In this document: positions 1 through 64,000 of the stretch, one piece after another
How positions within the stretch are numbered: position 1 is the first letter of the stretch
Layout: each line of letters opens with the position of its first letter
NCBI GenBank assembly: GCA_963816865.1
Contig: CAWFMU010000021.1
Coordinates: 24,450-88,449, forward strand
Length of the DNA: 64,000 nt
DNA from: Terriglobia bacterium
GTDB lineage: Bacteria; Acidobacteriota; Terriglobia; Terriglobales; Acidobacteriaceae
Reading direction: 5' to 3'
Made by a program: the position numbers and the translations under genes
The notes under the pieces: generated by a model
Seen by the model: the letters and a program-made list of their open reading frames with translations, nothing else
Databases searched by the model: none
What the model was told of the DNA's origin: nothing

Positions 1-402
1 GTGAATGTCAGCCTGCGCGAGAAGAAGAGGTTCCAGAGGCTGGAAGCACACTATCGCACACCGGCAGGCGAAGAACGCACACTCGATATCACGGTGAGTT
101 CGGTGCATGCGCCCGACAGCGAAGTCCTGGGAGCGGCCTGTCTGATCAGTGACCGCACTGAGATGACTGAAATTCGCCGCCAGCAGGAGTTGCGGGGTGA
201 AATGTCCGGCGAGATGGCGCTCGGGCTGCGCAACTCGCTGACCACCATCGCGGGATACGCTCAGCAACTCGCAGCCAGCCGGGACCCTGAACTGGCGCGG
301 CAGTTGGCCTCGGATATCGCAGCGGAAGCGGCGCATTTGGATCGTACGATTGGCGGCTTTCTCGCAGGCGCAAGAGCTGCGAGCGCCGGTTCGAAAGCTT
401 AA
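1..402 (+). CDS. C-terminal end of a PAS + DHp (HisKA-like) signalling protein; 5' end lies outside the window; no ATPase domain
   Basis: Open from base 1 to the stop at 400-402. A PAS-like segment (LDITVSSVHAPDSEVLGAACLISDRTEMTE) is followed by an H-box-like helix EMALGLRNSLTTIAGYAQQL. The canonical phospho-accepting His (AHExRNPL) is Leu here. The next gene starts within about 60 nt, so no HATPase domain can follow. Confidence 0.6.
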   Translation: MNVSLREKKRFQRLEAHYRTPAGEERTLDITVSSVHAPDSEVLGAACLISDRTEMTEIRRQQELRGEMSGEMALGLRNSLTTIAGYAQQLAASRDPELARQLASDIAAEAAHLDRTIGGFLAGARAASAGSKA

Positions 403-468
403 GTTCACCACGTCGATGCTGTCCCCTGTTGGTTGGAGGCGGCAGGACGGAAAGAAATGGAGCATCTT

Positions 469-1069
469 ATGAAACGCATCGCATATGTTTTTCTGGCCGA
501 AATCGTTCTGACCGGCATGCTGGTTGGGGTGTCCGGCGCGCAATCCGAGCCTCTGGGCGACTACGCCCGTTCCATCCGTAAAGAGGACAAGGCTCCGGCG
601 TCGGCCAAGAAATACGACAACGACAATTTGCCCAGTTCCGACAACATCAGCGTCGTGGGAAATTCCACGGACTCGGCCGGCCCCGAGGACGCCAACCCGG
701 CGCCCGACACCAACACCGCCAAGCCGGAAGATGGCGCGACGGCTCCCGCTCCAGCTTCGCAGGATGCAACCAAGAAGACGGACCCGAACGATGCACTGGA
801 AGCAGAAGATCGCCGATCAGCAGGGCAAGGTTGACCTGCTCTCGCGTGAATTGGATGTGACCCAGCGCGAGTATCGTCTGCGCGCCGCCGCTTTCTACGC
901 CGACGCCGGCAACCGCCTTCGCGGCTCGGCCGCTTGGGACAAGGAAGACGCCCAGTACAAACAGCAGATTGCCCAGAAACAAAAGGCTGTGGATGATGCC
1001 AAGAAAGCGCTGGACGATCTGAAGGAACAGGCGCGCAAGGCAGGAGTTCCCGCGAAGCTGCGGGAGTAG
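469..1069 (+). CDS. secreted low-complexity / coiled-coil protein (frame-disrupted as sequenced)
   Basis: Signal peptide MKRIAYVFLAEIVLTGMLVGVSGAQS in the frame of ORF 433-834. The coiled-coil C-terminus (WKQKIADQQGKVDLLSRELDVTQREYRLRAAAFYADAG...KEQARKAGVPAKLRE) is in the +1 frame (ORF 524-1069). The junction is near 790-805. The start could also be ATG 457. Confidence 0.55.
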
Positions 1070-1094
1070 CAAGCTCGACGTTCGCTATTCACCA

Positions 1095-1124
1095 AAGCCT
1101 CCGGTTCACTCCGGGGGCTTTTGA
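1095..1124. terminator. hairpin between convergent genes, likely a bidirectional intrinsic terminator
   Basis: AGCCTCCGG-ttcact-CCGGGGGCT followed by TTTT. It lies between the stop at 1069 (+) and the stop at 1127 (-). Confidence 0.5.
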
Positions 1125-1126
1125 AT

Positions 1127-3533
1127 TTAGTTTTGTGCTGCTAGATATCTCTGCTGACACTGTTTGGCTGCGGACAACAATTGATTGTACTCAGTCGTCC
1201 CACGAAGCTTTGCCAGCAAGGGGTCAGCCTGCAGCTGGGAATATCCGCAATAGTCGCGCTCGATGGCGCCTCTAAGTATGTTTATAGCGGCCGAGCTTTT
1301 GCCGCAAAACGTCAAGATGGCTCCCGGATAGTAAGCGTGTCTCCGGGTCGACCTCGATTGGCGCAGCGCTTTCTGTCCGGTGCGCAATCGAATCTAATTC
1401 AAGCACCGCTTTCGGATCGAGGCACGCTGCCAGGAGGTCCCGATGATAGCGGGGAGCCGTGGGCATCTGTTCACTGCCTTACGTGCCTCCGCCACGTTAC
1501 CTTCTCGTAAGAGCAGCACCGGCATGGCATAGCGTACCCATTCCGAGCCCGCGTCCAGTCGAATGAACTCTTTTGCTCGCGTGGTTTTGCCCAGTTCCAT
1601 AAACGTCCAAGCGCAGGAACGCCACCAGTAATTCGCCGGGATCCAGAGCCAAGGCGGTGTCGCACTCTCGCGCAGAATCTTCTAGCCTGCCTGCGTAGCG
1701 GAGAACATACGAGAGAGTGAAATGGGACTGCGCGCTGGTAGGATGCTGTCGCACCAGTGCTTGTGCATCGCGCAAGGCCTTTGCCGGTTCTCGTCGTTCC
1801 ACATGGTTCACCACAAGTTGTCCCGCCGCTAGGATTAGGTTGGCATCAAGAGTTAGCGCCTGTTCGAGAGCCTTGTTGGACCGCTGGATCGTTTCTTCTC
1901 CACCGTTCGAATATGTCGTATCAAAGTAGTAGCGAAACCCCAAGGCCTCCCATGCCGGTGCAAAACTTGCGTCCATGCCCACAGAGCGCTCCAGCATTGC
2001 GATGGCTTCTTTATTCGGAATAGGGTCATGAGGCACGGAGACACTTCGCAGGTAAAGATCGTAAGCTTCTTCGTTTTTAGGGCGGGTGCCAGTCTCCCCC
2101 GAGGTCGTTCCCCCTAGGACTGGCAACAGTCCTTGCCGGACCTTGGCCGTAATCTGCTCTCGCATCGCGATCATGTCGGGAGTTGCAGCGGTCAGCGTGT
2201 CCCGCCAGATGACCCGGTTGTCTTCGACGTTTACAGCTTCGAGCGTGATTTGCAGCTGGTTTCCCTCTTTCAGGTAGTGGCCAGTCACAATGTCGGACAC
2301 CTGCATCTCGCGGCCAGCTTTTTGCAGGTCCAGATCCTGCCCGACATACTTGCTGGTGGCGGCGGAGGGGCGTATGGACAGGGCACGCGAGTAGCTCAAC
2401 GTGTTTGCAATCTCATCGGGCAATGCCAGGCGGAGAAAATCAGTGTCTTTGTCGGAACTGGAGTTCTGGAAGGGCAACACTGCGACGGTCGTTGGGTTTT
2501 CGGGACCTGCGTGAGATGCAGCGCGATGCCTGCCTTGCCAGAGAACGAAGGCGACAAGGCCGAGAGCAAGAACTCCGCCGATTCCGGCCATCAGCTTGTA
2601 CCTGTTCATTGCTTTGGTTGCCGGCTGCGGCGCAGGCAATGCTTCAGTACGTCCAGAGCCTGAATCGCGTCTTGCCCGGATCAGATCGGCTTTCATCTCC
2701 GAAGCGTGCTGATACCTGACTTCCCTGTCTTTTTCCAGCGCCTTCGAGATGATGTGTTCAAGGTCCGAAGGTAGATCGGGATTCAGACGGACAATTGAAG
2801 TTGGGGGCCGGTGGAGAATGGAGTCGAAGATGGCCCCGGATGTGTCCCCCTTGAAAGGAAGGAACCCGGTCGCCATTTCGTACAACAACACACCGAAGGA
2901 GAATAAATCCGTACGAGCATCCAGCGCCTTCCCCAGCACCTGTTCCGGTGACATGTAGGCCACCGTGCCAAGGGCCGCCCCGGGGCTGGTGAGATTGTCC
3001 TCGGTGGCCGTCGGAGAAGACTGCGTGGCCTCGCCGGCGACCTTGCTGGCAGAACTGGCTGGAGCCGTGACCTTCGCCAGGCCGAAATCCAGAATCTTGG
3101 CATGGCCGCGCTTGGTGATGAAGACATTGGCCGGCTTGATGTCGCGGTGCACGATGCCTTCGGAATGCGCCGCATCGAGCCCATCTGCGATCTCGATCGC
3201 CGACATCAGCAGGTTTTCGATTTCCATGGGCTTCCCCGCGATGCGGTGTTTCAGGGTCACACCCTCGAGATACTCCATGGCGATAAAGCGCTTGCCTTCG
3301 TGTTCGCCGATTTCATAAATGGTGCAAATGTTGGGATGGTTCAGCGCGGAGGCGGCGCGGGCTTCCCGGCGGAAACGTTCCAGCGCTTGCGGGTCAGCGG
3401 CTACATCATCGGGCAGGAACTTGAGTGCGACGAAGCGGCCGAGGGAGGTGTCCTCGGCTTTGTAGACCACACCCATCCCGCCGCCGCCCAATTTTTCGAT
3501 AATGCGGTAGTGCGAGACAGTCTGGCCCAGCAA
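1127..3533 (-). CDS. Ser/Thr protein kinase with transmembrane segment and C-terminal TPR-like domain (C-terminal part frame-disrupted as sequenced)
   Basis: Hanks kinase motifs: [38 protein letters not shown] hydrophobic helix ([18 protein letters not shown]) follows. The C-terminal domain continues through ORFs 1394-1600, 1272-1466 and 1127-1387 in shifted frames, giving about 3 shifts within about 500 nt. Confidence 0.85.
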
Positions 3534-3657
3534 GCGAAAAAGGCCTCACCCTTTGGCGCGCATGTTATTGGCCCGAGAAGGGCAAGTCAACGCCTATCGC
3601 AGCGGGACGAGGTGTTCAAGAGGTGACGCCGATGTTCAGACCTGGTCTCTGACTCGA

Positions 3658-4938
3658 TCAGGCAGAAATGCCAGCCAGCGTGTTCTTGTAGAGTGCCTCC
3701 GTAATTCCCAGCTGTGCACGGCCCCGTTCGTCTAAATCAGCCACTGTACCGCGCCCTACAAAGTTGACCTCAAAGTTGTCGGCAGGAAAGTCCGGCGGCG
3801 TCTTTCCCGCGAGGAAGGTGAGCGCCTGTCTTTCCAGGTAAACGCTGTTCTTCGAGCAGCCCGGTGCTGACGGGATGTACATCACGTTGCTATAGCCGCT
3901 TCCGCGGTGTTCGTTTTCGACAGCGTGAACTACGTCGCAATGCCAGAAGATCGTGTCCCCGGACTCCATCAGCGGGATGGACGAAAGCGCCTTCACCAGA
4001 GTGCCATGTTGTTGATCGTTGATCGAAAGAGCTCTTCCCGGGAGAGCGCCGCACAGGTCATCTTCGGGCACATCGTCCTGAATGGCCCGCAGCAGAACGT
4101 AGACCATGGATTCGGCAATTGGAATCAGTTGCAGGGTTCCGTCTCCCGGGCCCTGGCGCGTGAGAGCTGTCCAACCCTGGAAGGTGCGAAACATCGAACA
4201 AACTGCAGGCGACTCCACTTCCTGCACCTGCGGACGGAAGGCGGCGGCAAAGGCGTTGTACTTCCGCCAGTCGCCCGCGAACACGTGGCGATACACCTTG
4301 CGGAAATTCTCGTCGAGCCAGCGCTCGACCGAGCCGCCGTCTACGTGCGGTGAAAGCCCGAGCGACGCTGAACCGGGCGGCCGGCGGCGGATGCGATCGG
4401 CATAAGCCGGCGCTTCATTTGGATTGATGTAACGGACTCCTTCGTTCTCCGCCTGCCACAGATTGTTCAGGAAAACGCGGACATTGGTCAGCGACTCCGA
4501 TTGCCGTGCCTCGACCTGGGGACGTGACCAGTAGATTCCGTAAATCTGGGGCTTCGCCGCGGCCAGTGTGCCGAAGTACTTGTCCTCGGCGCGATTCGCG
4601 AGCTTTGCGTCCAGGTCGTTGCTGTCGACATACGCCGCGATCTCATCATCCCAGCCGGTGGCCACTTCTGTACTGAAAGTGCCGCGCACCACGCAGGCTC
4701 CGCGTGACCGAATCTTCGCGATCAGTTCTGCGGGGACTTTCCCCGACGCAACATCCTCGTATTGGACAATGGGAATGACGTCGTGTCCCGATTCACGCTC
4801 GGAGACAATTTCTTCCACACGCCGCCGCATCTCGGCTTCTACGTCGCGGAAGACCTCTTTAAATTCGGTCAAGGCCGCTCGAAGCTGTCGTTTTGTAGTC
4901 CGGATCGCCTCTGGAAGATTCTCGATGACTAGAGACAT
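3658..4938 (-). CDS. DUF1479 / YbiU-like putative Fe(II)/2-oxoglutarate-type oxygenase
   Basis: Intact 426-aa ORF. It has an HxD...H metal triad candidate (SPHVDGGSVERW ... FWHCDVVHAVE). Length and overall pattern match my recollection of the YbiU/DUF1479 family; this is not verifiable here. Confidence 0.55.
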   Translation of the reverse strand: MSLVIENLPEAIRTTKRQLRAALTEFKEVFRDVEAEMRRRVEEIVSERESGHDVIPIVQYEDVASGKVPAELIAKIRSRGACVVRGTFSTEVATGWDDEIAAYVDSNDLDAKLANRAEDKYFGTLAAAKPQIYGIYWSRPQVEARQSESLTNVRVFLNNLWQAENEGVRYINPNEAPAYADRIRRRPPGSASLGLSPHVDGGSVERWLDENFRKVYRHVFAGDWRKYNAFAAAFRPQVQEVESPAVCSMFRTFQGWTALTRQGPGDGTLQLIPIAESMVYVLLRAIQDDVPEDDLCGALPGRALSINDQQHGTLVKALSSIPLMESGDTIFWHCDVVHAVENEHRGSGYSNVMYIPSAPGCSKNSVYLERQALTFLAGKTPPDFPADNFEVNFVGRGTVADLDERGRAQLGITEALYKNTLAGISA

Positions 4939-5157
4939 GTCGTCACTCCTTTGCGCGAACTTACCTGCTCAAACTGCACTCGACGCCTAATTCTATTGCA
5001 GGTTCAGCAATCCGCAGCGATGACACTTTCGTGCGTCTTGATAACCAAATGGAATAAGTTAACCCGACACCCGGGTTCTGCGCGTCAATGCTGAGACTCA
5101 TTCCGGGATGTTAACACCACGGAAACATGGTCGTTCCCGACGTCCTAAATCCCCAAT

Positions 5158-5219
5158 ATCATCCTGAGCGCAGCCATCCCGTTCGCTTGCGAATGGGATG
5201 GCGAAGTCGAGGGGACCCC
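5158..5219 (+). repeat. REP-like structured intergenic element (family 1, forward copy)
   Basis: ATCATCCTGAGCG-[CCATCCCGTTCGC..GCGAATGGGATGG hairpin]-GAAGTCGAGGGGACCCC. The same flanks recur inverted at 5288-5348 and 6630-6691. Confidence 0.8.
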
Positions 5220-5287
5220 TGGGAGCTTAACGCTATGAACAGCGTAGAAATCATTCCCAACTGACGGTGAAAGTTGTGCAGCTGTTA

Positions 5288-5348
5288 GGGGTCCTTCGAC
5301 TCCGCAGCTGCTTCGCTTCGCGAAGCAGCCACTCCGCTCAGGATGACA
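5288..5348 (-). repeat. REP-like structured intergenic element (family 1, inverted copy)
   Basis: GGGGTCCTTCGAC-[GCTGCTTCGC ttc GCGAAGCAGC hairpin]-CCGCTCAGGATGACA. It is the reverse complement of the family-1 flanks. Confidence 0.8.
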
Positions 5349-5404
5349 ACTTGCTGGTTTGCTGCAGCTTTCCGAGACTTGTGCCCATCAATTGCAAGCC
5401 AGCC

Positions 5405-5911
5405 TTAGCTCTCGATCGTTTTCAACTTCGAAATCTGCTTCACGTGATGGCGTCCGTGAATGAGGTGAAACTTCCGCCATTGCCTGGCGGTCAGAGGTCC
5501 AAGAACGGGATGGTCCAGAACCTTGACCCGGGAGCCATAGCGCTCTTCGCATTGGGCAATCGCCTTGTCCATCGCGGCGATCTGGGGACCGATCTCGGCC
5601 ACGACTTTTTCCGCGGACATACCCTTAGGCGCAACCTGATCGGGCGACTTCCGCCCTCCGGGAAAGTACCCAAACTCTGTGACCGCGACGGCTGACACTC
5701 TTTGTTTGAAAGTGGGGATACTGGCCAGCGGCTTCCCTGCTTTAAGGCAGCGCTCGAAAGCTTTTTGCGTTCCCGTGTAGGTCAGGTAGAGATGCTCGAG
5801 CACTTCCGCCACACTCCACTTCCCTGCCGGCTTCCGCGTCAGCTGCTCGCTGCTGATATCGCTGGTCGCGGTAGCGATCGCCTGCTGCAAACGTTCCAAA
5901 TACGAATCCAT
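5405..5911 (-). CDS. DinB-family (DinB_2/DUF1569-like) protein
   Basis: ATG at 5911 (MDSYLERLQQAI...). Typical DinB-fold His pattern: VAEVLEHL ... LIHGRHHVKQI. The longer ORF to 6109 has an implausible N-terminus. Confidence 0.65.
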   Translation of the reverse strand: MDSYLERLQQAIATATSDISSEQLTRKPAGKWSVAEVLEHLYLTYTGTQKAFERCLKAGKPLASIPTFKQRVSAVAVTEFGYFPGGRKSPDQVAPKGMSAEKVVAEIGPQIAAMDKAIAQCEERYGSRVKVLDHPVLGPLTARQWRKFHLIHGRHHVKQISKLKTIES

Positions 5912-5993
5912 GGTTCCTCGGATTGCTCTCTCTAGTAGAATAACCCCGGTATTTCCGGTTGCAAAATTTCCTACGCATGACAGGAAGGTAGCT

Positions 5994-6605
5994 ATGAAGA
6001 AGTTGCTGATGGCAATGCTCGCGCTGCTGATGATGACTGGGTGCTCGTCGCAACCGACCACACCGGCGCCTGTCGAGAAACCGCAGCCCAAGCCTGCGGA
6101 ATTCGTCACGGGACGAGTTGCCTTCCAGAGACTCTTGATCGCCGCGCGTGGGTGGGCTCGCGACGCCCAGCCCTACCGTCTCGAATCAACGATTACCGAC
6201 GACGCCAAGGGCAAAGAGGGAAAGTCGGGGATATGGCGGGCATCCTTCGCCTCGCCTTTGCAACGCGGTGTGAAGTCCTATACATGGTCGGGGGAAGTCG
6301 GCTCCGACCGTGGCATCAATCCCGGCACGGAAGACACCTATAGTCCGACCAACACCAACACTCAGATTTTCGACGTCGCTTTCCTTAAGGTGGACTCGGA
6401 CAAGGCGCTGGAAGTTGCCCAGAAACATGGCGGCGATAAACTTCTGGCCAAGAGCCCAGATACTTCGCTTATTTACGTGCTCGACTGGAGTTCGGCGACC
6501 AACGAGCTGATCTGGCATGTGATTTACGGGGTGACCCGCGATGACTACAAGCTGAGAGTGGCGGTGAATGCGTCCAGCGGAGATTTTATTCGCGTGGAGA
6601 AGTAG
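5994..6605 (+). CDS. lipoprotein of unknown function
   Basis: ATG 5994 preceded by AGGAAGG. The lipobox is MKKLLMAMLALLMMTGCSS. The ORF is intact to 6605. Confidence 0.65.
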   Translation: MKKLLMAMLALLMMTGCSSQPTTPAPVEKPQPKPAEFVTGRVAFQRLLIAARGWARDAQPYRLESTITDDAKGKEGKSGIWRASFASPLQRGVKSYTWSGEVGSDRGINPGTEDTYSPTNTNTQIFDVAFLKVDSDKALEVAQKHGGDKLLAKSPDTSLIYVLDWSSATNELIWHVIYGVTRDDYKLRVAVNASSGDFIRVEK

Positions 6606-6629
6606 ATCGCAGCTGCTGGGATGACTATA

Positions 6630-6691
6630 GGGGTCCTTCGACTGCATCTTTCCATTCGCGAGCGAATGGAAAGATTCCGCTCAGGATGACA
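6630..6691 (-). repeat. REP-like structured intergenic element (family 1, inverted copy)
   Basis: GGGGTCCTTCGAC-[TCTTTCCATTCGC ga GCGAATGGAAAGA hairpin]-CCGCTCAGGATGACA, between convergent genes. Confidence 0.8.
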
Positions 6692-6696
6692 GAGGG

Positions 6697-7263
6697 CTAT
6701 TGCTTGGCCTGGCTTTTTTCTGAGGGTGGGCTCGCTTTGAGTTTCTCGAGGGCCTTTTTCGCCTCTTCTGCTTGAGGACCGTTGGGCATGATTTTCAAAT
6801 ACTCCCGATAATGCTCGACGGCCTCGTCGAGTCGGGCCAGTTTGTCTAAGGCTTGCGCCATCCGGAAGTTGGCGAGGGCATCATTGGGTTTGTAGAACAG
6901 CGCCTCGCGGTAACGCTCAAGAGCCGCGCCGTAATTTTTCTTCTTGAAATAAAAATCACCGACTTCGATGTCCTTTGCTGCCCGATGCGGATCGAAAGTG
7001 TGGAACTCCGTTACGTCGGCGGAAGCATTATCGTCCGCCTCGTCCCGCGGCAGAGTGCTGTTGGGATGGTCTTTGGCGTCGTTGCTGGGCGGGCTCAGAT
7101 CAATTCGGCTGTCGCGGCTGGAACTTTCTCCCGCTTCCTTATTGCGATCGGAACGCGGAGGCGGCTGATTTTGATTCGCGTCTCTCTCGCCGTCTTGGGC
7201 CTGCCCCACGCCGGGAATCAACAGGCATAAGCAGACCGCCAGCAGAAAAATCAGTCGCCGCAT
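6697..7263 (-). CDS. secreted TPR-repeat protein
   Basis: ATG 7263 gives the signal peptide MRRLIFLLAVCLCLLIPGVGQAQ. A low-complexity linker follows, then TPR-like helices (GDFYFKKKNYGAALERYREALFYKPNDALANFRMAQALDKLARLDEAVEHYREYLKI). Confidence 0.7.
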   Translation of the reverse strand: MRRLIFLLAVCLCLLIPGVGQAQDGERDANQNQPPPRSDRNKEAGESSSRDSRIDLSPPSNDAKDHPNSTLPRDEADDNASADVTEFHTFDPHRAAKDIEVGDFYFKKKNYGAALERYREALFYKPNDALANFRMAQALDKLARLDEAVEHYREYLKIMPNGPQAEEAKKALEKLKASPPSEKSQAKQ

Positions 7264-7379
7264 CAACCTATTGTAACGCTGAAAAGCGGCGTCAGGCGTC
7301 GGACTTCGGACCTCGGCTGAATCCAATCAATCGACGCTACGATATGAACTTCGAGGTACGACGTCTGACGGCAGGCGTC

Positions 7380-7416
7380 AAAAAAATAGCTGCTCCACGG
7401 GGGAAGTGGAGCAGCT
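7380..7416 (-). terminator. rho-independent terminator downstream of the OmpA-like gene
   Basis: On the minus strand: AGCTGCTCCAC-loop-GTGGAGCAGCT (perfect 11-bp stem) followed by ATTTTTTT. It starts about 25 nt after the stop at 7442. Confidence 0.8.
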
Positions 7417-7441
7417 GGAGTTGGTGAAAGCCTGCCGAAAT

Positions 7442-8173
7442 TTACATGGACGGCGGAGCCGCGGCTGCCGGAGCCTGCTGCGCCGGAGCTGCGTCAGTCG
7501 TATTGGTCATGAGGCGGACATCCACGCGACGGTTCTTGGCGCGTCCGTCCCGGGTGGTGTTCGGCTCTACCGGCTTATCTTTGCCCAGCCCGATCAGATA
7601 AATCTTGTGCGCCGGGATGCTGTGCTTCGATGCCAGGTACTGAATGACCGAATCAGCACGTCGCTCGCTCAGGGCGTAGTTGTATTCCGCGTCGCCTACT
7701 GAGTCGGTGCCGCCTTCGACCGTGATGATGTAGCCCTTGGTGTTGGCCACGTCGGCTGAGAGCTGGTCAAGAGCATCCTGCGCGGTCTTGGTCAGGTTGT
7801 CCTTGTCGAAACCGAAATGGACGGCGGTTTCAGTTACGACGCGATAGTTGTCCAGATTGGCCACGGTGTTCTGCAGCGAATCAACGCGATGGACAGCGTT
7901 GTCGGCCTGGGTCTGGGCCTGTCCTGCCTGGTCGGCGGCGGCTTGCGCCTTCTGGTCAACCGCGGCAGCCTTGGCCGTTACTTCTTGAATGGCGGCCTGC
8001 GCCCGCGCATCCACATCTTTGATGGCATTGGTGTTCTTGGCAGTCAGATCATCAAGCTCATTAGTCTTGTTGATCAGCGGCGTGGTCTCTTGACGAACGT
8101 AATTCTTGCTGGAACATCCGACCGAGGCCGCCAAGCTTGTCGCCAGTAGAACGATTAACGAAGTGCGATTCAT
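7442..8173 (-). CDS. OmpA-family lipoprotein with coiled-coil linker
   Basis: Lipobox LAASVGCSS. The OmpA_C domain reads VHFGFDKDNL...GGTDSVGDAEYNYALSERRADSV...GKDKPV...NRRVDVRL. Intact ORF. Confidence 0.85.
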   Translation of the reverse strand: MNRTSLIVLLATSLAASVGCSSKNYVRQETTPLINKTNELDDLTAKNTNAIKDVDARAQAAIQEVTAKAAAVDQKAQAAADQAGQAQTQADNAVHRVDSLQNTVANLDNYRVVTETAVHFGFDKDNLTKTAQDALDQLSADVANTKGYIITVEGGTDSVGDAEYNYALSERRADSVIQYLASKHSIPAHKIYLIGLGKDKPVEPNTTRDGRAKNRRVDVRLMTNTTDAAPAQQAPAAAAPPSM

Positions 8174-8595
8174 TGTAGGAGGGCTCCTTCCTCACTCATC
8201 TCGCGAAACTCAGTTTCTTTGATTCTAAAATCTGTCAACGCGGTTAGCCGGGGAGGGCTTCTCTCGCGTTCGCATTGTAACAAGAGCACGGATGGTGCCA
8301 ACAGTGGAAATGGTGACACTGGCTTGTAACATGCTGATGATACGTAACTTAAGAGGTTTTCGGTGCCGGGGACGGGTGCGGCCGGCCAGCAACTTTCGTG
8401 CAAAGGCGTTACGAACTGAGGAAATTTTATATGGTGCAGTTTAATGCACCGTGGCACGGCAACAAGCGGCCCCGGATTTGCACGGATCTGATTGACCGGA
8501 CCAAGTACCGGAATTATTCGTGGAGATTCCTGGCACGCTACACCTTGAGCGCGGCCATGGTCCACATTGCTAATCATCTAAAATGGGTAGTAGGA

Positions 8596-10539
8596 ATGGA
8601 TCTTCAGGCCAAAATCCGCAGCTTGCCAACCTCCGCCGGCGTGTATCTCTACAAGAACGCCGAAGGAGAGGTTATCTACGTCGGCAAGGCCAACAATCTG
8701 CGCAGCCGCGTGTCTTCGTACTTCCGCGAAGGACGATGGGAGGATGCCAAGACCGATTCCCTGGTACGCGAGGCGGTGGATGTTGATTACATCGTCGTGG
8801 CCAACAACAAAGAGGCGTTGGCGCTTGAGAACCACCTGATCAAACAGAAGAAACCGCGCTTCAACATTCTACTGCGCGACGACAAGACTTATCCATACGT
8901 GAAGCTCACCTTGGGCGAGCGTTTTCCCCGCGTATACGTCACGCGGCGACTGCGTAAGGATGGCAGCGCGTACTACGGCCCGTATTTCCCGGCAAACCTG
9001 GCGTATCGCATCGTGGACCTGATCCACCGGCACTTCATGGTCCCCTCCTGCAAGGTTGATCTCACGCGATATCACCCGCGTCCGTGCCTGCAGTACTACA
9101 TCAAACGTTGTCAGGGACCTTGTGTGGAAGGATTGACCACACCCGAGATCTATCAGGAGGCGGTGCACGACGTAAAAATGTTTCTCGAGGGTCGTCCCAC
9201 CGACTTGTTGCGCTCGCTGCGCCGGCGCATGGGACAGACCGCCGAAGCCGAAGAATACGAACGAGCAGCGAAATATCGCGACCTGATTTCCACGGTGGAG
9301 CAGTTGCAGGAGAAACAGCGCATTGCCGCGGTCGAAGGCGACGACGCTGACGTCTTCGGCTACCACTATGAAAACGGAATGCTCGCGGTAAACCTGTTCC
9401 ACATGCGCGGCGGCAGAGTGCTCGACCGTCGAGAGTTCTTCTGGGAAGATCTGCCGGAAATCGCCACCGACCACGCAGGGGCGGGCGCCCCCGCCCGCCC
9501 AGCCGAGCAAAGCTCGACAGTCCAGCCGGAAGACTTGACGGGCGAGGACGCAAATCGCTTGACCGAATCGTTCCATCCCGGCGAATTCTTCTCTGCTTTC
9601 CTAAACCAGCTTTACATCGGCCAGCCTTACGTTCCGCGGAACATCTACGTTCCGGTTGAGTTTGAGGATCGAGAAGTGCTCGAAGATCTGCTCTCCGAGC
9701 AAGTGGCGGGCGAGGGCGCCCGTCCCACTCGAGTTCATATCCTTGTCCCCCAGCGCGGGGACAAACGAGGGCTTCTTGATCTGGCTGGCAACAATGCCAA
9801 GCAGTCCTACGATCAACGCTTTCGAGTGATGAAGCCGAACGCGAAGGCGATCCAGGAAGCGCTACAGGACGCGCTCGGGCTGCCGGAACGGCCGCATCGC
9901 ATCGAGTGTTTCGACATTTCTCACATCCAGGGAGCCGAGACCGTGGCTTCCATGGTGGTGTGGGAAGACGGCCAGATGAAGAAGTCGGATTACCGCAAAT
10001 TCATCATCCGCGACGTGATTGGTGTGGACGATTTTGCCTCCATGCGAGAGGTGGTCACGCGCCGTTACAAGCGTATTCAGGAGGAACAAAAGAAAATGCC
10101 CAGCCTGGTGCTGATTGACGGCGGCCTGGGCCAGTTGCATGCGGCCGCCGAGGCGCTGGAAGCGCTGGAGATCATCAACCAGCCGCTGGCGGCGATCGCC
10201 AAGCGCGAGGAAATTATCTACGTTTCGGGCCAGGAGAACGAACCGGTCGCGCTCGATCATCACTCGCCGGTGCTGCATCTGGTGCAACTGATCCGCGACG
10301 AAGCTCACAGGTTTGCCGTCACCTTCCACCGCAAACGGCGCCAGATGCGCGACCGTTCCACGGAGCTGCGGGAGATCCCAGGCGTCGGCGAGAGTACGAC
10401 CCGGCGACTGCTGCAACATTTTGGCAGCGTGCAGGCTATCAAACAGGCAGATTCGGCGGCGCTTTCCTCGGTGGTTACGCGTTCCCAGGCGGAGGCAATT
10501 CTGGATCACTTCAGGAAGCAGGATGCGTCAGTACAGTAG
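8596..10539 (+). CDS. uvrC: excinuclease ABC subunit C
   Basis: ATG 8596. GIY-YIG motif (GVYLYKNAEGEVIYVGKANNLRSRVSSYF), a UVR domain (YERAAKYRDLISTV), the endonuclease domain and a C-terminal HhH (IPGVGESTTRRLLQHFGS). Intact. Confidence 0.95.
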   Translation: MDLQAKIRSLPTSAGVYLYKNAEGEVIYVGKANNLRSRVSSYFREGRWEDAKTDSLVREAVDVDYIVVANNKEALALENHLIKQKKPRFNILLRDDKTYPYVKLTLGERFPRVYVTRRLRKDGSAYYGPYFPANLAYRIVDLIHRHFMVPSCKVDLTRYHPRPCLQYYIKRCQGPCVEGLTTPEIYQEAVHDVKMFLEGRPTDLLRSLRRRMGQTAEAEEYERAAKYRDLISTVEQLQEKQRIAAVEGDDADVFGYHYENGMLAVNLFHMRGGRVLDRREFFWEDLPEIATDHAGAGAPARPAEQSSTVQPEDLTGEDANRLTESFHPGEFFSAFLNQLYIGQPYVPRNIYVPVEFEDREVLEDLLSEQVAGEGARPTRVHILVPQRGDKRGLLDLAGNNAKQSYDQRFRVMKPNAKAIQEALQDALGLPERPHRIECFDISHIQGAETVASMVVWEDGQMKKSDYRKFIIRDVIGVDDFASMREVVTRRYKRIQEEQKKMPSLVLIDGGLGQLHAAAEALEALEIINQPLAAIAKREEIIYVSGQENEPVALDHHSPVLHLVQLIRDEAHRFAVTFHRKRRQMRDRSTELREIPGVGESTTRRLLQHFGSVQAIKQADSAALSSVVTRSQAEAILDHFRKQDASVQ

Positions 10540-10707
10540 TAAGCACACGAACATGTAACCGCCGAGATCGCACAGCACACCGATACAATTCCTCCGCGGC
10601 TACTCGGCGTTCTCGGCGGTGGAATTCCTTCTTGGATACTCCCTATGAGATAGCCGATCAGGTTGGCCTATACTGCATAGCCATACGCAACGTCAGGAGG
10701 CTCCACG

Positions 10708-11160
10708 ATGAAAGTGAGCGCTTGCTTGATGATCGTGGTCTGCACGATGAGTTTGTCCGTGCGGGCCCAAGACGATTCCGAATCCGCCGTGCGATCCAAA
10801 ATCGTTGCGCTGGAGAAGGCCTGGAACCAGGCCTACAAGGCCGGGGACGTTCGCGCCCTGGATTCGATCCTCGACAACGAGATTGTGCTGATCAACGATG
10901 ACGGCTCGGTCCAGAGCAAGGCCGAGTTTCTGTCAGATGTAAAAGCCACCCGAAACAATTCTCAGGAACAGCAAGTCTCGCCGGAATCCATGAGTGTGCA
11001 TGTGTTCGGCAACACTGCCATCTCAACCGGAGTATTTCGAGCCAAGGGAGTCGAAGGCGGCAAGAGTTACGTTCGGCGCGAGCGCTTCGTGGATACCTGG
11101 TTGTACAAGGACCGCAAGTGGGTCTGCGTCGCCAGCAACGCAACTCCGGTCTTGCACTGA
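10708..11160 (+). CDS. secreted SnoaL-like / DUF4440 (NTF2-fold) protein
   Basis: AGGAGG RBS and a signal peptide (MKVSACLMIVVCTMSLSVRAQ). It has an NTF2-like pattern: IVALEKAWNQAYKAGDVRALDSILDNEIVLI...RFVDTWLYKDRKWVCVAS. Confidence 0.65.
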   Translation: MKVSACLMIVVCTMSLSVRAQDDSESAVRSKIVALEKAWNQAYKAGDVRALDSILDNEIVLINDDGSVQSKAEFLSDVKATRNNSQEQQVSPESMSVHVFGNTAISTGVFRAKGVEGGKSYVRRERFVDTWLYKDRKWVCVASNATPVLH

Positions 11161-11281
11161 CAGAAATGTGGGGCGAGCGCTCGCGCTTGTGCGGTCGGGC
11201 GCAGCTCGACGATGTCTCCGAACAATGGCCATTGCAACGCGGGCGAGTCGCCCGCGACCACATCAATCCCCACGAATCCCT

Positions 11282-12643
11282 TTACTGGGCCTCGCGATTT
11301 GCAATCTCTACGCGGAACAGCGGCTTGGTCTTTTCTGACGGATCCATCTCGTAAGTCTGCCCGGTTTTTGCCGGATCGTAGTCTCGCCAGAGCCAGATCA
11401 TCTCTTCGGGAAACTCAGCTGCGCCCTGTCCGGAGTTGTGTGTGCCCTTGCCGAAGCTGAAGTGAAAGTCGTAGTCCTTCAGCTTGAGCGCGTTCGCCAT
11501 GCGAATGTTAGCCAGAGGCCAGCTTCCGTAGCGGTCATTCTCCTGATCCTCGGAACCGTCCTGCAGCCACACTCGAATATTGCGCTTGGGCTCGCGCAAA
11601 ATCTTTTCGGGATAGTCCTGACCTCCATCCGGAACGCTGGGGTCTTCCTTCCACTGGATGCTGGCGTAGCTGCCAATCCACGAAATCACCCGGCTGAAGC
11701 GCTCAGGCATCTGCCATGCGGCATTGAAGGAGCAGATGCCGCCCGACGATAGACCCGTGATCGCCCAGCTATACGCGTCTTTGCGAATGTTGTATCGCGC
11801 CTGTACATCCGCCAGGACTTCATCCCGCAGAAAGCGGACGTAGCGGTCACTCACGGTGTCATACAGCGTGCTGCGCATGGAGTCTTTCAGGGTGCGGTGC
11901 CATTTGTCCGAGTACGCCTTCACGAAATTGTAGGTCGGCGTGCCCGGCGAGTCAGCAATGTCCCCAGGATTGATGAACACGGCGATCATCACGGGAATCT
12001 TCTTCTGCGCGATCAGGTTGTCGAGGACGTTGAGCGTGGGATTGTTTCCATCACGCTTGGTGTAGCCGCCGCCATCCTGGAAAACCATGAGCGCTGCCGG
12101 GGTTTTCGGATCGTATTGCGCCGGCACGTAAATCCAATATTCGCTCTTCATGCCGTCGTAAATCTTGCTGGTGTGAACAATTTTGTCGGACAGGGTTCCT
12201 GATGGGACCGACGGTTGCAGATAAGAAAGAAGGCCGAACGCCGGCAGATCCAGCTTTCCGCCGAAGTTCGCGCCATTCACTACGTAATGGAACGAGTGCA
12301 GGCGGCCTACGGGCTCGACATGCGCCACCGCATACCAAAGATCCGAGTTGTCGAGATGCTGCATTTGCGGACCGGGAGCCTGGTCAATAATCAATGACGG
12401 TTGTGATGGCGCCTGGGTGGCAAAAAAGAAATCCGGTCCGCGGCCGGCCCAGGCTGTCCCTTCCTTCAAGTCTTTGGCGTCGAAGGTTCCCGTGACGGCG
12501 TCATGCAAACCCGCAGGGTTGGACTTGGCCAGATCGATCAACTGCGGCGCCGACATCTTCTCGGCCGCAACGGTAGGAATGGACAGGCACAGTGACAGAA
12601 GAACAAGTTTCCACATGGCGCAGATACTATACTGCGTTGTCAT
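11282..12643 (-). CDS. secreted esterase-family alpha/beta hydrolase (enterochelin-esterase-like)
   Basis: Signal peptide (WKLVLLSLCLSIPTVAAEK). The nucleophile elbow is ITGLSSGGICS. The overall layout is an Ig-like N-domain followed by an esterase domain. The start could be 12643 or 12616. Confidence 0.7.
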   Translation of the reverse strand: MTTQYSICAMWKLVLLSLCLSIPTVAAEKMSAPQLIDLAKSNPAGLHDAVTGTFDAKDLKEGTAWAGRGPDFFFATQAPSQPSLIIDQAPGPQMQHLDNSDLWYAVAHVEPVGRLHSFHYVVNGANFGGKLDLPAFGLLSYLQPSVPSGTLSDKIVHTSKIYDGMKSEYWIYVPAQYDPKTPAALMVFQDGGGYTKRDGNNPTLNVLDNLIAQKKIPVMIAVFINPGDIADSPGTPTYNFVKAYSDKWHRTLKDSMRSTLYDTVSDRYVRFLRDEVLADVQARYNIRKDAYSWAITGLSSGGICSFNAAWQMPERFSRVISWIGSYASIQWKEDPSVPDGGQDYPEKILREPKRNIRVWLQDGSEDQENDRYGSWPLANIRMANALKLKDYDFHFSFGKGTHNSGQGAAEFPEEMIWLWRDYDPAKTGQTYEMDPSEKTKPLFRVEIANREAQ

Positions 12644-12805
12644 GTTTTGGAGCCTTCGCCACACGAAGGCGCCGGGAAGACTGCGCTCACTTTAACAGCT
12701 TTATCTAGCCCAGATTCCAAGCCAGGGAACCTTTCTGTGAATCGACATCGCGGTTTCTTACAGCTACATTGAGGCATCGGCGAGCCCGCGTACGCCTCGA
12801 CCTCG

Positions 12806-13714
12806 ATGAACAACCTGAATGTGGTTGTTGCGCTCATCACGAGTGACAATGATTACCAGGCCGAACAGGCGGCCTCAGCCACAGAGGCCGCTGCTCGGCT
12901 CGGCCTCAGAATCCAGGTCGTTTACGCCGACAATGACGCCGTCAATCAGACCCAGCAGTTGATCAAGATTATCCAGAATACAGCGCTGCGTACCGACGCA
13001 ATTATCGTCGAACCCGTGGGCACGGAAATGATCCAGGTGGCGAAGGCGGCGGTGGCGGCTGGCATTGGCTGGGGGATTCTGAACCGCGAATCGGAACATA
13101 TTTCCGAGTTGCGCCGGGGCCGCCGCGCTCCGGTCTTTGCAGTTACGACCGACCAGGTAGAAGTGGGAAGCATTCAGGCCAAGCAGTTCGCGGCGCTGGT
13201 AGAACAAGGCAACATCTTGTATATCGAAGGCCCCTCCGGCGCCGGTGTTTCCTCGCTTCGGACGAAGGGCATGCTTTCCGCCAAGCCCGCCGGGCTCGAA
13301 TTGAAAGTGCTCAAGGGGGACTGGACGGAGCGCAGCGGACACCATGCCATCAAGTCATGGCTGTCCTTGAGCACGTCGCGAAAACTGGATATTCGGCTGG
13401 TTGGCTGCCAGAACGATGCAATGGCGATAGGCGCACACAAAGCATTTGCGGAGTTGACAGACACCCAGGAACGAGAACACTGGCTGAAAGTGCCGTTCAC
13501 CGGGTGCGACGGTGTGACCAAGACTGGCCAGGAGTGGGTCCGACGGGGACTGCTGGCCGCAACCGTGGTTACGCCTCCCACTGCGGGCCTGGCCCTCGAA
13601 ATATTAGCCAAGGCCGTCCAGACCGGCTCAGACCCACCCGCATGCACAGCCAGCGCGCCCTGGTCGTTTCCGAAACTTGAGGAATTGAGCAAGAAACATC
13701 CTAGACCTACTTAG
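12806..13714 (+). CDS. periplasmic-binding-protein-fold (sugar-binding/LacI-sensor-like) domain protein with no signal peptide
   Basis: The 302-aa ORF starts directly in the PBP type-1 fold (NVVVALITSDNDYQAEQA...IVEPVG...GCQNDAMAIGA). It has no leader and no HTH, and there is no adjacent permease or ATPase gene. Confidence 0.6.
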   Translation: MNNLNVVVALITSDNDYQAEQAASATEAAARLGLRIQVVYADNDAVNQTQQLIKIIQNTALRTDAIIVEPVGTEMIQVAKAAVAAGIGWGILNRESEHISELRRGRRAPVFAVTTDQVEVGSIQAKQFAALVEQGNILYIEGPSGAGVSSLRTKGMLSAKPAGLELKVLKGDWTERSGHHAIKSWLSLSTSRKLDIRLVGCQNDAMAIGAHKAFAELTDTQEREHWLKVPFTGCDGVTKTGQEWVRRGLLAATVVTPPTAGLALEILAKAVQTGSDPPACTASAPWSFPKLEELSKKHPRPT

Positions 13715-13811
13715 GCGGTATCTGGTGCTTTCCAGATTTCCGCGGCACCGGATACGCACCCAGAATGCTATCCTGATTTGTATTCGCAATACGGCCATCT
13801 CTGACCCTCTC

Positions 13812-15504
13812 ATGTCGAATCCAATCGCCCCAGAACCGCTCCGTGTCGCCGAATCCAACGAGTCATTCGAAGATATTCTCACGCAGTACGAAAAGACCCA
13901 TTCCCGCAAGAAGGAAGATAACGGAAAACAGCTCGAAGGAACGGTGATCGCCGTTTCTGCCGAGTCCGTCTTCTTCGATATTGGTTTCAAGACCGAAGGC
14001 ATCATTCCTCTGGCTGCGTTCCAGGGCGCAGCCGTAAAGCCGGGCGACAAGATGCCGGTGTCGGTCAAGGGCCGCGATCCGGAAGGCTACTACGAACTCT
14101 CCCGCCAGAAGATTGCGCAGCCCACGGACTGGTCGTCCTTGGAGCAGGCCTTTGCCGACAAAGCGACGATCGTGGGAATGGTCACCGCCGTAATCAAGGG
14201 CGGCTTCAGCGTGGACGTTGGGGTACGCGCATTCATGCCAGCCTCGCGCAGCGGCGTTCGCGACGCAGCCGACATGGAGAAACTGGTTGGGCAGGAAATC
14301 CGCTGCCGAATCATCAAGCTCGACGCGACCGAGGAAGATGTAGTGGTTGACCGGCGTGCCCTCGCCGAAGAAGAAGAGCGCGGCGTAAAAGAACGCCGCT
14401 ACTCGGAGATCCGCGAAGGCGAAATCGTACGCGGCACGGTCCGCAGCCTCACCGACTATGGCGCCTTCGTCGACCTCGGCGGAGTGGACGGCTTGCTGCA
14501 TGTGGGCGAGATTGCCTGGAGCCGCGTCAACAAACCCGCGGACGTGCTCTCGGTGGGACAGCAGAGTCGAAGCGAAAGTGCTCAAGGTCGATCCCGAGAA
14601 GCGGCGCATCTCGCTGGGCATGAAGCAACTGCAGAAAGACCCGTGGGATTCGGCGGTAGAAAAATACAAACTCGGCGAGCGGGCGCGCGGCACCGTCACG
14701 CGCGTGCTCGAGTTCGGCGCCTTCGTGGAACTGGAGCCCGGAATCGAAGGCTTGATCCACGTTTCGGAAATGTCGTGGGCCAAGAAAGTCAGAATCGCCA
14801 GCGACGTGGTGAAGCCAGGCGAAACTGTGGAAGTCGTGGTACTGGGAGTGAACCAGGCAGAACACCGCATTGCTCTCGGCCTCAAGCAGGCGCTGGGAGA
14901 TCCGTGGGCCAACGTGCCGCAGAGTTTTCCGGTGGGCTCGGTGATTGAAGGGCCGGTCACGAGTCTCACCAAGTTCGGCGCGTTCGTGCAGCTTGCCGAA
15001 GGTATCGAGGGAATGATTCACGTCAGCGATATCAGCGCCGAGAAACGCATCGAATATCCCCAGGATGTGTTGAAGGTTGGACAACTGGTAAAAGCGCAAG
15101 TCCTCTCCGTGGACACGGCAAAGCGCCTGCTGCGCCTGGGCATGAAGCAACTCGTCCCCACCAGCCTGGATGAATACATCGCCGAACACAAGGTCGGCGA
15201 TGTGGTCACGGGACGCATGGGCGAGGTTTCGGGCGGAAATGCCCGCGTTGAACTGGGAGACGGCATCAACGCGACCTGCCGGATTGCCGCCGTCACTGCC
15301 GCGAATAAATCGTCGGAAGAAGTGGTGCAGTCCGCATCGAAGCCAGACTTGTCATCGCTGAGTTCGAAGCTCAAGGCGCACTGGAAGGGCGGAGCCGCCG
15401 CGGTCGAGTCCAAACCCGAAGCCGTGCGCACCGGGCAGATTCGCAAATTCCGGATCACCAAGCTGGATCCTGCGGCGAAGAAGATTGACCTGGAGTTGGC
15501 GTAA
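13812..15504 (+). CDS. rpsA: 30S ribosomal protein S1 (frame-disrupted as sequenced)
   Basis: Six S1 repeats (e.g. GTVRSLTDYGAFVDLGGVDGLLHVGEI, GTVTRVLEFGAFVELEPGIEGLIHVSEM). The reading moves from ORF 13725-14948 to ORF 14458-15504 (+1) at about 14565 (CAG CAG a GTC GAA GCG AAA). Confidence 0.9.
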
Positions 15505-15507
15505 CCG

Positions 15508-16455
15508 GTGAAGAAAATCAGATCACTGGCCGCTGTCGTAGCTTTCCTGACCACCCTTCTGAGCGCACAGCCGGCCCAACCCGACAAGCCCGAGTGGTGC
15601 CGCGCGCTCCCGCGTCCCGAATACAAGACCCTGGAACGTGTCCCGGTAACTGACCCGTGGTTCGAGGTCTATCAAGTCGTTCCGCAGGTCTTCGCCATTT
15701 ACGAACCGCATCAGGCGGAAGAAACAATTTCCTACCTGATCTTGGGTGAAAAACAGGCGCTGCTGTTCGACACCGGCATGGGCATCAGCGACATTCGCAA
15801 AGTTACCGGTGAGCTTACCCATTTGCCCATCATCGTTCTCAACTCCCACACTCACGACGACCACGTGGGCGGCAATTGGCAGTTCGAAACTGTCTACGGA
15901 ATGGACACCGATTTCACTCGTACCAACGCCAAGGGTTCGCGCCAGGACGCGCAGGACGAACTAGGCCCGGGAATGATCTGCGGTGACCTGCCGAAAGGTT
16001 TTGACTCCAAGTCGTACGCAACCCGGCCCTGGAAGATTTCCCGCTTTCTTCACGACCACGACCGGATCGATCTTGGCGGCCGTACGCTGGAAGTTATTTC
16101 TACTCCGGGCCACACTCCGGATGCCATCTCTCTGCTCGATCGCGCCCACGGATTGCTGTTCAGCGGCGACACATATTATCCCGCACCTATCTGGCTGTTT
16201 CGTCCGGAGACCAATCTCGATGACTACGTCGCTTCGGTCAAGCGCCTGGCAGCTCTGGCCCCGCAACTCAAGCTCGTCCTCGGCGCACACAACGTGCCCT
16301 TCGCACAGCCTGAGGTGCTGGCGACATTAGTGACTGCTATTGAAACGGTACGCACAGGCAAAGTACGCGGCGAACCTCAGGATGACGGCAAGGCTCTCTA
16401 CCGTTCCAACGGAATTTCTTTCCTGATGCTGGCGCACTCGCAAGAAAAACAGTAA
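15508..16455 (+). CDS. secreted MBL-fold metallo-hydrolase
   Basis: GTG 15508, signal peptide (MKKIRSLAAVVAFLTTLLSAQPAQ), HxHxDH motif (NSHTHDDHVGG) and a later TPGHTPD motif. Confidence 0.8.
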   Translation: MKKIRSLAAVVAFLTTLLSAQPAQPDKPEWCRALPRPEYKTLERVPVTDPWFEVYQVVPQVFAIYEPHQAEETISYLILGEKQALLFDTGMGISDIRKVTGELTHLPIIVLNSHTHDDHVGGNWQFETVYGMDTDFTRTNAKGSRQDAQDELGPGMICGDLPKGFDSKSYATRPWKISRFLHDHDRIDLGGRTLEVISTPGHTPDAISLLDRAHGLLFSGDTYYPAPIWLFRPETNLDDYVASVKRLAALAPQLKLVLGAHNVPFAQPEVLATLVTAIETVRTGKVRGEPQDDGKALYRSNGISFLMLAHSQEKQ

Positions 16456-16464
16456 TCGCCGGCC

Positions 16465-17820
16465 TTACTCCCGGGGGTAGTCGTCGGCTCTTGCGGGCGG
16501 AGACGTCCCCAACGCGGGCGTGCTGAAATATTGCGGACGAGCTTTTTCCCACTCGACCATGCTCAAACCGGAAGGATCGTAGAGGATGCGTCCCGCCCGC
16601 ACTGTCATGCGTGCGATTAATTTGCCCGTCCCATCCATCCGCGCGAAACCGCAGTCGATGTAACTGAATTTCCCATTCAGCACTTCCAGTACGGCTATGT
16701 CGGCTTCTTTGCCGACGGACAGCGTTCCCAACTCAGGCCGGCGAATCTCGCGCGCTGGATTCACTGTGGAGCGGCGAATGATCTCGTCCAACGGCACCCC
16801 CATCGCCAGGAATTTGGACATGACCTGCGTCATGCTCAGCACGGTGTAGTTGAGGGTATGCAGATCCGTGGAGATGGAATCAGGAATGAAGCCTTGCCTG
16901 ACCGCGGGGACTGCATTGCGGAACCAGAAGCTGGCCGCCCCGTGTCCGACGTCGAAAATCACGCCGCGGGCTCGCGCCTCCGCCATGATGGGATTTAACT
17001 TGCCGTCAGGGAGGATGATGGGAAATTGCTGCGCGAAGACGTGAGTATGGATATCGCCGGGCCGCATTTTCTTGAGGATCAGCTCGGCATAGGTCCTCTC
17101 CGGACGCGGCCAGAAGTCGAACATGACAGGCAGACCGACCGTCTGCGCGCACTCTTCGGCCCGATCCACCGCGGCCCACGGCGGATGTGCCGCGTCCCAG
17201 GGATCGTCGGTCCAGTAGTGCGCCGTCTTTACCCCGACAATGACCTCCGGATATTTGCGGATGGTCTCCGCGCATCGCTTCACGTCCATCTGGTCTACGG
17301 TTTGCTCGAGACTACCGTTCATGCCGTTGCCCACGATGTTCAAAAAAGCCAGCACGCGAACTTTGGCTTGATCGATGACCTCTTCTTTCTCCTGAAGAAA
17401 CGTTTCGGCGCCGGCGCTGCCCGCATCCACCAGGGTCGTGACGCCGGATTGCAGCGCAATGTCGGCGGGAATGCCCAGGGGCTCGATGTGGGCGCGAGCG
17501 TCGGGAGCAAACCAGTTGAGCGGCGCTCCGCCATGACCAACGTGAGCGTGAATATCCACCAGGCCGGGCGTGACGTACAGACCTGAAACATCGACGACCT
17601 TCCCGGCCTGACCGGCGGGAATATCTTTTTCGACGGCAGCGATCTTCCCGCCAGAGACTGCGACGTCGAAGTTTCCGTCCACATGATTGGCGGGGTCGAT
17701 CACGTGCCCGCCCTTCAACAGCAGATCATAGCGAGGCGTTTGTGCCTTGGCGTTGGGTGTGAGAAGAATCATGACAAGTATGAGTGTCGCTCCGACACAT
17801 TTTTGGATCGCTTCCCGCAT
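16465..17820 (-). CDS. secreted amidohydrolase/deacetylase-family metallohydrolase
   Basis: ATG 17820 (MREAIQKCVGATLILVMILLTPNAKAQ). It has an HxH metal site (GLVDIHAHVGHGG) and a dihydroorotase/D-aminoacylase-like composite-domain N-terminus (DLLLKGGHVIDP...). Confidence 0.75.
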   Translation of the reverse strand: MREAIQKCVGATLILVMILLTPNAKAQTPRYDLLLKGGHVIDPANHVDGNFDVAVSGGKIAAVEKDIPAGQAGKVVDVSGLYVTPGLVDIHAHVGHGGAPLNWFAPDARAHIEPLGIPADIALQSGVTTLVDAGSAGAETFLQEKEEVIDQAKVRVLAFLNIVGNGMNGSLEQTVDQMDVKRCAETIRKYPEVIVGVKTAHYWTDDPWDAAHPPWAAVDRAEECAQTVGLPVMFDFWPRPERTYAELILKKMRPGDIHTHVFAQQFPIILPDGKLNPIMAEARARGVIFDVGHGAASFWFRNAVPAVRQGFIPDSISTDLHTLNYTVLSMTQVMSKFLAMGVPLDEIIRRSTVNPAREIRRPELGTLSVGKEADIAVLEVLNGKFSYIDCGFARMDGTGKLIARMTVRAGRILYDPSGLSMVEWEKARPQYFSTPALGTSPPARADDYPRE

Positions 17821-17847
17821 AGTCAGCCCTCTTGATGCTTGCATTCA

Positions 17848-19174
17848 CTAAGGTGCCACACTCTGGCTGCCGGCGGCACTCACTGGGTCCTGGGGACTCA
17901 GGATTCGCGTGGGATCAACCATCAGCCACGCCGCCGCTCCCAGCAGACACAACCCCGCGGCCACAAGGAATGATGCGGTCCAACCAAAGCGGGCGGCGAT
18001 TGCGGGCGTGAGTGACGCCGTGACGGCTCCGCCAATTTGCGCCCCCATGTTCATGAAGCCGGAAACCGAGCCGGATGCCTTGCCGGCAATGTCTGCGCTC
18101 ACTGACCAAAACGAACTCTGCGACAAGTAGAGCGCCCCCGCTCCGCCGGCCAGAACAATGCTCGCCACGCGCGCACTGTCAACCTGGGAGCCGAAGGCGA
18201 TAAATATTCCAGCCAGGGCGATGCTGAACGCCGCCAGGCCGCACCGTCCCAATCGGGGGCCGCGCCACTTCGTGAGCCGGTCGCTGATAGCGCCCCCCAC
18301 AAAGCTGCAGACTGACATCGCCACCGGTGGAAGCATGGCGTAAAACGCGCTCGCTTTCAGATTCAGCCCGCGGACCTGGGCCAGGTAGATAAAGAACCAG
18401 CTGAAGAAAATCCAGGCGGTGTAGCCGAAGCAAAAATAGCTGGCTGTGACCGCCAGCACTTCCCTGCTCCGAAAGACAATTCGCCACGGAACCAAACCTC
18501 CATCGCCCGTATTCCCAGCTTCGATCGGCAATCCAGATCGAATCGTCGCCAGCTCAGACTGCGGACACACACGGATGTTCCGCGGGCGTGTCGCGAGCCA
18601 TGAGATACCAGACCGCTCCCGCGATCAGGCCGATGATGGCACACGCCCAGAACGACGATCTCCAGCCGTAGTGCAGCATGAAGTAGGTAATCAACGGCGG
18701 TGAAAGGCCGGCGCCCGCGCCGACGCCGGCGAAAATCCAGCCGTTGGCGACACCGCGCTCGTGCGCCGGAATCCATCGCGCCACAAATTGGTTCGACGAA
18801 GGATAAACGACTGCTTCCCCGGCGCCGAGGAGAAAGCGGATCGCGATGAACAGAAACAGCGCCCCACGGATTGTGGACGGCACCAGGGCCGTCAGTCCGG
18901 TGAAGATTCCCCACCATACGACGCCCGCGGTCAGCACGCGGCGAGGTCCGAAGCGGTCGGCCAGTCTTCCGCCTACGGTTTGAAACAGCGCATAACCGAT
19001 CAGCATCGCGCTGAACACGTAACCCAACTGCACGTTGCTCAGTCCGTATTCCTCGGCGATGGAACGTCCGGCAACCGAGATGTTCACCCGGTCAAGGTAA
19101 GAAACCGCGCTCAGGATGAACAGCCAGCACACCAGAAACCAGCGCACATGGCTCGTCCTGGCGTCGTTCACCAT
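17848..19174 (-). CDS. MFS transporter, anion:cation symporter-like (frame-disrupted as sequenced)
   Basis: The N-half is ORF 18554-19174 (SYLDRVNISVAG..., GGRLADRFGPRRVL). The C-half is ORF 17848-18570 in the next frame. There is one net +1 shift near 18560. Confidence 0.8.
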
Positions 19175-19217
19175 CGTTCCTCAGAAATGTCGTTGGTCAG
19201 GGATGCCCGCATCACTC

Positions 19218-20483
19218 TCACGCGGAATGCTCGCGGAAGATCCGGACCAGTTGATCAGCGACAATCTTGTCTTCGCCCGGCTGCAGCATAAACGAGTTCA
19301 TGGACGAGGCCCGGCTTCTCTTCACCGGCCCCATCACAATCGCCGGCTTGGATTCTCTCAGAAGTTGAGAGACTTGCTTCGGAGTCAGAGAGATTTTCGC
19401 CGCGTCCCAGGTAATCTGCATATGAGGCACGTGATTCGCAATGTCGGGAACGAAAAATGCCGTGCTGACTCCCGGCACCCGCACGATCTGCCGGGAGATT
19501 AACTCCAGCCGTCCCTGCCACTCTGTCGCCAGCGCCTCATGATCTTCGTTGAGATAGAGCTCCAGCGCTTTCACCATCCCAATAATTTCTTCCTTGCCCA
19601 CTTTCGAACTGCGACCCAACGTGTCCTCGTGCGGGACTGTTGTTCAGCAGTGCGTAGGCCACCAGATCTTTGCGCCCGATCAGCAATCCGGCGCACTGCG
19701 GACCGCGCATGGCTTTGCCCCCGCTGAAGGTGACAAGGTCGTAGCCCATGTTGGTGTAATCCCAAAGATGCGAGACCGGCGGCGTGTCGGCCGCCGCATC
19801 GTTCATGCACGGAAGCTTGTATTCCTTCGCCAGCTTCACCCACTCATCCACTTTGATCTGTCCGGCGGCATTGGCAAAGTTGGTGAAGTGCATCATGGCG
19901 GTCCGCGGGCCGACCGCCTGGCGCAATTGGTCGCGCGTTTCAATCTCGATCAGCTTTACGCCGGTGGTGCGGAGTTGGTGGTCGAACGGGTTGCGATGGG
20001 ATTTCTGGATGATGACTTCCGACTTCAGTCCGGTGAGGTCCGGCAACTGCTTGATGAATGCTTCGTTGTCGCCGGTAAGGATTCCGGCCAGTCCTGACTG
20101 AATCGCAGCCGCCGCGCCAGAAGTCACCAGCGCGGTGTACCCATCCGGCAGCTTGAGCATTTCGGCGATTCGCTTGCCCGCCGCCACCTCCAGTTCAGGC
20201 ATGCTGACGAAGTGGCGTCCGGCCTGGGCCATCACGGCTTCCAGTTCCGGGCGCAGGATGGAGCCGCCCAGCATGGTCATCGTCCCTTCACAATTGATGA
20301 CGGTGGTCACTCCCAGCTCTTCGTAGGGATTGCCCGATTGGCCGAAGCCGCTGACTTTGGCGCTCGTCTTCGTGCCGCGAACAGCTTCTTCGACGCCATC
20401 ATCGAACCGGGAATCATCGAACCAGCAATCATTCCCAGTGTTCCAAGAAAGCTGCGGCGATTCCATCCCTTCGCTAGTCGCAT
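19218..20483 (-). CDS. Tat-exported SelA-like / DgaE-like PLP-dependent enzyme (frame-disrupted as sequenced)
   Basis: ATG 20483 after AAGGAGAG gives MRLAKGWNRRSFLGTLGMIAGS, a twin-arginine leader. The body is in ORF 19537-20466 with a PLP-lysine context (FSGGKAMRGPQCAGLL). The C-terminus is in ORF 19218-19619. Confidence 0.7.
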
Positions 20484-20527
20484 GATCTGCTCTCCTTTTA
20501 TGCCTGCGGCGAGTCTAGGTTCGAGCT

Positions 20528-21028
20528 TTATTTCCGCACGATGGCGGCAATGCAGTTGATCTCCAGCATCGAATTCCCCGGAAGCGCGGCCACAGCCACC
20601 GTGGTGCGCGCCGGACCGCCGTTGGGAAAATACGTCTTGAATATCTTGTTCATGGGCTCGTAGTAATCGATGCTCGCCAGGTAAACCGTGAGCTGCAGCA
20701 CGCTGTCCATGGTGCCGCCGCCGGTTTCGACCAGCTCTTTCACGTTCTCCATCACTTTCGTGGTGTGGCTGTCGATGTCATCTTTGCCCACAGGTCCGTT
20801 CGAGTTGGCGCCCTGCCCGGCGATGTAGAGCAGGCCGTTGTGCGTGATCAGTGCAGTGATCATCTGCTTTCCGTCCGCTGGCTTGCCATCCCGGCCCAGC
20901 TTGCGCACGCCGGCATCCCGGGTCTTGGCCTGGCCGCTCGTGGCCATCAATGTTCCTGCGCCAACGGCAGACATTACAGCGGCGAACGAGGTCATCAGCT
21001 TTCTACGATTGAAGAATGTCGAGGTCAT
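20528..21028 (-). CDS. exported RidA (YjgF/L-PSP) family protein
   Basis: ATG 21028 after AAGGAGA. The leader is MTSTFFNRRKLMTSFAAVMSAVGAGTLMATSGQA (Tat-like RR). The RidA core reads LLYIAGQGA...MDSVLQLTVYLASIDYYEPMNKIF...PARTTVAVAALP. Confidence 0.8.
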   Translation of the reverse strand: MTSTFFNRRKLMTSFAAVMSAVGAGTLMATSGQAKTRDAGVRKLGRDGKPADGKQMITALITHNGLLYIAGQGANSNGPVGKDDIDSHTTKVMENVKELVETGGGTMDSVLQLTVYLASIDYYEPMNKIFKTYFPNGGPARTTVAVAALPGNSMLEINCIAAIVRK

Positions 21029-21086
21029 GATGAAATCTCCTTGGATTTTGTGGCTTCGGTGATTATTCGTTTTGACTGACAGCGTT

Positions 21087-22745
21087 TTACGGCAATGCAA
21101 AACTGAAAATATCGCTTCCGGCGGCAACCGCCACGTACTGCTTGTCTAGAACGGCATAGCTCATGGGTGAAGCGCCGAAGTCCTGTCCTGTATTGAAGTG
21201 CCATAGCGGCTTTCCGGTACGGGCGTCTACTGCCTCGAATGATTGCGCGTCATCGCCAAAAAAGACCAGGCCCGTGGCCGTGGTCATGGTTCCTCCTGAC
21301 GAGCGCGCACGCCCTATTTGCGGATAGCTCCATGCGAAAGACTGCTTGTCCAGATCGTAGGCAAGAAGTATTTTCTGTGATGCTTCCCCTGGAATTCGCT
21401 TTACTCCGGTCGAGTAAAAAGTTTTCCCTTCCGCGAAATCCTGCGGCTTGTAGAAAAACATCTCGCACTCCTCAAGGGCGAGGAAATATACCAGATGGGT
21501 AGACTCGTTGTAAGACGGCGCAAACCAGTTGGTGGCGCCGCCGTAGCCGGGACATATTCGGGTACCTTCGGGCGTCGGCTTAAGACCGGAAACATTGGGC
21601 CGACCGTGCGCATCAACCCCCTTCGCCCACGTCAGCTTTTTCACGAATGGTACAGCTGACAGAAATTTCCCATTCGCGCGATCCAGCACATAGATGAAAC
21701 CATTCCGATTGGCCTGCACCAGGAGCTTGCGCTGCTCGCCCCGATAAACGGCATCAATCAGGATCGGGGTTTCAGTCGCATCGTAGTCGAAGAGATCGTG
21801 AGGGGTGAATTGAAAGTGCCACTTCAATTTTCCCGTGTCCACATTGAGCGCCAGCACGCAATCGGTGTACAGGTCGTCGCCTGGCCGCACCGCGCCATCG
21901 AAATCCGGACTCGGGTTGCTGGTCGTCCAGTACAGCGTGCCGGTTTCAGCGTCATACGTGCCCGGCATCCAGGTGGTTCCGCCGCCGTGCAGATAACTGT
22001 TTCCGGGCCAACTCTCGGAACCGAATTCTCCGGGAGCGGGAATGGTCCAGAAACGCCAAACCAGCTTACCGGTGTTCGCATCATAGGCGGCCACAAAGCC
22101 TCGCACGCCATCGTCTCCGCCTGAGGTGCCCACGATCACCTTGTCGTTCACTACCAGGGGCGCCGCGGTCGCGCCGTAATTCTTGTTCCAGTCCGCGTAG
22201 GCGACGTCCCACAGCAAGTGCCCCGAACGGGCGTCCAGACAGAGCAAATGGGCGTTGTCGGTCTGCCGGTATACACGCGTGTGCCACACTGCCACGCCGC
22301 GACTGAGATGACCCGACGCATCATCAACCAGTCCCTGGGAGATCGGCCTCACGTGATGCCAGATCACGAGTCCCGTGCGCGCATCAAGGGCGTAGGTATC
22401 ATTTGCCGAAGTCACGAACATGACGCCGTTCACCACTACCGGCGTCCCTTCCATCCGGTTGGAATTGCTGGAGTGGAATACCCACTGCGCTCGCAGCTGC
22501 GCGACATTGGTGAGATTAATCTGGGACAGGCTGCTGAACCGGCGCCCGGTCAAATCTCCGTTATAGGAAAGCCAGTTGTCTCCTGAGGGCGAGGTCAGTA
22601 GGTCGGCGGGGCGCACATCGACAACCACTGCTCTCGACACTGGCAAATCGCCAGACGCCGCCACCATCAGGCAACCCAGAAAAACAGCGATCGCCAACGC
22701 CATCCTAGGGGTCGTTCTTCCGGTGAAGTGCCTTCTCGCTGCCAT
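21087..22745 (-). CDS. secreted PQQ-dependent dehydrogenase (methanol/ethanol-family beta-propeller)
   Basis: Signal peptide (MALAIAVFLGCLMVAASG). Repeated A-x-D-x-x-T-G-x-x-x-W propeller motifs (ALDARTGLVIWH, CLDARSGHLLWD, AYDANTGKLVWR, ALNVDTGKLKWH, AVDARTGKPLWH). The catalytic region is HDLFDYD. Start is 22745 or 22751. Confidence 0.85.
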   Translation of the reverse strand: MAARRHFTGRTTPRMALAIAVFLGCLMVAASGDLPVSRAVVVDVRPADLLTSPSGDNWLSYNGDLTGRRFSSLSQINLTNVAQLRAQWVFHSSNSNRMEGTPVVVNGVMFVTSANDTYALDARTGLVIWHHVRPISQGLVDDASGHLSRGVAVWHTRVYRQTDNAHLLCLDARSGHLLWDVAYADWNKNYGATAAPLVVNDKVIVGTSGGDDGVRGFVAAYDANTGKLVWRFWTIPAPGEFGSESWPGNSYLHGGGTTWMPGTYDAETGTLYWTTSNPSPDFDGAVRPGDDLYTDCVLALNVDTGKLKWHFQFTPHDLFDYDATETPILIDAVYRGEQRKLLVQANRNGFIYVLDRANGKFLSAVPFVKKLTWAKGVDAHGRPNVSGLKPTPEGTRICPGYGGATNWFAPSYNESTHLVYFLALEECEMFFYKPQDFAEGKTFYSTGVKRIPGEASQKILLAYDLDKQSFAWSYPQIGRARSSGGTMTTATGLVFFGDDAQSFEAVDARTGKPLWHFNTGQDFGASPMSYAVLDKQYVAVAAGSDIFSFALP

Positions 22746-22825
22746 CCCCATGCTCAATTGAATCGATTTAATTGAACCGCGCATTATCCAACGAAAATTG
22801 CGTGAACGCAATCACGAACCACGCA

Positions 22826-23608
22826 TCACAATCGGCCAAACCGTTTGACTGCTTCCTGGATGGATTTGTACTTCTCGATGATCGAATACATGGAGTGTTC
22901 CTTGAAATCCATTTCCTGGGCAAGCGCGAGCACCTCTGCTGCTTTCGCGCGCGGCACGATCACAACACCATCGCCGTCGGCGGCGACTACGTCCCCCGGT
23001 CGTACTTCTACGCCATCACACGAGACGGGAATATTCGACCCGGCAAAGCGGTAGTGACCGACCGAGGTTGATGGCACAATTCCGGTGGCATAAACCGGAA
23101 AACCTATCTTGCGCAATTGCCCGACGTCGCGCACTCCGCCATCGATGACCGCGCCGGCATATCCGCGCGCCGACATGGTCGTGCCCATCAGGCCGCCCAT
23201 TCCGGCGATATCGGCTCCGTCTTCGACCACCATCACCCACACGGAACTCGGCGATCCCTGGTCGATGGCCGCCAGCATGCCGCTCAGGGCGCCGGGATCT
23301 TTGTTGCCTTCGTCCTTACTCAACTTAACGGTGAGCGCGAAACCGGCGAATTTGGCCGGGAAAATCGGCTGCATCTTGTGCGACAGGTACATCTTCCGGC
23401 CGGTGAGTTGCTCCAATGCATCGGATACCGATGCCACCTCAACGTGACGATAGCTTTCGAGCAGCGCCTCGTTTTCGTTTGCCTGGGAACCGCCGGAGGA
23501 CTGAGCCAAAAGGTTCGAGCTCAGCTGCCAGAACGCACAGGTGAACAAAATTCCGGCAATCACAAGTGAACTCTTCCGCGAAGACCTCAAATATTGCAAT
23601 TTGTTCAT
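22826..23608 (-). CDS. exported RraA-family protein (class II aldolase / oxaloacetate decarboxylase-like)
   Basis: ATG 23608 with the leader MNKLQYLRSSRKSSLVIAGILFTCAFWQLSSNLLAQS. The RraA core reads VASVSDALEQL...GAVIDGGVRDVGQLRKIGFPVYATG. Confidence 0.75.
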   Translation of the reverse strand: MNKLQYLRSSRKSSLVIAGILFTCAFWQLSSNLLAQSSGGSQANENEALLESYRHVEVASVSDALEQLTGRKMYLSHKMQPIFPAKFAGFALTVKLSKDEGNKDPGALSGMLAAIDQGSPSSVWVMVVEDGADIAGMGGLMGTTMSARGYAGAVIDGGVRDVGQLRKIGFPVYATGIVPSTSVGHYRFAGSNIPVSCDGVEVRPGDVVAADGDGVVIVPRAKAAEVLALAQEMDFKEHSMYSIIEKYKSIQEAVKRFGRL

Positions 23609-23707
23609 CTCGTCCTCCAGGTTGTATATATGAACGCGGACTCTAGCACTCCTGTCGAGGGAATGTGAAGAGAGAATTCTTGCAACGGAAAAAGGAGCCG
23701 ACACGAA

Positions 23708-24184
23708 ATGAATAGAAGAGAGTTCAGAGGCTGGCTGTCCAAGACCGTTCTTACGCTTGCCGTGCTTGCACTGTTTTTCCAGGCGTCAACGCTGACGGGT
23801 TTCGCCGAAGAGCGAAAAGTGGTGAAGCTCCCGGGAACCGCCAATCTTCCATTCAGTGATGGGGTGATCGCCGGCGACACGCTCTACGTCGCCGGGCAGG
23901 AAGGCATTGATGCCAACGGCAAACTTGTGCCCGGTGGAACCGGCGCGGAAAGCAAGGCGGCGCTCGCCCGCATCGAAGATATCGTCCACGCCGCCGGTTT
24001 CGATTTGAAAGATATTGTTTCCGTCACGGTGTACCTGGCTGACATTCATGATTTCCCTGAAATGAACGTGGCCTACAAGGCCGTCATGCCCGATCCCAAG
24101 CCAGCTCGCGCGACGGTGCAGGTCGCGGGACTGGTGAACAACGCGCGCGTTGAGATTTCCGCGATCGCGGTAAAGAGAAAATAG
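23708..24184 (+). CDS. exported RidA (YjgF/L-PSP) family protein
   Basis: Leader MNRREFRGWLSKTVLTLAVLALFFQASTLTGFA. RidA core: LYVAGQEG...IVSVTVYLADIHDFPEMNVAY...PARATVQVAGL. Confidence 0.8.
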   Translation: MNRREFRGWLSKTVLTLAVLALFFQASTLTGFAEERKVVKLPGTANLPFSDGVIAGDTLYVAGQEGIDANGKLVPGGTGAESKAALARIEDIVHAAGFDLKDIVSVTVYLADIHDFPEMNVAYKAVMPDPKPARATVQVAGLVNNARVEISAIAVKRK

Positions 24185-24188
24185 CCAG

Positions 24189-25007
24189 ATGGCCAGTTGG
24201 TTGCGATGCTCGCTGTTGCTGCTGGCAGTGGCAGGTCATCTGTGCGTGCCCGGTCGATTCCAGGCCCAGCAAGTAGACAAGGTTTCTGAGAGCAGGAGTG
24301 AAGGCGCGGGCAAGCAGATCTTCGCGACCACTTGCGCTGCTTGCCACGGGCTCGACGGCGGAGGTGGAGAGCGCGGTCCGGACATTTCCCGGCGGCGGGA
24401 AGTTCGACGCTTGCCGGACAAAGCTCTGCTGCAGATTGTCCGGGAAGGAGTTCCAGCAACCGGCATGCCCGCCTTCGGTTCTCTTGGTCCGGTCCGAATT
24501 CAGGCTGTGGTTCGCTACCTGCGAAGCCTGCAGGGTCAAGCCGGAGCGGCTGATCTTTCCGGCGATCCAAAACAAGGAAAATCTCTCTTCTTTGGGCAGT
24601 CAGGGTGCTCGCAGTGTCACACGATAAAAGGCGAGGGCGGCTTCATCGGCTCGGATCTTTCCCGCTACGCCGAAGGTCAGTCGGCAGCCGACATTCGAAC
24701 CGCCATCACCGACCCCAACCGAAATCTCGATCCTCGAAAACGAACCGTAGTCGTTACTACGGGGGACGGGCAAACCCTGACCGGCATTGCACGTAATGAA
24801 GACAACTTCTCTTTGCAGCTTCAGACCATTGACGGCACACTGCATCTGCTCAACAGAGTGGAGTTGCGGAGCATCGACTATCAACCCCGTTCACTGATGC
24901 CCGGCGACTATGGATCGAGGCTCAGCCGTCAGGATCTCGACGATCTCGTCACCTATTTGCTCAGCGTTGCGCGCAACACAAATAAACCTCAACTGGAGCA
25001 GGAATGA
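24189..25007 (+). CDS. secreted di-haem c-type cytochrome
   Basis: Signal peptide plus two CxxCH motifs (CAACH, CSQCH). Its stop overlaps the next start (ATGA at 25004-25007). Confidence 0.8.
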   Translation: MASWLRCSLLLLAVAGHLCVPGRFQAQQVDKVSESRSEGAGKQIFATTCAACHGLDGGGGERGPDISRRREVRRLPDKALLQIVREGVPATGMPAFGSLGPVRIQAVVRYLRSLQGQAGAADLSGDPKQGKSLFFGQSGCSQCHTIKGEGGFIGSDLSRYAEGQSAADIRTAITDPNRNLDPRKRTVVVTTGDGQTLTGIARNEDNFSLQLQTIDGTLHLLNRVELRSIDYQPRSLMPGDYGSRLSRQDLDDLVTYLLSVARNTNKPQLEQE

Positions 25008-26029
25008 GAACCTTGTCAGGAATGAATGCGTTCCTCGGCCAACTGATAGTCGACCTCCGGCCGACAATCGTGGCTCGCGCCGGCATCGTTGCGTTGTTCA
25101 TCGGTTCACTCTTTGCCGCGGCCTCATCTGACGCCCCAGCCCGGACATTTAAGCTCACGGCTGAGTCTCCGGCATTCTGGAAGCTGCTCGACCACAAAGC
25201 GAAGCTCACTCGAGTAGCCGGCGGCTTCGGCTTCACGGAGGGACCGGTGTGGGATGAGTCCGGCTTCCTCTATGTCAGCGACGAGGAGCAGAACAAGATC
25301 TATCGCGTCTCGCTCGATGGCAACAAACAGGAAGTAATCTCCCTCGGCGATCCGGATGGCAACACCTACGACCGGCAACTCCGCCTGATTGATTGCGCCA
25401 GCGTTCTGCGCGCCATCATCGTCGTGACGCCGGAGGGAAAGTACTCCGTCCTCGCCGATCGTTATGAGGGGAAGAAACTCAATAGCCCTAACGACGTTGT
25501 GATCGGCCCCGACGGAGCAATCTACTTTACCGACCCTACGCTCGATCTGGTCAAGGGTGAGCAACAGGAAATTCCGTTCCAGGGCGTATATCGCCTGGAC
25601 GACAAAGGCGGCGTCCGCCTTTTGACCAAAGACCTGACTCAACCCAATGGGCTTGCCTTTTCGCCCGACGGAAAACACTTTTACGTGGATGACAGTGAGC
25701 AGAGAAACATTCGCGTGTACGACGTCGCACCCGACGGATCGTTGAGCAGCGGCCGAATCTTCGGCGAGGAACCGGGCGAACCGAACGACGGCGTGCCCGA
25801 CGGAATAAAAGTTGACCGCGGTGGCAACCTGTTTGTGACCGGTCCAAAAGGTATCTGGGTCTGGGACGCGCAAGGTCACCATCTGGGTACGATCGAGATG
25901 CCGGAGCAACCTGCCAATCTCACCTGGGGAGACCGTGATCACCAGACGCTCTACATCACGGCGACGACCTCGGTATATCGCCTGCGTACCAGCACCCGGG
26001 GGTTCGTGCCTTATCGCACGCATCGCTGA
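25004..26029 (+). CDS. SMP-30/gluconolactonase/LRE-family protein (lactonase-like beta-propeller)
   Basis: Hydrophobic leader followed by typical motifs: GFTEGPVWD, NSPNDVVIGPDGAIYFTDP, PNGLAFSPDGKHFYV, PDGIKVDRGGNLFVTG. Intact. Confidence 0.8.
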   Translation: MRTLSGMNAFLGQLIVDLRPTIVARAGIVALFIGSLFAAASSDAPARTFKLTAESPAFWKLLDHKAKLTRVAGGFGFTEGPVWDESGFLYVSDEEQNKIYRVSLDGNKQEVISLGDPDGNTYDRQLRLIDCASVLRAIIVVTPEGKYSVLADRYEGKKLNSPNDVVIGPDGAIYFTDPTLDLVKGEQQEIPFQGVYRLDDKGGVRLLTKDLTQPNGLAFSPDGKHFYVDDSEQRNIRVYDVAPDGSLSSGRIFGEEPGEPNDGVPDGIKVDRGGNLFVTGPKGIWVWDAQGHHLGTIEMPEQPANLTWGDRDHQTLYITATTSVYRLRTSTRGFVPYRTHR

Positions 26030-26036
26030 ATGTCGA

Positions 26037-27650
26037 ATGTCATTCCTCGGTCAATGTCTCGTGCTGGGCTGCGCCATCTCGCTGTCGGCGTGGACTTGGC
26101 TGCCGGCTTCCGCCCAGGCGGCGTCTCGCGGCCCGGGTACTCAAGCAACTGCGCACGCGGAGCGAGGAATCGATTTTGCTCGCGCCGGACAACTGGACAA
26201 GGCAGAAGCAGAACTGCGTCAGGCAGCCGAGTTGGCCCCGTCCGATGCGGAGGTGCTTGGCTGCTCTGGGAACGATTCTGGCTCAGCAGCACAAGCTTGA
26301 TGAGTCCACTGAACTGTTAAAACGGGCATTGCGAATAAACCCATCCAACCTGACCGTCCGCCGTTACCTTGCGGCAAATCTGTGGCAGCTTCACCGCTAT
26401 CCTGAAGCGAAAGAAAACCTGCAAATCATTCTGAAGCGGAAGCCGGACGACAAAGCAGCGCAACTGTTGCTCGGCATGGTGTCGGAAAACATGGGCGACT
26501 ATGCGACCGCCGCTCGAATGCTGGCTGCAGTGCCTGATGAAGTCAGCGAGCAACCGGAGTCTATCGCCGCGTTGGCCCGCTCCTACTATCATCTGCACCA
26601 AACAGAAAAAGCGCGCGAGACGCTAGAGCAATTGACAGCTCACCCGGCGGGACCGCAGGCGGCGTTCCTCGGCGCCCAGATCGCCGACGAGATGCAGGAC
26701 TATTCGACTGCCGAAAAGCTGCTTGCATCCGTTCCGGCCGCACTTCTCGACCAGCCCGGCATCCAGTACACGATGGCACTGGTCGAATATCATGCTGGGC
26801 ACTTTGACAGATGCCAGGACATTCTCGAAACCCTGATTGCTTCCGGAAACAAGAACTGCCCCAATCCTCAATTTGCTGGGGTGGTGCCATCAGAAGCAGG
26901 GGCAGCCACAAGAGGCGGTGCAAGCGCTCGAAGAGTCCAGTCATTCTGGCTCCGGCTGACGAGGCTAACTATCTCGACCTGACCAAGATTCTCCTGGCCC
27001 AACACGCGCTGCCATCCGCCTTGCGTGCCGCGAAGCGAACGGTAGATAGTTTTCCGAACTCCGCTGCTGCTTTCGAATTGCAAGGGCTGGTTGAGGTGAG
27101 GATGGGACAGTTCACCGATGCGGTTCGCTCCTATACTCATGCCGTGGAGCTTGATCGCTCCCGTCCCGGACCGATTCTTGGACTCGCCCAGGCACAATCT
27201 GCCGCCGGAATGAGCAAAGACGCTGCCGCCAACTTTGAAACGGGAATTAGGAGATTTCCGCGCGACGCGCGTTTCAAGGCGCAGTATGCCAGCGTACTGC
27301 TAAAGCAATCCGAGACCGGCGACGACGTCGCATCGGAAGCGAAAGCCGAGCAACTGCTGCGGTCCGCTCTGGCGCTTGATCCATCGCTTTCGGATGCGCA
27401 TTACCAATTGGGCAATCTCGCGTTGAACAAAGGCCGTGTGGCAGAGGCTCAACAACACCTGGAGCAAGCGGTGAAACTCGACGGCCAAAACGCGGCGGCA
27501 CATTTTGCGCTGTCTCGCGTCTACCGGCGTCTCGGCCGTCGGCCGGAGGCCGCGCACGAAATGGAGCTGTACGAAAGCCTCAAGCAAGAACCGGGAAATG
27601 ACACCTCGACGCCAGCACCTGCGGTACCACCCGAGCAACCTCATCCGTGA
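26037..27650 (+). CDS. secreted multi-TPR protein (frame-disrupted as sequenced)
   Basis: Signal peptide MSFLGQCLVLGCAISLSAWTWLPASAQA. TPR helices continue through ORFs 25935-26300, 26176-26982, an unlisted frame (APILNLLGWCHQKQGQPQEAVQALEES) and 26811-27650. That makes three successive +1 shifts. Confidence 0.75.
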
Positions 27651-29429
27651 GCACTAAACTTCCAGTTCGTCTCGGCACTGTTCTCTTTGCCTCCATTCTC
27701 GCGTGGTGTCCAACTCCATTGACTGGACAGGCCCCTGTCCGCGAGACTCCGATCTTCACCGACGTCACCCGCGAAGCCGGCATCACCTGGCGTCAATTCA
27801 GCGGAGAATCGCCTGACCGTTTTCTCATCGAGACCATGGGTGGGGGCGTCGCCTTTCTCGATTTCGATGGCGACGGGTGGCAAGACATTTTTTTTGTAAA
27901 CGGAGGCGAAACTCCGCACGGCAAGAGCCCGAACCCGGTGCGCAACGCGCTCTACCGCAATCTTGGAAATGGAAAGTTCGAGGATGTAACCGCGAAGGCC
28001 GGGCTGGATCGTCTCCCGTTCTACGGAATGGGCGTTGCCGTCGGCGACTACGACAACGACGGCCATCCTGACCTGTTCATCAGCGGATTCCCTTCCAGCG
28101 CCTTGTTTCACAACAACGGCAACGGCACGTTTACCGAGGTCACAGACAAGGCTGGAGTCAAGAATCCCGGCAAGGTGGGCGGCCAGCGCGGCCTGGTTCG
28201 ACTATGACCGCGATGGCTATCTCGATCTGGTAGTCACCAACTACGTGCGCTTTTCATTTGATGATCCCAAGAAATGTGAAGTGAACGGCATCCGCAGCTA
28301 TTGCGAGCAGCTGGCATATCAGGGCATGCCTCTCACTCTGTACCACAACAACGGCGATGGAACTTTTACCGACGTCAGCGCGCCATCCGGTTTCGACAAA
28401 CTGGTGGGCAGAGCTCTGGGTGTTGTTGCCATCGACTTGAATGACGACGGCTGGACCGATCTGTTCATCGCGCGCGACGCTTCGCCCAATCTGCTGCTCA
28501 TCAACCAACACAACGGCACTTTTGCAGATATCGCCGTCGATGCCGAGGTCGCCTACAATCAGGACGGGCTTGCCAAGGCGGGTATGGGCGTCGATGCCGG
28601 CGACGCCAACGGCGACGGCGTGCCCGACCTCGCCGTGACCAACTTCAACGATCAATACCATTCCCTTCTGATCGGACCCAGGAACGGGTCCCAGACGGAT
28701 CCTTACCAGGATCGAACCGTCGCCTCCCATATGGCGGCGTTGAGCAAGTCATACGTCGGGTGGGGCGTCAAGTTTCTCGACTTCGACAACGACGGCAATC
28801 TCGATCTGATGTTCGCCAACGGACACATCAACTCCGTGATCGAAACCACGCGCACCGATGTGAAGTACAAGGAACCTCCGCTCTTGCTGCGCAATCTCTC
28901 GCAGGGAATTTTCCAGAACATGCGAGATCAGCGCCGGGCCGGCATTCAGTTCCGCCTACAGGGCCCGTGGACTGGCTACGGGTGACTTCGACAATGACGG
29001 CGGTCTCGATGTTGTCTTCACCTGCCTCAATGACGCCCCGGTGCTGCTGCGGAACAACGTCGGGCAGCACAATCGATGGATCGGCTTCGAACTCCAGGGA
29101 ACGGTCAGCAACCGTGACGCGATCGGAGCAAAGATCACGGTCGTGTTCGCCGACCGAAAGCTGGTGCGGTGGATTACGGGAGGCTCGAGCTATCTGTCAG
29201 CGCATGATAAGCGCGTGATCGTGGGACTTGGGAGTGGACCGCGGTACATCGGAGCCCGAGGTTGAGATCCGCTGGCCCAACGGAACGGTGCAGCGAATAT
29301 CCAAAGCTGAAGCCGAATCAATATCACAAGATTGTCGAACCCGCCGCCGATAAAGCCACAGGCCCGCAATTCGAAGCAAATGCGCACACGGCCGACACCA
29401 ATCTCAATGAAATCTGTAGCGCGCCATGA
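27647..29429 (+). CDS. CRTAC1-family protein (FG-GAP/VCBS repeats + ASPIC/UnbV C-domain; frame-disrupted as sequenced)
   Basis: GTG 27647 overlaps the upstream stop. FG-GAP motifs recur (FLDFDGDGWQDIF, VGDYDNDGHPDLF, WFDYDRDGYLDLV, AIDLNDDGWTDLF, FLDFDNDGNLDLM, TGDFDNDGGLDVV). The UnbV-like part reads NRDAIGAKITV...GGSSYLSAHDKRV...VEIRWPNGTVQ. There are about 4 net +1 shifts and the 3' end is uncertain (29350-29429). Confidence 0.75.
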
Positions 29430-29590
29430 ACCCCACGAATCATTCGAATCGGAACATTTGTCTTGACAGACACCGCGGAACTGGGCAATAAATCGTTTCA
29501 ATAGTCTTTCAGGGGGCGTGTTTCCATTTGCCAGGAAGTCCCATGAGCCACTGCCCGCCTGAACCGTTCTCTTGAAAACGCGGAGGAGCC

Positions 29591-32500
29591 ATGAGGAAAG
29601 CTGCAAGTTCTCAGGTCAGACGGTCTTCGCGGCACACGCCAATGGCAGCCCGGTTTGTGCATGTGCTGGCCATCGGGCTCGCGGTGCTCTGCTCTTCTCC
29701 TGCTCCTGCCCGGCGCCGCCGCCCAGCTCTACAGCGGCTCTATTTCAGGGACCGTGACCGATCCCTCGGGCGCGGTCATTCCGATCGGCCCGGGTAAACG
29801 CGACCGACCAGAACAAGGGTTTTGCGTTTACCGCAACCACCGACCCCTCCGGAAGATACCTACTGCGGCCAATTCCTCCTGGGACGTACAGCGTGGGCGT
29901 GGAAGCAGCCAATTTCCAGCGCCAGCGTAAGCGACGCCATCAAGGTGGACGTCAATCAGAACGTCACCGTTGACTTCTCCCTGAAGGTTGGCGCCGCGAG
30001 CCAGGTGGTTGATGTGCAGGCTGGAGGCGCCGAGTTGCAGACCCAGGATGCCGTCACCGGTCAGGTAGTGGACAGAAATCTGATCAACAATCTCCCCCTG
30101 ATCAACCGCTCGGTTTTCGACCTGGCCTTCCTCGCCCCAGGCACGGCTGTGCCGGACCATCAATGCGAGGGCTGTACGGCGACGAACTTCATTTCGAACG
30201 GCAGCCGCAATGCAACGGCTGACGTCCTGATGGATGGCGTGAGCACTTCGAACTTTGAGCAGAACAGTGGAATTCTTTCGCAGGCCTACGTCCCCTCCGT
30301 GGATGCGGTTGAAGAATTCAATATTCAGCAATCGAATTTCAGCGCGGAATACGGATTTTCCGGGTCAACCATCGTGAATCTTGTGACCCGCTCGGGGACG
30401 AACAATTTCCATGGCGGCCTCTACGAGTTCTTTCGCAACGACAAACTCGATGCCAATAACTGGTTCAGCAACCACAACGGCGAAGCGCGTGCGCCTCTGC
30501 GGCAAAACAATTTCGGCGTCACATTCGGCGGACCCATCCAGAAGAACAAGACGTTTTTCTTCTTCGATTACGATGGCACTCGCAGCAGAAGCTTTACCTC
30601 CGCAAGCTATGGCGTTGCCACCGATCTCGAAAAGCAGGGTGACTTCAGCGAGTTATGCACTCTTCGAGGAGCCGGTTTCGACGCGAACGGACTCTGTAGT
30701 GATCCCGCCGGCCAACTCTGGGACCCGTTCAAGGGCGCTTCTTTCGATGCCACCAATGGCGTCCCGACGCGCACCATTTTCATCAAGAATAACAATCTGA
30801 GCGCAGGCGCCTTGAGCGACGGCTCTACTGATCTCAGTCTCATTGACCCAGTCGCTCAAAAACTGATCGCCTTGTTCCCCGAACCCACCAAGCCCATTGC
30901 CACCAGCGATGATCTCCTGAACAATTTTTTCCGTTCCGGAACCAACCAGCAGAGCAACAATCAGTTCGATATCAAGATTGATCATCGCTTCAATGATCGC
31001 AGCCTCTTCAGCGCCAAGTATTCCCAGCTCTGGGGACACTTTCAGAGCTTCAACGCCTTCGGGAATGTGGCCGACAACGCTACGTCCGGGCCGCGAGAAG
31101 ACACAGCCCATCTGTTGGCGCTCAACGAAACGTACTCTTTCAGTCCAACCATGGTTCTGAATGTTTCGCTCGGCGCGACGCGCGGACACGAAATCAATCA
31201 CGGCATTCTGGGAAACTTCCCCGATCTGGATCCGGTGACGCTGTTGGGAGCGCCGTCGTACATGAATGTTTCCGGTTTCAAGCAGCTTCCCAACGTCATT
31301 CTCGACAACTATCAAACCTCGGGAGACGCCAACATCGGTACCCAGACTTACAGCTTTTGGAACCAGGGCAGCGATTCCTATCATCTGTTGGGAACTCTCA
31401 GCTGGGTGCACGGCTCCCATGAATTCAAATTTGGCGGCGAAGGTCGCATGCACCGGGTCAACTTCGGACAGCCCGGATATCCCGGAGGACAATTTGAGTT
31501 CGACAATACCGGGACATCAGGACCCGATCCGGACTCGGGCGGAGACTCGATGGCCAGCTTCCTGATGGGCGTCGGGCCCGCAACCGGATGCCAGAACGGC
31601 GCCTGCCAGTACGAAGTCCCCAACTTCGTCAGCACGCAGAATTTTCAGTTTGGCGGATTCGTGCAGGACAATTATCGGGTCACACCGAAATTGACCCTCA
31701 ATCTCGGGATACGCTACGACGTAACGCTTCCCCGGACGGAACGTTTCAATCGCCAGAACTCGCTGGACCTGACCCAGAAAAATCCGATCAACGGCGGCAG
31801 CATAACCTACACCGATCCGTTGACCGGAGATGACGTCACCCGGGCGTTGCTCGGAGCCGAAGTTTTCGCCACACCCAAAGCTCGAGCCAACTTCGGAACT
31901 GACTGGAAGGACATTCAGCCGCGCTTTGGATTCGCCTATCAAATGGCACATAGCACCGTACTTCGCGGCGGATACGGAATCTTCTATTCCACTCCGCGCT
32001 CCGGTGCGGCGGGAACGGGTCCAGTCAACATGTACAAGGGCTATGACCAGTTCACGGGATGGGTCCCGGTGGATCCCACCGACGGATTTACTCCCGTCGG
32101 AAGATTCAGCGATCCCTTCCCCAATGGCGGTCCGATTCTGCCTCCCGGCAACACGCTGGGCGCTTTGAACGACGTTGGCTTTAGCGGAGGCGGTGCCATA
32201 AAAACTCTCACCAACACTCCGTACGAACAGAGTTGGAGCTTCGGCTTTGAGAAGGAACTGCCGTGGAAAATGATTCTGGACACGAGCTACATCGGCAAGA
32301 AAGGAACTCATCTCTACTTCAGCGGCGCGGGCGAGGTAAATCACCTGGGACCTTTTGTTGACAAACTCACGCCGGCGGAGAGAGGCGCCCTCGGCACTCC
32401 GGATCTGGCCAACCCGTTCTTCGGAGTAATCACAGATCCCAACAGCACGCTCTCGGGAGACACCATCCCGCGTTATCAGGTATTGCGACCCTTCCCTCAA

Positions 32501-33331
32501 TTCGACTCGCTCAGCGGCGACACTCCGCCTTTCGCCAGCTCGATCTACCACGCCTTGCAGGTTCGTATGGAGAAGTCGTACGCCAACGGTCTGCAATTCC
32601 TGGCGAGCTACACCTGGTCCAAGTCCATTGACGATGCTTCTTCCACCGACGACAGCGTCACCTGGCTGGGAGGTACAACCAGCTTGCAAGACCCCAACCG
32701 TCCCGACTTGGAGAGATCGGTCTCGACCTGGGATACGCCTCACATCTTGCAGTTCAGCTATGTCTACGAGTTGCCCTTTGGCAGAGGTAAAAAGTTCGGC
32801 GGCGGCATGAATCGTGCGATGAACGGCGTCCTCGGAGGATGGCAAATCAACGGAACCTACCGCTACACCAGCGGCAGGCCCATGCACATCACCCTGAGCG
32901 GAGGTCAGGAAATACCAACGTATTCATCGGACCAGCGGCGTCCCAACCTGAACGGCCTTCTCAAGCGAAATACCGGCCCGGATTTCGTCGACAATTATTT
33001 TGCCAACGCGCAGGACGTCCTCAGTCAGCCGGATGACTTTACGATTGGCAATGCTCCCCGATCCATCACCAGCGTCCGTCAGCCAGCCACCAACAACACC
33101 ACCATGTCCCTGTTCAAACAGTTCACCGTTCGAGAGGGTATGCGCTTCGAGTTCCGTGCCGAAGCGTTTAACGCTTTTAACCATCCCCAGTTTTGCGGAC
33201 CCAATGGGGGAAATACCAGCGTGAGTTTTGATGGCAGCGGGAAGATCGACAACACCTCAGACTTCGCGGCCATCACCGACACCTGCATCAATTCGCGTGA
33301 GTTGCAGCTGGCGCTGAAATTCTACTTTTAG
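29591..33331 (+). CDS. large TonB-dependent receptor with CarboxypepD_reg-like N-domain (N-terminal 250 nt frame-disrupted as sequenced)
   Basis: The leader and LYSGSISGTVTDPSGAVIP...GRYLLRPIPPGTYSV span three frames (29591, 29655, 29788) before the 1169-aa ORF 29822-33331. The protein is plug/barrel-like with a terminal ...LALKFYF aromatic residue. Confidence 0.8.
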
Positions 33332-33416
33332 CAATGCAGGCGCGAGCGTCCACGTTCGTGCGGCAGTGGCACTGTCCTGTCATTTTTCAGCCAGTGATTC
33401 TGGCGGAGGCATTGGT

Positions 33417-35594
33417 ATGCGCTTCAAACGCGCCGTCAGGAAATTCCCGACCAGGATGCTCGTCATCGCAGCCACATTTCTGCCGACCGCAGCACTCCCG
33501 CAAACCATCCGCGTAGACTCGACGCCCGGCCACGCCGCCAAAACATTCGTTCCTACCACCGCGCTAGGAGCCGGTATTGACCGAATCTCGACCGCCGCCA
33601 CCGACAAGCTCTTTACCGAACCCGTAATGAAGCAGGTGCTCTCCGCGGGATGGCAAACCGTCAGCTATCGCCAGAACACGGAGCTCTACGTAGAAGCCTG
33701 GCACTGGAATCCGCAGGGCAGTTGGAGCGATCCCGCGGGAAAGGGTTATTTCACCGGCAGCGCAACTCCCGCAGAGCCCATTCGCCATTCGTTTGGATAT
33801 TTACTGCCGCATCGCGGCTTCACCCGCAACGATGGAGTGGACAACGGCTATTCCCGCATCACTGACGGCGATCTGAACACCTACTGGAAGAGCAATCCAT
33901 ACCTGACCAGGACATTCACCGGCGAGGACGATTCGGTCTATCCGCAGTGGGTGATCATGGACCTGGCCAACAATCACCAGGTCAACGCCATCCGCATTGC
34001 CTGGGCCGAGCCTTACGCTCGCCGCTACGTGGTCCAGTATTGGACGGGTGAGGATCCGATCAAACAAGCCACCAAAGGCACATGGGTCGCGTTTCCGGGC
34101 GGAACCGTCGAGGTCGGCGCGGGAGGCTCGACGGTACTTAAGCTTTCCGCGGCTCCCATGCCGGTGCGTTTCATTCGCATTTGGATGACCGAGTCTTCCA
34201 ACACTTGCGACACGCACGGATCGGCGGATCGCCGCAACTGCGTCGGCTATGCCATTCGCGAGCTCTATCTCGGGACGGTTTCTCTGGACGGCAAGTTTCA
34301 TGACCTCGTCCGCCACACCGCCGATCCTGATCAGACCGCGACCATATGTTCTTCGGTGGATCCCTGGCACGAACCTTCCAACATCAGCGAAAAACGCGAC
34401 CAGGTCGGCCTCGACCTCTTCTACACCAGCGGCTACACCCGCGGACTTCCAGCGATGATCCCCATCGCCATGCTTTACGGCACGCCCGAGGACTCTGCCG
34501 CGCAAATCGCGTACCTGAAAGCCAGAGGCTATCCGATTTCCTACATCGAGATGGGAGAAGAGCCCGACGGCCAGTTCATGCTGCCCGAACAGTACGGAGC
34601 GCTTTATCTGCAATGGGCCACGGCGCTGCACCGCATAGATCCGGCGTTGAAACTCGGTGGACCCATATTCCAGGGCGTGAACGAGGACATCCAGGTCTGG
34701 CCGGATGCGCAGGGCAAGACTTCATGGCTGGGACGCTTCGTCGACTATTTGAAGGTGCACGGCCGGATTAGCGACCTCGCCTTCGCGTCGTTCGAGCACT
34801 ACCCGCTCGAGCCCTGCAAGATTCAGTGGAGCAGTTTGTACGACGAGCCCACGCTGATCAGCCACATTCTCCAGGTCTGGCGAGACGACGGCTTGCCGTC
34901 AAATGTTCCCATATTCATTTCAGAACTGAACATCGCCTGGAACACGGGCGAATCTTTCGTTGACATCTTCGGCGGGCTTTGGCTGGCCGACTACGTGGGC
35001 TCGTTCCTCTCCGCCGGAGGAGATGGCCTCTATTACTTCCATTACCTGCCGGTCGGCCTATATCACGGTTGTAACGGCTCTATGGGGACGTTTGCTCTGT
35101 TCACCGTCGATTCGAACTACCAGATTCAGCAGCCCACCTCACAATTTTTTGCCAGCCAGTTGATCAACCTCGAATGGGTGCAGCCGGGCACGGGAGAACA
35201 ACAGATTTTTCCCGCCTCCAGCGACATCTCCGATCCCGCCGGTCACGTTCTGGTAACTGCATATCCCCTGCTTCGTCCCGATGGCCAGTGGTCTGTGATG
35301 CTGGTGAATAAAGACCAGGAGAACTCCCAATCCATCCATATGGCGTTTCACGACGACAAAGCCGGCGCTGACAGTTTCCTCACCGGCCCGGTCAGCGTCA
35401 TCAGCTTCGGCAGCGAGCAGTACCAGTGGCATCCTGATGACAAGGGCGGCAGAGCTGATCCCGATGGCCCCGCCGTGCGGTCCACGGTTGCGGCTGCTGC
35501 AGACACCGAATTCACGCTGCCCAAGGCGTCGGTGACAGTGATACGCGGGAAGATTGCGACGAAGCCATCAGCGCCGGCAAAACGAACCAGGTAG
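33417..35594 (+). CDS. secreted discoidin (F5/8 type C) domain + clan GH-A-like glycosidase
   Basis: ATG 33417 after GGAGG, with a signal peptide. The discoidin signature is ITDGDLNTYWKSNPYL...PQWVIMDL...VNAIRIAW...YVVQYW. Candidate acid/base is YIEMGEEPDG and candidate nucleophile is PIFISELN. Intact. Confidence 0.7.
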   Translation: MRFKRAVRKFPTRMLVIAATFLPTAALPQTIRVDSTPGHAAKTFVPTTALGAGIDRISTAATDKLFTEPVMKQVLSAGWQTVSYRQNTELYVEAWHWNPQGSWSDPAGKGYFTGSATPAEPIRHSFGYLLPHRGFTRNDGVDNGYSRITDGDLNTYWKSNPYLTRTFTGEDDSVYPQWVIMDLANNHQVNAIRIAWAEPYARRYVVQYWTGEDPIKQATKGTWVAFPGGTVEVGAGGSTVLKLSAAPMPVRFIRIWMTESSNTCDTHGSADRRNCVGYAIRELYLGTVSLDGKFHDLVRHTADPDQTATICSSVDPWHEPSNISEKRDQVGLDLFYTSGYTRGLPAMIPIAMLYGTPEDSAAQIAYLKARGYPISYIEMGEEPDGQFMLPEQYGALYLQWATALHRIDPALKLGGPIFQGVNEDIQVWPDAQGKTSWLGRFVDYLKVHGRISDLAFASFEHYPLEPCKIQWSSLYDEPTLISHILQVWRDDGLPSNVPIFISELNIAWNTGESFVDIFGGLWLADYVGSFLSAGGDGLYYFHYLPVGLYHGCNGSMGTFALFTVDSNYQIQQPTSQFFASQLINLEWVQPGTGEQQIFPASSDISDPAGHVLVTAYPLLRPDGQWSVMLVNKDQENSQSIHMAFHDDKAGADSFLTGPVSVISFGSEQYQWHPDDKGGRADPDGPAVRSTVAAAADTEFTLPKASVTVIRGKIATKPSAPAKRTR

Positions 35595-35621
35595 GGACAG
35601 AAGCCGGCATCGCCCGACAGT

Positions 35622-35733
35622 GGGTGCCCCATCCTTCGCGTCCTTTGCGAAGGGTGGGAGGCAAACCAGTGAGCAGCGAATCGGCAACTCTTGCCTCAAG
35701 TCGCTGCCCACCACAACTCTTGAGGGTGCCCCG
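35622..35733 (+). repeat. structured intergenic element (family 2)
   Basis: GGGTGCCCCATCCTTCGCGtcctTTGCGAAGGGTGGGAGGCA (12-bp hairpin) plus a tail ending GAGGGTGCCCC. Near-identical units lie at 37989-38033 and, inverted, at 38122-38163. Confidence 0.8.
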
Positions 35734-35783
35734 CCTAATTCCTGAGCCCGGGTACCTTCCCGCGCAGAACTGTAATCGACGCT

Positions 35784-37942
35784 TTAGGAAGCGTAAACGT
35801 GGTTCCGGAATCCGCCGACATCGTAGTAGGCCACTGGCGGACTATCAGGATCGGCATGGCTATTCAATCCGTCATTGATCCAGACATACTGCTCGCTGCC
35901 GAAGGTCACAAGTGTGACCGGCCCTGAAAAAGACGCATTCTTGTTTTTGGAATCGTCAAACGCCACGCTCACGGTATGCGGATTCGTCTCGTCCCGATTC
36001 ACCAGCATCAACGACCAGTTCCCGTCGGGACGATGCACCGCATAACGTTGTAACCAGAGCATTGCCTTCGCTGTCCTTGATGTCGGTGGACGACTTGTAC
36101 ATCGAATGCACTCCGGCACGATGCTGTACCCATTCCCGATTGATCATATGAGCGGCGAAATAGGGTGAAGTATAGCCCTTGATGTCGTAGTGCTCGTTGG
36201 AGACAAAGTTCGACCACGACGCCCAACCCAGGCAGCTGTTCTGGATGCCCTGCGGCTGAATGGGCGAGTGATAGAAGGCGGCGCCGCCGCCCTCAAAGAA
36301 AGACCCGACATTGTCCGCCAGCCACAGCGCGGCAAAGATCGTCGTCATCGGCCCGGTCAGCTCAGCCGCCAGATGGTTCTCGGTCACCATCAGAGGCACG
36401 TTTGGCGGAACGCCGTCATCCCTCCACACCTGGAGAATGTGCTTCATCAGTTGCGGTTCGGTGTAGAGCGTTTTCCAGGTGATGCTGCAGGGCTCAAACG
36501 GATAGTGCTCGAAGGACACAAAAGAAAGGTCGGCAAGACGGCCGTGAGATTTGAGATAGTCAACAAACCGGCCCATCCATGACGTCCGGCCCTGCGCGTC
36601 CGCCCACACCTTTATATCTTCGTTGACCCCTTCGAAAATCGGCCCACCCAGCTTGAGTTTGGGATCAACCTTGTGAATGGCCCGGGCCCATTGCAGGTAC
36701 AGCGCGGCGTAGTCTTCCGGCATGGCATGCTTGCCGTCGGGTTCCTCACCCATTTCGATGTATCCGATTGGGTAGCCTCGTTTCTCGATGTAGGCGATCT
36801 GCGCCGCCGCATCGTCAGGAGTGCCGTACAGCATGGTCACCGGTATCATCGCGGGCAGATTGTTGGTCAGTCCGCTGGTAAAGAAAAGATCGAAACCGGT
36901 GTGCTGATAGTTGCCGCTATCGTTAACGTCGTCGGCCGAATGCCAGGGATCGATGGACGAAACGCAAAACGTCGTTCGCCTTTCCGCGAGATCTTTCGGC
37001 GTCTCGGAGAAAGCGCCGCTACCGTCAACCGTGCCGGCTGCGACCTCTTGAATTGCATAGCCCACGCAGTTGCGGACGTCGGCGGCCCCATGCTCGTCGC
37101 AGGTGTTCGACGATTCCGTCATAAGGACTCGCACAAAGCGGGTGGAAACCGGCGTATCGGCAAGCTTCAGCGTGCCCGTGCCGCCCTGAGCATTGTTCAC
37201 AACGCCGGAGGAAAAAACCTTCCATTCCCCCTTGGGCCCGCCGTCGAAGTCGAGCGCGTCTCCTGCTCCCACCCAATACTCCACTTCATATTTCGTAGCG
37301 AAGGGACTTGCCCATGCGATCCGCACTGCGTTTACTGCCTTCTCGCCTTTCAAATCGACGACCACCCATTGCGGATGGAGCGCGTCGCTCTCGCCGGTAA
37401 ATTTGCTGGTAAGATACGGATTGCTTTTCCAGTAAGAAAGGTTCGGGACCCTGCACCGGCCGGTCGCCGCTGGTCGCAAAGCCGCGGTGCGGCAGCGCAT
37501 AAGCGAGGATGTATCGAGTGGGTTCCTTCAGCTCCGTGCTGCCAGTGAAATATCCGCTGCGGTGCGCGGAGTCGCTCCAGGCGCCATTTTCCGTCCAGTG
37601 CCAGGCCGCCATGCGCAGCTCGGTATTGTTGCGATACGTGATCGGACCCCAGCCAGCAGAAAGCGATTCCTGGATGATATGCGGCGTATAAACGCTGTCT
37701 ATGTCACGCCGGGACAGCACATCAATCGAACTGCCCAACGCGCTGTCGGGATCGAACGAATTGATGACGTGGCCCGGTGTTGCGTCGACTCGGACCGTCC
37801 CCTCCGCCCCCGAAACGTTGGAGGTCGCCTGGGCCAAAGAACATGGAGTCGGCATGACCAGACGGAGTGTGATCCAACAAAAAACTGTGAGAACTCTACT
37901 CGTTCGTCGAAGAGAGCGCGGCGTTGCGAAGCCTTTGTGCAT
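35784..37942 (-). CDS. secreted discoidin domain + clan GH-A-like glycosidase, paralogue of 33417-35594 (frame-disrupted as sequenced)
   Basis: ORFs 37286-37942, 35956-37500 and 35784-36119 concatenate, with two net +1 shifts, into a protein collinear with the upstream paralogue (SYWKSNPYL, PQWVVVDL, YIEMGEEPDG, PLMVTENH, FGSEQY). Confidence 0.7.
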
Positions 37943-37988
37943 AGTTTCCCGGCGCGAATTCTACCATTCACGCGGCGGAGGCATGAAA

Positions 37989-38163
37989 GGGGTGCCCCAT
38001 CCTTCGCGCCTTTTGCGAAGGGTGGGAGGCAGACCTGCGGACAGCGAATCGAAGACAGCATCCACAAATCCCAGTCTTCAGAAACACCAACCCCGTTCGC
38101 GATCGCGGGCCTCGACTATGTGCCTCCCACCCTTCGCAAACAACACGAAGGATGGGGCACCCT
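37989..38163. repeat. composite inverted pair of family-2 elements
   Basis: Forward unit at 37989-38033 and inverted unit at 38122-38163 (CCTCCCACCCTTCGCAAacaacaCGAAGGATGGGGCACCC) flank about 88 nt. The pair lies between the divergent glycosidase (start 37942) and cydA (start 38272). Confidence 0.8.
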
Positions 38164-38271
38164 CTGTCTGGAAGCTGCGAAGAACAAACCAGGGCGTTGC
38201 CCGTCCCGTTGAAAGGCATACGCCGTGACCTGCCTTTATGTATCATGTTGCGTTGTCGCCAGAGCATCCTC

Positions 38272-39634
38272 ATGGACGCGCTGATCCTCCACCGCCTGCA
38301 TTTCGCCTTCACCATCACCTATCACTATCTGTTCCCGCAGCTCACCATGGGGCTGGCGCTGCTCATCGTCGTGCTCAAGACCGTTGCTCTCGTCCGCCAC
38401 AACGAGACCTATAACGAAGCAGCACGCTTCTGGGCAAAAATATTCGCCATCAATTTTCTGATTGGCGTGGTGACCGGCATTCCCATGGAATTCCAGTTCG
38501 GCACCAACTGGGCGCAATTCGCTCGCACCACGGGAGGCGTGATCGGACAGCCGCTCGCCATGGAAGGCGTCTTCTCCTTCTTCCTGGAATCAGCCTTCCT
38601 CGGGCTCTTCCTGTTCGGCGAGAAACGCCTCTCTCCGTGGGCGCATTGGGGATCGGCGTTCCTGGTGTTCGTCGGCTCGTGGATCTCCGGCTTCTTCATC
38701 ATTGTTACGAACGCATGGATGCAGCATCCCGTCGCCTATACCGTTCTTACCAACGGAACGTTCGAGATTACGAGTTTCTGGGGACTGCTGATGAACCCCT
38801 GGGCGCTGCATCCAGTATTCACACAACATGTCCGGCGCCGTCATCACGGGAGCGTTTGTGATGTGTTCGGTGGGAGCGTTCTACCTGCTGGAAAACCGGT
38901 TCACGGAGCACGCCAGGATTTTCGTTCGCGTCGGTGTGATCGCCGGGGCCATTTCCTGCGTAACCCAGATCTTCCCCACCGGGGACATGCACGGCAAATA
39001 CCTCGCGCAGCACCAACCCGCGAGCATTGCCGCCATGGAGGGCCTGTTCAGTTCACAGGCCGGCGCTCCTATGGTGCTTATGGGACAGCCGGACGAAGCT
39101 ACCCAGAGTATTGACAATCCGATCGTGGTCAACGACCTGTTGAGCTTTCTGATTTACGGGACGACGCGCGCAGAAGTAAAAGGGTTGGACCAGTTTCCCC
39201 GCGACCAATGGCCATCGCCGCTTCCTCTCCTTTTCTACGCGTACCACATCATGGCCGGATTGGGCACTTACTTTGTAGCGTTGATGCTGCTGGAAGTTTT
39301 CCTCCTGTGGCGTGGCAAGTTGTTCGAGACTCGCTGGGCTTTGTGGCCCCTGCTCTTGAGTTTTCCCCTGCCCTACATCGCCAATACGGCAGGCTGGATG
39401 ACCGCGGAAATCGGCCGTCAACCCTGGCTGGTCTACGGACTCATCCGCACGTCCGACGGTTATTCTAAAAATGTTTCGGCGGGGAATACTCTGTTTACCC
39501 TTCTGGGATTCATGGGGATGTACACCGTGCTCTCGGTATTGTTTGTCATACTGGTATATCGCACTGTGGGCGAAGGCCCATCCACCGGCGATCGGCCTAT
39601 GGGTACAAAAGCAACGCCGCTGACCGTGGCCTAG
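38272..39634 (+). CDS. cydA: cytochrome bd ubiquinol oxidase subunit I (frame-disrupted as sequenced)
   Basis: MDALILHRLHFAFTITYHYLFPQLTMGLA...GIPMEFQFGTNW...MEGVFSFFLES in ORF 38152-39114. It continues (+1, near 38815-38830) in ORF 38828-39634 with GWMTAEIGRQPWLVYG. Confidence 0.9.
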
Positions 39635-39643
39635 GGACATACG

Positions 39644-40690
39644 ATGGGATTCATCTGGTTCTGGATCGTCGCCGTCATGCTGACACTTTACGTGGTGCTC
39701 GACGGCTTCGACCTGGGCGTTGGCATCCTGCATCCCATACTCGCGCGGACCGAACAGGACCGGCAGATCATGCTCAGGAGCATCGGTCCGGTGTGGGACG
39801 GCAACGAAGTTTGGTTGCTCGCCGGAGGCGGTACTCTGTATTTCGCGTTCCCTGCCCTGTACGCCTCCGCGTTCAGCGGATTCTATCTGGCCCTGATGAT
39901 TGTGCTGTGGCTGATCATTCTGCGCGGCGCCAGTATCGAGTTGCGCATGCACATTGATGACCGTCTCTGGAGGTCTTTCTTTGACGCTTTGTTCTTCGTG
40001 TCGAGTCTGCTGCTTGCGGTTTTCTTCGGTGCGGCTCTCGCCAACGTGATTCGCGGCGTACCCCTGCGCGCGGATGGCTATTTCTTTCTCCCCCTTTGGA
40101 CCAACTGGAAGGTTGGACCTGAACCCGGCATCCTGGACTGGTACACCATCATCGGCGGTCTGGTCGCACTCGTCGCCCTCGCCACCCACGGCGCACTCTA
40201 CCTGGCCGTAAAGACTGAGGGTGAATTGCAACGGCGCGCCCGGAATTTTGTCCGCCGGTCCTGGATTGTGCTCTTCGGAATCACGGTAATCAGCCTGGTC
40301 GCGACCATAGCGGTTCGCTCCGATACCTTGACCAACTACTATTCGTATCCGGTGGCCTTCGTGATTCCGGTGGCAGTCCTTGCGTCACTGGGTGGCATAT
40401 TGTATTTCTGTCGCCGCGATGCAGACCGCAAAGCCTTCACCGCTTCGTGTGTCTTTCTAATATCCATGATGGTAGGCGCAGCCGTATCGCAGTACCCCCG
40501 CCTGCTGTCCTCCAGCGGATACCTGGGTCACGACCTCACTGTGCAGAACTCGATTTCTGGACCTTACGCACTGCGAGTCGGTCTGATGTGGTGGAGCGTT
40601 GGCATGGTCCTGGCGGCGGTCTATTTTGTCGTCGTCTATCGCATGTTCCGAGGCAAAGTAACTCTCGATGGTGGGGGCTACGGGCACTAG
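39644..40690 (+). CDS. cydB: cytochrome bd ubiquinol oxidase subunit II
   Basis: Intact 348-aa polytopic ORF directly after cydA. Typical N-terminus: WFWIVAVMLTLYVVLDGFDLGVGIL...GPVWDGNEVWLL. Confidence 0.9.
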   Translation: MGFIWFWIVAVMLTLYVVLDGFDLGVGILHPILARTEQDRQIMLRSIGPVWDGNEVWLLAGGGTLYFAFPALYASAFSGFYLALMIVLWLIILRGASIELRMHIDDRLWRSFFDALFFVSSLLLAVFFGAALANVIRGVPLRADGYFFLPLWTNWKVGPEPGILDWYTIIGGLVALVALATHGALYLAVKTEGELQRRARNFVRRSWIVLFGITVISLVATIAVRSDTLTNYYSYPVAFVIPVAVLASLGGILYFCRRDADRKAFTASCVFLISMMVGAAVSQYPRLLSSSGYLGHDLTVQNSISGPYALRVGLMWWSVGMVLAAVYFVVVYRMFRGKVTLDGGGYGH

Positions 40691-40716
40691 GCCGTTTCTT
40701 TCCCCGCGAAGACTAG

Positions 40717-41553
40717 ATGAACATTCTGGAATTCACCGCTCTGGTCTTTGTCGGATCGCTGATTGCCGGCCTCCTGGGATCGTTGACTGGACTCGGCGGC
40801 GGCGTCGTTCTCGTTCCCCTGCTGACCCTGTTCTTCAAAGTGGACATCCGATACGCCATTGGCGCATCCCTGGTCTCGGTAATCGCCACGTCCTCGGGCG
40901 CGGCCGCCGCCTACGTGAAAGAGGGATTTTCCAATATCAGGATCGGCATGTTCCTGGAAATTGCCACCACCCTCGGCGCCTTGTCGGGCGCTTTCCTGGC
41001 AGTGTGGGTGCCGACCAAGGCGATCGCGATCATTTTCGGCGTGGTGCTTTTGATCTCTGCGTTTCTTTCACGCAAGCCCCGCACCCCGGCGGAACGCAAC
41101 GCTCCCCCGGATCCGCTGGCCACTCGACTGCGTCTCAACGGCAGCTTCCCGGATCTGGAAGGTACGCGGAGCTACAACGTCCAGCGTGTTCCGGCAGGTT
41201 TCGGCATCATGTTTGGAGCTGGAGCTTTGTCGGGACTGCTCGGCATCGGCTCCGGCGCCATGAAGGTTCTCGCCATGGACCAGGCCATGCGAATTCCCTT
41301 CAAGGTCTCCACCACCACCAGCAACTTCATGATCGGCGTCACGGCCGCGGCCAGCGCCGGGGTTTACCTGCACCGTGGATACATCGATCCCGGGCTTTCG
41401 ATGCCGGTAATGCTGGGAGTTCTTGGCGGCTCCATGGTGGGCGCCGGCATTCTGGTCAAGGCGGAAACAAAATGGCTGCGGCTGGTCTTCAGCACGGTAA
41501 TCGTCATTCTGGGACTCGAAATGCTCTACAAGGGACTTTCAGGGGGCATCTGA
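40717..41553 (+). CDS. TSUP-family (TauE/SafE, DUF81) anion transporter
   Basis: 278 aa, about 8 hydrophobic helices with duplicated G-rich motifs (GSLTGLGGGVVLVPLL; GLLGIGSGAMKV). It starts 26 nt after cydB. Confidence 0.75.
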   Translation: MNILEFTALVFVGSLIAGLLGSLTGLGGGVVLVPLLTLFFKVDIRYAIGASLVSVIATSSGAAAAYVKEGFSNIRIGMFLEIATTLGALSGAFLAVWVPTKAIAIIFGVVLLISAFLSRKPRTPAERNAPPDPLATRLRLNGSFPDLEGTRSYNVQRVPAGFGIMFGAGALSGLLGIGSGAMKVLAMDQAMRIPFKVSTTTSNFMIGVTAAASAGVYLHRGYIDPGLSMPVMLGVLGGSMVGAGILVKAETKWLRLVFSTVIVILGLEMLYKGLSGGI

Positions 41554-41554
41554 C

Positions 41555-41944
41555 ATGACCGGCGAGAACGCATGGACTGATAAACGGATTGAAAATATTC
41601 TGGGAAACCTGCTGCGCGCCGGCGTGGTATTTTCCGCCATCATCGTCTTTTGCGGCGCGGTAGTGTATCTCGCTCGGCACGGCCGGGCGCCAGCCAACTA
41701 TCGCGTCTTCCAAGGAGAGCCTTCGGAACTTCGCAGCTTGCCCGGTGTTGTGCGCGATGCCTTGGATCTTAGCGGTCGCGGCATCATCCAACTGGGTCTG
41801 TTATTCCTGATCGCCACGCCGGTGGCTCGCGTGATTTTTTCGATTTGGGGATTCGCGGCCGAACGCGACCGTATGTATGTGGTCTTCACCGTCATCGTGC
41901 TTGCCATCCTGATTTTCAGCCTGGTGGGATCATCACAGATGTGA
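41555..41944 (+). CDS. DUF1634-family membrane protein
   Basis: 129 aa with 3-4 helices. It starts 1 nt after the TSUP stop. DUF81-DUF1634 is a pairing I know from other genomes. Confidence 0.6.
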   Translation: MTGENAWTDKRIENILGNLLRAGVVFSAIIVFCGAVVYLARHGRAPANYRVFQGEPSELRSLPGVVRDALDLSGRGIIQLGLLFLIATPVARVIFSIWGFAAERDRMYVVFTVIVLAILIFSLVGSSQM

Positions 41945-42018
41945 TGCCCCTCATCGTTGTCACACAACGGTACGCGTCTTAAGCTGTGGAGCAGGTTATT
42001 CTGCTCGCGGAGGTTGGC

Positions 42019-43140
42019 ATGGTCCGTTGCATCATTCTCGTGCTGTCCCTGCTACAGGCTGCTGCAGTTTTAGCGACCGATTTCCCTGCCGGTTCATGGA
42101 TCCTGCCAGCTCAAAGTGGTCTGACCGATGCGGTTCGTTCAACTGCCAACGATCTAGGTCTCGACTTCGTGAGCGCCACTGCCGTCCCTGACGTGCCGCG
42201 GCATCCGGAAAAAGCTGCGCGCATCGGCGTATGGGTGCCGTGGGCCGATACGGATTCCATCGGCTGGCTGCGTTACTCGCTCGATCAACGCAAGGTCCCA
42301 TACACCTATCTTCGCGATGAAGATATCCGCGCGGGAGGGTTGCGCGATCGCGTGGACATTGTCCTCTATGGTCACGTAGACCTCGAACTGGCCGAGCAGA
42401 TACAGGGATTGCCGAAGGCTTGGGGACCGATGCCCTTCAAGAAAACTCCGCAGACGCCAAGCTTCGGCACACCCGCCGAGTCCGATGACATCACCGGCGG
42501 CATTGGATGGGAAGGTCTCGCCCAGCTGCAGCGCTTTGTCGAGGATGGCGGATTGCTCGTGAGCCTGGGCAGCGGATCCATGCTTCCGTTGGAAGGCGGT
42601 ATGGTGCGTGGCGTGCGCCGCTCTTCGGGCGGTGTGCCACGCAGCACACAGGGGGGCGGAGCCGATTCCGCGGCCGCGGCACAACAAGCGGCTACACGAA
42701 CCCCGGGCGCGCACGTGCGCGTGACTTTTGATCAACCCGATCATCCGCTGGCCTACGGCTATCCGGCGCAGACTTACGTGTTCCGCCAGAACTTTCCGCT
42801 ATACGATGTTCCCCGGCGCTGGCTGCGCATGGCCTACTGCACCACCTGCCTGGATGGCCCGGAAGACCGCAGCCACATCGTCATGGAGTGGGGCGATCGG
42901 AACGGAGCGCCATTCGTGGTCAGCGGCCAGGCTTGGGGCGAAGCGCGACTCATCGGACGTCCGGCCATTCTGGATATGCCCGCGGGCCGCGGCCACGTGG
43001 TGACGTTCAATTTCAATCCAATCCACCGCGATCTGAATCGTGGCGATCAGCGCATGCTCTGGAATGCGATCCTTAACTGGCAAGCGATTCTGGCCGGCAA
43101 CCCTGATCAATCAGGTGCCTCGAATAAAGTTGCTCCCTGA
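42019..43140 (+). CDS. secreted protein of unknown function
   Basis: ATG 42019 after GGAGG, with signal peptide MVRCIILVLSLLQAAAVLA. It resembles the C-terminal non-catalytic domain seen in some large peptidase-like proteins, but I cannot assign a family with confidence. Confidence 0.5.
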   Translation: MVRCIILVLSLLQAAAVLATDFPAGSWILPAQSGLTDAVRSTANDLGLDFVSATAVPDVPRHPEKAARIGVWVPWADTDSIGWLRYSLDQRKVPYTYLRDEDIRAGGLRDRVDIVLYGHVDLELAEQIQGLPKAWGPMPFKKTPQTPSFGTPAESDDITGGIGWEGLAQLQRFVEDGGLLVSLGSGSMLPLEGGMVRGVRRSSGGVPRSTQGGGADSAAAAQQAATRTPGAHVRVTFDQPDHPLAYGYPAQTYVFRQNFPLYDVPRRWLRMAYCTTCLDGPEDRSHIVMEWGDRNGAPFVVSGQAWGEARLIGRPAILDMPAGRGHVVTFNFNPIHRDLNRGDQRMLWNAILNWQAILAGNPDQSGASNKVAP

Positions 43141-43189
43141 ACATGCGAAACGATCCCTGGTGGTGTAGTTTAATAGTCCCCAAAGAATT

Positions 43190-43286
43190 GTCATTCCGAC
43201 GCGCGGCGTTTAGCGCGAGGAATCTGCTGTTTTCGCTGCCGTCAGAAAGCAGATTCCTCACCACTAAACCTGGCTTCGGAATGACA
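43190..43286. repeat. nested palindromic intergenic element (family 1b)
   Basis: Terminal inverted repeats GTCATTCCGA...TTCGGAATGAC enclose a perfect 12-bp hairpin (GAGGAATCTGCT-19 nt-AGCAGATTCCTC). Confidence 0.8.
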
Positions 43287-43377
43287 AGGGTTGATGTTGT
43301 TACAGAGCGAATACCGCACCACTACCAAATCGTCGCTGTTCGCGCACGTTTGAAGACCCAAACCGCATGGAGAGAAG

Positions 43378-44226
43378 ATGAAATTACTGCGTTACGGTTC
43401 AACCGGCCAGGAAAAGCCCGGCGTTCTCGCTTCAGACGGCACAATCCGCGATCTTTCTGGCATCGTTCCCGATCTTTCCGGGCCGTCGTTGCTTCCCGAG
43501 TCGATTCAGAAACTGCGCCAGGCGGATATCTCACGTTTGCCTCGGGTTGAGGGCAAGCCCCGCATCGGCCCCTGTGTGAGCGGCGTGGGCAAATTCATTT
43601 GCATTGGCTTGAATTACTCCGATCACGCCGCGGAGTCGGGAATGGCGGTGCCCGCCGAGCCAGTACTCTTCATGAAAGCCACGTCCGCCATCTGCGGCCC
43701 CAACGATGACGTCGTAATTCCGCGCGGCTCCAAAAAGTCTGATTGGGAAGTCGAACTGGGCGTCGTCATCGGCAAGCCGGCAAAATATGTGAGCAAGCCC
43801 GATGCGCTCTCGCACGTTGCCGGATATTGCGTGGTCAACGATCTCTCCGAGCGCGCCTTCCAACTCGAAAGCACCGGGCAATGGACCAAAGGCAAGAGCG
43901 CGGACACCTTCGGCCCCATCGGGCCCTGGCTGGTCACGTCCGACGAAGTTCCCGACCCGCAGAATCTCGATATGTGGCTGGAAATTGATGGCCACCGCTA
44001 TCAGAACGGGTCTACTAAAACCATGGTGTTCGTCGTGGCCCACCTGATCAGCTACATAAGCCAGTTCATGAGTTTGAGGACGGGCGACATTATTTCGACC
44101 GGAACACCTCCCGGCGTCGGCAACGGTCAGAAACCGCCCGTTTTTCTGCGCGCCGGCAACCGCATCAAGTTAGGCATATCGGGCCTCGGGCAACAGGAGC
44201 AGAAAGTCGTCGCCGACTCGCTGTAG
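43378..44226 (+). CDS. fumarylacetoacetate hydrolase (FAH) family protein
   Basis: Intact 282 aa. FAH-fold motifs: FICIGLNYSDHAAE, PVLFMKATS, DWEVELGVVIG, GDIISTGTPPGVG. Confidence 0.85.
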   Translation: MKLLRYGSTGQEKPGVLASDGTIRDLSGIVPDLSGPSLLPESIQKLRQADISRLPRVEGKPRIGPCVSGVGKFICIGLNYSDHAAESGMAVPAEPVLFMKATSAICGPNDDVVIPRGSKKSDWEVELGVVIGKPAKYVSKPDALSHVAGYCVVNDLSERAFQLESTGQWTKGKSADTFGPIGPWLVTSDEVPDPQNLDMWLEIDGHRYQNGSTKTMVFVVAHLISYISQFMSLRTGDIISTGTPPGVGNGQKPPVFLRAGNRIKLGISGLGQQEQKVVADSL

Positions 44227-44276
44227 CTGCCGAGGCTATAGCGCTCAATCTAGAACTTCTCGAAGTTGCGGTGGAG

Positions 44277-44304
44277 TCATCCTGAACTTGCGAAGGATCT
44301 GGGG
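44277..44304 (+). repeat. truncated family-1 REP-like element
   Basis: GTCATCCTGAacttgcGAAGGATCTGGGG keeps both family-1 flanks but lacks the internal hairpin. Confidence 0.5.
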
Positions 44305-44385
44305 CGCAGCGGATGAACACCCTCAGCTATTGTGTCGGTGCACGCAAGCTCCTTCAGGACCGAAGAATAACGCCGTCAATGGCGT

Positions 44386-45615
44386 CTAAGCTGTCTTAGG
44401 TTCCAACTCACCAACCACGAACCAGTAAGCGAGAAGTCCCACAAGAAGGACGACAGCACCAACCTCAAAACCCGGAACGTAGGAACCGCTTCGCTTGATC
44501 AGCAATCCCACCGCCAGCGGAGCAACGATTCCGGCCAGATTGCCGGCGAAGTTTTCCGCTCCGGTCCATATCCCGACTTTCTCAAAAGGCGCGCAGCATT
44601 GAAGAATGACCAGCAGATTGCCGGTGGCAAGTCCGACCAGCGCGGCCATGATCAACAACCAAATCGCCGTCCGTGTATCCGAAGCTCGCATGGCCGCGAT
44701 CAGGAACACGCCCATAAAAAAAGCAAAGGTAACGATTCCCTTCCGGGTCCGGGTTTCATCCCAGCCGCGGCGAATCAGGCTGTCGGCGATCCATCCCCCA
44801 ATTGGTTCTGACACCCCGAATGTGAAGAAAATTAGAGAACCGTAAAAGCCGGCCTGCACGATGCTGAGATGACGGACCGTCACCAGATAATCGGGCAGCC
44901 ACGTGACCAGCACATACCAGTAATAATCAAAACAAAAGAATCCGAGACAGATGCCCAGCAAATTGCGGTTGAACAGGGCATTCCAACGAAAAGGCGCCTT
45001 CTCGCTTCGCGAGGCAACCACAGCCTGTTCTGTGGCTCGGATGTGCCGAGGAAACACCCATAACCAGGGCACTATCCAGATCATTGCCGTAAAACCTAGT
45101 AGCAGGAAAGTGTGGCGCCATCCATAGCGGGTCAGTAGCCATGGGACCAGCAGTCCTTCGAGGATCAATCCGGTTCGAGTTCCGAAGTCGAAGAGTCCCG
45201 AGGGCAATCCACGATCTTTCCCGCTGAACAGCAGGCTGATGATCTTCACCCCTCCCGGCAAGTAGATGGACTCTCCAACGCCGAGAAGAATGCGGAACCC
45301 GATCAAGACCTCGAGGCTCCCCGCCAGTCCAGTAAGCCCCTGCGCCAGTGACCACAACGCAAATGCCCCGGCGTAGAGCCAGCGCAAATTCATGCGGTCC
45401 GCGCACCAGCCAATGGGAACCTGCATGAGTGCATAAGACCAGAAGAAGGAGGAAAGCAGCAGCCCCTTGGTTTCTGGCGTGAGATGAAAATCTTTGGAAA
45501 TCAGCGGCAGAGCAAATGATATGGCGGCGCGATCGAGATAGTTGATTAGCGACGCGGTAAAGAGCAGGCTGACGATTCCCCAACGGCGCGAGTTGGAAAC
45601 AGCCGGCAGAGCCAT
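44386..45615 (-). CDS. MFS transporter
   Basis: Intact 409 aa with 12 predicted helices. N-terminal motif: NYLDRAAISFALPLI...WCADRMNLRW. Confidence 0.8.
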   Translation of the reverse strand: MALPAVSNSRRWGIVSLLFTASLINYLDRAAISFALPLISKDFHLTPETKGLLLSSFFWSYALMQVPIGWCADRMNLRWLYAGAFALWSLAQGLTGLAGSLEVLIGFRILLGVGESIYLPGGVKIISLLFSGKDRGLPSGLFDFGTRTGLILEGLLVPWLLTRYGWRHTFLLLGFTAMIWIVPWLWVFPRHIRATEQAVVASRSEKAPFRWNALFNRNLLGICLGFFCFDYYWYVLVTWLPDYLVTVRHLSIVQAGFYGSLIFFTFGVSEPIGGWIADSLIRRGWDETRTRKGIVTFAFFMGVFLIAAMRASDTRTAIWLLIMAALVGLATGNLLVILQCCAPFEKVGIWTGAENFAGNLAGIVAPLAVGLLIKRSGSYVPGFEVGAVVLLVGLLAYWFVVGELEPKTA

Positions 45616-45727
45616 TCCGGGTCCTTTCGCCTTCGTCTGCGAATCCAGAGAATTATTTATTTACGACTGTTAATCCCAGAATCGAAGTGGGAGCTAGCCG
45701 GATGTGGCGGTGAGCTTCCGGCGATCA

Positions 45728-47113
45728 TCACGCGCTCTTTCGCGAACCAGCAGGCTGCGACGCAACATCGGGACCTCGGGAAGCGCCAGTTTGCTTGGCC
45801 GCTTCGAGCAGCCGATTCAGAGAGTCCACGTCCTTGAGCGTAACGTACTGGCCAAGGTCGCGTTCGAAAACCACATCGAGAGTCCACTGCAATGCGACGC
45901 GCAATTTCTTCTCAAGCCTCGGTAACTTCATCAGGTAGATGCTCCGCCATAGTACCCAGCCGATGACTCCTGAAACATTGAGGCCGAAGATTCTGGCAAC
46001 GCCGGTGCGCCTGCCGATGGCGGCAAGTTGTCCCGGCGCCTTGTACTGGAAGGGCTTGGATTTCGTGCCGTTCAGCCGGGCATTGATGTTTATCCCGACC
46101 CGCCGACCCTCGCGCAGGGCATGCTGCGCGGTCGGTGGATAAGGAGTTTTGGAAATGGCATCGGTAATCGCGGCGCAGTCGCCCGCTGCCCACACCCCCG
46201 GGTAGCCGGGGACTTCCAGGGTGGAATCAACGACCACTCTACCCTTCTGAAGTTCGCACGGGATATCTTTCAGAACTGGACTGGGCGAGACTCCGGCCGC
46301 CCATATCAGAGTGTCGGTTGGAATCGCTTCGCCATCGCCGCAATGCACCGCGCCGTCTCTGTAGGCGACAACTCTGGTGCTGAGTTTAATTTCCACGTCG
46401 CGCTTCCTGAGTTTCTGCTGCGCGTAGAGTCCGAGGGCCTGGCCGAGTTCGGGCAGGATCACCGGCCCGCCATGAACCAACACGACGCGGACCTCGCGCG
46501 GATCGATCCGCCCGTAGTGCCGAAGGCTTTCGCGGGCAAGGTCATTGATGGCCCCGGTGGTCTCGACCCCGGCGAAACCGCCGCCCGCAATCACGAACGT
46601 CAGCATCTGCTTCCGGCGAACCGGGTCGGGCTCGACACTGGCCCATTCGAGCATCCCGATCACTCCTGCGCGGAGGATGACGGCATCGCCCAGGCTCTTG
46701 ATGCCGAGCGCGTGTTCCGCCACCCCCGGAGTTTCGAAATAGTTTGTCTCTGATCCCAGGGCTAAAACGAGTTGGTCAAACGGCAGCTCACGGAAAAGCC
46801 CCCTCAGTCCGTAGGAGATGGTCACTCGCCGCGCCGCAAGGTCAATCGCCTTGATGTCCGCACTCAGGATGGTCACGCGCCGCAGCAGCTTGCGCAGCGG
46901 ATTGCAGATGTGCGTGGGTTCGAGATCCCCGGCCGCGACCTCGTGCAGCATGGGAGTGAAAAGAGTAAAGTTATCCGTGCTTACGAGCGTCACCTCGACA
47001 TCGGCCCGCTTGGCTGCTGTTCGATCAAGGTATCGAGCGGCTTCGACGCCGGCGAATCCGCCGCCTAAGATAACAATCTGCCTCTTGTCTGTCCTTCCGT
47101 CGGTTTCATGCAC
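45728..47113 (-). CDS. ndh: type II NADH:quinone oxidoreductase (NDH-2)-like FAD/NAD(P) oxidoreductase
   Basis: GTG start. Two dinucleotide folds (IVILGGGFAGVEAA; FVIAGGGFAGVETT), WAAGDCA, and an amphipathic C-terminal tail. Intact. Confidence 0.8.
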   Translation of the reverse strand: MHETDGRTDKRQIVILGGGFAGVEAARYLDRTAAKRADVEVTLVSTDNFTLFTPMLHEVAAGDLEPTHICNPLRKLLRRVTILSADIKAIDLAARRVTISYGLRGLFRELPFDQLVLALGSETNYFETPGVAEHALGIKSLGDAVILRAGVIGMLEWASVEPDPVRRKQMLTFVIAGGGFAGVETTGAINDLARESLRHYGRIDPREVRVVLVHGGPVILPELGQALGLYAQQKLRKRDVEIKLSTRVVAYRDGAVHCGDGEAIPTDTLIWAAGVSPSPVLKDIPCELQKGRVVVDSTLEVPGYPGVWAAGDCAAITDAISKTPYPPTAQHALREGRRVGININARLNGTKSKPFQYKAPGQLAAIGRRTGVARIFGLNVSGVIGWVLWRSIYLMKLPRLEKKLRVALQWTLDVVFERDLGQYVTLKDVDSLNRLLEAAKQTGASRGPDVASQPAGSRKSA

Positions 47114-47277
47114 TCGATTGCCTCAACCTTGATGTGTATGCACTGGTCAGTTTACGCTCAGGTCCGCCCAGACTGCACCTGTGCCGCAAGAGATGTTAAT
47201 ATGCACAACGCGGTTCCGTAAACGTTTTCGGTTATCGACCCGCGCCTGCCCGGCCAAGCTGGGCGAGATGGCAACCC

Positions 47278-48774
47278 GTGATGTCATTCCTGGGAATTGA
47301 CGTAGGTACTGGAGGAACACGCGCGCTCGTCATTGACGAAGCCGGACGTGTCATCGCCTCCGCGACAGAGGAGCACCGCGACTTCGCCTCACCTCAAATC
47401 GGCTGGGCGGAACAGGATCCCGGCGACTGGTGGCGCGCCTGCGGCCTGGCGGTGCGCAAGGTGCTGGCCAAAGCTCAACTGAGCGGTGATCAGATTGCCT
47501 GCGTTGGTTTGTCCGGACAGATGCACGGGGCAGTCCTCCTGGACGAACGCTCTCAGGTTGTACGGCCTGCGCTGATCTGGTGCGACGTCAGGACAGAAAA
47601 GCAGAGCCGAGACCTAACGGCGCAAATTGGCGCTGCCCGCCTGATTGAGCTCACATCCAACCCTGCCCTCACAAATTTCACTTTGACCAAATGTTTGTGG
47701 GTCCGGGAGAACGAACCCGAGTTGTGGAAGAAGGTCCGCTCGGTCATGCTGCCCAAAGATTACGTCCGGTTGCAACTGACCGGAGAAAAGGCAACCGACA
47801 TGGCCGACGCCTCGGGCACGCTGCTGCTCGACGTGGCGCATCGCCGCTGGTCTAAGGAAATTTTGCAGGCGGTACAAATGGAAGAGTCGGTTCTGCCTAA
47901 GCTCTACGAGTCACCAGACGTCTGTGGGCGGATCTCGTCAGCCGGCGCCGCCGCTACCGGCCTGCGAGTCGGAACACCAGTCGTAGCGGGCGCAGGAGAT
48001 CAGGCCGCGGGAGCGATTGGAATGGGAATTGTTTCTCCCGGCAAGGTGAGCGCAACCATCGGGACTTCGGGTGTCGTCTTTGCCGCCACGGCGCGCCCCT
48101 CGCTCGATCCCAAGGGACGCCTGCACACGTTTTGCCATGCGCTTCCGGGGCGCTGGTTCGTAATGGGCGTGACCCAGGCTGCTGGGCTTTCTCTTCGCTG
48201 GTTCCGGGACCAGCTCGCCTGCTCTACGAACGGCAACAGCGATTCCTACGAGCAGCTCACCGCCGGGGCGGCGAACATCCCGGCCGGATCCGATGGCCTG
48301 CTTTGGGCTCCCTACCTTATGGGCGAGCGCACTCCTTACCTCGATCCGACTGCACGCGGAATGCTCGTTGGCTTGACCGCGTCTCACACCCGAGATCATG
48401 TAATTCGAGCAATCCTGGAAGGAGTCGCATTCAGCCTGCGCGATACGTTCACGATCTTCAAGGAGATCGAAGTCCCGGTTGAGACCATTCGACTGGGTGG
48501 CGGTGGCGCCAGATCCAGGCTTTGGCGTCAAATCCAGGCGGACATTTATGGACAGCAGGTCGAGATCGTCGAAGCGGAAGAAGGAGCCGCCTACGGCGCG
48601 GCAATCCTGGCGGGAGTCGGCGCAAAAGCCTGGCCGTCGGTTGATGCTGCCTGCGAAGCGGTGGTGCACGTTGCCAGTAGTGTGAGTCCGAATTCTGACA
48701 ACTTGAAGGTTATGGAAAAGGCATACGCGAGCTACCGCCGCATGTATCCAGCCATGAAGTCCATCCTGAATTAG
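47278..48774 (+). CDS. xylB: xylulokinase (FGGY carbohydrate kinase)
   Basis: Intact 498 aa: LGIDVGTGGTRALV, GLSGQMHGAVLLD, AGAGDQAAGAIGMG, RLGGGGARSRLWRQIQADI. The start may be ATG 47281. Confidence 0.8.
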   Translation: MMSFLGIDVGTGGTRALVIDEAGRVIASATEEHRDFASPQIGWAEQDPGDWWRACGLAVRKVLAKAQLSGDQIACVGLSGQMHGAVLLDERSQVVRPALIWCDVRTEKQSRDLTAQIGAARLIELTSNPALTNFTLTKCLWVRENEPELWKKVRSVMLPKDYVRLQLTGEKATDMADASGTLLLDVAHRRWSKEILQAVQMEESVLPKLYESPDVCGRISSAGAAATGLRVGTPVVAGAGDQAAGAIGMGIVSPGKVSATIGTSGVVFAATARPSLDPKGRLHTFCHALPGRWFVMGVTQAAGLSLRWFRDQLACSTNGNSDSYEQLTAGAANIPAGSDGLLWAPYLMGERTPYLDPTARGMLVGLTASHTRDHVIRAILEGVAFSLRDTFTIFKEIEVPVETIRLGGGGARSRLWRQIQADIYGQQVEIVEAEEGAAYGAAILAGVGAKAWPSVDAACEAVVHVASSVSPNSDNLKVMEKAYASYRRMYPAMKSILN

Positions 48775-48793
48775 CCTGCAAGACCATGTGATC

Positions 48794-49477
48794 TCAGACC
48801 GCGGATGCTGCGCGCAACTCATTCCGCCGAGCGCTGAGGAAATCCAGATACTCCTCCATCCCATCTCCGCTTTTGGCGGAGAGCCTGAAAACCCGCATCC
48901 CTGGCCGTACCGCCTGTATGTTGCCGTAAGCCGAGTGCCAGTCAAATTCAACCGCGGATGCCAGATCCATCTTGGTTACCACGGCAACGTCGGCACTGTT
49001 GAAGATTGTCGGGTACTTCAGCGGTTTGTCCTCGCCTTCAGTGACCGAGATCAGCACCACCCGAAGATTCTCACCGAGGTCATAGGACGACGGACAAACC
49101 AGGTTCCCAACATTCTCGATGAAAAGAAAATCAAGGCTATTGAGGTCCCATTCCTCCAGAGAATTCTGGACCATGGCCGCCTCAAGATGACAGAGCGTGC
49201 CGGTTGTGATCTGCTTGACCGGAGCCCCGCTGCGCGCCAACCGGATGGCATCGTTCTCCGTGGCAAGGTCTCCCACCAGGGCGGCAACACGGTAATTTTG
49301 ACCAAGGAGCGAAAGCGTCTTTTCCAGAAACATTGTCTTTCCCGTGCCCGGGCTCGACACCAGACTGACGACCAATACTCCCGCGGCGCGAAACTGCTCG
49401 CGCAGCCCGCGGGCCGTAATATCATTCTGTTTCAGAACGTTCTTCCTGACTTCGACTAAGCGGGGTTGGCTACCCAT
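48794..49477 (-). CDS. hypB: hydrogenase nickel-incorporation GTPase HypB
   Basis: ATG 49477 after GGAGA. P-loop SSPGTGKT, ENVGNLVCP, VVTKMDL. It overlaps the hypA 3' end. Confidence 0.9.
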   Translation of the reverse strand: MGSQPRLVEVRKNVLKQNDITARGLREQFRAAGVLVVSLVSSPGTGKTMFLEKTLSLLGQNYRVAALVGDLATENDAIRLARSGAPVKQITTGTLCHLEAAMVQNSLEEWDLNSLDFLFIENVGNLVCPSSYDLGENLRVVLISVTEGEDKPLKYPTIFNSADVAVVTKMDLASAVEFDWHSAYGNIQAVRPGMRVFRLSAKSGDGMEEYLDFLSARRNELRAASAV

Positions 49478-49821
49478 TCTTCTATCTCCAATGCAACGAC
49501 TTCGATTTCTTTGCCGTGAACGATCTCCGACGTAGGAGTGCCGCATTCGGTACAACAAAACAGCTGGATCGAACTGACCGGACGCTGCGCCTGGCAGCCT
49601 GGACAAAAGACGATGACGGGAACATCTTCGATCACGATGCGTGACCCGGCAAGTGCCGTGCCTTCAGATGCCATCTCATAGGACGCCAGCAGAGCCTCCT
49701 TCACCACACCCGAGAGAGCTCCTAATTTCAAGTGCACTGTCATAATTTTAACGTTGCTCCGGCGTTCGATTTCTTCTTCCGCCAGTTCGACAATGCTCAT
49801 TGCGATTGAGAGTTCGTGCAT
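49456..49821 (-). CDS. hypA: hydrogenase nickel-insertion protein HypA
   Basis: MHELSIAMSIVE N-terminus (Ni site) and a zinc motif CPGC...CTEC. Confidence 0.9.
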   Translation of the reverse strand: MHELSIAMSIVELAEEEIERRSNVKIMTVHLKLGALSGVVKEALLASYEMASEGTALAGSRIVIEDVPVIVFCPGCQAQRPVSSIQLFCCTECGTPTSEIVHGKEIEVVALEIEEWVANPA

Positions 49822-52097
49822 AGCTCCCCTCTTGGATTACGTTCAAGCTGCCCAAATGCCGCCAGGGCCGCCTGCCCCAGGCTGATTCCACCATCATTCG
49901 CCGGGACGGCATGGTTCGTCCAAATCTGTACGTTGGCGCTCCCCAGCAAGCCTTTGACATCTTCCAGCAGCAATTCGTTCTGGAAAACGCCTCCGGAAAG
50001 AACCACAATGCTTAGGTCATAGGCCTTGCATGTGGCTGCCAGCGCGGCACATACGCCCCCGGCGAAGCCCCGCTGGAAAGCACGCGCAATCTCCCGTGGA
50101 TTCCGCCCGCGAAGCCGGTCAACAATAATGGAGCGCAGCAACGGCCGAAAATCCAATTCGCGATCCGTGAAAGGAAACTGATACGGCGCCGCGTCGGGCA
50201 CGGTGCGAGCTAGCTGCTCCAGCCACATTGCTGCCTGCCCCTCGAATGTAGCCTCCCGGGTAAAGCCCAGAAGCGCGGCCGCGGTATCGAAAAGCCGCCC
50301 CACTGAAGTCGTCTTAAAGGTCCGCACACCCTTGCGAATTAATTCCAGCGCAGCTTCGTATCGCTCAGGAAAATCGAAAGGTGGCGCGGTCAGGTCCGGC
50401 AATCGATCGAGCTGCTCCAGGAAACCAGCGGCGGCCTGGACCGGATGTTGCGCCGCCGCGTCACCGCCAGCTAAAAACGCACTGCGCAGGTGAGCGACGC
50501 GTTCAAATCCCCCGCGGACACTGCCCACAAAAATCTCTCCGCCCCAAATGCTGCCATCATCGCCGTAACCGGTGCCGTCGAAGCTGACGCCTGCAACCCG
50601 TGTCTCCCACTCGCCCCGCTCCGCCAGCACCGAAGCAATGTGGGCACGATGATGCTGCACCCCAACCAATTGCGGGACATCAAGCGCCATCGCATGGGCG
50701 GTAGACAGATATTGGGGATGAGAGTCGTGCACCACCAGCAGCTCTTCCACCCGCACTTCGTACATAGAAATCAGGTCTTGCACCGTTTCTTGAAATGCGC
50801 GCAACGATTGGTAATCCCCCAAATCGCCGATATGCTGGCTCACGAATGCCTGGCCGTCCACAACCAGAGTGATGGCATTTTTCAGATCGGCGCCAAGCGC
50901 CAAAATAGGCCGCTTCGTCGGAAACGCCGCCACCGCGCCCGGGGCATAGCCGCGGGCCCGGCGCAGAACGGCCGAACCAAACGCCCCCACTCGGACGACG
51001 GAATCGTCAACCCGCCGTGCAATGGGACGTTGGCCGATCAGAAATGCATCAGCAATTCCAGTAAGACGATCAATCGCCTCGTCATCTTCGTATGCGATTG
51101 GTTCACTCGATCGGTTGGCGCTGGTCATTACTAAAATGTCGGGGGCACCCGCTGCGAAAAGAAGGTGATGCAACGGCGTGTAAGGCAGCATCACCCCGAG
51201 TTCATTGTTGTCGGGAGCAACCCCGGCAATAAACACTTTTGCGGGCGCAAGCACGATCGGCCGGGCGCTGGACCTGAGCAAGCCTGCACCTTCCTCGGAA
51301 AGGTCGACTAAGGTCCGTACAACGTTGACGTCCCTCGCCATAAGCGCAAACGGCTTTTCCTTCCGGTACTTGCGTTCGCGCAAGGCCGCCACTGCCAGGG
51401 CATTCCTGGCGTCGCAAGCCAGATGGTATCCGCCGAGCCCTTTCACCGCCAGAATGCTGCCCTGGCTGAGCAACTGCGCCGCTTTGCGGATGCAGGCTTC
51501 GCTGCCATGCGTGTCCCCCGCGGCGGAATGCAGGTAATAGCCGGGTCCACAGCTCCCGCAAGCCACCGGCTGTGCATGAAATCGGCGGTTGCCCGGATCG
51601 TGATACTCCGCATCGCAGTACTCGTCGAGCGGCCAATGCTGCATGGTTGTGTTGGGCCGATCGTACGGCAGACCCAGCACGACCGTGTAACGCGGGCCGC
51701 AGTTGGTGCAGTTGATGTAGGGATACCAGTGGCGCCGGTCTGCTGGATCGAAAAGCTCTTTCAGGCAGTCATCGCACACAGGAAGGTCGGGCGAGATGCG
51801 GACCGTGGGCCGATATTGATGTTGGCTTTCACGAATCGTGAACTCATTCAGTCCGACCGGGAGGGTGCTCTGGATCTCGATTTCAGCAATGCTGGCGGCC
51901 GCGGGCGGCTGCGTTCTCAAGTCCTGAACAAACGCTTGCAGGCCCGGCTCAGCGCCTTCTAGGTAAATCTCGACCCCCTCTTCGCCGTTCAACACCCATC
52001 CCGCAAGCGTGTTAGCGCGCGCCAGACGATACACAAACGGACGGAAGCCGACGCCCTGCACCACCCCACGCACTCGAATGGAGCAAGCGCTGACCAT
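49797..52097 (-). CDS. hypF: carbamoyltransferase HypF
   Basis: ATG 52097. Acylphosphatase domain (IRVRGVVQGVGFRPFVYRLA), two Zn fingers (CDDCLKEL...CTNCGPRYT; CGSCGP), and YrdC-like and Kae1-like domains. Intact. Confidence 0.95.
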   Translation of the reverse strand: MVSACSIRVRGVVQGVGFRPFVYRLARANTLAGWVLNGEEGVEIYLEGAEPGLQAFVQDLRTQPPAAASIAEIEIQSTLPVGLNEFTIRESQHQYRPTVRISPDLPVCDDCLKELFDPADRRHWYPYINCTNCGPRYTVVLGLPYDRPNTTMQHWPLDEYCDAEYHDPGNRRFHAQPVACGSCGPGYYLHSAAGDTHGSEACIRKAAQLLSQGSILAVKGLGGYHLACDARNALAVAALRERKYRKEKPFALMARDVNVVRTLVDLSEEGAGLLRSSARPIVLAPAKVFIAGVAPDNNELGVMLPYTPLHHLLFAAGAPDILVMTSANRSSEPIAYEDDEAIDRLTGIADAFLIGQRPIARRVDDSVVRVGAFGSAVLRRARGYAPGAVAAFPTKRPILALGADLKNAITLVVDGQAFVSQHIGDLGDYQSLRAFQETVQDLISMYEVRVEELLVVHDSHPQYLSTAHAMALDVPQLVGVQHHRAHIASVLAERGEWETRVAGVSFDGTGYGDDGSIWGGEIFVGSVRGGFERVAHLRSAFLAGGDAAAQHPVQAAAGFLEQLDRLPDLTAPPFDFPERYEAALELIRKGVRTFKTTSVGRLFDTAAALLGFTREATFEGQAAMWLEQLARTVPDAAPYQFPFTDRELDFRPLLRSIIVDRLRGRNPREIARAFQRGFAGGVCAALAATCKAYDLSIVVLSGGVFQNELLLEDVKGLLGSANVQIWTNHAVPANDGGISLGQAALAAFGQLERNPRGELCTNSQSQ

Positions 52098-52099
52098 GT

Positions 52100-52336
52100 T
52101 TAATCCATTCCTACGATGCAGCCGTGACCTTGCCAGCCCACCTGAATGACTTTGCCATCCTCGACCAGCACCGGAACGCTGCGCTGCCCTGGGGCCAGAT
52201 CGCTCATGCGATGACGCGCGATCGGGTCCGCCTCGACGTCGTACTCGACGAACTCCGATCCCTTCCACTCCAGCCACTCCCGCATATCCTGCGTATAGGG
52301 ACAGCGGGTCGCGCCAAAGAGCTCAAGCTTGGCCAT
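52100..52336 (-). CDS. glutaredoxin-fold small protein with monothiol CPYT site
   Basis: 78 aa: KLELFGATRCPYTQDMREWL...VPVLVEDGKVIQVGWQGHGCIVG. It overlaps the SIS gene stop, and its own stop lies 2 nt upstream of the hypF start. Confidence 0.7.
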   Translation of the reverse strand: MAKLELFGATRCPYTQDMREWLEWKGSEFVEYDVEADPIARHRMSDLAPGQRSVPVLVEDGKVIQVGWQGHGCIVGMD

Positions 52337-53507
52337 GGCTCAATACCTCCAGGGTTTCGCGAATGATGTGATAGATCGAAGCTTGCACTTCTTGAATACG
52401 CGGAATGTAGTCGCACTGCACAACGACAGGAAAATCCGCCAACCCGCGCCGCTTGATCTCCCCGCCGTCGTACCCCAGCAATGCGACGGTCAAAAGGTTG
52501 CGTTTGCGGGCTTCTTCGAGCGCCATGATGATATTTCGCGATCCGCCGCTGGTAGAAATTGCGACGGCAATATCTTCGGGACGCGCCTGCGCGATGAGCT
52601 GGCGAAGAAAAACCACGTCGGTACCGACATCGTTAGCGATCGCACTGATATTTGCCGGTTCTAGGGCCAACGATACGGCAGGAATAGGACGATAGCCCGC
52701 CGGTGGCATCACGCAGTCGAGCGCCCAATCGTTACAGTCCGTGGCCGAACCGCCATTGCCGAAGAGAATCAGCTTTCCTCCCCGCGCCAGCCGTTCGTGG
52801 ATTGCGATAGCGGTCTTGCTGATCGGTTCGGCCTGTTCTCGCGCCACCTGGGATCGCAGCGCAGAGTCGTCTCGTACTTTCATCTGGATTGAGGCCGCGA
52901 CTTCCGCCAATAAATCACCGGTGTTCTGTTTTTCCTGGCCCAGAAATGGATACAGGAATCCGGCTGCGCCAACATCGTGGCCCAGTTCGCTATGTTCGAG
53001 AAAGACGTGAACACTCTCCCACAGCGTGTGGTAGAGGATCTCAATCATTTCCTGGTGAATGAACGGGTCTTGAGTAAAAGCTTCGACTGCATAGGAGCAA
53101 TCCACTCCAGGCAGCGCAAAAGTAAGCGCATTACGGGCATGGGCAAACTTCAGGGCAGAGCGAACTTCGTCGTCGCCTTGCGGAGGACCGAAGCCCATCA
53201 CGATGTCTTCGGGACGAAGAATGGTTTCCAGCCAGGGCCGGAACATGATGGAGAGATCGAGTGCAGGCAGTGCTCGCTTGCCCACGATGACGGGATGAAC
53301 AAATTCTACGGAAACGTGTTGCGCATCGGTGGCATAGGGCCCACGCCCAAAGGCAAGCAGGCGTCCGCCCGCAAGAAAGCGCTCGGCCATCGAGCGGCAA
53401 GCCTCAGCCAGGCGGGGCGCCTCTTGCGAGAAGAAGCTTTCCACCAGTTGATTACGAACCAGCAACCACTCCCCGACTTGAGTTTCCAGTCCACAGACTG
53501 TCGCCAT
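52323..53507 (-). CDS. tandem SIS-domain (GmhA-like) protein
   Basis: Intact 394 aa. The C-half is canonical GmhA-like (LILFGNGGSATDCNDWA...AISTSGGSRNII...LLTVALLGYDGG). The N-half is degenerate (LLAFGRGPYATDAQHVSVEFVHP). Confidence 0.7.
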   Translation of the reverse strand: MATVCGLETQVGEWLLVRNQLVESFFSQEAPRLAEACRSMAERFLAGGRLLAFGRGPYATDAQHVSVEFVHPVIVGKRALPALDLSIMFRPWLETILRPEDIVMGFGPPQGDDEVRSALKFAHARNALTFALPGVDCSYAVEAFTQDPFIHQEMIEILYHTLWESVHVFLEHSELGHDVGAAGFLYPFLGQEKQNTGDLLAEVAASIQMKVRDDSALRSQVAREQAEPISKTAIAIHERLARGGKLILFGNGGSATDCNDWALDCVMPPAGYRPIPAVSLALEPANISAIANDVGTDVVFLRQLIAQARPEDIAVAISTSGGSRNIIMALEEARKRNLLTVALLGYDGGEIKRRGLADFPVVVQCDYIPRIQEVQASIYHIIRETLEVLSHGQA

Positions 53508-53525
53508 GTGTTGACCTGAGACGTT

Positions 53526-54660
53526 CTAGCAAATTCGCGGCAGCGGATCACCAACCAGCATGTCCACAATGCGGCTGCCTCCATATAGAGTAGTTACAAG
53601 GACGCTCCCGGCAGGCTGCTCGCGCACTTCGCCGATCAGTCGCGCCTCTTCGCCGCCCGAACACAGGTTCAAAGCATTGAGCGCCGCATCCGCGTACTCC
53701 GGAGCCACCACGGCAAGAAACTGGCCTTCATTGGCGATATGCAGCGGATCCAGTCCCAATAACTCACACGCCCCGCGCACTGCATTGCGCACCGGCAGCT
53801 GCTCTTCGATGATCGTAATTCCCAGTCTGCAATCGCGCGCCAGTTCGTTGAGCGAGGTGGCAACCCCGCCGCGGGTGGGGTCGCGCATCCATCGCACTCC
53901 GGGCCCGGCAGCCTTCACCAGTGCCTCGACCAGAGGAAGAACGGAGCGCGTGTCAGAAGAAAGATCAGCCTCGAGGTCGAGCTCGCCCCGCGCCAGCAGG
54001 ATCGTGATGCCGTGATCGCCAATCGGCCCGGAGAGAAGAATTTTGTCACCGGAACGAACCGACCTCGGGATCGAGCGTCACGCCACGCAGCGGCCTCCCA
54101 ATACCCGTGGTCGTGATGTACATGGAATCGGCCTTGCCGTGTTCGACGACCTTGGTGTCGCCGCCCGCGATCTTCACTCCCGCCTTGCGCGCCGCATCGC
54201 CCATGGCGCGGACTTCCGCCTCCAGCACCGGCGTCGGCAGCCCGGCTTCGAGCACGTAGGTAACGACCATGGCTTCCGCCCTCGCGCCCGAAACAGCCAG
54301 ATCATTCACGGTGCCGTTCACAGCCAACTCTCCGATGGAGCCTCCCGGGAAAGTCAGAGGCTTCACCACAAAACTGTCGGTGGTGATTGCGATGCGGGTG
54401 GCGCCAAAATCCAGGTGGGCAGCGTCGCCCAGCGGTTCAGAAGAGGACGCAAAAAGAAGAGGCGCAAAGAGACCTTCTACAAGCCTGCGGCTGGCCTTAC
54501 CTCCCGCGCCGTGAGCCATCTCGATTTGAGGTTCGCGGAAGCGGACCTTGGGCGGAGTATTGATGGCCGGGCTCTCGGCCGCGGCAACGTCTAGGCCACT
54601 GACGCTATGCTGGTTACCATTGCCGTTTTGCGGTGTTCGTAGTTGAAGTACGCTGCGCAT
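53526..54660 (-). CDS. hypE: hydrogenase maturation protein HypE (frame-disrupted as sequenced)
   Basis: AHGAGGKASRRLVE... in ORF 54046-54711. After one net +1 shift near 54055 the body continues (GDKILLSGPIGDHGITILLARGELDLE...VRWMRDPTRGG) to the C-terminal PRIC. The start codon is uncertain (54660 or the ATG of MAHGAGG). Confidence 0.85.
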
Positions 54661-55721
54661 GATCCCTCGGATGAAACCATAAGTGCGCCTACAGGATGCT
54701 CGGGAGTGCACTCATTCCCAAACAGCTTGCATTGATGGGGTTTGAGAACGCCTTTTAACACCTCTCCGCATTGCGCGGCCTTGGGATCGGTCACGCGCAC
54801 GCCGGGAACATCGAAACGCCGCTCCGAGTCCCATTCGGCGTAACTGTCCTTAATGCGCAGAGCCGACTGCGAGATAAACCCGAGACCCCGCCACTCAAAA
54901 TAGGGGCGCAACTCAAAAACCTCTGCCATAGCCTTAAGCGCGGCGCTGTTTCCTTCCCACGGCACCACGCGCTTGTACTGGTTTTCGATTTTAGATTCGG
55001 ACGCCTTGAGCTGGCGCAAGACCATCACGATGGACTGCAGGATATCGAGCGGCTCGAAGCCGGAGACGGCGACAGGCTTGTTCTCATCCTTGGCAATCCA
55101 CTCATAAGGCCGGCAGCCAATCACCGTCGAAACATGACCCGGGCCGATAAATGCGTCAATGCGCATGTCGGGAGAATCGAGAATGGCGCGGATCGCCGGA
55201 ATAATCGTGACATGATTGCAGAACACCGAGAAATTGTGGATGCCCTCCGCCTTGGCTCGCACCAGCGTCAACGCAGTAGACGGAGCCGTGGTCTCGAAAC
55301 CGATGGCAAAGAACATCACATGCTTTTCGGGATTCAGCCGCGCCAGCTTGAGCGCGTCGGAGGGCGAGTACACGATGCGAACGTCCATGCCGCGAGCCTT
55401 GTGTTCAAGCGGGCTGCCCTTCGTTCCCGGAACCCGCATCATGTCGCCAAAGGCGGCGAAGATCACATTAGAGTTCTGAGCGATAGCCAGCCCATCGTCA
55501 ATCCGCCCCATGGGAAGCACGCACACCGGACAACCGGGGCCGTGGATCAATTCAATATTCGACGGAAGCAGGTCTTTCAACCCGAAGCGATAGATGGCAT
55601 GAGTATGTCCGCCGCATACTTCCATGATGCGGTAGTGACGGTTCGGATCAGCAAGCCGGCGGATTTCTTCCGCGGTTCTGGTAATGACCTCCGGTTCGCG
55701 AAACTCGTCAACAAATTTCAT
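54591..55721 (-). CDS. hypD: hydrogenase maturation protein HypD
   Basis: Intact 376 aa: GGHTHAI, HGPGCPVCV, GFETTAPS, GPGHVS, C-terminal Cys cluster. ATGA overlap with hypC. Confidence 0.95.
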   Translation of the reverse strand: MKFVDEFREPEVITRTAEEIRRLADPNRHYRIMEVCGGHTHAIYRFGLKDLLPSNIELIHGPGCPVCVLPMGRIDDGLAIAQNSNVIFAAFGDMMRVPGTKGSPLEHKARGMDVRIVYSPSDALKLARLNPEKHVMFFAIGFETTAPSTALTLVRAKAEGIHNFSVFCNHVTIIPAIRAILDSPDMRIDAFIGPGHVSTVIGCRPYEWIAKDENKPVAVSGFEPLDILQSIVMVLRQLKASESKIENQYKRVVPWEGNSAALKAMAEVFELRPYFEWRGLGFISQSALRIKDSYAEWDSERRFDVPGVRVTDPKAAQCGEVLKGVLKPHQCKLFGNECTPEHPVGALMVSSEGSCAAYFNYEHRKTAMVTSIASVA

Positions 55722-56053
55722 TGGATCAAGCCCTTCGATCCTGATTCGACTGTCTTCGCCGATCCGCTGTCAGCATTCTCCAGTCCGTAGCCCTCGACCT
55801 CTTGCATGGCCGATTCGGCCTCGCCTAATGCTCTGAGCGTCCGCATCTGGTCAATTGCGTCTTCTTCACTAATCTTGCTCATGGCAAAGCCAACGTGAAT
55901 GAGCACCCACTCTCCCGGCTCAGGCATGTCATCCTGCAGCAATCCGAGATCAACCTTGCGGCGTACTCCGACCACATCAATGAGCGCGGTCTTCCGGTGG
56001 TCCGATCCCTCGGAAAAGATCTCAACAATCTGCCCGGGTATGGCTAAGCACAT
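55718..56053 (-). CDS. hypC: hydrogenase assembly chaperone HypC/HupF family
   Basis: The N-terminus MCLAIPGQIVE is diagnostic. It carries a longer acidic C-terminal tail than typical HypC. Confidence 0.9.
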   Translation of the reverse strand: MCLAIPGQIVEIFSEGSDHRKTALIDVVGVRRKVDLGLLQDDMPEPGEWVLIHVGFAMSKISEEDAIDQMRTLRALGEAESAMQEVEGYGLENADSGSAKTVESGSKGLIQ

Positions 56054-56057
56054 GCGC

Positions 56058-56630
56058 TCACACTTTCTTTCGAGCCAGGATGTTGAACGTGAATTTCAGC
56101 TCGTCTTTCACTTTCAACGCACCCCCCGCGACGGAAGCGAGTTTCAGATCATAGTCCGTTTGCAGCAGCGAGAACGTGCCAAAAGCCCGCAACGAATCGG
56201 CAGTCAGCGTCACTCTTGCCGGTACGGCCTGAGGACGGGTTACGCCGTGCATGGTCAAATCGCCATTGAGCGTAACCGTATACTGCCCTTCTCCGGCCTT
56301 GGTGGCGGTCATGCTCGAACACTCGTAAACGATCTCGGGATAGGATGAAGTTTCCAGGATCTCCTGTTGCATCATGCGCTCGATCTCGCTCTTGTCCTTG
56401 TCGGAAATATCATCCTTCACCGACAACGACGCCGCCTGGATGACCACTTTGAGCGAAGCCTGCTCCAGATTGTCGGTGTTCGCTTCGGCCTCCGCCTTGA
56501 AGTCGCGGATGACTATGGTCGGACTGTGACCGAACGCCGACAGCATTCCCCCGGAGAATACCTGCACCGTGAACTGGCTCGCCCTTATGTCCGCGACGTA
56601 TTGAACCCTGGTTTCCGTGGTTGGTCCCAT
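56058..56630 (-). CDS. YceI-like (polyisoprenoid/lipid-binding lipocalin-fold) protein with no signal peptide
   Basis: GGAGAAAA RBS. 190 aa with the YceI hallmarks FTVQVFSGGMLSAFGHSPTI..., GDLTMHGVTRPQAVPARV and KVKDELKFTFNI. The N-terminus MGPTTETRVQYV is not a leader. Confidence 0.7.
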   Translation of the reverse strand: MGPTTETRVQYVADIRASQFTVQVFSGGMLSAFGHSPTIVIRDFKAEAEANTDNLEQASLKVVIQAASLSVKDDISDKDKSEIERMMQQEILETSSYPEIVYECSSMTATKAGEGQYTVTLNGDLTMHGVTRPQAVPARVTLTADSLRAFGTFSLLQTDYDLKLASVAGGALKVKDELKFTFNILARKKV

Positions 56631-56643
56631 TTTTCTCCGGGCC

Positions 56644-56856
56644 TTACATATTCCGCAATTTTAGGTAGCGATCCACGTCAGGCAAAGCCGCCTGCATCAG
56701 ATTGCCGACCCCAAGTTGTCCCAGGTAGCGTCTCACCATGGGGTTGGAGAGGATCAGTCCTGTACCAAACATAATCAAGGCTGCTCCTCCGAGCATGTAC
56801 AACGTGTCCTTGTCAGTTCCGGAGTGGTTCGCGCTTTCAGACAATTCCATGGCCAC
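56644..56856 (-). CDS. 70-aa single-helix membrane mini-protein
   Basis: GTG 56856 lies 6 nt after GAGGAG. There is one hydrophobic helix (LYMLGGAALIMFGTGLILS) followed by an amphipathic tail. It is tightly packed between the protease and YceI genes. Confidence 0.5.
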   Translation of the reverse strand: MAMELSESANHSGTDKDTLYMLGGAALIMFGTGLILSNPMVRRYLGQLGVGNLMQAALPDVDRYLKLRNM

Positions 56857-56868
56857 GGCAGGCTCCTC

Positions 56869-57714
56869 TCACTTTACGTCGTTGATTGTGGAACTACCTT
56901 CATCCCCGCTCAATATCTTCCCGACCAACGCCTCGACTAATCTCACCGCTTCGTCCACCGCGATTTCTATCGGCTCACTCAATCCCATCTGGCCCTCTTC
57001 CGGACCGAGCGTGCCGGGTTCGCATCCGACCAACAGTACTCGTTTCAACGGACCACCCATGGATTGAGCCAGGCGCAGCACGTTCAGCGGATTCATGCTG
57101 TGAGCCTCCACCGCGCCCTCTTCCGGTCCGCCCAGATTCTCCAGGTCCGGCTCAATCACATACAGCGTGCCCGCCGGCTCGCCCCGCGGACAGGCATCAA
57201 CCAGAATGGTGGTGTCATATCCATCCAGCAACGCGTAAGCCAGGTCATAGCCCCGGATGCCGAAGTCAGTCACGCGAACACCCGCTGGCAACTCTCGGCC
57301 CGAAAGGCGCCGCGCGACCTCTACTCCGAAGGCATCGTCCCCAAGAAAAATGTTCCCGATTCCAGCGACCAGGATCCGCGGCTTTGCGGACTGGCTGACT
57401 CCGCCCTCAAACTCTTCGCCCAGAGGTTCGACTTCTTCCGCATCGAAGAAGAAGCGGTGTCCCGGTTGCCGCATCAGGCCGATATCGCGGCCCGGATCGT
57501 CATCCACAACGACACATACGTGAACCTTGCCCTCGTAATCTTGCTCAATCCCCTCAATGACGGCGGTTTTCCCCGCCAGCGCAATATCCATGATGTCGCC
57601 GCGCGGCTTCGGCCGCAGCCGCACGCGACTTCCCTGCTTGACAGTGGTACCGTCAATACACAAGTCGTCTACCGGCTTCTTATCTTCGAGGAGCTGCCAC
57701 TCCCATTCGTTCAT
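56869..57714 (-). CDS. [NiFe]-hydrogenase maturation endopeptidase (HupD/HyaD-like) fused to an N-terminal ~115-aa domain of unknown function
   Basis: The C-terminal 165 aa match the protease: ILVAGIGNIFLGDDAFGVEVARRL...ILVDA...HSMNP. The N-terminal part (MNEWEWQLLEDKKPVDDLCIDGTTVKQGSRVRLRP...PGHRFFFDAEEVEPL) is an extra domain. ATGA overlap upstream. Confidence 0.8.
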   Translation of the reverse strand: MNEWEWQLLEDKKPVDDLCIDGTTVKQGSRVRLRPKPRGDIMDIALAGKTAVIEGIEQDYEGKVHVCVVVDDDPGRDIGLMRQPGHRFFFDAEEVEPLGEEFEGGVSQSAKPRILVAGIGNIFLGDDAFGVEVARRLSGRELPAGVRVTDFGIRGYDLAYALLDGYDTTILVDACPRGEPAGTLYVIEPDLENLGGPEEGAVEAHSMNPLNVLRLAQSMGGPLKRVLLVGCEPGTLGPEEGQMGLSEPIEIAVDEAVRLVEALVGKILSGDEGSSTINDVK

Positions 57715-58715
57715 GGCGTCTCCTCTTCCACCGAACGCAATTCGCGTAGTGTTCCATGGAGCTTCATCAAGTGCTCCATCGGCAGGCTCTCCGTTCGTTC
57801 GAGCATTTTGCGGGCACGCTCATCGGCATGACGCATCTCGTGCTTCTCGGCATCAGTCATGGTCATGATGCGAAGCGCAAGAATTTCGTCAATCTCAGTC
57901 CCATCGAACAAGTCGCCCGGGCTTTCCGGCGCAATTTGCGGGTAGTCATACAAGATGATGGGAGAGGAAAGCATGGTGTCGTGATCGCCCTCAGCCCCGA
58001 CCAATACCGGCCAGGTTCCGACATTCCGGCAACTTCCGGCGAGTTCCGCAAATTCGCCGGGGGGATCGAGCAAAGATACAAAGCGGCCATCCGTCACGCC
58101 CAGGAGAATATGAGCCGACACCAGCGATCGCATGAGGGCCTGATCACGCGATTCTTCGACACCCTCGATCGGGGCCAGGTTTTCGACCAGCACGGTGAGC
58201 TTGAATACTTCATGCCGGACCTCTTCAACCGTGATCCGCACCGCTCCCCGAACAGAGTCCTGGCTGCGGACGATCTGTCCCGCTGGCGGGCTGCCTCCCG
58301 CCGCCAAGTTTTCGACATCCCGTTGCGCTGGAAAGTTGAATGCCCAAAAGACCGGTTTGGACAGCAATGCACTGAGTGTGCAGATCGGAACCGCTACGTC
58401 ACATTCGATCGCTTCCTGCCACGAGCCGCACGCTTCACCGTTTCCATTCGATGCGTGCGATTCAGTGAGGCGTGCCACCAACTTTAGAAACCTGACTTTG
58501 ATCTCAATCGCCGTCAGTGAAGATCCTTCAACCAGGCACTCCGTCTGATTGCTCCAGGCATCCGAACCGGCTTGCGCTTCGCTGTAGGCCCGCGGATAAA
58601 GCACGCCAAAATTAAATCGCTGGCGGTTCTTTACCGACGACGGGCGATAGGGATAGAGCATGTACCCTTCGTAAAGCACGGCGTTGGCAATCGCGTCGAT
58701 GGATTTCGTATTCAT
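57711..58715 (-). CDS. conserved hydrogenase-cluster protein of unknown function
   Basis: Intact 334 aa (MNTKSIDAIANAVLYEGYMLYPYRPSSVKNRQRFNFGVLYP...). ATGA overlaps at both ends tie it translationally to its neighbours. Confidence 0.6.
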   Translation of the reverse strand: MNTKSIDAIANAVLYEGYMLYPYRPSSVKNRQRFNFGVLYPRAYSEAQAGSDAWSNQTECLVEGSSLTAIEIKVRFLKLVARLTESHASNGNGEACGSWQEAIECDVAVPICTLSALLSKPVFWAFNFPAQRDVENLAAGGSPPAGQIVRSQDSVRGAVRITVEEVRHEVFKLTVLVENLAPIEGVEESRDQALMRSLVSAHILLGVTDGRFVSLLDPPGEFAELAGSCRNVGTWPVLVGAEGDHDTMLSSPIILYDYPQIAPESPGDLFDGTEIDEILALRIMTMTDAEKHEMRHADERARKMLERTESLPMEHLMKLHGTLRELRSVEEETP

Positions 58716-59361
58716 CGCGTCACTTCTGCTTCCGCCGGAAGCATTTTCTCCAGCACCTGCTCCCAGGTGGGAATCCCGTTATCAACCTTGTATTGATACA
58801 ACCGCTCGAACACATCGCGCCGCAAACACAGCCAGGCGCTGTTCGGGTAGTAGATGTCCATCATTTCGTTCCAGGCCTTTACCGGCAGGCGAAAGCGAGC
58901 CTCTTTGTCCCAGGGGATGGGCGCGACCTGCAACGCTCCATCGCCATCGGCGTAGAAAACTGTTCCGCTGAAGAGAAAATTCAAAGGCACGTCGCCATCG
59001 GCTAGGCCATGAAAATATTTCGTTGACGCGACGTTGAAATCGAATGTGCATGGCACGGGAAGATCAACCACAATGCTGTCCTGAAACGCGGGAGCTACCA
59101 CGCTGGCGTGGGTCCAGAGCATGTTCTTCAGGGTCTGGCCCCAGCGCTCCGGTTCGCCAAAAAGATCACGCATCCTGGCTTTGGTCCTCGCCGCTGTATT
59201 GCCGCCGCGTCACTTCCAACTGGATCTGGCAACGCAAAGCGACAGAGTGCACCACTTCATTCGGGGCGTTGTTGGTAATTGCGGAGCTTGAATAGCAGCG
59301 TAGGAGCCGCCGCGAAGCGCTGCGCTTCCGCCTTCTCGATCTTGAAACTCAGGTCAGGCAC
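58712..59361 (-). CDS. conserved hydrogenase-cluster protein (DUF6084-like by recollection; frame-disrupted as sequenced)
   Basis: GTG 59361 (VPDLSFKIEKAEAQRFAAAPTLLFKLR). The reading moves +1 twice (about 59270 and about 59175) into ORF 58712-59173 (DLFGEPERWGQTL...VPCTFDFNVASTKYF...FLFSGTVFY). Confidence 0.6.
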
Positions 59362-60021
59362 TGGTTTTGTCTCCTACTACAGTTGCCCGTCGTTTGAGCA
59401 AATCGAAAAAGTTGCCGATTTCCTGCCAGACCTCGGTGCCGCCCGAGAGCCCGCTTCCAGTTCGCGCGAATCAGCCCGACCAGCTTGTAACATTCGTCAA
59501 TCGGGAGCACGTAATACTCGGGCGCCGTAAACCCGCGAGCATGCCCCACCCGGTTCACCAGGAGCGCTTCAACATCGGACTCCATCTCTCTAAGGACGGG
59601 ATTAGCATCCTCAATGTCCGTGCCAGGTCTCGAGCTCCAGCAGCGATTCCGTAGCGCCCGCCGGGCTGGGATAAAAAGCCACCACCCTCGCATCCGGCGT
59701 GCTGCGGAAAAAGAAAACCATATTGATGGGGACCATCAGGCTCTCCCATTGGCCATCGGAGAGATGGAAATCTGCCAGGGAAAGCACGCGTCGGGGAACG
59801 CGTTTGTATTTCGCCCCCATGGCACCGAACAGTATCGCGCAAGCGTCACAAGTACACAGCAGCTTGCGAGTGCCCGGTTCGATCAGATGAGGATGGTGGC
59901 TGCCAACCTCGGCGCTGCACAGTTCGCAGCGTTCAACATCCCGCTTGCGCCGGACAAACTGGCGCAGCGCTCCAAATGCATTCTCGTATCCGGGCTGGCC
60001 CACGTCCATGAGACGGCTCAC
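59354..60021 (-). CDS. conserved hydrogenase-cluster protein with Cys motifs (DUF5947-like by recollection; frame-disrupted as sequenced)
   Basis: ORF 59611-60021 (CELCSAEV...LLCTCDACAILF), then ORF 59349-59693, then a third frame ending ...GLSGGTEVWQEIGNFFDLLKRR. The stop at 59354-59356 overlaps the next GTG (GTGCCTGA). Confidence 0.6.
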
Positions 60022-60027
60022 GATCCC

Positions 60028-60607
60028 TTATTCATGCACCGCAGCGGTGGTAACACTGCCCAGCTTACCCAGAGGAACAAAACCGGACGAACCTGTGGGC
60101 TCTTCCAGTCCCTCGATCACCAAATGCCCCATATCCGGCGCAGCCTCGTACAGAGCATCCTCCACCATCGCTCTTGAGAGTCTTGCCCGTGGAACCGCAC
60201 GCGTGCCCGGTGATCTGAATCTGCAGCCGGACGGTGCCGCCGTCAATGCCAAGCAGTTCCAGCTCGCCTCCGCCTTTACGCACGCGCGGCTGAACTTTTT
60301 CGACCGCCTGGGCTACGCGTCCCTCAAGATCCAGCGGGTGAAGACCATAGAGCACCAGGAGGCTGCCGACCAGAGGATCGCGGCCCAAATCATCGATGAT
60401 GCCCTGCCCTGAATCGTCGTTTTTCGCGACGACTTCCAGGACCCGCTCCAAACCCACGGCATGCAAATCGAGCAGCAATTGCACCAACGCCTTTGCGCTG
60501 GCCCGGGACTCCGCGTCCGAAATATTTTCCAACTCGGCGACCAGTTCGCCTATCCGTTGAACTTTTACCTGAAAGTCTTTGTCATCCGGCATGTTGTTCT
60601 CAGGCAC
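60028..60607 (-). CDS. HhyE-like putative Fe-S protein with NifU C-terminal-type domain (frame-disrupted as sequenced)
   Basis: ORF 60065-60607 (...GGELELLGIDGGTVRLQIQITGHACGSTGKTLK) continues +1 in ORF 60028-60252 (AMVEDALYEAAPDMGHLVIEGLEE). It sits immediately downstream of the large subunit, as the mycobacterial HucE/HhyE genes do. Confidence 0.65.
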
Positions 60608-60677
60608 GTCTTTCTAAGAAACCGCGAGGAGTGAAGGCCACAAGCGTAACCCTCACTCCTCGAAATATTCTGCTCGA

Positions 60678-62474
60678 TTAAGGTTGAACGCCAAACATCG
60701 GCGAGTGATGCGTCTTCAAAACCTTCCCGCCACCCAGGTACATATGGACACCGCACGGTAAGCAGGGATCGAAGCTCCGCACCGCCCGCATGATGTCTAT
60801 GCCCTTGAATTTGTCCGGCCCGTTCTCCTCGAAGATAGGGGTATTCTGCACCGCATCTTCATACGGACCCGGCGTGCCGTAAATGTCGCGCGGATTGGCG
60901 TTCCAGGGCGTTGGCGGATAGGGATGATAATTGGCGATCTTGCCTTTGCGAATCACGACATGGTGCGAGAGCACTCCGCGGACCGCTTCGTGGAAGCCGC
61001 ATCCGATAGCCTCTTCCGGCACTTTGAAATCCGACCAGGTCTTGGTTTTGCCGGCATGAAGTTCCTCCATCGCCTTCTCGGCGAAATGGAGGGCACACCC
61101 AGCGGCATAAGCCTGGAAGTAAGTGCGGGCGCGATCGCGTTCGATGGCATTGCTCCACTGCGGAATCTTCCACTCGAATTCGACCTCCGGCTTCGACATG
61201 GTTTTCGGCAGATAAATCTTCACGCTCTTGCCGGTGGCCTTGATGTAACCGATATCCACGATCCCGGCGAGTGCCGTAGCCCAGAGCCGGGCAATCGGGC
61301 CGCCGCCTGTATCAAGCGCGAGGTGATCGCCGGTGCGCTTGTCGAACCACCGGGGCGACATGACCCAGGTGTACTTGCCACCGAAGTCGCGCTTTTGCGG
61401 CCGGGGTATCGTGGTCTGGTTCCAGGGATGGTTCTTGTCTACCGGATTCCCCAGCGGATCGGTCTTAACAAAGGTCTCGGCGTTCTTCCAATCGTCGTAG
61501 TACGAACTGCCCAGCAGAATGCGGATGTTCAGGTTGATGTCCACCAGGTCGGTCGTGACCAGCTTGCCGTCCACCACGACGCCCGGCGTGACAAACATCT
61601 TCCGGCCCCAGTCCGTCATGTTCTTGTAGGTGTAGTCACAATGCTCGGGATCATTGAACGACCCCCAACATCCGAGCAGGATGCGGCGGCGTCCCACTTC
61701 TTCGTACCCCGGCAGGGCCTGGTAAAAGAAGTCAAACAAATCATCATGCAGCGGAAGCACTTTCTTCATGAACTCGACGTACTTCATCAGCCTGACAATG
61801 TAATCCGTGAACAACTGCACAGTCGGTACTGTCCCGACTCCGCCCGGATACAGAGTCGAAGGATGCACGTGGCGTCCTTCCATCAGGCAGAACATCTCGC
61901 GCGTCATGCGGCTCATCTGCAGTGCTTCGAGATAAAACGAGCCAGTGAACGGATTAAGCGCCGTCATGATATCGGCGATGGTCTTGAAGCCGTGATCGTT
62001 CGAATGCGGCGCAGCCGTGGCTTGCGCTTTCGTCCATACTTTGGGATTGGTTTCCTTCACCATCTGCTCACAGAAATCGACCCCGACCAGATTGTCCTGG
62101 AAAATGTTGTGATCGAACATGTACTCGGCGGCCTCGCCGAGGTTGACGATCCATTCCGCGATGTGCGGCGGCCTCACTCCGAACGCCATATTCTGGGCAT
62201 AGGTCGCACAGGTGGCATGGTTGTCGCCGCAGATGCCGCAGATGCGGCTGGTGATGAAGTGGGCATCGCGCGGGTCTTTTCCCTTCATGAAAATGCTGTA
62301 CCCACGAAAGATCGAAGAGGTGCTGTGGCACTCCGCTACTTTCTTCGCGTCAAAATCAATTTTTGTAAAGATGCCCAGGCTGCCCACGATGCGGGTAATC
62401 GGGTCCCAATTCATCTCCACCAGATTGCGTGATTTGCTGGGAACGTCTTTGGTGGGTGCTGTGATCGTGCTCAT
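60678..62474 (-). CDS. hhyL: [NiFe]-hydrogenase large subunit, group 1h (Hhy/high-affinity type)
   Basis: Intact 598 aa after an AAGGAG RBS. L1 motif TSRICGICGDNH, L2 motif SFDPCLPCGVH, plus a 21-aa C-terminal extension for proteolytic maturation. Confidence 0.9.
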   Translation of the reverse strand: MSTITAPTKDVPSKSRNLVEMNWDPITRIVGSLGIFTKIDFDAKKVAECHSTSSIFRGYSIFMKGKDPRDAHFITSRICGICGDNHATCATYAQNMAFGVRPPHIAEWIVNLGEAAEYMFDHNIFQDNLVGVDFCEQMVKETNPKVWTKAQATAAPHSNDHGFKTIADIMTALNPFTGSFYLEALQMSRMTREMFCLMEGRHVHPSTLYPGGVGTVPTVQLFTDYIVRLMKYVEFMKKVLPLHDDLFDFFYQALPGYEEVGRRRILLGCWGSFNDPEHCDYTYKNMTDWGRKMFVTPGVVVDGKLVTTDLVDINLNIRILLGSSYYDDWKNAETFVKTDPLGNPVDKNHPWNQTTIPRPQKRDFGGKYTWVMSPRWFDKRTGDHLALDTGGGPIARLWATALAGIVDIGYIKATGKSVKIYLPKTMSKPEVEFEWKIPQWSNAIERDRARTYFQAYAAGCALHFAEKAMEELHAGKTKTWSDFKVPEEAIGCGFHEAVRGVLSHHVVIRKGKIANYHPYPPTPWNANPRDIYGTPGPYEDAVQNTPIFEENGPDKFKGIDIMRAVRSFDPCLPCGVHMYLGGGKVLKTHHSPMFGVQP

Positions 62475-62522
62475 CGTAATCGCTCCTTTGCGTTCTCAGT
62501 TGGGCTGCGTTGGCCAGGCTTC

Positions 62523-63589
62523 TTAATAAGATCGCGGGTGGTAACCAGTCGTCAGCTCCGCGCGCGGGTGCCGCCACTGGGGTTCCTTGTTTACTGTGTT
62601 CTGAGTGATCGAGCGCAAGGCCCGTATCGCGCGACCGTACACCCCGATGCTGGCAGTTGAAACCCGCGCTCCCGGCGGCTCGTCCATGAAGGGCATGAAC
62701 TTGTCAGGAAAGCCGGGCATGGTGCATCCAATACAGATGCCGCCCACGTTGGGGCACCCGCCGATGCCGGCCATCCATCCCCGCTTGGGGACATTGCAAT
62801 TAACCACCGGCCCCCAGCATCCCAGTTTCACGATGCACTTGGGAGAGCCATATACCTCCGCGAAATCACCTTGTTCGTAGTAACCCGCACGATCACAACC
62901 GTCATGCACCGTCTGGCCAAACAACCACGTGGGGCGCAGCTGATCGTCCAAAGGAATCATCGGAGCCAGGCCCGCTACTTGATAGAGAAGGTAGAGCACA
63001 GTCTCCATGAAATTGTCCGGCTGAACCGGACATCCCGGAACATTCACGATCGGCAACCCCGCGCCGGAGCGCCAATCCCAGCCCAGGTAGTCGGCCAGGC
63101 CCATGGCGCCCGTGGGATTTCCTTCCATGGCGTGAATGCCGCCGTAAGTGGCGCAGGTTCCGATGGCGATCACCGCCAATGCCTTGGGCGCCAGCCGGTC
63201 AATCCACTCGTTCGTGGTAATCGGCTGCCCGGTCTTGGGATCGGTTCCCAGCGCCGCCCAGTAGCCTTCCTTCTTGATCGTCTCGTTGGGAATCGAACCC
63301 TCGACCACCAGAACAAACGGATCAAGCTTGCCTTCCCACGCGCGATAGAAAAACTTCATGAAGTCGTCGCCGTTTTCGTAGGCCAGCACGGGATTGTGCA
63401 GGTGAACTTTAGGCAAGGCCGGGAATCGCGCCCAAGCAAAACATCTTCGACACTGGGTTGGGTTGCTGCGGTAATTGAAACCGAATCTCCGTCACAGCCG
63501 AGGCCGGCCGTGATCCAGACTATGTGTACCTCTTTAACAGCCGGCGCTTTTTGCGTACTGCGACCGTAAGGAACCGTCTCTGCTGCCAT
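62523..63589 (-). CDS. hhyS: [NiFe]-hydrogenase small subunit, group 1h, no Tat leader (frame-disrupted as sequenced)
   Basis: ATG 63589 after GAGGAG. The N-terminus is MAAETVPYGRSTQKAPAVKEVHIVWITAGLGCDGDS (ORF 63356-63589). The body is in ORF 62523-63416 (ATYGGIHAMEGNPTGA, NVPGCPVQPDN, CPNVGGICIGCTMPGFPD). There is a net +2 shift near 63415-63445. Confidence 0.85.
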
Positions 63590-63812
63590 AGCTGGATACT
63601 CCTCTCAAGCAAATTGTCGGCATGAAAAATGCCTCGTGTCCTCACACAGATGGCCAAACCGAGAAATTGATCTCAGTGATCTAAATTACAGATCGAACCG
63701 TAGAATCAACCTGTTGCGAAGTGGTTGCAAGGGGAGGGAGCCTGAATTATTTCGCCATGGAAGTACGCTGGCGGACATAGGGGAATCCCCGACCCCGGGT
63801 CGTGTGGGGCGG

Positions 63813-63935
63813 GCGCCCTCGCCCGCCGCTCTTGATGTTGGTTTTGAAGGTGTAGTCCTTGGACTTTCGCAGGTCTTATTTTGAAAGGCTACCGTCAGAG
63901 GTCAAGACAGCGGGCGAGGCCGCCCGCCCTGCACG
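63813..63935. repeat. inverted pair of GC-rich hairpin units (family 3)
   Basis: GTGTGGGGCGGGCGCCCTCGCCCGC at 63813-63837. Its near-perfect reverse complement GCGGGCGAGGCCGCCCGCCCTGCAC lies at 63911-63935, flanking about 73 nt. A related GCGGGCGAgtCGCCCGC unit lies at 11237-11255. Confidence 0.7.
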
Positions 63936-63936
63936 A

Positions 63937-64000
63937 TCACGCACTCTTCTTCTCGCCCACCGTCCATTGAATCGCGTGCTGCACCAGTTCGCGAGCGCTT
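63937..64000 (-). CDS. 3' end of an unidentified gene (partial, runs off the window)
   Basis: The minus-strand frame is open from 64000 to TGA at 63937-63939 (...SARELVQHAIQWTVGEKKSA). It is too short to identify. Confidence 0.3.
   Translation of the reverse strand, partial: SARELVQHAIQWTVGEKKSA

Follow-up and report, generated by a model that had tools for sequence, protein, structure and literature searches.

The window analysed here is a 64,000-nucleotide stretch from the genome of a soil acidobacterium of the Terriglobia, in which ten genes lie between positions 15508 and 26029. The sequence-only reading had placed all ten at these positions, and Pfam and NCBIfam agree with the families it assigned. 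The genes are listed below with two further genes of the same window; "exported" denotes a predicted leader.

15508-16455, plus strand: MBL-fold hydrolase, exported (PF00753; the cut-off of no NCBIfam model is met)
16465-17844, minus strand: amidohydrolase/deacetylase-family metallohydrolase, exported, putative N-deacylase (NF006689, 382.7 bits, cut-off 371)
17848-19174, minus strand: MFS transporter of the ACS (anion:cation symporter; D-galactonate/sugar-acid) type (PF07690; TIGR00893, 156 bits, N-terminal half)
19218-20483, minus strand: SelA/DgaE-like PLP enzyme with a Tat-type leader (TIGR01437, 123.5 bits, and NF047797, 98.6 bits, both below cut-off)
20528-21028, minus strand: first RidA, exported (PF01042, 85.1 bits)
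21087-22751, minus strand: PQQ dehydrogenase of the alcohol-dehydrogenase type, exported (PF01011, 291.7 bits)
22826-23608, minus strand: RraA-like protein (HMG/CHA-aldolase fold), exported (PF03737, 125.8 bits)
23708-24184, plus strand: second RidA, exported (PF01042, 108.6 bits)
24189-25007, plus strand: di-haem cytochrome c, exported (PF13442/PF00034; TIGR02603 haem-binding domain, 113.3 bits, cut-off 68)
25004-26029, plus strand: SMP-30/SGL (gluconolactonase-like) lactonase, exported (PF08450, 171.9 bits)
29822-33331, plus strand: TonB-dependent receptor-like outer-membrane protein (PF25183 and PF13620)
33366-35594, plus strand: discoidin-domain glycosidase, clan GH-A type (GH79-like fold), exported (57% identity to the partner gene at locus L033)

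The RraA-like gene is situated at the head of the minus-strand operon, and the PQQ dehydrogenase gene sits within this lyase operon, flanked by the RraA-like gene on one side and a RidA gene on the other. The second RidA gene opens a divergent plus-strand operon. The coupling claimed for the cytochrome c and lactonase genes can be read directly in the sequence as an ATGA at 25004-25007, in which the SMP-30 start overlaps the cytochrome c stop. The cytochrome c translation contains two CxxCH motifs, CAACH and CSQCH. The start codon of the PQQ dehydrogenase is uncertain (22751 to 22811), and the protein scores 511.7 with TIGR04528 "acido-empty-quinoprotein" (cut-off 650) and 469 with TIGR03075 (cut-off 480).

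Indels near 20376 and 19632 spread the SelA-like gene over three frames, and another near 18560 divides the MFS gene between two. These frameshifts are probably long-read assembly errors, since rpsA, a TPR gene, an FG-GAP gene and one glycosidase gene of the window are likewise split. Sister genomes have intact orthologues; at L011, for example, these encode a SelA-like protein of 420 and an MFS protein of 432 amino acids. It is very improbable that the breaks are genuine and the array is decaying into pseudogenes in this genome, although all three hit just two of the ten cluster genes and no indel lies in an obvious homopolymer. The neighbouring rpsA is an essential gene, and the same genes are randomly broken elsewhere in other assemblies of 10-40 contigs from the genus (G006, G010, G016, G022). 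The amidohydrolase gene is broken in L011, another and different break within the genus. Apart from its own breaks, the sequence studied here has 88% DNA identity to an intact orthologue and is free of other damage.

Sec or Tat leaders had been claimed for nearly all products, and every soluble product does carry one. The leaders were called with a heuristic of our own rather than SignalP; it flags eight of the nine soluble products of the cluster, whereas among the 2,688 non-membrane ORFs of the genome it flags 20.7%. The ninth, the SelA-like protein, begins MRLAKGWNRRSFLGTLG, which is a canonical twin-arginine motif, with an AAGGAG ribosome-binding site upstream. The signal peptide of the RraA-like protein reads MNKLQYLRSSRKSSLVIAGILFTCAFW..., the first RidA has the Tat-type leader MTSTFFNRRKLM..., and the heuristic also places signal peptides in the amidohydrolase and in the second RidA. 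The leader of the latter is more likely Sec than Tat because its RR is not conserved among orthologues, being absent from that in L011. In orthologues and paralogues of other species, leaders are present in 84/85 SelA-like proteins (Tat-like), 74/77 RidA, 39/42 RraA-like, 32/34 SMP-30, 31/36 PQQ dehydrogenase and 28/38 cytochrome c proteins. Judged from these sequences, the export signals hold up and have been conserved.

Comparison of 30 species-level Terriglobia loci reveals that seven families stay together while the flanks vary, namely RidA (30 loci), the RraA-like protein (29), PQQ dehydrogenase (27), cytochrome c (27), MFS (25), SMP-30 (24) and the SelA/DgaE-like enzyme; all loci come from one class and a few Planctomycetota, and the counts are not independent. 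The conservation suggested as a check on the neighbourhood thus extends to these seven families in about 30 Terriglobia species and fails for the MBL hydrolase and the amidohydrolase. The former, which had been counted among the pathway enzymes, accompanies the cluster in 3/30 loci, only those that also keep rpsA and the PBP gene adjacent; it is a genus-level neighbour and probably lies outside the pathway. The amidohydrolase lies within the cluster in only 2/30 loci and recurs beside SelA-like paralogues elsewhere (L026, L030, L089, L095, L097, L104, L105), which makes it an optional accessory, in keeping with the optional deacylation that had been proposed.

It is quite unlikely that the oxidation and deamination modules are unrelated, merely adjacent and co-inherited in the lineage with no common pathway. 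The clusters holding both modules do all come from one class, where shared ancestry inflates the counts, the modules lie partly on divergent strands, and the deamination module occurs alone in other phyla: in Planctomycetota there is an amidohydrolase/SelA-like/RidA module whose surroundings, out to 10 kb, contain neither PQQ dehydrogenase nor cytochrome c nor lactonase. Nevertheless, the window flanks are mostly lost (rpsA, encoding S1, is kept in 3/30 loci and the PBP gene in 2/30) against 24-30/30 for the core, and at least four distinct gene orders retain all families. The position of the PQQ dehydrogenase gene inside the lyase operon argues in the same direction. Moreover, paralogous sets in the genus again join PQQ dehydrogenase, SelA-like enzyme and RidA with cytochrome c or SMP-30 (L027, L029), and second, diverged copies pair PQQ dehydrogenase anew with the SelA-like enzyme and RidA (L027, L029, L033, L043, L044, L053, L054, L064).

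The SelA-like protein is related to DgaE (7LC0; E = 7.6e-31), with which its 72 relatives share the PLP lysine (72/72), Asp189 (72/72) and the carboxylate arginine Arg226 (64/72). In contrast to DgaE, the proton donors His162/163 are found in 0/72 relatives, and Arg301, one of three phosphate-cluster arginines, in 1/72. DgaE without His163 lets the enamine go (PMC9529869), and the corresponding loss of His162/163 would explain an obligatory RidA partner. The missing Arg301 of the phosphate site fits a non-phosphorylated periplasmic substrate. The catalytic arginine of the RidA P-A-R motif is kept in 49/49 relatives, and the first RidA has an N-terminal extension of ~40 residues relative to solved RidA proteins. 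The solved relatives of the amidohydrolase are the amidase 8JE0, 2OGJ and 2ICS (EF_0837). The PQQ dehydrogenase is closest to 1KV9 and PedH (6ZCW); a D-Y/F-D motif is invariant and Cys-Cys absent in 33/33 relatives, and the haem domain is absent. As a counterpoint to sugar oxidation, these nearest structures are alcohol dehydrogenases and not known sugar dehydrogenases. The best solved relative of the RraA-like protein is the HMG/CHA aldolase 3NOJ; the equivalents of Arg123/Asp124 are kept in 44/44 relatives and that of Asp102 is Gly in 36/44, and the protein stays below the curated aldolase models (110.7, cut-off 179).

Same-strand PfkB and Eda genes follow the MFS gene at L039, L051, L037, L045 and L060. 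In such species the SelA-like, MFS, PfkB and Eda genes share a strand and are separated by very short gaps; PfkB and Eda have no leader. The best matches of PfkB are KDG-kinase and aldolase/sugar-kinase fusion models, and Eda clears TIGR01182 (192 bits against 156). An IclR regulator with KdgR as its best match occurs in 15/30 loci. The kinase and aldolase genes stand behind the MFS gene in only 8-10/30 loci; in the present genome they are not adjacent and occur elsewhere. This gene order and the KdgR-like regulator suggest that the imported product is probably a 2-keto-3-deoxy-aldonate; most likely the periplasmic product enters the cell in this form, with the MFS protein as putative importer, and would then be cleaved in the cytoplasm. 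The TonB-dependent receptor-like protein has 51% identity to a receptor that other species encode in or next to the cluster, and likely belongs to the extended locus. The glycosidase is a recurrent partner, no more than 10 kb away from the cluster in 14/30 loci. Its AlphaFold model (pLDDT 67.9) gave GH79 beta-glucuronidase of Acidobacterium capsulatum as the top Foldseek matches (E about 1e-15, TM 0.58), and the GH79/GH51/GH44-like fold gives no pointer to an amino sugar.

What the sequences show directly is the gene families with their leaders, their co-conservation and their active-site residues; from these we infer the substrates, compartment and step order of a Terriglobia module that would oxidize and deaminate an amino sugar in the periplasm, a reading to which we give an even chance. 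An aldose-type amino sugar, possibly freed by the clan GH-A glycosidase and taken up via the TonB-dependent receptor, would enter the periplasm and be oxidized at C1 by the PQQ dehydrogenase, with the electrons passing to the di-haem cytochrome c. The SMP-30 lactonase would open the lactone to a 2-amino-2-deoxy-aldonate, and the amidohydrolase would take the acyl group off N-acylated sugars. The Tat-exported SelA/DgaE-like enzyme would then eliminate the 3-hydroxyl to give an enamine/imine, which the exported RidA proteins would convert to ammonia and a KDG-type 2-keto-3-deoxy-aldonate. Upon import by the sugar-acid MFS transporter, cytoplasmic KDG kinase and KDPG aldolase would complete the breakdown. 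The order of oxidation, lactone hydrolysis, PLP-dependent elimination and RidA action, as originally proposed, fits all the context found. The exported RraA-like protein may work on some 2-oxo acid of the pathway. We also note that this scheme gives the near-universal RraA-like protein (29/30) no specific reaction.

The nearest proven chemistry belongs to the ong (GlcNAc1A) and dga pathways, both of them cytoplasmic. The ong cluster converts GlcN1A to KDG and NH3 in the cytoplasm with RidA being essential, and also has a deacetylase, KdgK, TBDR and a periplasmic glycosidase (PMC9537276). The claim that no such pathway has been described is thus too broad for the conversion of amino-aldonate to KDG, published for the cytoplasm (PMC9537276; DgaE, PMC9529869), and stands for the exported set, as our literature search found no paper describing such an exported cluster. 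If the amino-sugar reading is true, chemistry otherwise known only from the cytoplasm has been relocated to the periplasm.

The sequence-only reading had closed the pathway with an aldol cleavage. In a full version of that scheme everything would end in the periplasm, with the RraA-like protein as a class II aldolase splitting the 2-keto-3-deoxy acid into pyruvate and an aldehyde, which the PQQ enzyme may oxidize, and with the MFS protein importing pyruvate or another small acid. KDG, being a 4-hydroxy-2-oxo acid, belongs to the class of substrates used by HMG/CHA aldolase, which counts for such a cleavage, as do the position of the RraA-like gene at the operon head, its presence in nearly all loci, the retained Arg123/Asp124 pair and the likeness of the PQQ dehydrogenase to alcohol/aldehyde dehydrogenases. 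In Singulisphaera, moreover, the neighbours of an amidohydrolase/SelA-like/RidA/RraA-like module include a lactate-permease-family transporter and a pyruvate carboxylase. The RraA-like protein need not supply the final cleavage, however, where KDG-kinase-like and KDPG-aldolase genes follow the MFS gene, as in many species; with the KdgR-like regulator, they argue for import of the intact six-carbon keto-deoxy acid. The Asp102 replacement and the scores below the aldolase models also speak against cleavage, and the cytochrome-coupled lactonase would be left without a source of lactone. FlDet, a characterised enzyme with the RraA fold, converts a keto-deoxy sugar acid as a dehydratase/decarboxylase and not as an aldolase (PMC8563752), a precedent against the aldolase role. 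We regard the all-periplasmic ending as unlikely.

The classic role of RidA is the quenching of 2-aminoacrylate, and the lyase substrate could be a beta-hydroxy D-amino acid or N-acyl-D-amino acid of the D-Ser/D-Thr type rather than a sugar acid. The amidohydrolase would then deacylate, the SelA-like enzyme and RidA would give a 2-oxo acid and ammonia, and PQQ dehydrogenase, cytochrome c and lactonase would oxidize something else. The RidA role, the Planctomycetota module devoid of the oxidation genes, the specificity of DgaE for D-amino acids and the additional ability of the analogous OngC to deaminate D-Ser and D-Thr (PMC9529869, PMC9537276) favour such a substrate. On the other hand, the Terriglobia lyase module keeps PQQ dehydrogenase, cytochrome c and lactonase despite rearrangements, the combination of PQQ dehydrogenase, SelA-like enzyme and RidA recurs in paralogous clusters, and the module is linked to KDG kinase, Eda, the KdgR-like regulator, the glycosidase and a cytoplasmic NagB-like gene, the last in 9/30 loci. 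A D-amino-acid substrate is therefore improbable.

Within the genus, pqqC was found in only 1/24 genomes, so the PQQ dehydrogenase would depend on scavenged PQQ, a point against the amino-sugar reading. A mutarotase-like DUF4380 protein adjoins the PQQ dehydrogenase in 11/30 loci; this assignment and that of the NagB-like gene score under curated cut-offs. As context, the DUF4380 protein, the NagB-like gene and the presence of the glycosidase speak for a sugar or amino sugar as the starting compound. A frameshifted paralogue of the glycosidase lies at 35832-37942 on the minus strand.

The ten genes and the family assignments put forward in the sequence-only reading are borne out by the ORF listing and by profile searches of the window. 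Nine of the genes form two divergent operons, of which the plus-strand operon begins ~100 bp upstream of the minus-strand operon.

Genes of the cluster in the window
23608-22826, minus strand: RraA-like protein, first in the minus-strand operon
~22751-21087, minus strand: PQQ dehydrogenase (PQQ-DH), second in the minus-strand operon
21028-20528, minus strand: RidA, third in the minus-strand operon
20483-19218, minus strand: SelA/DgaE-like PLP enzyme (the lyase), fourth in the minus-strand operon
19174-17848, minus strand: sugar-acid-type MFS transporter, fifth in the minus-strand operon
17844-16465, minus strand: amidohydrolase, last in the minus-strand operon
23708-24184, plus strand: second RidA, first in the divergent operon
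24189-25007, plus strand: di-haem cytochrome c, second in the divergent operon
25004-26029, plus strand: SMP-30 protein, putative lactonase, third in the divergent operon
15508-16455, convergent with the amidohydrolase gene: MBL hydrolase

The overlap of the cytochrome c and SMP-30 genes by ATGA, also pointed out in that reading, is seen directly in the sequence. The SelA-like gene is split over three reading frames and the MFS gene over two. Comparison with the intact, 88% identical orthologue in a sister genome (L011) places the breaks at a 2-bp insertion (~20376) and at 1-bp insertions (~19632 and ~18560). The essential neighbour rpsA, a TPR gene, an FG-GAP gene and one glycosidase gene are split likewise, and the same genes are broken at other places in other few-contig assemblies of the genus; from this we infer that the frameshifts in the window are assembly errors. 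The source of the window is a MAG, 78.6% complete and in 40 contigs. The breaks in rpsA and in the MFS, SelA-like (twice), TPR, FG-GAP and glycosidase genes are crowded into ~25 kb, and the affected stretches are 13725-15504, 17848-20483, 26176-28985 and 35832-37942. Breaks as dense as these are what unpolished long-read MAGs usually show, so pseudogene calls in this genome need read support.

Species-representative genomes were scanned with an alignment of SelA-like proteins, which gave at least 584 relatives, and 80 loci were kept. Families were counted in the 30 species-level Terriglobia loci that are at least 15 kb long and have a lyase sharing at least 75% identity with the fragment in the window. 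The counts were obtained by tblastn, as longest-ORF calling in these GC-rich loci gave antisense shadow ORFs (‘u482’, ‘u407’, ‘u190’).

Occurrence of families among the 30 loci
RidA: 30/30
RraA-like: 29/30
PQQ-DH: 27/30
Cytochrome c: 27/30
MFS: 25/30
SMP-30: 24/30
MBL: 3/30
rpsA: 3/30
Amidohydrolase: 2/30
PBP: 2/30

The set is retained through several gene orders: PQQ-DH is relocated upstream, next to a second SelA-like/RidA pair, in L033, L043, L044, L053, L054 and L064, gene order is altered in L083, and the RraA-like gene is displaced in L035, L047 and L065. Two paralogous clusters of the same genus (L027 and L029) combine PQQ-DH, the SelA-like enzyme and RidA with cytochrome c or SMP-30. 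The counts, the rearrangements and the paralogous clusters together define a core of seven families. Thus, of the ten genes that had been assigned to one pathway, those of the seven families are co-conserved across the 30 loci, and two others drop out of the core. The MBL hydrolase is a neighbour; it was considered as the pathway lactonase and rejected, since it tracks the rpsA flank rather than the cluster. The amidohydrolase is optional, and it adjoins SelA-like paralogues in the same genus (L026, L030), in other Acidobacteriota (L097, L104) and in Planctomycetota (L089 of Singulisphaera, L095, L105). Synteny at genus level covers the whole region, rpsA and the PBP gene included, and says little about function.

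Export of nearly every product had likewise been claimed, and predicted leaders agree with this. They were called by a heuristic, not SignalP, with a 20.7% background among the 2,688 non-membrane ORFs of the genome; a first, laxer heuristic flagged 49% of all ORFs and was set aside. Of the nine soluble proteins of the cluster, eight are positive by the stricter calls, and the ninth, the SelA-like enzyme, has a Tat-type motif in its N-terminus, MRLAKGWNRRSFLGTLG, with an AAGGAG site upstream. Conservation of the leaders in other species is more telling than the calls themselves. Across the 80 loci, 84 of 85 SelA-like relatives have an RR motif with a hydrophobic stretch, and leaders are predicted for RidA (74/77), the RraA-like protein (39/42), SMP-30 (32/34), PQQ-DH (31/36) and cytochrome c (28/38). 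A twin-arginine motif is present in 50 of the 77 RidA relatives, and compared with RidA proteins of solved structure the RidA domain is set back by ~40 residues. Relatives do not keep the RR of the second RidA, whose leader is therefore probably of Sec type.

The lyase, a putative amino-aldonate ammonia-lyase, has DgaE (7LC0, E = 7.6e-31) as its closest solved homologue, and its 309-aa middle fragment scores far below the cut-offs of the DgaE-type models (98.6 vs 600 bits for NF047797; 123.5 vs 385.3 for TIGR01437). Alignment of 72 homologues predicted to be exported to 7LC0 reveals that Lys213, the PLP lysine of the S-G-x-K motif, and Asp189, which binds the pyridine nitrogen, are present in all 72, with Ser-Gly invariant, while Arg226, which binds the α-carboxylate, is found in 64 and replaced by Lys in 7. 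These residues are shared with DgaE, as would be a 2-keto-3-deoxy acid product that leads to KDPG aldolase. In contrast to DgaE, His162 and His163 occur in 0/72 and are replaced by Ala and Asn/Asp, in a loop that is two residues longer in DgaE. At the position of Arg301, of the 6-phosphate cluster, 56 of the 72 have His and 1 has Arg; Arg332 and Arg346 lie beyond the reliably aligned region. DgaE is cytoplasmic, has no RidA partner and uses a 6-phosphate made by the PTS, whereas the exported lyases have a Tat-type leader and are predicted to act on a substrate without phosphate, in keeping with a place outside the cytoplasm. In DgaE, the His162-His163 pair is strictly conserved, His163 protonates C-3, and the H163A variant frees the enamine (Phillips et al., PMC9529869). 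Because His163 is missing, the exported lyase family is predicted to release the enamine, which would provide a task for the always-adjacent RidA.

The two RidA proteins score 80.6 and 94.6 bits against TIGR00004 (cut-off 106.25). The arginine of their P-A-R motif, taken as the catalytic residue, is kept in 49/49 sequences, covering both proteins, and aligns with the PAR of solved RidA-family proteins; in enterobacterial RidA the catalytic arginine is Arg105. In the paralogous clusters, the RidA partner is one protein of 390-440 aa with three tandem Rid domains, seen as three Pfam stretches (L027:7956-9128, minus strand; L029:10746-12068, plus strand). RidA normally functions as a homotrimer, and the triple-Rid protein looks like a covalent pseudo-trimer.

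PQQ-DH passes the Pfam PQQ propeller model (291.7 vs 26.7) and falls under the cut-offs of TIGR03075 (469 vs 480.05) and of the Acidobacteria-specific TIGR04528, acido-empty-quinoprotein group A (511.7 vs 650). It resembles ADH-IIB and PedH. With the quinoprotein alcohol dehydrogenases (ADH-IIB, 1KV9; the lanthanide-dependent PedH, 6ZCW; XoxF) it shares the eight-bladed propeller and two Asp residues, the catalytic one and the additional one of the lanthanide-type D-x-D signature; this signature reads D-Y/F-D in 33/33 relatives from L031-L083. Unlike these enzymes, it has neither the vicinal Cys-Cys (0/33) nor a haem domain, and an Asp (SGGDDG) stands in place of the metal-binding Glu of ‘GAEYG’; it is linked to the lactonase and to a mutarotase-like protein, and not to alcohol metabolism. 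PQQ-DH of the cluster belongs to a distinct clade. His148 is invariant, and no claim is made that it mimics His262 of membrane glucose dehydrogenase, as it aligns two residues past the missing Cys-Cys site. Among 24 genomes of the genus, just 1 gave a match for pqqC in a search that does detect the gene where present, so PQQ-DH probably relies on scavenged PQQ.

The SMP-30 protein matches PF08450 over positions 1-245 of 246 (171.9 bits vs 26.3). The amidohydrolase scores 382.7 against NF006689 (PRK09237; cut-off 371), contains ‘DIHAHVGHGG’ with the HxH metal motif, and has 8JE0, 2OGJ and 2ICS (EF_0837) as solved relatives. The RraA-like protein passes the Pfam model for the RraA-like fold (125.8 vs 24.5) and misses all curated cut-offs for aldolases/decarboxylases (102 vs 304.5 for TIGR02798; 110.7 vs 179 for NF006731). 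It shares with HMG/CHA aldolase (3NOJ) the fold and the Arg123/Asp124 pair for binding of 2-oxo acid and metal (44/44), and differs from it in having a signal peptide and, in 36/44, Gly at the position of Asp102. In HMG/CHA aldolase, Asp102 holds metal-bound waters. FlDet of Flavobacterium sp. UMI-01, likened to the cluster protein by its fold, is an RraA-like 2-keto-3-deoxy-glucarate dehydratase/decarboxylase (PMC8563752), so keto-deoxy sugar acids are within reach of the RraA fold, and the reaction need not be an aldol cleavage.

Clustering of all ORFs of the 80 loci brought out further recurrent partners, among them a TonB-dependent receptor, which in the window lies at 29822-33331, shortly downstream of the cluster. 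Among the 30 loci, an IclR regulator (best NCBIfam match KdgR) occurs in 15, a PfkB kinase in 8 (best matches to KDG-kinase and aldolase/sugar-kinase fusion models), the Eda KDPG/KHG aldolase in 10 (TIGR01182 passed), and a weakly assigned mutarotase-like DUF4380 protein adjoins PQQ-DH in 11. In L039, L051, L037, L045 and L060, the SelA-like gene, MFS and then PfkB and/or Eda follow one another on a single strand, almost without gaps, and both kinase and aldolase are leaderless. Such an order points to uptake of a 2-keto-3-deoxy-aldonate that then enters the semi-phosphorylative Entner-Doudoroff steps. In the genome of the window, kinase-like and Eda genes are located on other contigs (C29, C4).

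The mechanism with most support has three stages. An amino sugar would first be oxidised at C1 in the periplasm and the resulting lactone opened; PLP-dependent elimination and hydrolysis by RidA would then give a KDG-type (2-keto-3-deoxy-aldonate) acid; this acid would finally be imported for kinase and aldolase steps in the cytoplasm. Within this scheme, we infer the identity of the amino sugar, the compartment and the role of the RraA-like protein. The sequence-only reading had the whole pathway outside the cytoplasm: oxidation, lactone opening, PLP elimination and the RidA step would stay there, and the MFS-PfkB/Eda order argues for cleavage in the cytoplasm.

The closest counterpart in logic and end product is the ong cluster of Pseudoalteromonas prydzensis for oxidative chitin utilisation, whose cytoplasmic chemistry is proven (Jiang et al. 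2022, PMC9537276). There, a deacetylase gives glucosaminate (GlcN1A), a PLP deaminase converts it to KDG and NH3 with an essential RidA-family protein, and KdgK follows; uptake involves a TBDR and a periplasmic glycosidase, and some genomes have KDPG aldolase (PMC9537276). The ong deacetylase, deaminase and RidA are leaderless and work in the cytoplasm once an SSS transporter has brought in GlcNAc1A, whereas all three types carry predicted leaders in our cluster. OngC is a fold-type III PLP enzyme (PMC9537276) and the cluster lyase is SelA-like, of fold type I; the ong deacetylase is a D-aminoacylase relative and the cluster amidohydrolase is of PRK09237 type. Oxidation is carried out by an extracellular LPMO in ong, in contrast to PQQ-DH, cytochrome c and lactonase here; the regulator is MurR/RpiR in ong and IclR in the cluster loci, and ong has no RraA-like protein. 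The likeness thus appears functional and not one of family membership, as the cluster has neither OngB/OngC/OngD orthologues nor, going by its leaders, a cytoplasmic location.

Chitinase clusters of the chitinotrophic Natrarchaeobius bring together a DgaE homologue, a Rid-family (‘RutC’) protein, IclR and a sugar dehydrogenase, with a predicted flow from GlcN through glucosaminate and a keto-deoxy acid to the Entner-Doudoroff pathway (PMC12343721). That route is archaeal, cytoplasmic and purely predicted; its glucose dehydrogenase is NAD(P)-dependent, and it includes no quinoprotein, cytochrome, lactonase or RraA-like protein. Searches of the literature on RidA/Tat/periplasm, glucosaminate/PQQ and Acidobacteria/glucosamine/lactonase found no paper describing the exported version. 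The chemical logic is known from the cytoplasm (ong), and the exported variant of the pathway would be new.

A large part of the organic nitrogen in soil consists of amino sugars, which come from chitin, chitosan, peptidoglycan and microbial necromass. Acidobacteria rank with the commonest and least understood soil bacteria. We tentatively suggest, as a possibility short of an expectation, that soil Acidobacteria have a complete extracytoplasmic route, with the deamination half present also in Planctomycetota. A cofactor-scavenging, lanthanide-type quinoprotein would oxidise the amino sugar and pass electrons through cytochrome c to the respiratory chain; a folded, Tat-exported PLP lyase lacking an internal proton donor would hand its reactive enamine to exported RidA; and an exported RraA-fold enzyme would perform a so-far undescribed step. 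If this is true, the first oxidation supplies Acidobacteria with respiratory electrons, ammonia is freed in the periplasm, and only the keto-deoxy acid enters the cell. It would be a clear example of RidA, RraA-fold and SelA-like PLP enzymes acting in the periplasm, broadening the known roles of these families and the Tat export of PLP holo-enzymes. The main appeal lies in this relocation of three ‘cytoplasmic’ families and in the trade-off by which the His163 of DgaE would be given up for a RidA of its own, a structure-function prediction open to direct test.

Several side observations concern the wider locus. Where a second RraA-like paralogue, predicted to be exported, is present (14/30 loci), it sits between the SelA-like gene and MFS and mostly runs on the opposite strand; in the window it is absent and the SelA-like gene abuts MFS.

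Second exported RraA-like paralogue
L031:11317-12234, minus strand
L039:11391-12302, minus strand
L037:11349-12299, minus strand
L089:11320-12516, minus strand

The match beside the SelA-like gene of L089 is weaker (~30% identity). This locus, from Singulisphaera sp. PoT, has a module of RidA, amidohydrolase, SelA-like enzyme and the RidA-associated RraA-like protein, flanked on one side by a lactate-permease-family transporter and on the other by biotin ligase and pyruvate carboxylase (flank regions L089:5330-6982, plus strand, and L089:13340-16846, minus strand), which hints that in Planctomycetota the product of the module may be pyruvate or some other small 2-oxo acid. The TPR and FG-GAP (CRTAC1/UnbV-like) genes at 26176-29000 in the window separate the cluster from the TonB-dependent receptor; in L055, the cluster is followed by the same trio, which may be part of the extended locus.

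A discoidin-domain protein of ~740 aa recurs beside the cluster in 14/30 species, and the window has two copies.

Discoidin-domain proteins in the window
33366-35594, plus strand: discoidin-domain protein
35832-37942, minus strand: discoidin-domain protein, frameshifted

No Pfam catalytic domain was detected in the two proteins. Both are predicted to be exported, measure ~720-740 aa, and combine a clan GH-A barrel, into which an F5/8 type C domain is inserted, with a C-terminal beta-sandwich. The AlphaFold model (pLDDT 67.9) finds clan GH-A folds (GH79/GH51/GH44-like), best of all the GH79 beta-glucuronidase of Acidobacterium capsulatum (E ~1e-15, TM 0.58, 17% identity). Chitosan was considered as a substrate cue and set aside as too weak, the PDB sequence match of the discoidin domain to chitosan-binding modules of Paenibacillus chitosanase being only E = 0.003. 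The modelled fold identifies the protein as a probable glycosidase and leaves the sugar unspecified; the discoidin proteins may constitute an undescribed glycoside-hydrolase family. In L037:17631-19844 and L050:13471-15633 (both minus strand), a leaderless NagB-like gene and a second MFS gene are divergent from the discoidin glycosidase gene. This pair occurs in 9/30 loci with the NagB-like score below the cut-off, and a search of the window's genome, which is incomplete, gave no NagB-like homologue. The NagB superfamily comprises glucosamine-6-phosphate deaminase and 6-phosphogluconolactonase, and the pair may represent a parallel cytoplasmic branch.

Follow-up and report, generated by a model that had tools for sequence, protein, structure and literature searches.

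A complete group 1h [NiFe]-hydrogenase locus of an uncultured Terriglobia bacterium, with frame disruptions that are most likely assembly errors

Previous studies have described group 1h [NiFe]-hydrogenases both in Acidobacteria and in more distant hosts. Edaphobacter aggregans and Pyrinomonas methylaliphatogenes oxidise H2 until it falls below atmospheric levels (Km(app) values of 95 and 35 nM, respectively), and an extra hhyS copy has been reported for acidobacterial Hhy loci (PMC8027828). In Fig. 5 of Eichorst et al. 2018 (PMC5900883), the 1h loci of Acidobacteria comprise hhyE, HupD, hypABCDEF and three conserved hypotheticals, together with genes for a gmhA-like isomerase and a glutaredoxin; the double-SIS gene is shown there as 'gmhA' and the glutaredoxin gene (Grx) as 'glutaredoxin 3'. 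The HhyE protein of Mycobacterium smegmatis has a CxxC in its NifU-like domain and two C-terminal CxxC, and is required for activity (Islam 2019, PMC6883350). The actinobacterial-type hydrogenase (AH) of Ralstonia eutropha (Cupriavidus necator) H16 is reported to have low activity and a low affinity for H2, with a Km of ~4 uM (PMC11023054).

The DNA analysed here (the window) is a stretch of 64,000 nucleotides from contig CAWFMU010000021.1 of a Terriglobia bacterium, ~88% identical in DNA to the nearest species representative, and it contains the well-described group 1h cluster, with which soil Acidobacteria live on trace H2, in a complete and ordinary form. Searches of open reading frames and Pfam recovered, at 48794-63589, all 17 of the tightly packed, co-directional minus-strand genes that a sequence-only reading had placed there, and Pfam and NCBIfam assignments account for every Hyp protein and the maturation protease. 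That reading's assignment of the genes to group 1h (Hhy-type), as a locus complete with maturation genes, agrees with the bit scores against structure 5AA5 and with synteny. We regard it as highly probable that this is a functional, single-locus group 1h system of an uncultured member of the Terriglobia, whose broken genes represent eight erroneous 1-base insertions in a metagenome assembly presumably made from Nanopore reads only. The features are as follows, with the genes in their order from hhyS to hypB:

63937..64000, minus strand: 3' end of a LuxR/GerE-type response-regulator gene (last 20 codons and stop) that runs beyond the window
63590..63936, minus strand: region between the regulator gene and hhyS, presumably with the promoter
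62523..63589, minus strand: hhyS, small subunit, 354 aa once repaired (Pfam Oxidored_q6 and NiFe_hyd_SSU_C)
60678..62474, minus strand: hhyL, [NiFe] large subunit, 598 aa, intact (Pfam NiFeSe_Hases)
60625..60662, minus strand: 17-bp stem-loop right behind the hhyL stop codon (terminator scan)
60028..60607, minus strand: NifU-like gene in the 'hhyE' position, ~190 aa once repaired (Pfam NifU)
59349..60021, minus strand: DUF5947 gene, ~220 aa once repaired (PF19372)
58712..59356, minus strand: DUF6084 gene, 215 aa once repaired (PF19562; the unrepaired sequence matches from profile position 62)
57711..58715, minus strand: gene for a 334-aa conserved protein, the third 'conserved hypothetical' of 1h loci
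56869..57714, minus strand: maturation endopeptidase of the HupD/HycI type, 281 aa, with an N-terminal extension of ~110 aa
56644..56856, minus strand: DUF6893 gene, 70 aa with a hydrophobic stretch (PF21833)
56058..56630, minus strand: YceI-like gene, 190 aa (PF04264)
55718..56053, minus strand: hypC, 111 aa, N-terminal MCLAIPG (Pfam HupF_HypC; NCBIfam TIGR00074)
54591..55721, minus strand: hypD, 376 aa (Pfam HypD, 507 bits, full profile)
53526..54660, minus strand: hypE, 377 aa once repaired, C-terminal PRIC (AIRS and AIRS_C on two fragments)
52323..53507, minus strand: double-SIS (GmhA-like) gene, 394 aa (Pfam SIS_2, twice)
52100..52336, minus strand: glutaredoxin-like gene, 78 aa (Pfam Glutaredoxin)
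49797..52097, minus strand: hypF, 766 aa (full HypF domain set)
49456..49821, minus strand: hypA, 121 aa, MHE N-terminus, two CxxC (Pfam HypA, full profile)
48794..49477, minus strand: hypB, 227 aa, P-loop SSPGTGKT, last gene of the locus (Pfam cobW/HypB)
47278-48774, plus strand: convergent sugar-kinase-like ORF, its stop 20 nt from that of hypB

The junctions had been described as short gaps or ATGA overlaps. ATGA overlaps occur at three of them (DUF6084/334-aa gene, 334-aa gene/protease and hypC/hypD), and the others are gaps of 2-70 nt but also overlaps of 8-70 nt; the genes presumably form an operon. For example, DUF6084 starts with a GTG that overlaps DUF5947 by 8 nt, and the overlap of hypA with hypB is common to the relatives, with which hypB aligns over 100% coverage. 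The start of hypB is most likely the ATG at 49477, and that of hypF, which has no private indels, is most likely the ATG at 52097 rather than the GTG at 52277, the relatives' proteins also being 766 aa long. The genes within the proposed span are as described, but the locus does not end at hhyS: the final 64 bases, 63937-64000, encode the C-terminus of a LuxR-type regulator, which in relatives is part of an upstream module of a second hhyS, a histidine kinase and a regulator. The translation of this fragment, SARELVQHAIQWTVGEKKSA followed by the stop, matches the C-termini of the regulators in relatives L002 and L004, and in the gene tables of relatives the regulator gene is preceded by the second hhyS and a gene for a PAS histidine kinase. 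Among the closest relatives of the window, the module with the extra hhyS lies ~3.6 kb upstream; the window holds the 3' end of its last gene. A single sigma-70-like match is present upstream of hhyS, at 63905-63878, and the count of such matches in 63590..63936 is not above shuffled expectation. The plus-strand ORF at 63636-63884, with a low GC3 (0.46), is probably not a gene.

HhyL contains TSRICGICGDNH, with the L1 motif RICGICGDNH, and ends in SFDPCLPCGVH, with the L2 motif DPCLPCGVH, followed by 21 residues. HhyS begins with MAAETVPYGRSTQKAPAVKEVHIVW and contains neither an RRxF motif nor a Tat signal, so that the motifs, the tail and the start lacking a twin-arginine leader reported from the raw sequence all appear in the translations. 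HhyL is 83.3% identical to HofG (5AA5_C; 1184 bits) and scores at most 155 bits against every other solved hydrogenase, Huc included, while repaired HhyS is 78% identical to HofK (5AA5_A; 657 bits), with the next class at 170 bits. By comparison with 5AA5, all cofactor ligands are retained in HhyL and repaired HhyS, the latter keeping the GCDGD proximal-cluster motif, D35, H228 and 10 Cys. The mature HofG chain in 5AA5 ends at the His equivalent to that of DPCLPCGVH in HhyL. HhyL sequences of 99% identity are found in many Terriglobia metagenome proteins, and the window's own HhyL is known from one NCBI/ENA contig only. The stem behind hhyL, GGAGTGAGGG...CCTTCACTCC, is found in most Terriglobales loci, where the loops vary, some changes are compensatory and a T-run is frequent; this hairpin is likely a partial terminator or an mRNA-stabilising element between hhySL and the accessory genes.

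These features suggest a mechanism in which HhyL would carry a NiFe(CN)2CO site whose protein ligands are the four Cys in RICGIC and DPCLPC, and HhyS three [4Fe-4S] clusters, the proximal one bound by 3 Cys and Asp (GCDGD) and the distal one by His and 3 Cys. Because HhyS is without a Tat signal, the enzyme would stay on the cytoplasmic side. Electrons may pass to the aerobic respiratory chain via a putative partner, with no cytochrome b. HypF and HypE would supply the cyanide ligands, HypC and HypD would assemble Fe(CN)2CO, and HypA and HypB would insert nickel. The extended HupD-type protease is predicted to remove the 21-residue tail, cutting after His577.

The accessory set had been read as non-standard. 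It is instead standard for the clade, because the SIS (gmhA-like) and glutaredoxin genes are already published for acidobacterial loci (PMC5900883), and 34 of 80 species-representative genomes share exactly this order of 17 genes. The NifU-like, DUF5947, DUF6084, 334-aa, DUF6893, YceI, double-SIS and Grx genes are accessory genes typical of the clade, all of them under purifying selection. For instance, the 334-aa protein (dN/dS = 0.13), which has no Pfam or NCBIfam match, lies at this position in every related locus of full length, E. aggregans and Pyrinomonas included. The position of DUF6893 is kept in Terriglobales and Bryobacterales loci, and that of YceI even in Pyrinomonas (40% identity). 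Double-SIS orthologs adjoin hypE, grx and hypF in Acidobacteriota, Gemmatimonadota, Rhodothermales and Meiothermus. The protease matches Pfam HycI at residues 131-261 and NCBIfam TIGR00072 at residues 115-262 (112 bits), and is likewise 281 aa long in relatives.

A real oddity of the locus is that the 'HhyE-like' protein has lost its CxxC, the motif thought to be needed for HhyE function, while DUF5947 holds an invariant Cys/His motif. The NifU-like protein has one cysteine in total; among 60 related loci, GxxC replaces the CxxC in 46, and CxxC is retained only in Pyrinomonas, Gemmatimonadales and Rhodothermales. All 58 loci compared keep the Cys and His of the DUF5947 motif CxxC...HxH...CxCxxC unchanged, and NifU-DUF5947 and Rieske-DUF5947 fusions occur in other places.

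Exactly five genes are frame-disrupted as sequenced, as the sequence-only reading had noted, and a 5-way alignment of the window with relatives traces them to eight window-private 1-nt insertions: 63433 and 63416 in hhyS, 60172 in the NifU-like gene, 59620 and 59453 in DUF5947, 59284 and 59182 in DUF6084, and 54069 in hypE. Removal of these eight bases yields full-length ORFs of ortholog length with no stop codons. Repaired HhyS is then identical to HofK across the shifted stretch, repaired hypE (uninterrupted, 377 aa) and DUF6084 are 92% and 96% identical to their L004 orthologs, and the two DUF5947 fragments match consecutive parts of the PF19372 profile, one covering positions 1-104 and the other 105-158. 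Genuine decay into a pseudogene cluster, with a recent loss of atmospheric-H2 oxidation, would account for 5 of 17 genes, hhyS and hypE among them, being untranslatable as sequenced. The indels also cluster in the structural and accessory half, with 8 sites in the first 9.4 kb of the locus, a higher density than that shown elsewhere in the window (a minimum of 4-5 split genes over 48 kb). All eight are insertions and short homopolymers host only about half of the sites, which is unusual for simple homopolymer error. We nevertheless consider decay improbable. Every window-private, CDS-disrupting difference in the alignment is a 1-nt insertion, with no nonsense substitution, deletion or rearrangement, whereas bacterial gene decay is normally deletion-biased. 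The repaired genes have dN/dS values of 0.03-0.11, which do not exceed those for intact relatives, and at least four unrelated window genes are split likewise: those of an MFS transporter and an FG-GAP/ASPIC protein, and the essential-type genes rpsA (ribosomal protein S1) and cydA, the latter matching profile positions 1-177 in one frame and 182-418 in another. Private indels also occur, in further genes of this locus, in each of the sister MAGs L001/L006, L007 and L056, which are Nanopore-only Flye assemblies with one Medaka polishing round (PMC12313526). Decoding by programmed ribosomal frameshifting or transcriptional slippage would suit +1 insertions inside otherwise conserved frames, but the eight sites have no slippery motif in common, the extra bases are absent from all four to five close relatives, and the paired insertions, separated by 17-170 nt, add up to a +2 shift that needs two events per gene, making this explanation extremely remote. 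Judged from the assembled sequence alone, the five disruptions are most likely Nanopore assembly errors, and therefore the locus is very probably not dead, the outcome that the earlier reading had named as fatal to its interpretation.

An intact locus could still encode a low-affinity, oxygen-insensitive enzyme used at elevated H2 (e.g., near H2-producing niches) rather than to scavenge atmospheric H2. The closest solved homologue, at 83% identity, is the R. eutropha AH with its micromolar Km (~4 uM; PMC11023054), and no sequence feature is known to set affinity. We find this unlikely, as the phylogenetically closer E. aggregans (HhyL 87% identical), KBS 83 and Pyrinomonas consume H2 to below atmospheric levels with the same architecture, at Km(app) values of 35-173 nM (PMC8027828). 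Affinity not being readable from sequence, we infer the 'atmospheric-H2' class of the enzyme, which by homology to E. aggregans and Pyrinomonas probably helps starving cells to survive on trace H2.

Among known systems, the Hhy of M. smegmatis (MSMEG_2722-2718) belongs to the same group and likewise has a NifU-like gene immediately behind hhyL and no cytochrome b subunit, but its HhyE, as published, is set apart from the one-cysteine NifU-like protein of the window. The AH of R. eutropha H16 (HofK/HofG, PDB 5AA5), also of group 1h, is 83.3% (large subunit) and 78% (small subunit) identical over full length and shares the L1/L2 motifs, GCDGD (3 Cys and Asp), the lack of a Tat signal and the same C-terminal His cleavage. 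It differs in its betaproteobacterial host, its location on a megaplasmid and its low H2 affinity (PMC11023054). The cultured Acidobacteria E. aggregans DSM 19364, KBS 83 and Pyrinomonas methylaliphatogenes K22 have HhyL 87-88% identical to that of the window (Eichorst 2018, PMC5900883; Giguere 2021, PMC8027828). E. aggregans has the window's order minus DUF6893 and YceI, its locus giving no matches for either. Pyrinomonas K22 has nearly the window's order, with hypAB shifted ahead of hypC and a long HhyE (287 aa) with CxxC and a Cys-rich C-terminus. These cultured Acidobacteria share the order hhySL, NifU-like, three hypotheticals, protease, hypCDE, gmhA-like SIS, grx and hypFAB, and carry an extra hhyS copy upstream, as do the window's closest relatives.

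The hydrogenase locus consists of 17 consecutive genes on the minus strand between positions 48794 and 63589, a layout proposed by the sequence-only reading and recovered here by ORF listing and Pfam scans. From the 5' end, the genes are as follows.

Genes of the hydrogenase locus
Minus strand: hhyS, with Pfam domains Oxidored_q6 and NiFe_hyd_SSU_C
Minus strand: hhyL, 598 aa, Pfam NiFeSe_Hases
60028-60607, minus strand: NifU-like gene, Pfam NifU at residues 98-146
Minus strand: DUF5947 gene (Pfam), after the NifU-like gene
Minus strand: DUF6084 gene (Pfam), after the DUF5947 gene
Minus strand: gene for a 334-aa protein without a family
56869-57714, minus strand: maturation protease, 281 aa, HycI/HupD domain at residues 131-261
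Minus strand: DUF6893 gene, 70 aa
Minus strand: YceI gene (Pfam), after DUF6893
Minus strand: hypC, hypD and hypE, in that order, after YceI
Minus strand: double-SIS protein gene, 394 aa, after hypE
Minus strand: glutaredoxin gene, 78 aa, after the double-SIS gene
Minus strand: hypF, hypA and hypB, the last three genes, at the 3' end of the locus

The tight spacing claimed for these genes was borne out; the ATGA overlaps said to join them are present at three junctions, the others being gaps of 2-70 nt or overlaps of 8-70 nt. The locus was also taken to be complete, and Pfam and NCBIfam searches agree: all six Hyp families (hypABCDEF) and a HupD/HycI-type protease are present, together with DUF5947, DUF6084 and the 334-aa protein. 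The translations contain the expected signature motifs, namely an MC- start in HypC, GPGCPVC and GFETT in HypD, a C-terminal PRIC in HypE (after the repair described below), MHE and two CxxC motifs in HypA, and a P-loop in HypB. No cytochrome b family was detected among the 17 genes with either database, and no NCBIfam models were found for DUF5947, DUF6084, DUF6893 or the 334-aa protein. At its N-terminus the maturation protease is lengthened by ~110 conserved residues that match no family, and the same 281-aa architecture occurs in relatives, including Edaphobacter aggregans and Pyrinomonas. A convergent sugar-kinase-like ORF on the plus strand (47278-48774) lies 20 nt from the end of the locus.

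The assignment of the enzyme to group 1h was upheld by comparison with solved structures. HhyL matches HofG, the large subunit of the Ralstonia eutropha actinobacterial-type hydrogenase AH (PDB 5AA5, chain C), with 1184 bits and 83.3% identity, while all other solved hydrogenases score at most 155 bits (group 2a Huc, 115). NCBIfam contains no group 1h-specific model, and at the level of sequence the score margin over every other class is decisive. The translation of HhyL contains the L1 and L2 motifs reported for it, TSRICGICGDNH and SFDPCLPCGVH, the latter with a 21-residue tail; mature HofG terminates at the very His after which this tail starts. Likewise, HhyS lacks a twin-arginine signal, as had been stated: its N-terminus, MAAETVPYGRSTQKAPAVKEVHIVW, contains no RRxF motif and aligns from residue 1 with mature HofK, the corresponding small subunit (657 bits and 78% identity after repair). 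The GCDGD motif (C32, D35), C145, C186, H228 and seven further Cys of HhyS are identical to those of HofK. The ligands of the unusual 3Cys+Asp proximal cluster were assigned from the description of 5AA5 (PMC11023054), according to which GCDGD would supply a Cys and the Asp of this cluster. HhyS thus has the residues predicted for three [4Fe-4S] clusters, the proximal one held by three Cys and one Asp. Database searches with HhyL returned hundreds of proteins with 92-99% identity from Terriglobales and 'Ca. Sulfotelmatobacter' MAGs.

As had been noted, five of the genes are frame-disrupted as sequenced. Four close loci (L001-L004) were fetched, in three of which the genes are all intact (HhyS 354 aa, NifU-like 189-212 aa, DUF5947 217 aa, DUF6084 215 aa and HypE 330-377 aa, HypE being 377 aa in two of three gene calls). 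A five-way DNA alignment showed eight coding-frame differences that are private to the window, all of them one-base insertions.

One-base insertions private to the window
63433 and 63416: in hhyS
60172: in the NifU-like gene
59620 and 59453: in the DUF5947 gene
59284 and 59182: in the DUF6084 gene
54069: in hypE

Several lines of evidence make it highly probable, as judged from sequence comparisons, that these disruptions are assembly errors. Deletion of the eight bases restores uninterrupted ORFs of orthologous length with no internal stops, and the repaired genes show dN/dS values of 0.03-0.11 against the intact locus L004, the same level as between two intact relatives; both results argue against genuine pseudogenisation. 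Genes outside the hydrogenase locus are also split, which points to assembly-wide single-base indel errors. For example, frameshifts divide ribosomal protein S1 (13725-15504), an FG-GAP/ASPIC protein (27990-29265), an MFS transporter (17848-19180), whose parts match profile positions 1-179 and 188-346 in different frames, and, in the same manner, cytochrome bd subunit I (38152-39634; profile positions 1-177 and 182-418). These cases were found by inspection of ORF pairs and Pfam, so their number is a lower bound; a further candidate, the SelA-like ORF pair 19537-20514 / 19218-19643, is half supported, its second ORF having no Pfam match. Sister MAGs (L001/L006, L007 and L056) carry private one-base indels of their own in other genes of the same locus. 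Two points temper this reading: the local indel density is higher in the hydrogenase locus than the level demonstrable elsewhere in the window, and all eight events are insertions, only some of them in short homopolymers. On the other hand, no private indels occur in the downstream third of the locus (3' end of the SIS gene, grx, hypF, hypA and hypB). Given the clean repair and the low dN/dS, we consider pseudogenisation very improbable. Programmed frameshifting was rejected as well, since the insertion sites share no motif and are not conserved.

The relatives are Microflora Danica long-read MAGs, which were built from Nanopore data only with Flye and one round of Medaka polishing, and whose authors note that some Nanopore errors persist in MAGs of lower coverage (PMC12313526). 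From these relatives we infer the window's own sequencing technology and source assembly. The locus is complete and, with assembly error as the preferred explanation, almost certainly functional. Private frameshifts in differing genes of the locus are seen in many Microflora Danica MAGs, including L001/L006, L007, L056, L020, L025 and L063, and hhyL itself is frameshifted in L056, L009 and L015. Hence, we would like to caution against counting frame disruptions in long-read-only MAGs as pseudogenes unless reads support them; hydrogenase 'pseudogene' calls, if automated, would be unreliable for this catalogue.

By homology and motifs, HhyS and HhyL would form a heterodimer on the cytoplasmic side with a NiFe(CN)2CO site and three [4Fe-4S] clusters. 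Cyanide would be made by HypF and HypE, the Fe(CN)2CO group assembled on HypC and HypD, and nickel inserted by HypA and HypB, after which the extended HupD-type protease would cleave the 21-residue tail from HhyL. Electrons would presumably enter the aerobic respiratory chain, and the enzyme may be induced by starvation. The genes cydA and cydB (38152-40690) and an NDH-2 gene (45728-47113) are situated 2-10 kb away from the hydrogenase locus and are possible respiratory partners. By analogy with E. aggregans, strain KBS 83 and Pyrinomonas, the organism may oxidize atmospheric H2; apparent Km values are 95, 173 and 35 nM, respectively (PMC8027828). It should be noted that H2 affinity cannot be read from sequence. 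Syntenic relatives are known to oxidize H2 at or below the atmospheric mixing ratio (PMC8027828), but R. eutropha AH, the closest solved enzyme, is not, and its affinity is low (PMC11023054). Atmospheric H2 is removed biologically mainly by group 1h hydrogenases, which are also an important means of survival for soil bacteria; the present locus adds one uncultured Terriglobia lineage to a long list, without conceptual change.

A strong 17-bp hairpin (60625-60662, minus strand) lies directly 3' of the hhyL stop codon. Its stem, GGAGTGAGGG/CCTTCACTCC, is found again behind hhyL across most Terriglobales loci; the loops vary, a few compensatory changes occur (e.g., GGAGCGAGGG/CCTTCGCTCC in the related locus L035), and a T-run is often present. 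The hairpin probably acts as an attenuating terminator or as a 3' stabiliser, separating hhySL from the accessory genes. Since a sigma-70 promoter scan gave no more matches than shuffled sequence, we propose no promoter. The window closes with 64 bases (63937-64000) that code for the C-terminal end of a LuxR-type response regulator, whose gene runs past the window end. An additional hhyS copy ~3.6 kb upstream has been described (Giguere et al. 2021, PMC8027828), and loci L001, L002 and L004 contain (at ~5100-8550) this copy as a second, orphan hhyS-like gene (350-361 aa), after which come genes for a PAS histidine kinase and a LuxR-type regulator; it is the 3' end of this regulator gene that lies in the window. 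The layout recalls H2-sensing pairs of a regulatory hydrogenase and a kinase.

HhyE is defined by a CxxC in its NifU-like domain and two more C-terminal CxxC motifs, and truncated HhyE proteins exist (Islam et al. 2019, PMC6883350). The label 'hhyE-like' given to the third gene holds for its NifU-like domain and its position directly downstream of hhyL, but not for either CxxC feature: GHAC replaces CxxC, the protein has one Cys in all, and it ends ~50 residues past the NifU domain in a Cys-free stretch without a C-terminal domain. The 287-aa HhyE of Pyrinomonas, in contrast, has the CPACGG...CPVCG that the window protein lacks. In position and fold the gene thus resembles HhyE, but its product does not have the metal-binding motifs that define the family. 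The first Cys of CxxC is lost (GxxC) in 46 of 60 related loci, and CxxC is kept in four only (two Pyrinomonas, one Gemmatimonadales and one Rhodothermales); the E. aggregans protein has no Cys at either CxxC position.

The neighbouring DUF5947 protein has an invariant CxxC...HxH...CxCxxC motif (58/58 loci). An exhaustive search gave 1376 homologues, a minority of them 290-377 aa long, and Pfam scans of the longer ones revealed metagenomic fusions of DUF5947 with NifU (P0190 and P0218, 367-377 aa) and with Rieske (P0158, 328 aa). The fusions and the invariant motif suggest that the NifU-like and DUF5947 proteins act together. The fusions also tie DUF5947 functionally to HhyE/HucE-type iron-sulfur modules. 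In Terriglobia and Bryobacterales the cluster-binding Cys of HhyE have been lost, yet E. aggregans, at least, oxidizes atmospheric H2. It is conceivable, albeit unlikely, that the metal or redox module serving Hhy in these bacteria is DUF5947 instead. For this clade, the proposal of a metal site on DUF5947 should be taken as a lead and not yet as a result. If it holds, the conserved partner of group 1h hydrogenases in electron transfer or cluster delivery would be DUF5947 and not HhyE. Loss of CxxC from the HhyE-like protein in a clade of proven activity thus offers a small, testable lead on the electron route from Hhy to the respiratory chain.

To place the accessory genes among relatives, species-representative genomes were scanned with an alignment of the SIS protein and then searched by tblastn with all 17 window proteins. 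The view that the accessory set is not the standard one did not survive this comparison: the same 17-gene order occurs in 34 of 80 loci, most of the others being merely cut at contig or flank ends, and the set is already published for acidobacterial 1h/5 loci. These contain hhyS, hhyL, hhyE, HupD, three conserved hypotheticals and hypABCDEF, with a 'putative phosphoheptose isomerase (gmhA)', a 'putative glutaredoxin 3' and further hypotheticals marked (Eichorst et al. 2018, PMC5900883, Fig. 5). The window gene set is the published, clade-typical one. The double-SIS, glutaredoxin, YceI, DUF6893, DUF5947, DUF6084 and 334-aa proteins form a fixed module under purifying selection, which is conserved over many species and several phyla. 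The hypCDE-SIS-grx-hypF block is also found in Gemmatimonadota, Rhodothermales and Meiothermus. Among characterized relatives, the locus of E. aggregans DSM 19364 has the same order as the window, except that DUF6893 and YceI were not detected there, whereas in Pyrinomonas methylaliphatogenes K22 hypAB is relocated ahead of hypC.

Follow-up and report, generated by a model that had tools for sequence, protein, structure and literature searches.

The window, by which is meant the whole 64,000-nucleotide stretch of Terriglobia DNA analysed here, carries on its minus strand a hydrogenase operon in which two small genes lie between those for the maturation protease and HypC, just where two ORFs had been claimed; the peptides cited for them (GDLTMHGVTRPQAVPARV and KVKDELKFTFNI) are present. 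The features that matter here are, from the upstream end:

62523..63589, minus strand, HhyS, small subunit without a Tat signal; gene split by a frameshift near 63430
60678..62474, minus strand, HhyL, [NiFe]-hydrogenase large subunit; PF00374 on orthologues
60065..60607, minus strand, NifU-like putative Fe-S protein (HhyE-type); PF01106
56869..57714, minus strand, HycI/HupD-type maturation protease, the upstream neighbour; PF01750 and TIGR00072 on residues 113-265
56857..56871, minus strand, protease/mini-protein junction, read from the sequence
56856-56644, minus strand, 70-aa mini-protein gene; GTG start, intact ORF
56631..56643, minus strand, 13-nt intergenic stretch from the mini-protein stop to the YceI ATG, read from the sequence
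56630-56058, minus strand, YceI-family (bacterial lipocalin) gene; ATG start, 190 aa, beginning MGPTTETRVQYV, intact ORF
55718..56053, minus strand, HypC, the downstream neighbour; PF01455 and TIGR00074

Pfam and TIGR matches thus bear out the identity given to both flanking genes. The protease is extended at its N-terminus by some 110 aa, a part that is a separate ORF in three other loci (L085, L087 and L092). By its content the locus probably belongs to group 1h: it holds hhyS and hhyL, an HhyE-type protein, three group-specific conserved hypotheticals and a Tat-less small subunit, and its HhyL is 84–85% identical to that of loci sharing this gene set (isolate and MAG loci of Tunturiibacter, Paraburkholderia, Burkholderia and Granulicella sp.). 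Across 80 genome loci the range of HhyL identity was 84–99%. DUF5947, DUF6084, a 334-aa protein without a Pfam match and HycI are present, a layout that agrees with published acidobacterial 1h loci (PMC5900883). No twin-arginine (RR) motif was found in the sequence at the HhyS N-terminus, as expected of the Tat-less enzyme that had been proposed.

At least five frameshifts interrupt the operon (in hhyS, DUF5947, DUF6084 (two) and hypE; that in hhyS was seen by tblastn with the intact HhyS of L001 as a change from frame -1 to -3), and one might suspect two short ORFs in such an assembly of being chance ORFs or annotation artefacts. Both, however, are intact, score above the Pfam gathering threshold, have hundreds of homologues and are under purifying selection. 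Artefact was ruled out on these grounds, its probability being close to nil: the mini-protein and YceI are real genes.

The two genes are tightly packed with their neighbours. Gaps of 12 nt (protease stop to mini-protein start), 13 nt (mini-protein stop to YceI ATG) and 4 nt (YceI stop to hypC ATG) separate the ORFs, and Shine-Dalgarno sequences precede both: AGGAG (56867-56863), adjoining the protease stop TGA (56871-56869), lies 6 nt upstream of the mini-protein GTG, and GGAG (56638-56635) lies 4 nt before the YceI ATG (GGAG-AAAA-ATG). An in-frame ATG at 56850 would give the mini-protein an alternative length of 68 aa. No terminator-like site was found on the minus strand from the protease gene to hypC. 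A weak sigma-70-like match inside the mini-protein gene (56685-56658) was dismissed, the promoter scan having returned a total of 5 matches against a shuffled expectation of 6.1. The operonic arrangement with ribosome-binding sites that had been described for the two genes therefore holds at the level of the DNA. That they are co-transcribed, lineage-specific accessories of the acidobacterial group 1h (Hhy) operon is one element of a larger explanation, developed below, which taken as a whole can be held only tentatively.

The longer of the two genes had been said to encode a YceI-fold protein lacking a leader, and both parts of that description survive. The protein matches PF04264 over residues 36-184 (E 5.9e-18; 66.1 bits against a gathering cut-off of 23.7), its AF2 model is a beta-barrel (pLDDT 83, pTM 0.79), and the first 20 PDB matches found by Foldseek are all YceI-family structures (E 1.6e-12 to 4e-6, TM 0.60–0.80), the best of them (E 1e-12 to 1e-10, TM 0.67–0.80) being BcnA of B. 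cenocepacia (5ixh), TT1927b of T. thermophilus (1wub), PA0423 of P. aeruginosa (7bwl) and E. coli YceI (1y0g). These proteins and N. meningitidis GNA1030 share the PF04264 domain and barrel with the window protein, whose identity to solved YceI structures is 15–19%. The score against the NCBIfam equivalog model NF002994 falls well below its cut-off (30.9 vs 232 bits); the protein is a family member and not an E. coli-type YceI orthologue.

The YceI ORF is already the longest from any start codon in frame, and the N-terminus it encodes is hydrophilic; because it cannot be extended, and because its homologues (>1100) are 189–205 aa long, a signal peptide could not be accommodated. Neither a Sec signal peptide nor a lipobox was found in the window protein, whereas its closest exported relatives, which form a sister clade, do possess hydrophobic leaders or lipoboxes. 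A motif follows the same division: leaderless proteins read G/A-H-[NSD]-P and exported ones G/A-H-[DN]-H, the window clade having FGHSP (H35-x-P37), that is FGH-x-P in place of H-x-H. The protein contains one Cys and two conserved His, a cluster-binding motif being absent, and its gene is the fastest-evolving of the operon (mean distance 0.50). Sequence and model together indicate that the 190-aa protein is a soluble YceI-type lipocalin barrel, with a predicted cytoplasmic location. Its place within a hydrogenase operon sets it apart from known YceI genes, which occur in other contexts such as stress regulons; in E. coli the gene stands beside that of a cytochrome b561, in the yceJ-yceI arrangement.

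The mini-protein consists of an acidic 18-aa N-tail, a Gly-rich transmembrane helix (approximately residues 19-37) and, after it, a pair of basic helices that finish with LPDVDRYLKLRNM-stop, with a C-terminal motif PDxxRYLKLRxM; the AF2 model places helices at residues 3-36, 39-48 and 50-69. There were 543 homologues, with 81% mean column identity, and nucleotide differences from 23 orthologues numbered 516/315/893 at codon positions 1/2/3, a third-position excess that indicates purifying selection. It matches PF21833 (DUF6893) at 29.8 bits (cut-off 24.6), residues 56-70 aligning with profile positions 18-32 only, while short DUF6893 forms cover positions 1-32. Members of PF21833 are named ‘DUF6893 family small protein’ by NCBI. 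Like the mini-protein, the short forms terminate in PDxxRY[LIM][KR][LI]RxM-stop after one hydrophobic helix and lie directly downstream of a group 1h protease gene. They are, however, 33–46 aa long rather than 70, and their hydrophobic helix is joined directly to the C-terminal motif; the acidic N-tail and an extra helix, NPxVRRYLGQ, which is placed ahead of the motif, after the transmembrane helix, and repeats the motif core, belong to the mini-protein only and are the reason for filing it as a long-form variant or paralogue. The protein originally proposed as a membrane tether does have a single hydrophobic helix but is no orphan: it is the long-form paralogue of a set of small membrane proteins, DUF6893, found alongside group 1h loci of several phyla. 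No NCBIfam model matching either the short or the long forms was found, and the papers searched yielded no function for, or mention of, DUF6893.

The original prediction was to be judged by conservation of the gene pair beside group 1h hydrogenases, and such conservation was seen. Seeding with HhyL gave 73 usable species loci, of which 50 carried the long form together with YceI (as tandem YceI duplicates in 10 of these), at a fixed position after the protease gene and with YceI identities of 35–97%; YceI occupied the same operon position in >50 species. YceI was present in 50/51 loci with the long form and in 3/22 loci without it, an association (Fisher p 2e-13) that is uncorrected for phylogeny and confounded by shared ancestry. 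The exceptions were L054, with the long form alone, and L062, L071 and L084, with YceI and no long form. A further 16/73 loci had only a short, 33–46-aa DUF6893, YceI being absent; these included all sampled Burkholderiaceae, Chloroflexia and Planctomycetota. YceI was found neither in the sampled loci of those three groups nor in those of a Granulicella/Tunturiibacter-type Terriglobia clade, and three Terriglobia loci of the 73 surveyed yielded neither mini-protein nor YceI.

Linkage to hydrogenases was also seen from other starting points. Six of seven DUF6893-seeded look-ups fell in hhy loci, loci found from YceI itself were again hhy/hyp-linked, and a metagenome scan with one leaderless YceI protein returned two loci, both hydrogenase-linked. 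All leaderless HxP-type YceI genes whose context was seen were hhy/hyp-linked (approximately 70 genes in approximately 60 loci, six of which were not HhyL-seeded).

YceI is therefore confined to Acidobacteriota among the sampled loci and missing from some Terriglobia, which rules it out as something that group 1h enzymes generally need; since outside Acidobacteriota most Hhy loci contain the short DUF6893 alone, it is better regarded as an auxiliary add-on than as core. The ‘tether’, by contrast, is broader than the ‘pair’, because short DUF6893 follows the protease gene in YceI-free group 1h loci of several groups. The gene pair was consequently borne out in acidobacterial loci, but not in those of Burkholderiaceae, Chloroflexia, Planctomycetota and other Terriglobia, where short DUF6893 does without YceI: DUF6893 is a much broader hydrogenase-linked family, whereas acidobacterial Hhy has the pair as a lineage-specific accessory.

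Such a distribution invites the reading that the two genes are independent, with DUF6893 in both forms a general membrane partner or regulator of HhyS-type subunits, and YceI an unrelated acidobacterial insertion whose adjacency is historical. The 16 loci in four phyla with short DUF6893 and no YceI favour this, as do further short copies that adjoin an orphan HhyS paralogue, the four loci in which long form and YceI are parted, and a mirror-tree comparison, in which the partial correlation of mini-protein with YceI (r 0.44) was no higher than that among other accessory genes (0.5–0.8), although the controls evolve much more slowly and YceI paralogues may blur the signal. Yet the long form, which tracks YceI, adjoins it in 50 loci, and does so even where a short form is also present, as in the Pyrinomonas-type locus (HycI, short DUF6893, long form, YceI), and long form and YceI are retained together in reduced operons. 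Independence thus seems rather unlikely.

The reduced operons bear equally on a role in biogenesis. The pair could serve assembly or maturation of the hydrogenase instead of electron transfer, holding a hydrophobic segment or cofactor intermediate, or stationing the precursor at the membrane during the work of the protease and Hyp proteins; its position between the protease gene and hypC would suit this, as would the usual position of short DUF6893, with the protease gene on one side and hypA/hypB or hypF on the other. In four loci (L048, L049, L058 and L061), however, there are no protease or hyp genes in the locus and mini-protein and YceI are kept, in the order hhyS-hhyL-hhyE-(DUF5947)-(DUF6084)-mini-YceI, after which the operon ends, indicating that the pair travels with the structural genes. 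The short DUF6893 copies beside the orphan HhyS paralogue likewise lie far from any hyp gene, and no [NiFe] maturation step is known to need a lipid-binding barrel. A helper function is accordingly considered improbable, though by no means negligible.

A third alternative concerns YceI on its own. Proteins of this family have repeatedly been tied to stress responses and to promiscuous capture of hydrophobic ligands (PMC5350466; PMC8472277), and the cytoplasmic YceI might be a passenger that sequesters hydrophobic or oxidised lipids under the conditions of starvation or persistence that induce the hhy operon, connected to the enzyme neither physically nor by electron transfer, and with a separate role for DUF6893. 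Its dispensability in many Hhy lineages, its fast evolution and the mirror-tree result, read with the same reservations, are all compatible with this. A mere passenger would sit uneasily, though, with strict synteny over >50 species down to 35% identity, with retention of the pair in minimal structural operons, and with the hhy/hyp linkage of every leaderless HxP gene whose context was seen; we regard this reading, too, as doubtful.

What best explains the observations is, in our view, a lineage-specific accessory pair that would tether Hhy to the membrane and/or present quinone to it, an explanation we favour while holding it to be some way short of probable. The premise from which it had been argued, that the link between Hhy and the respiratory chain is poorly resolved, agrees with the literature. 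Hhy is membrane-associated and feeds the aerobic respiratory chain without a cytochrome b, Tat signal or transmembrane segment, and its route to that chain and to the quinone pool was described as unresolved (PMC6883350); Huc, as had also been pointed out, draws menaquinone through a dedicated conduit, HucM (PMC10017518). Quinone delivery or membrane anchoring by the pair is plausible by analogy with what YceI proteins are known to bind: crystal structures of YceI/BCN proteins contain mostly octaprenyl-like ligands, the ligands recorded for single members include ubiquinone-8 for GNA1030 and, tightly bound, menaquinone for BcnA, and non-quinone hydrophobic ligands such as antibiotics and erucamide are also on record (PMC5350466). 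The literature searched contained neither a report of YceI or a ‘polyisoprenoid-binding protein’ together with group 1h hydrogenases nor a structure of an Hhy complex with extra subunits, in keeping with the claim that the association was undescribed.

Under this explanation the mini-protein would insert N-out/C-in (net charge -3 on the N-terminal flank and +3 on the C-terminal flank), and this would put the two conserved basic helices and the PDxxRYLKLRxM tail on the cytoplasmic face, beside the Tat-less hydrogenase. The YceI barrel would hold menaquinone by its polyprenyl tail, or else some other isoprenoid lipid, and the two proteins together would retain the soluble HhySL(E) complex at the membrane, offer quinone at the point where electrons leave that complex, or both. 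A bolder version, in which DUF6893 is the membrane anchor of group 1h hydrogenases generally and the acidobacterial long form docks a menaquinone-lifting YceI that hands its cargo to the HhyS/HhyE exit, is unlikely on present evidence; if true, it would be a second, structurally independent answer to a problem for which Huc relies on HucM.

Comparison with known systems suggests that any resemblance to HucM would be one of function. HucM, a dedicated non-catalytic subunit of the group 2a Huc of M. smegmatis, would share with the pair the proposed job of linking a high-affinity hydrogenase that is soluble and Tat-less with both membrane and menaquinone (PMC10017518), but it builds a hydrophobic tube as an amphipathic coiled-coil tetramer, in contrast to the monomer-sized barrel and separate transmembrane mini-protein of the window; the AF2 models, an all-beta barrel and a three-helix single-pass protein, do not reproduce that scaffold, and there is no homology. 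HhyE and HucE, which like the pair are accessory genes in the structural operons of enzymes lacking cytochrome b, encode putative Fe-S proteins proposed as the connection to the respiratory chain, the HhyE-type protein being a published candidate for the electron acceptor of Hhy (PMC6883350); HhyE occurs throughout group 1h loci and is genetically required in M. smegmatis, unlike the lineage-restricted YceI. UbiJ, an SCP2-domain protein of the cytosolic Ubi metabolon, offers a precedent in being soluble and cytoplasmic and in keeping polyprenyl-quinone species off the bilayer (PMC9499169), although its fold and its biosynthetic role differ and the analogy with the window YceI is conceptual only.

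Group 1h hydrogenases act as a main biological sink of atmospheric H2; among their carriers, Acidobacteriota are abundant in temperate soils (PMC8027828). What is new here is the link of DUF6893 and of YceI to hydrogenases, neither of which had been made in the literature searched. It provides two candidates for the membrane and quinone link of Hhy: DUF6893, present in group 1h loci of at least four phyla, and an acidobacterial cytoplasmic lipocalin whose family includes known binders of polyprenyl quinones. Should either turn out to be a subunit, models of how Hhy is built, as well as expression and purification of the enzyme, would have to include that protein.

The two focal genes sit within one long minus-strand operon, the gene order of which is the published layout of acidobacterial group 1h/5 hydrogenase loci (cf. 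PMC5900883), where the extra genes appear without labels of their own, simply as 'other genes' or 'hypothetical proteins'.

Genes of the hydrogenase operon in the window, in order of transcription
63589-62523, minus: hhyS (small subunit), first
62474-60678, minus: hhyL (large subunit), second
60607-60065, minus: NifU-like/HhyE-type Fe-S protein, after hhyL
about 60021-59357, minus: DUF5947, frameshift-split
about 59361-58712, minus: DUF6084, two frameshifts
58715-57711, minus: 334-aa protein, no Pfam match
57714-56869, minus: HycI/HupD-type protease, N-terminal extension of ~110 aa
56856-56644, minus: 70-aa ORF (mini-protein), after the protease gene
56630-56058, minus: 190-aa ORF (YceI-like protein), after the mini-protein gene
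56053-55718, minus: hypC, after the YceI gene

Downstream of hypC come hypD, hypE, a double-SIS-domain protein, a glutaredoxin-like protein, hypF, hypA and hypB. The two proteins between hypE and hypF, of 394 aa with two SIS/GmhA-like domains (52323-53507, minus strand) and 78 aa (52100-52336, minus strand) respectively, are known companions of group 1h loci without explained function (PMC5900883). The coordinates, peptides, Shine-Dalgarno sequences and spacings of the original prediction proved correct when the sequence was read, and the operonic arrangement that it proposed is upheld by short gaps (12, 13 and 4 nt), by the Shine-Dalgarno sequences and by a window scan that found no terminator-like site separating any of the four genes from the protease to hypC. 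The operon's strongest terminator-like site is a hairpin with a 17-bp stem (CGAGGAGTGAGGGTTAC...CCTTCACTCCTCG) and a following T-rich tract (60625-60662, minus strand), located between hhyL and the NifU-like gene, which are 70 nt apart; it could act as an attenuator or stabilise the mRNA, and so set how strongly the structural genes are expressed relative to the accessory ones. Compared with intact orthologues, at least five frameshifts affect hhyS, DUF5947, DUF6084 (two) and hypE (window positions 63430, 59619, 59280, 59175-59251 and 54067), and the reading frames of hhyL, mini-protein, YceI, hypC, hypD and hypF are intact. Most probably they are errors in a long-read consensus; were the frameshifts real, reflecting pseudogenisation, the operon would be decaying in this genome.

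Conservation was surveyed in 80 loci, one per GTDB species, fetched with the window's HhyL and scored by tblastn, HMMs built from homologues and a C-terminal motif search; 73/80 had enough sequence downstream of the protease gene to be usable. Seeds were mostly HhyL relatives of ≥84% identity, with Actinobacteria, C. necator and Verrucomicrobia outside the sample, and counts are per species, without phylogenetic independence. The pair is indeed conserved beside group 1h hydrogenases, being present in 50/73 usable loci.

Occurrence of the two genes among usable loci
Long-form mini-protein and YceI: 50/73, Terriglobia and Bryobacterales
Long form without YceI: 1/73 (L054)
Short DUF6893 and YceI: 2/73, Blastocatellia
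YceI alone: 1/73 (L062)
Short DUF6893 (33-46 aa) without YceI: 16/73, including a Granulicella/Tunturiibacter-type Terriglobia clade, a Schlesneria MAG, 4/4 Burkholderiaceae and 2/2 Chloroflexia sampled
Neither gene: 3/73 (L013, L034, L056)

The long form tracks YceI, which accompanies it in 50/51 loci, compared with 3/22 loci lacking it (Fisher p 2e-13, no phylogenetic correction). Loci seeded with YceI (L001-L004) had the same context as those seeded with HhyL, and two seeded with a distant leaderless YceI representative (L088, L089) showed the same hydrogenase context. Ten loci (L008, L010, L011, L016, L017, L019, L020, L027, L029 and L030) carry two tandem leaderless YceI paralogues between the mini-protein gene and hypC; L015 and L018 hold a fragment of a second copy. 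The pair is thus an accessory of Hhy that is conserved in, and specific to, acidobacterial lineages. A role in maturation or assembly, for genes lying between a protease gene and hypC, is rather unlikely; in L048, L049, L058 and L061 the operon runs hhyS-hhyL-hhyE-(DUF5947)-(DUF6084)-mini-YceI and then ends, with no protease or hyp genes nearby, and PMC6883350 reasons likewise from a 'structural operon' in the case of HhyE. Signs of mobility come from two hhy loci: L091 is directly followed by integrase and primase-polymerase genes (8378-10815), and L075 lies on a 756-kb megaplasmid of Tunturiibacter lichenicola.

Judged by its pattern of substitution, the mini-protein is a real, constrained gene: it has 543 homologues, nearly all 68-70 aa (mean column identity 81%), and against 23 orthologues shows 516/315/893 differences at codon positions 1/2/3, with about half of changed codons synonymous. 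As predicted, the protein encoded beside YceI has one hydrophobic core (LYMLGGAALIMFGTGLILS); it belongs to the DUF6893 family, which extends beyond the pair. AlphaFold2 places helices at residues 3-36, 39-48 and 50-69; because net charge is about -3 in the N-flank and about +3 in the C-flank, the positive-inside rule predicts a cytoplasmic location for the two C-terminal helices. By sequence, NPMVRRYL in the middle helix repeats the terminal-motif core (LPDVDRYL). The Pfam match to DUF6893 rests solely on the final 15 residues, and short forms match the full profile above threshold. Some short forms (Paraburkholderia, Edaphobacter, Tunturiibacter) bear the NCBI name 'DUF6893 family small protein'; NCBIfam has no model matching either form, and no mention of DUF6893 was found in the searched literature.

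Seven look-ups with family members as seeds placed DUF6893 directly after the hydrogenase protease gene in 4/7 (L085, L087, L091, L092), beside an orphan HhyS paralogue in 2/7 (L090, L093) and in an unrelated context in 1/7 (L086). DUF6893 is thus a broader hydrogenase-linked family of small membrane proteins, with a strong but not exclusive link to group 1h loci in at least four phyla. One Pyrinomonas-type contig (L085) carries HycI, a short form (46 aa), a long form (66 aa) and a leaderless YceI (199 aa), which makes the long form a paralogue of the short one; it adjoins YceI in Blastocatellia as well. In a Chloroflexia locus (L070, 17531-17869), hypB is followed by two short DUF6893 genes in a row, of 54 and 35 aa. 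The ~110-aa N-terminal part of the protease ORF (…VHVCVVVDDDPGRDIGLMRQPGHRFFF…; window 57380-57714), fused in Terriglobia, is in other lineages a separate 100-120-aa ORF directly upstream of a normal-length protease gene. The orphan HhyS, ~75% identical and with no large subunit, lies ~4 kb upstream of hhyS in 50/83 loci, a position past the window's end; a PAS histidine kinase and GerE/LuxR response regulator follow, often with an adjacent short DUF6893, and the whole might form a module for sensing redox state or H2.

Features at other loci
Separate extension ORFs: L085, 8164-8466; L087, 8097-8447; L092, 6085-6447
Orphan HhyS modules: L004, 1-2663; L005, 4884-6230; L090, 3683-7108; L093, 3626-7108

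The 190-aa protein was correctly assigned to the YceI fold: it matches Pfam PF04264 (E 5.9e-18), its AlphaFold2 model is a beta-barrel (pLDDT 83, pTM 0.79), and every one of the best 20 PDB matches is YceI-family, among them BcnA, TT1927b, PA0423, E. coli YceI, HP1286, C. jejuni YceI and the S. degradans polyisoprenoid-binding domain. It scores far under the cut-off for the E. coli-type equivalog (30.9 bits against 232), and a profile from 41 homologues matched solved YceI structures weakly by sequence (E about 5e-5). The predicted absence of a leader was also confirmed, as the ORF cannot be extended upstream, its product begins with a hydrophilic stretch and the lengths of homologues span 189-205 aa; by its sequence the protein is predicted to be cytoplasmic. 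The closest 150 representatives of clusters at 50% identity fell into two classes, one leaderless (180-200 aa, motif G/A-H-[N/S/D]-P) and one exported (210-255 aa, with a few fusions of ~600 aa; hydrophobic leader or lipobox; G/A-H-[D/N]-H), and this comparison marks leader absence in hydrogenase-linked YceI as a derived trait. The window's motif is FGHSP, and H35 and P37 are invariant across 68 hydrogenase-linked sequences. Exported relatives of this clade include fusion proteins of 582-626 aa (P0420, P0489, P0497, P0510), in which a signal peptide precedes a ~430-aa N-terminal region without Pfam match.

In crystal structures, YceI/BCN proteins typically carry octaprenyl-like ligands; the ligand of GNA1030 is ubiquinone-8, and BcnA has a high affinity for menaquinone (PMC5350466). 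Hhy is membrane-associated without a cytochrome b, its path to the respiratory chain still open (PMC6883350), and the group 2a enzyme Huc meets the same problem by its menaquinone-conduit subunit, HucM (PMC10017518). The favoured reading, a tentative one, is that the YceI barrel would hold menaquinone or another isoprenoid lipid and, with the long-form mini-protein, would tether Hhy to the membrane and/or present quinone to it. Counting against tethering or quinone presentation, many Hhy lineages lack YceI, which is also the operon's fastest-evolving gene. A mirror-tree test, in which co-evolution of mini-protein and YceI did not exceed that of other accessory genes, may also speak against this reading. 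The other main rivals, a co-expressed lipid or stress passenger and independent roles for the two genes, are each about as improbable as the role in maturation or assembly.

Both protein families are already known, and nothing here is categorically new. What is new is a leaderless YceI clade embedded within hydrogenase operons, the long-form paralogue of DUF6893 that goes with this clade, and the recognition of DUF6893 as a group 1h-associated family, all three absent from the searched literature.
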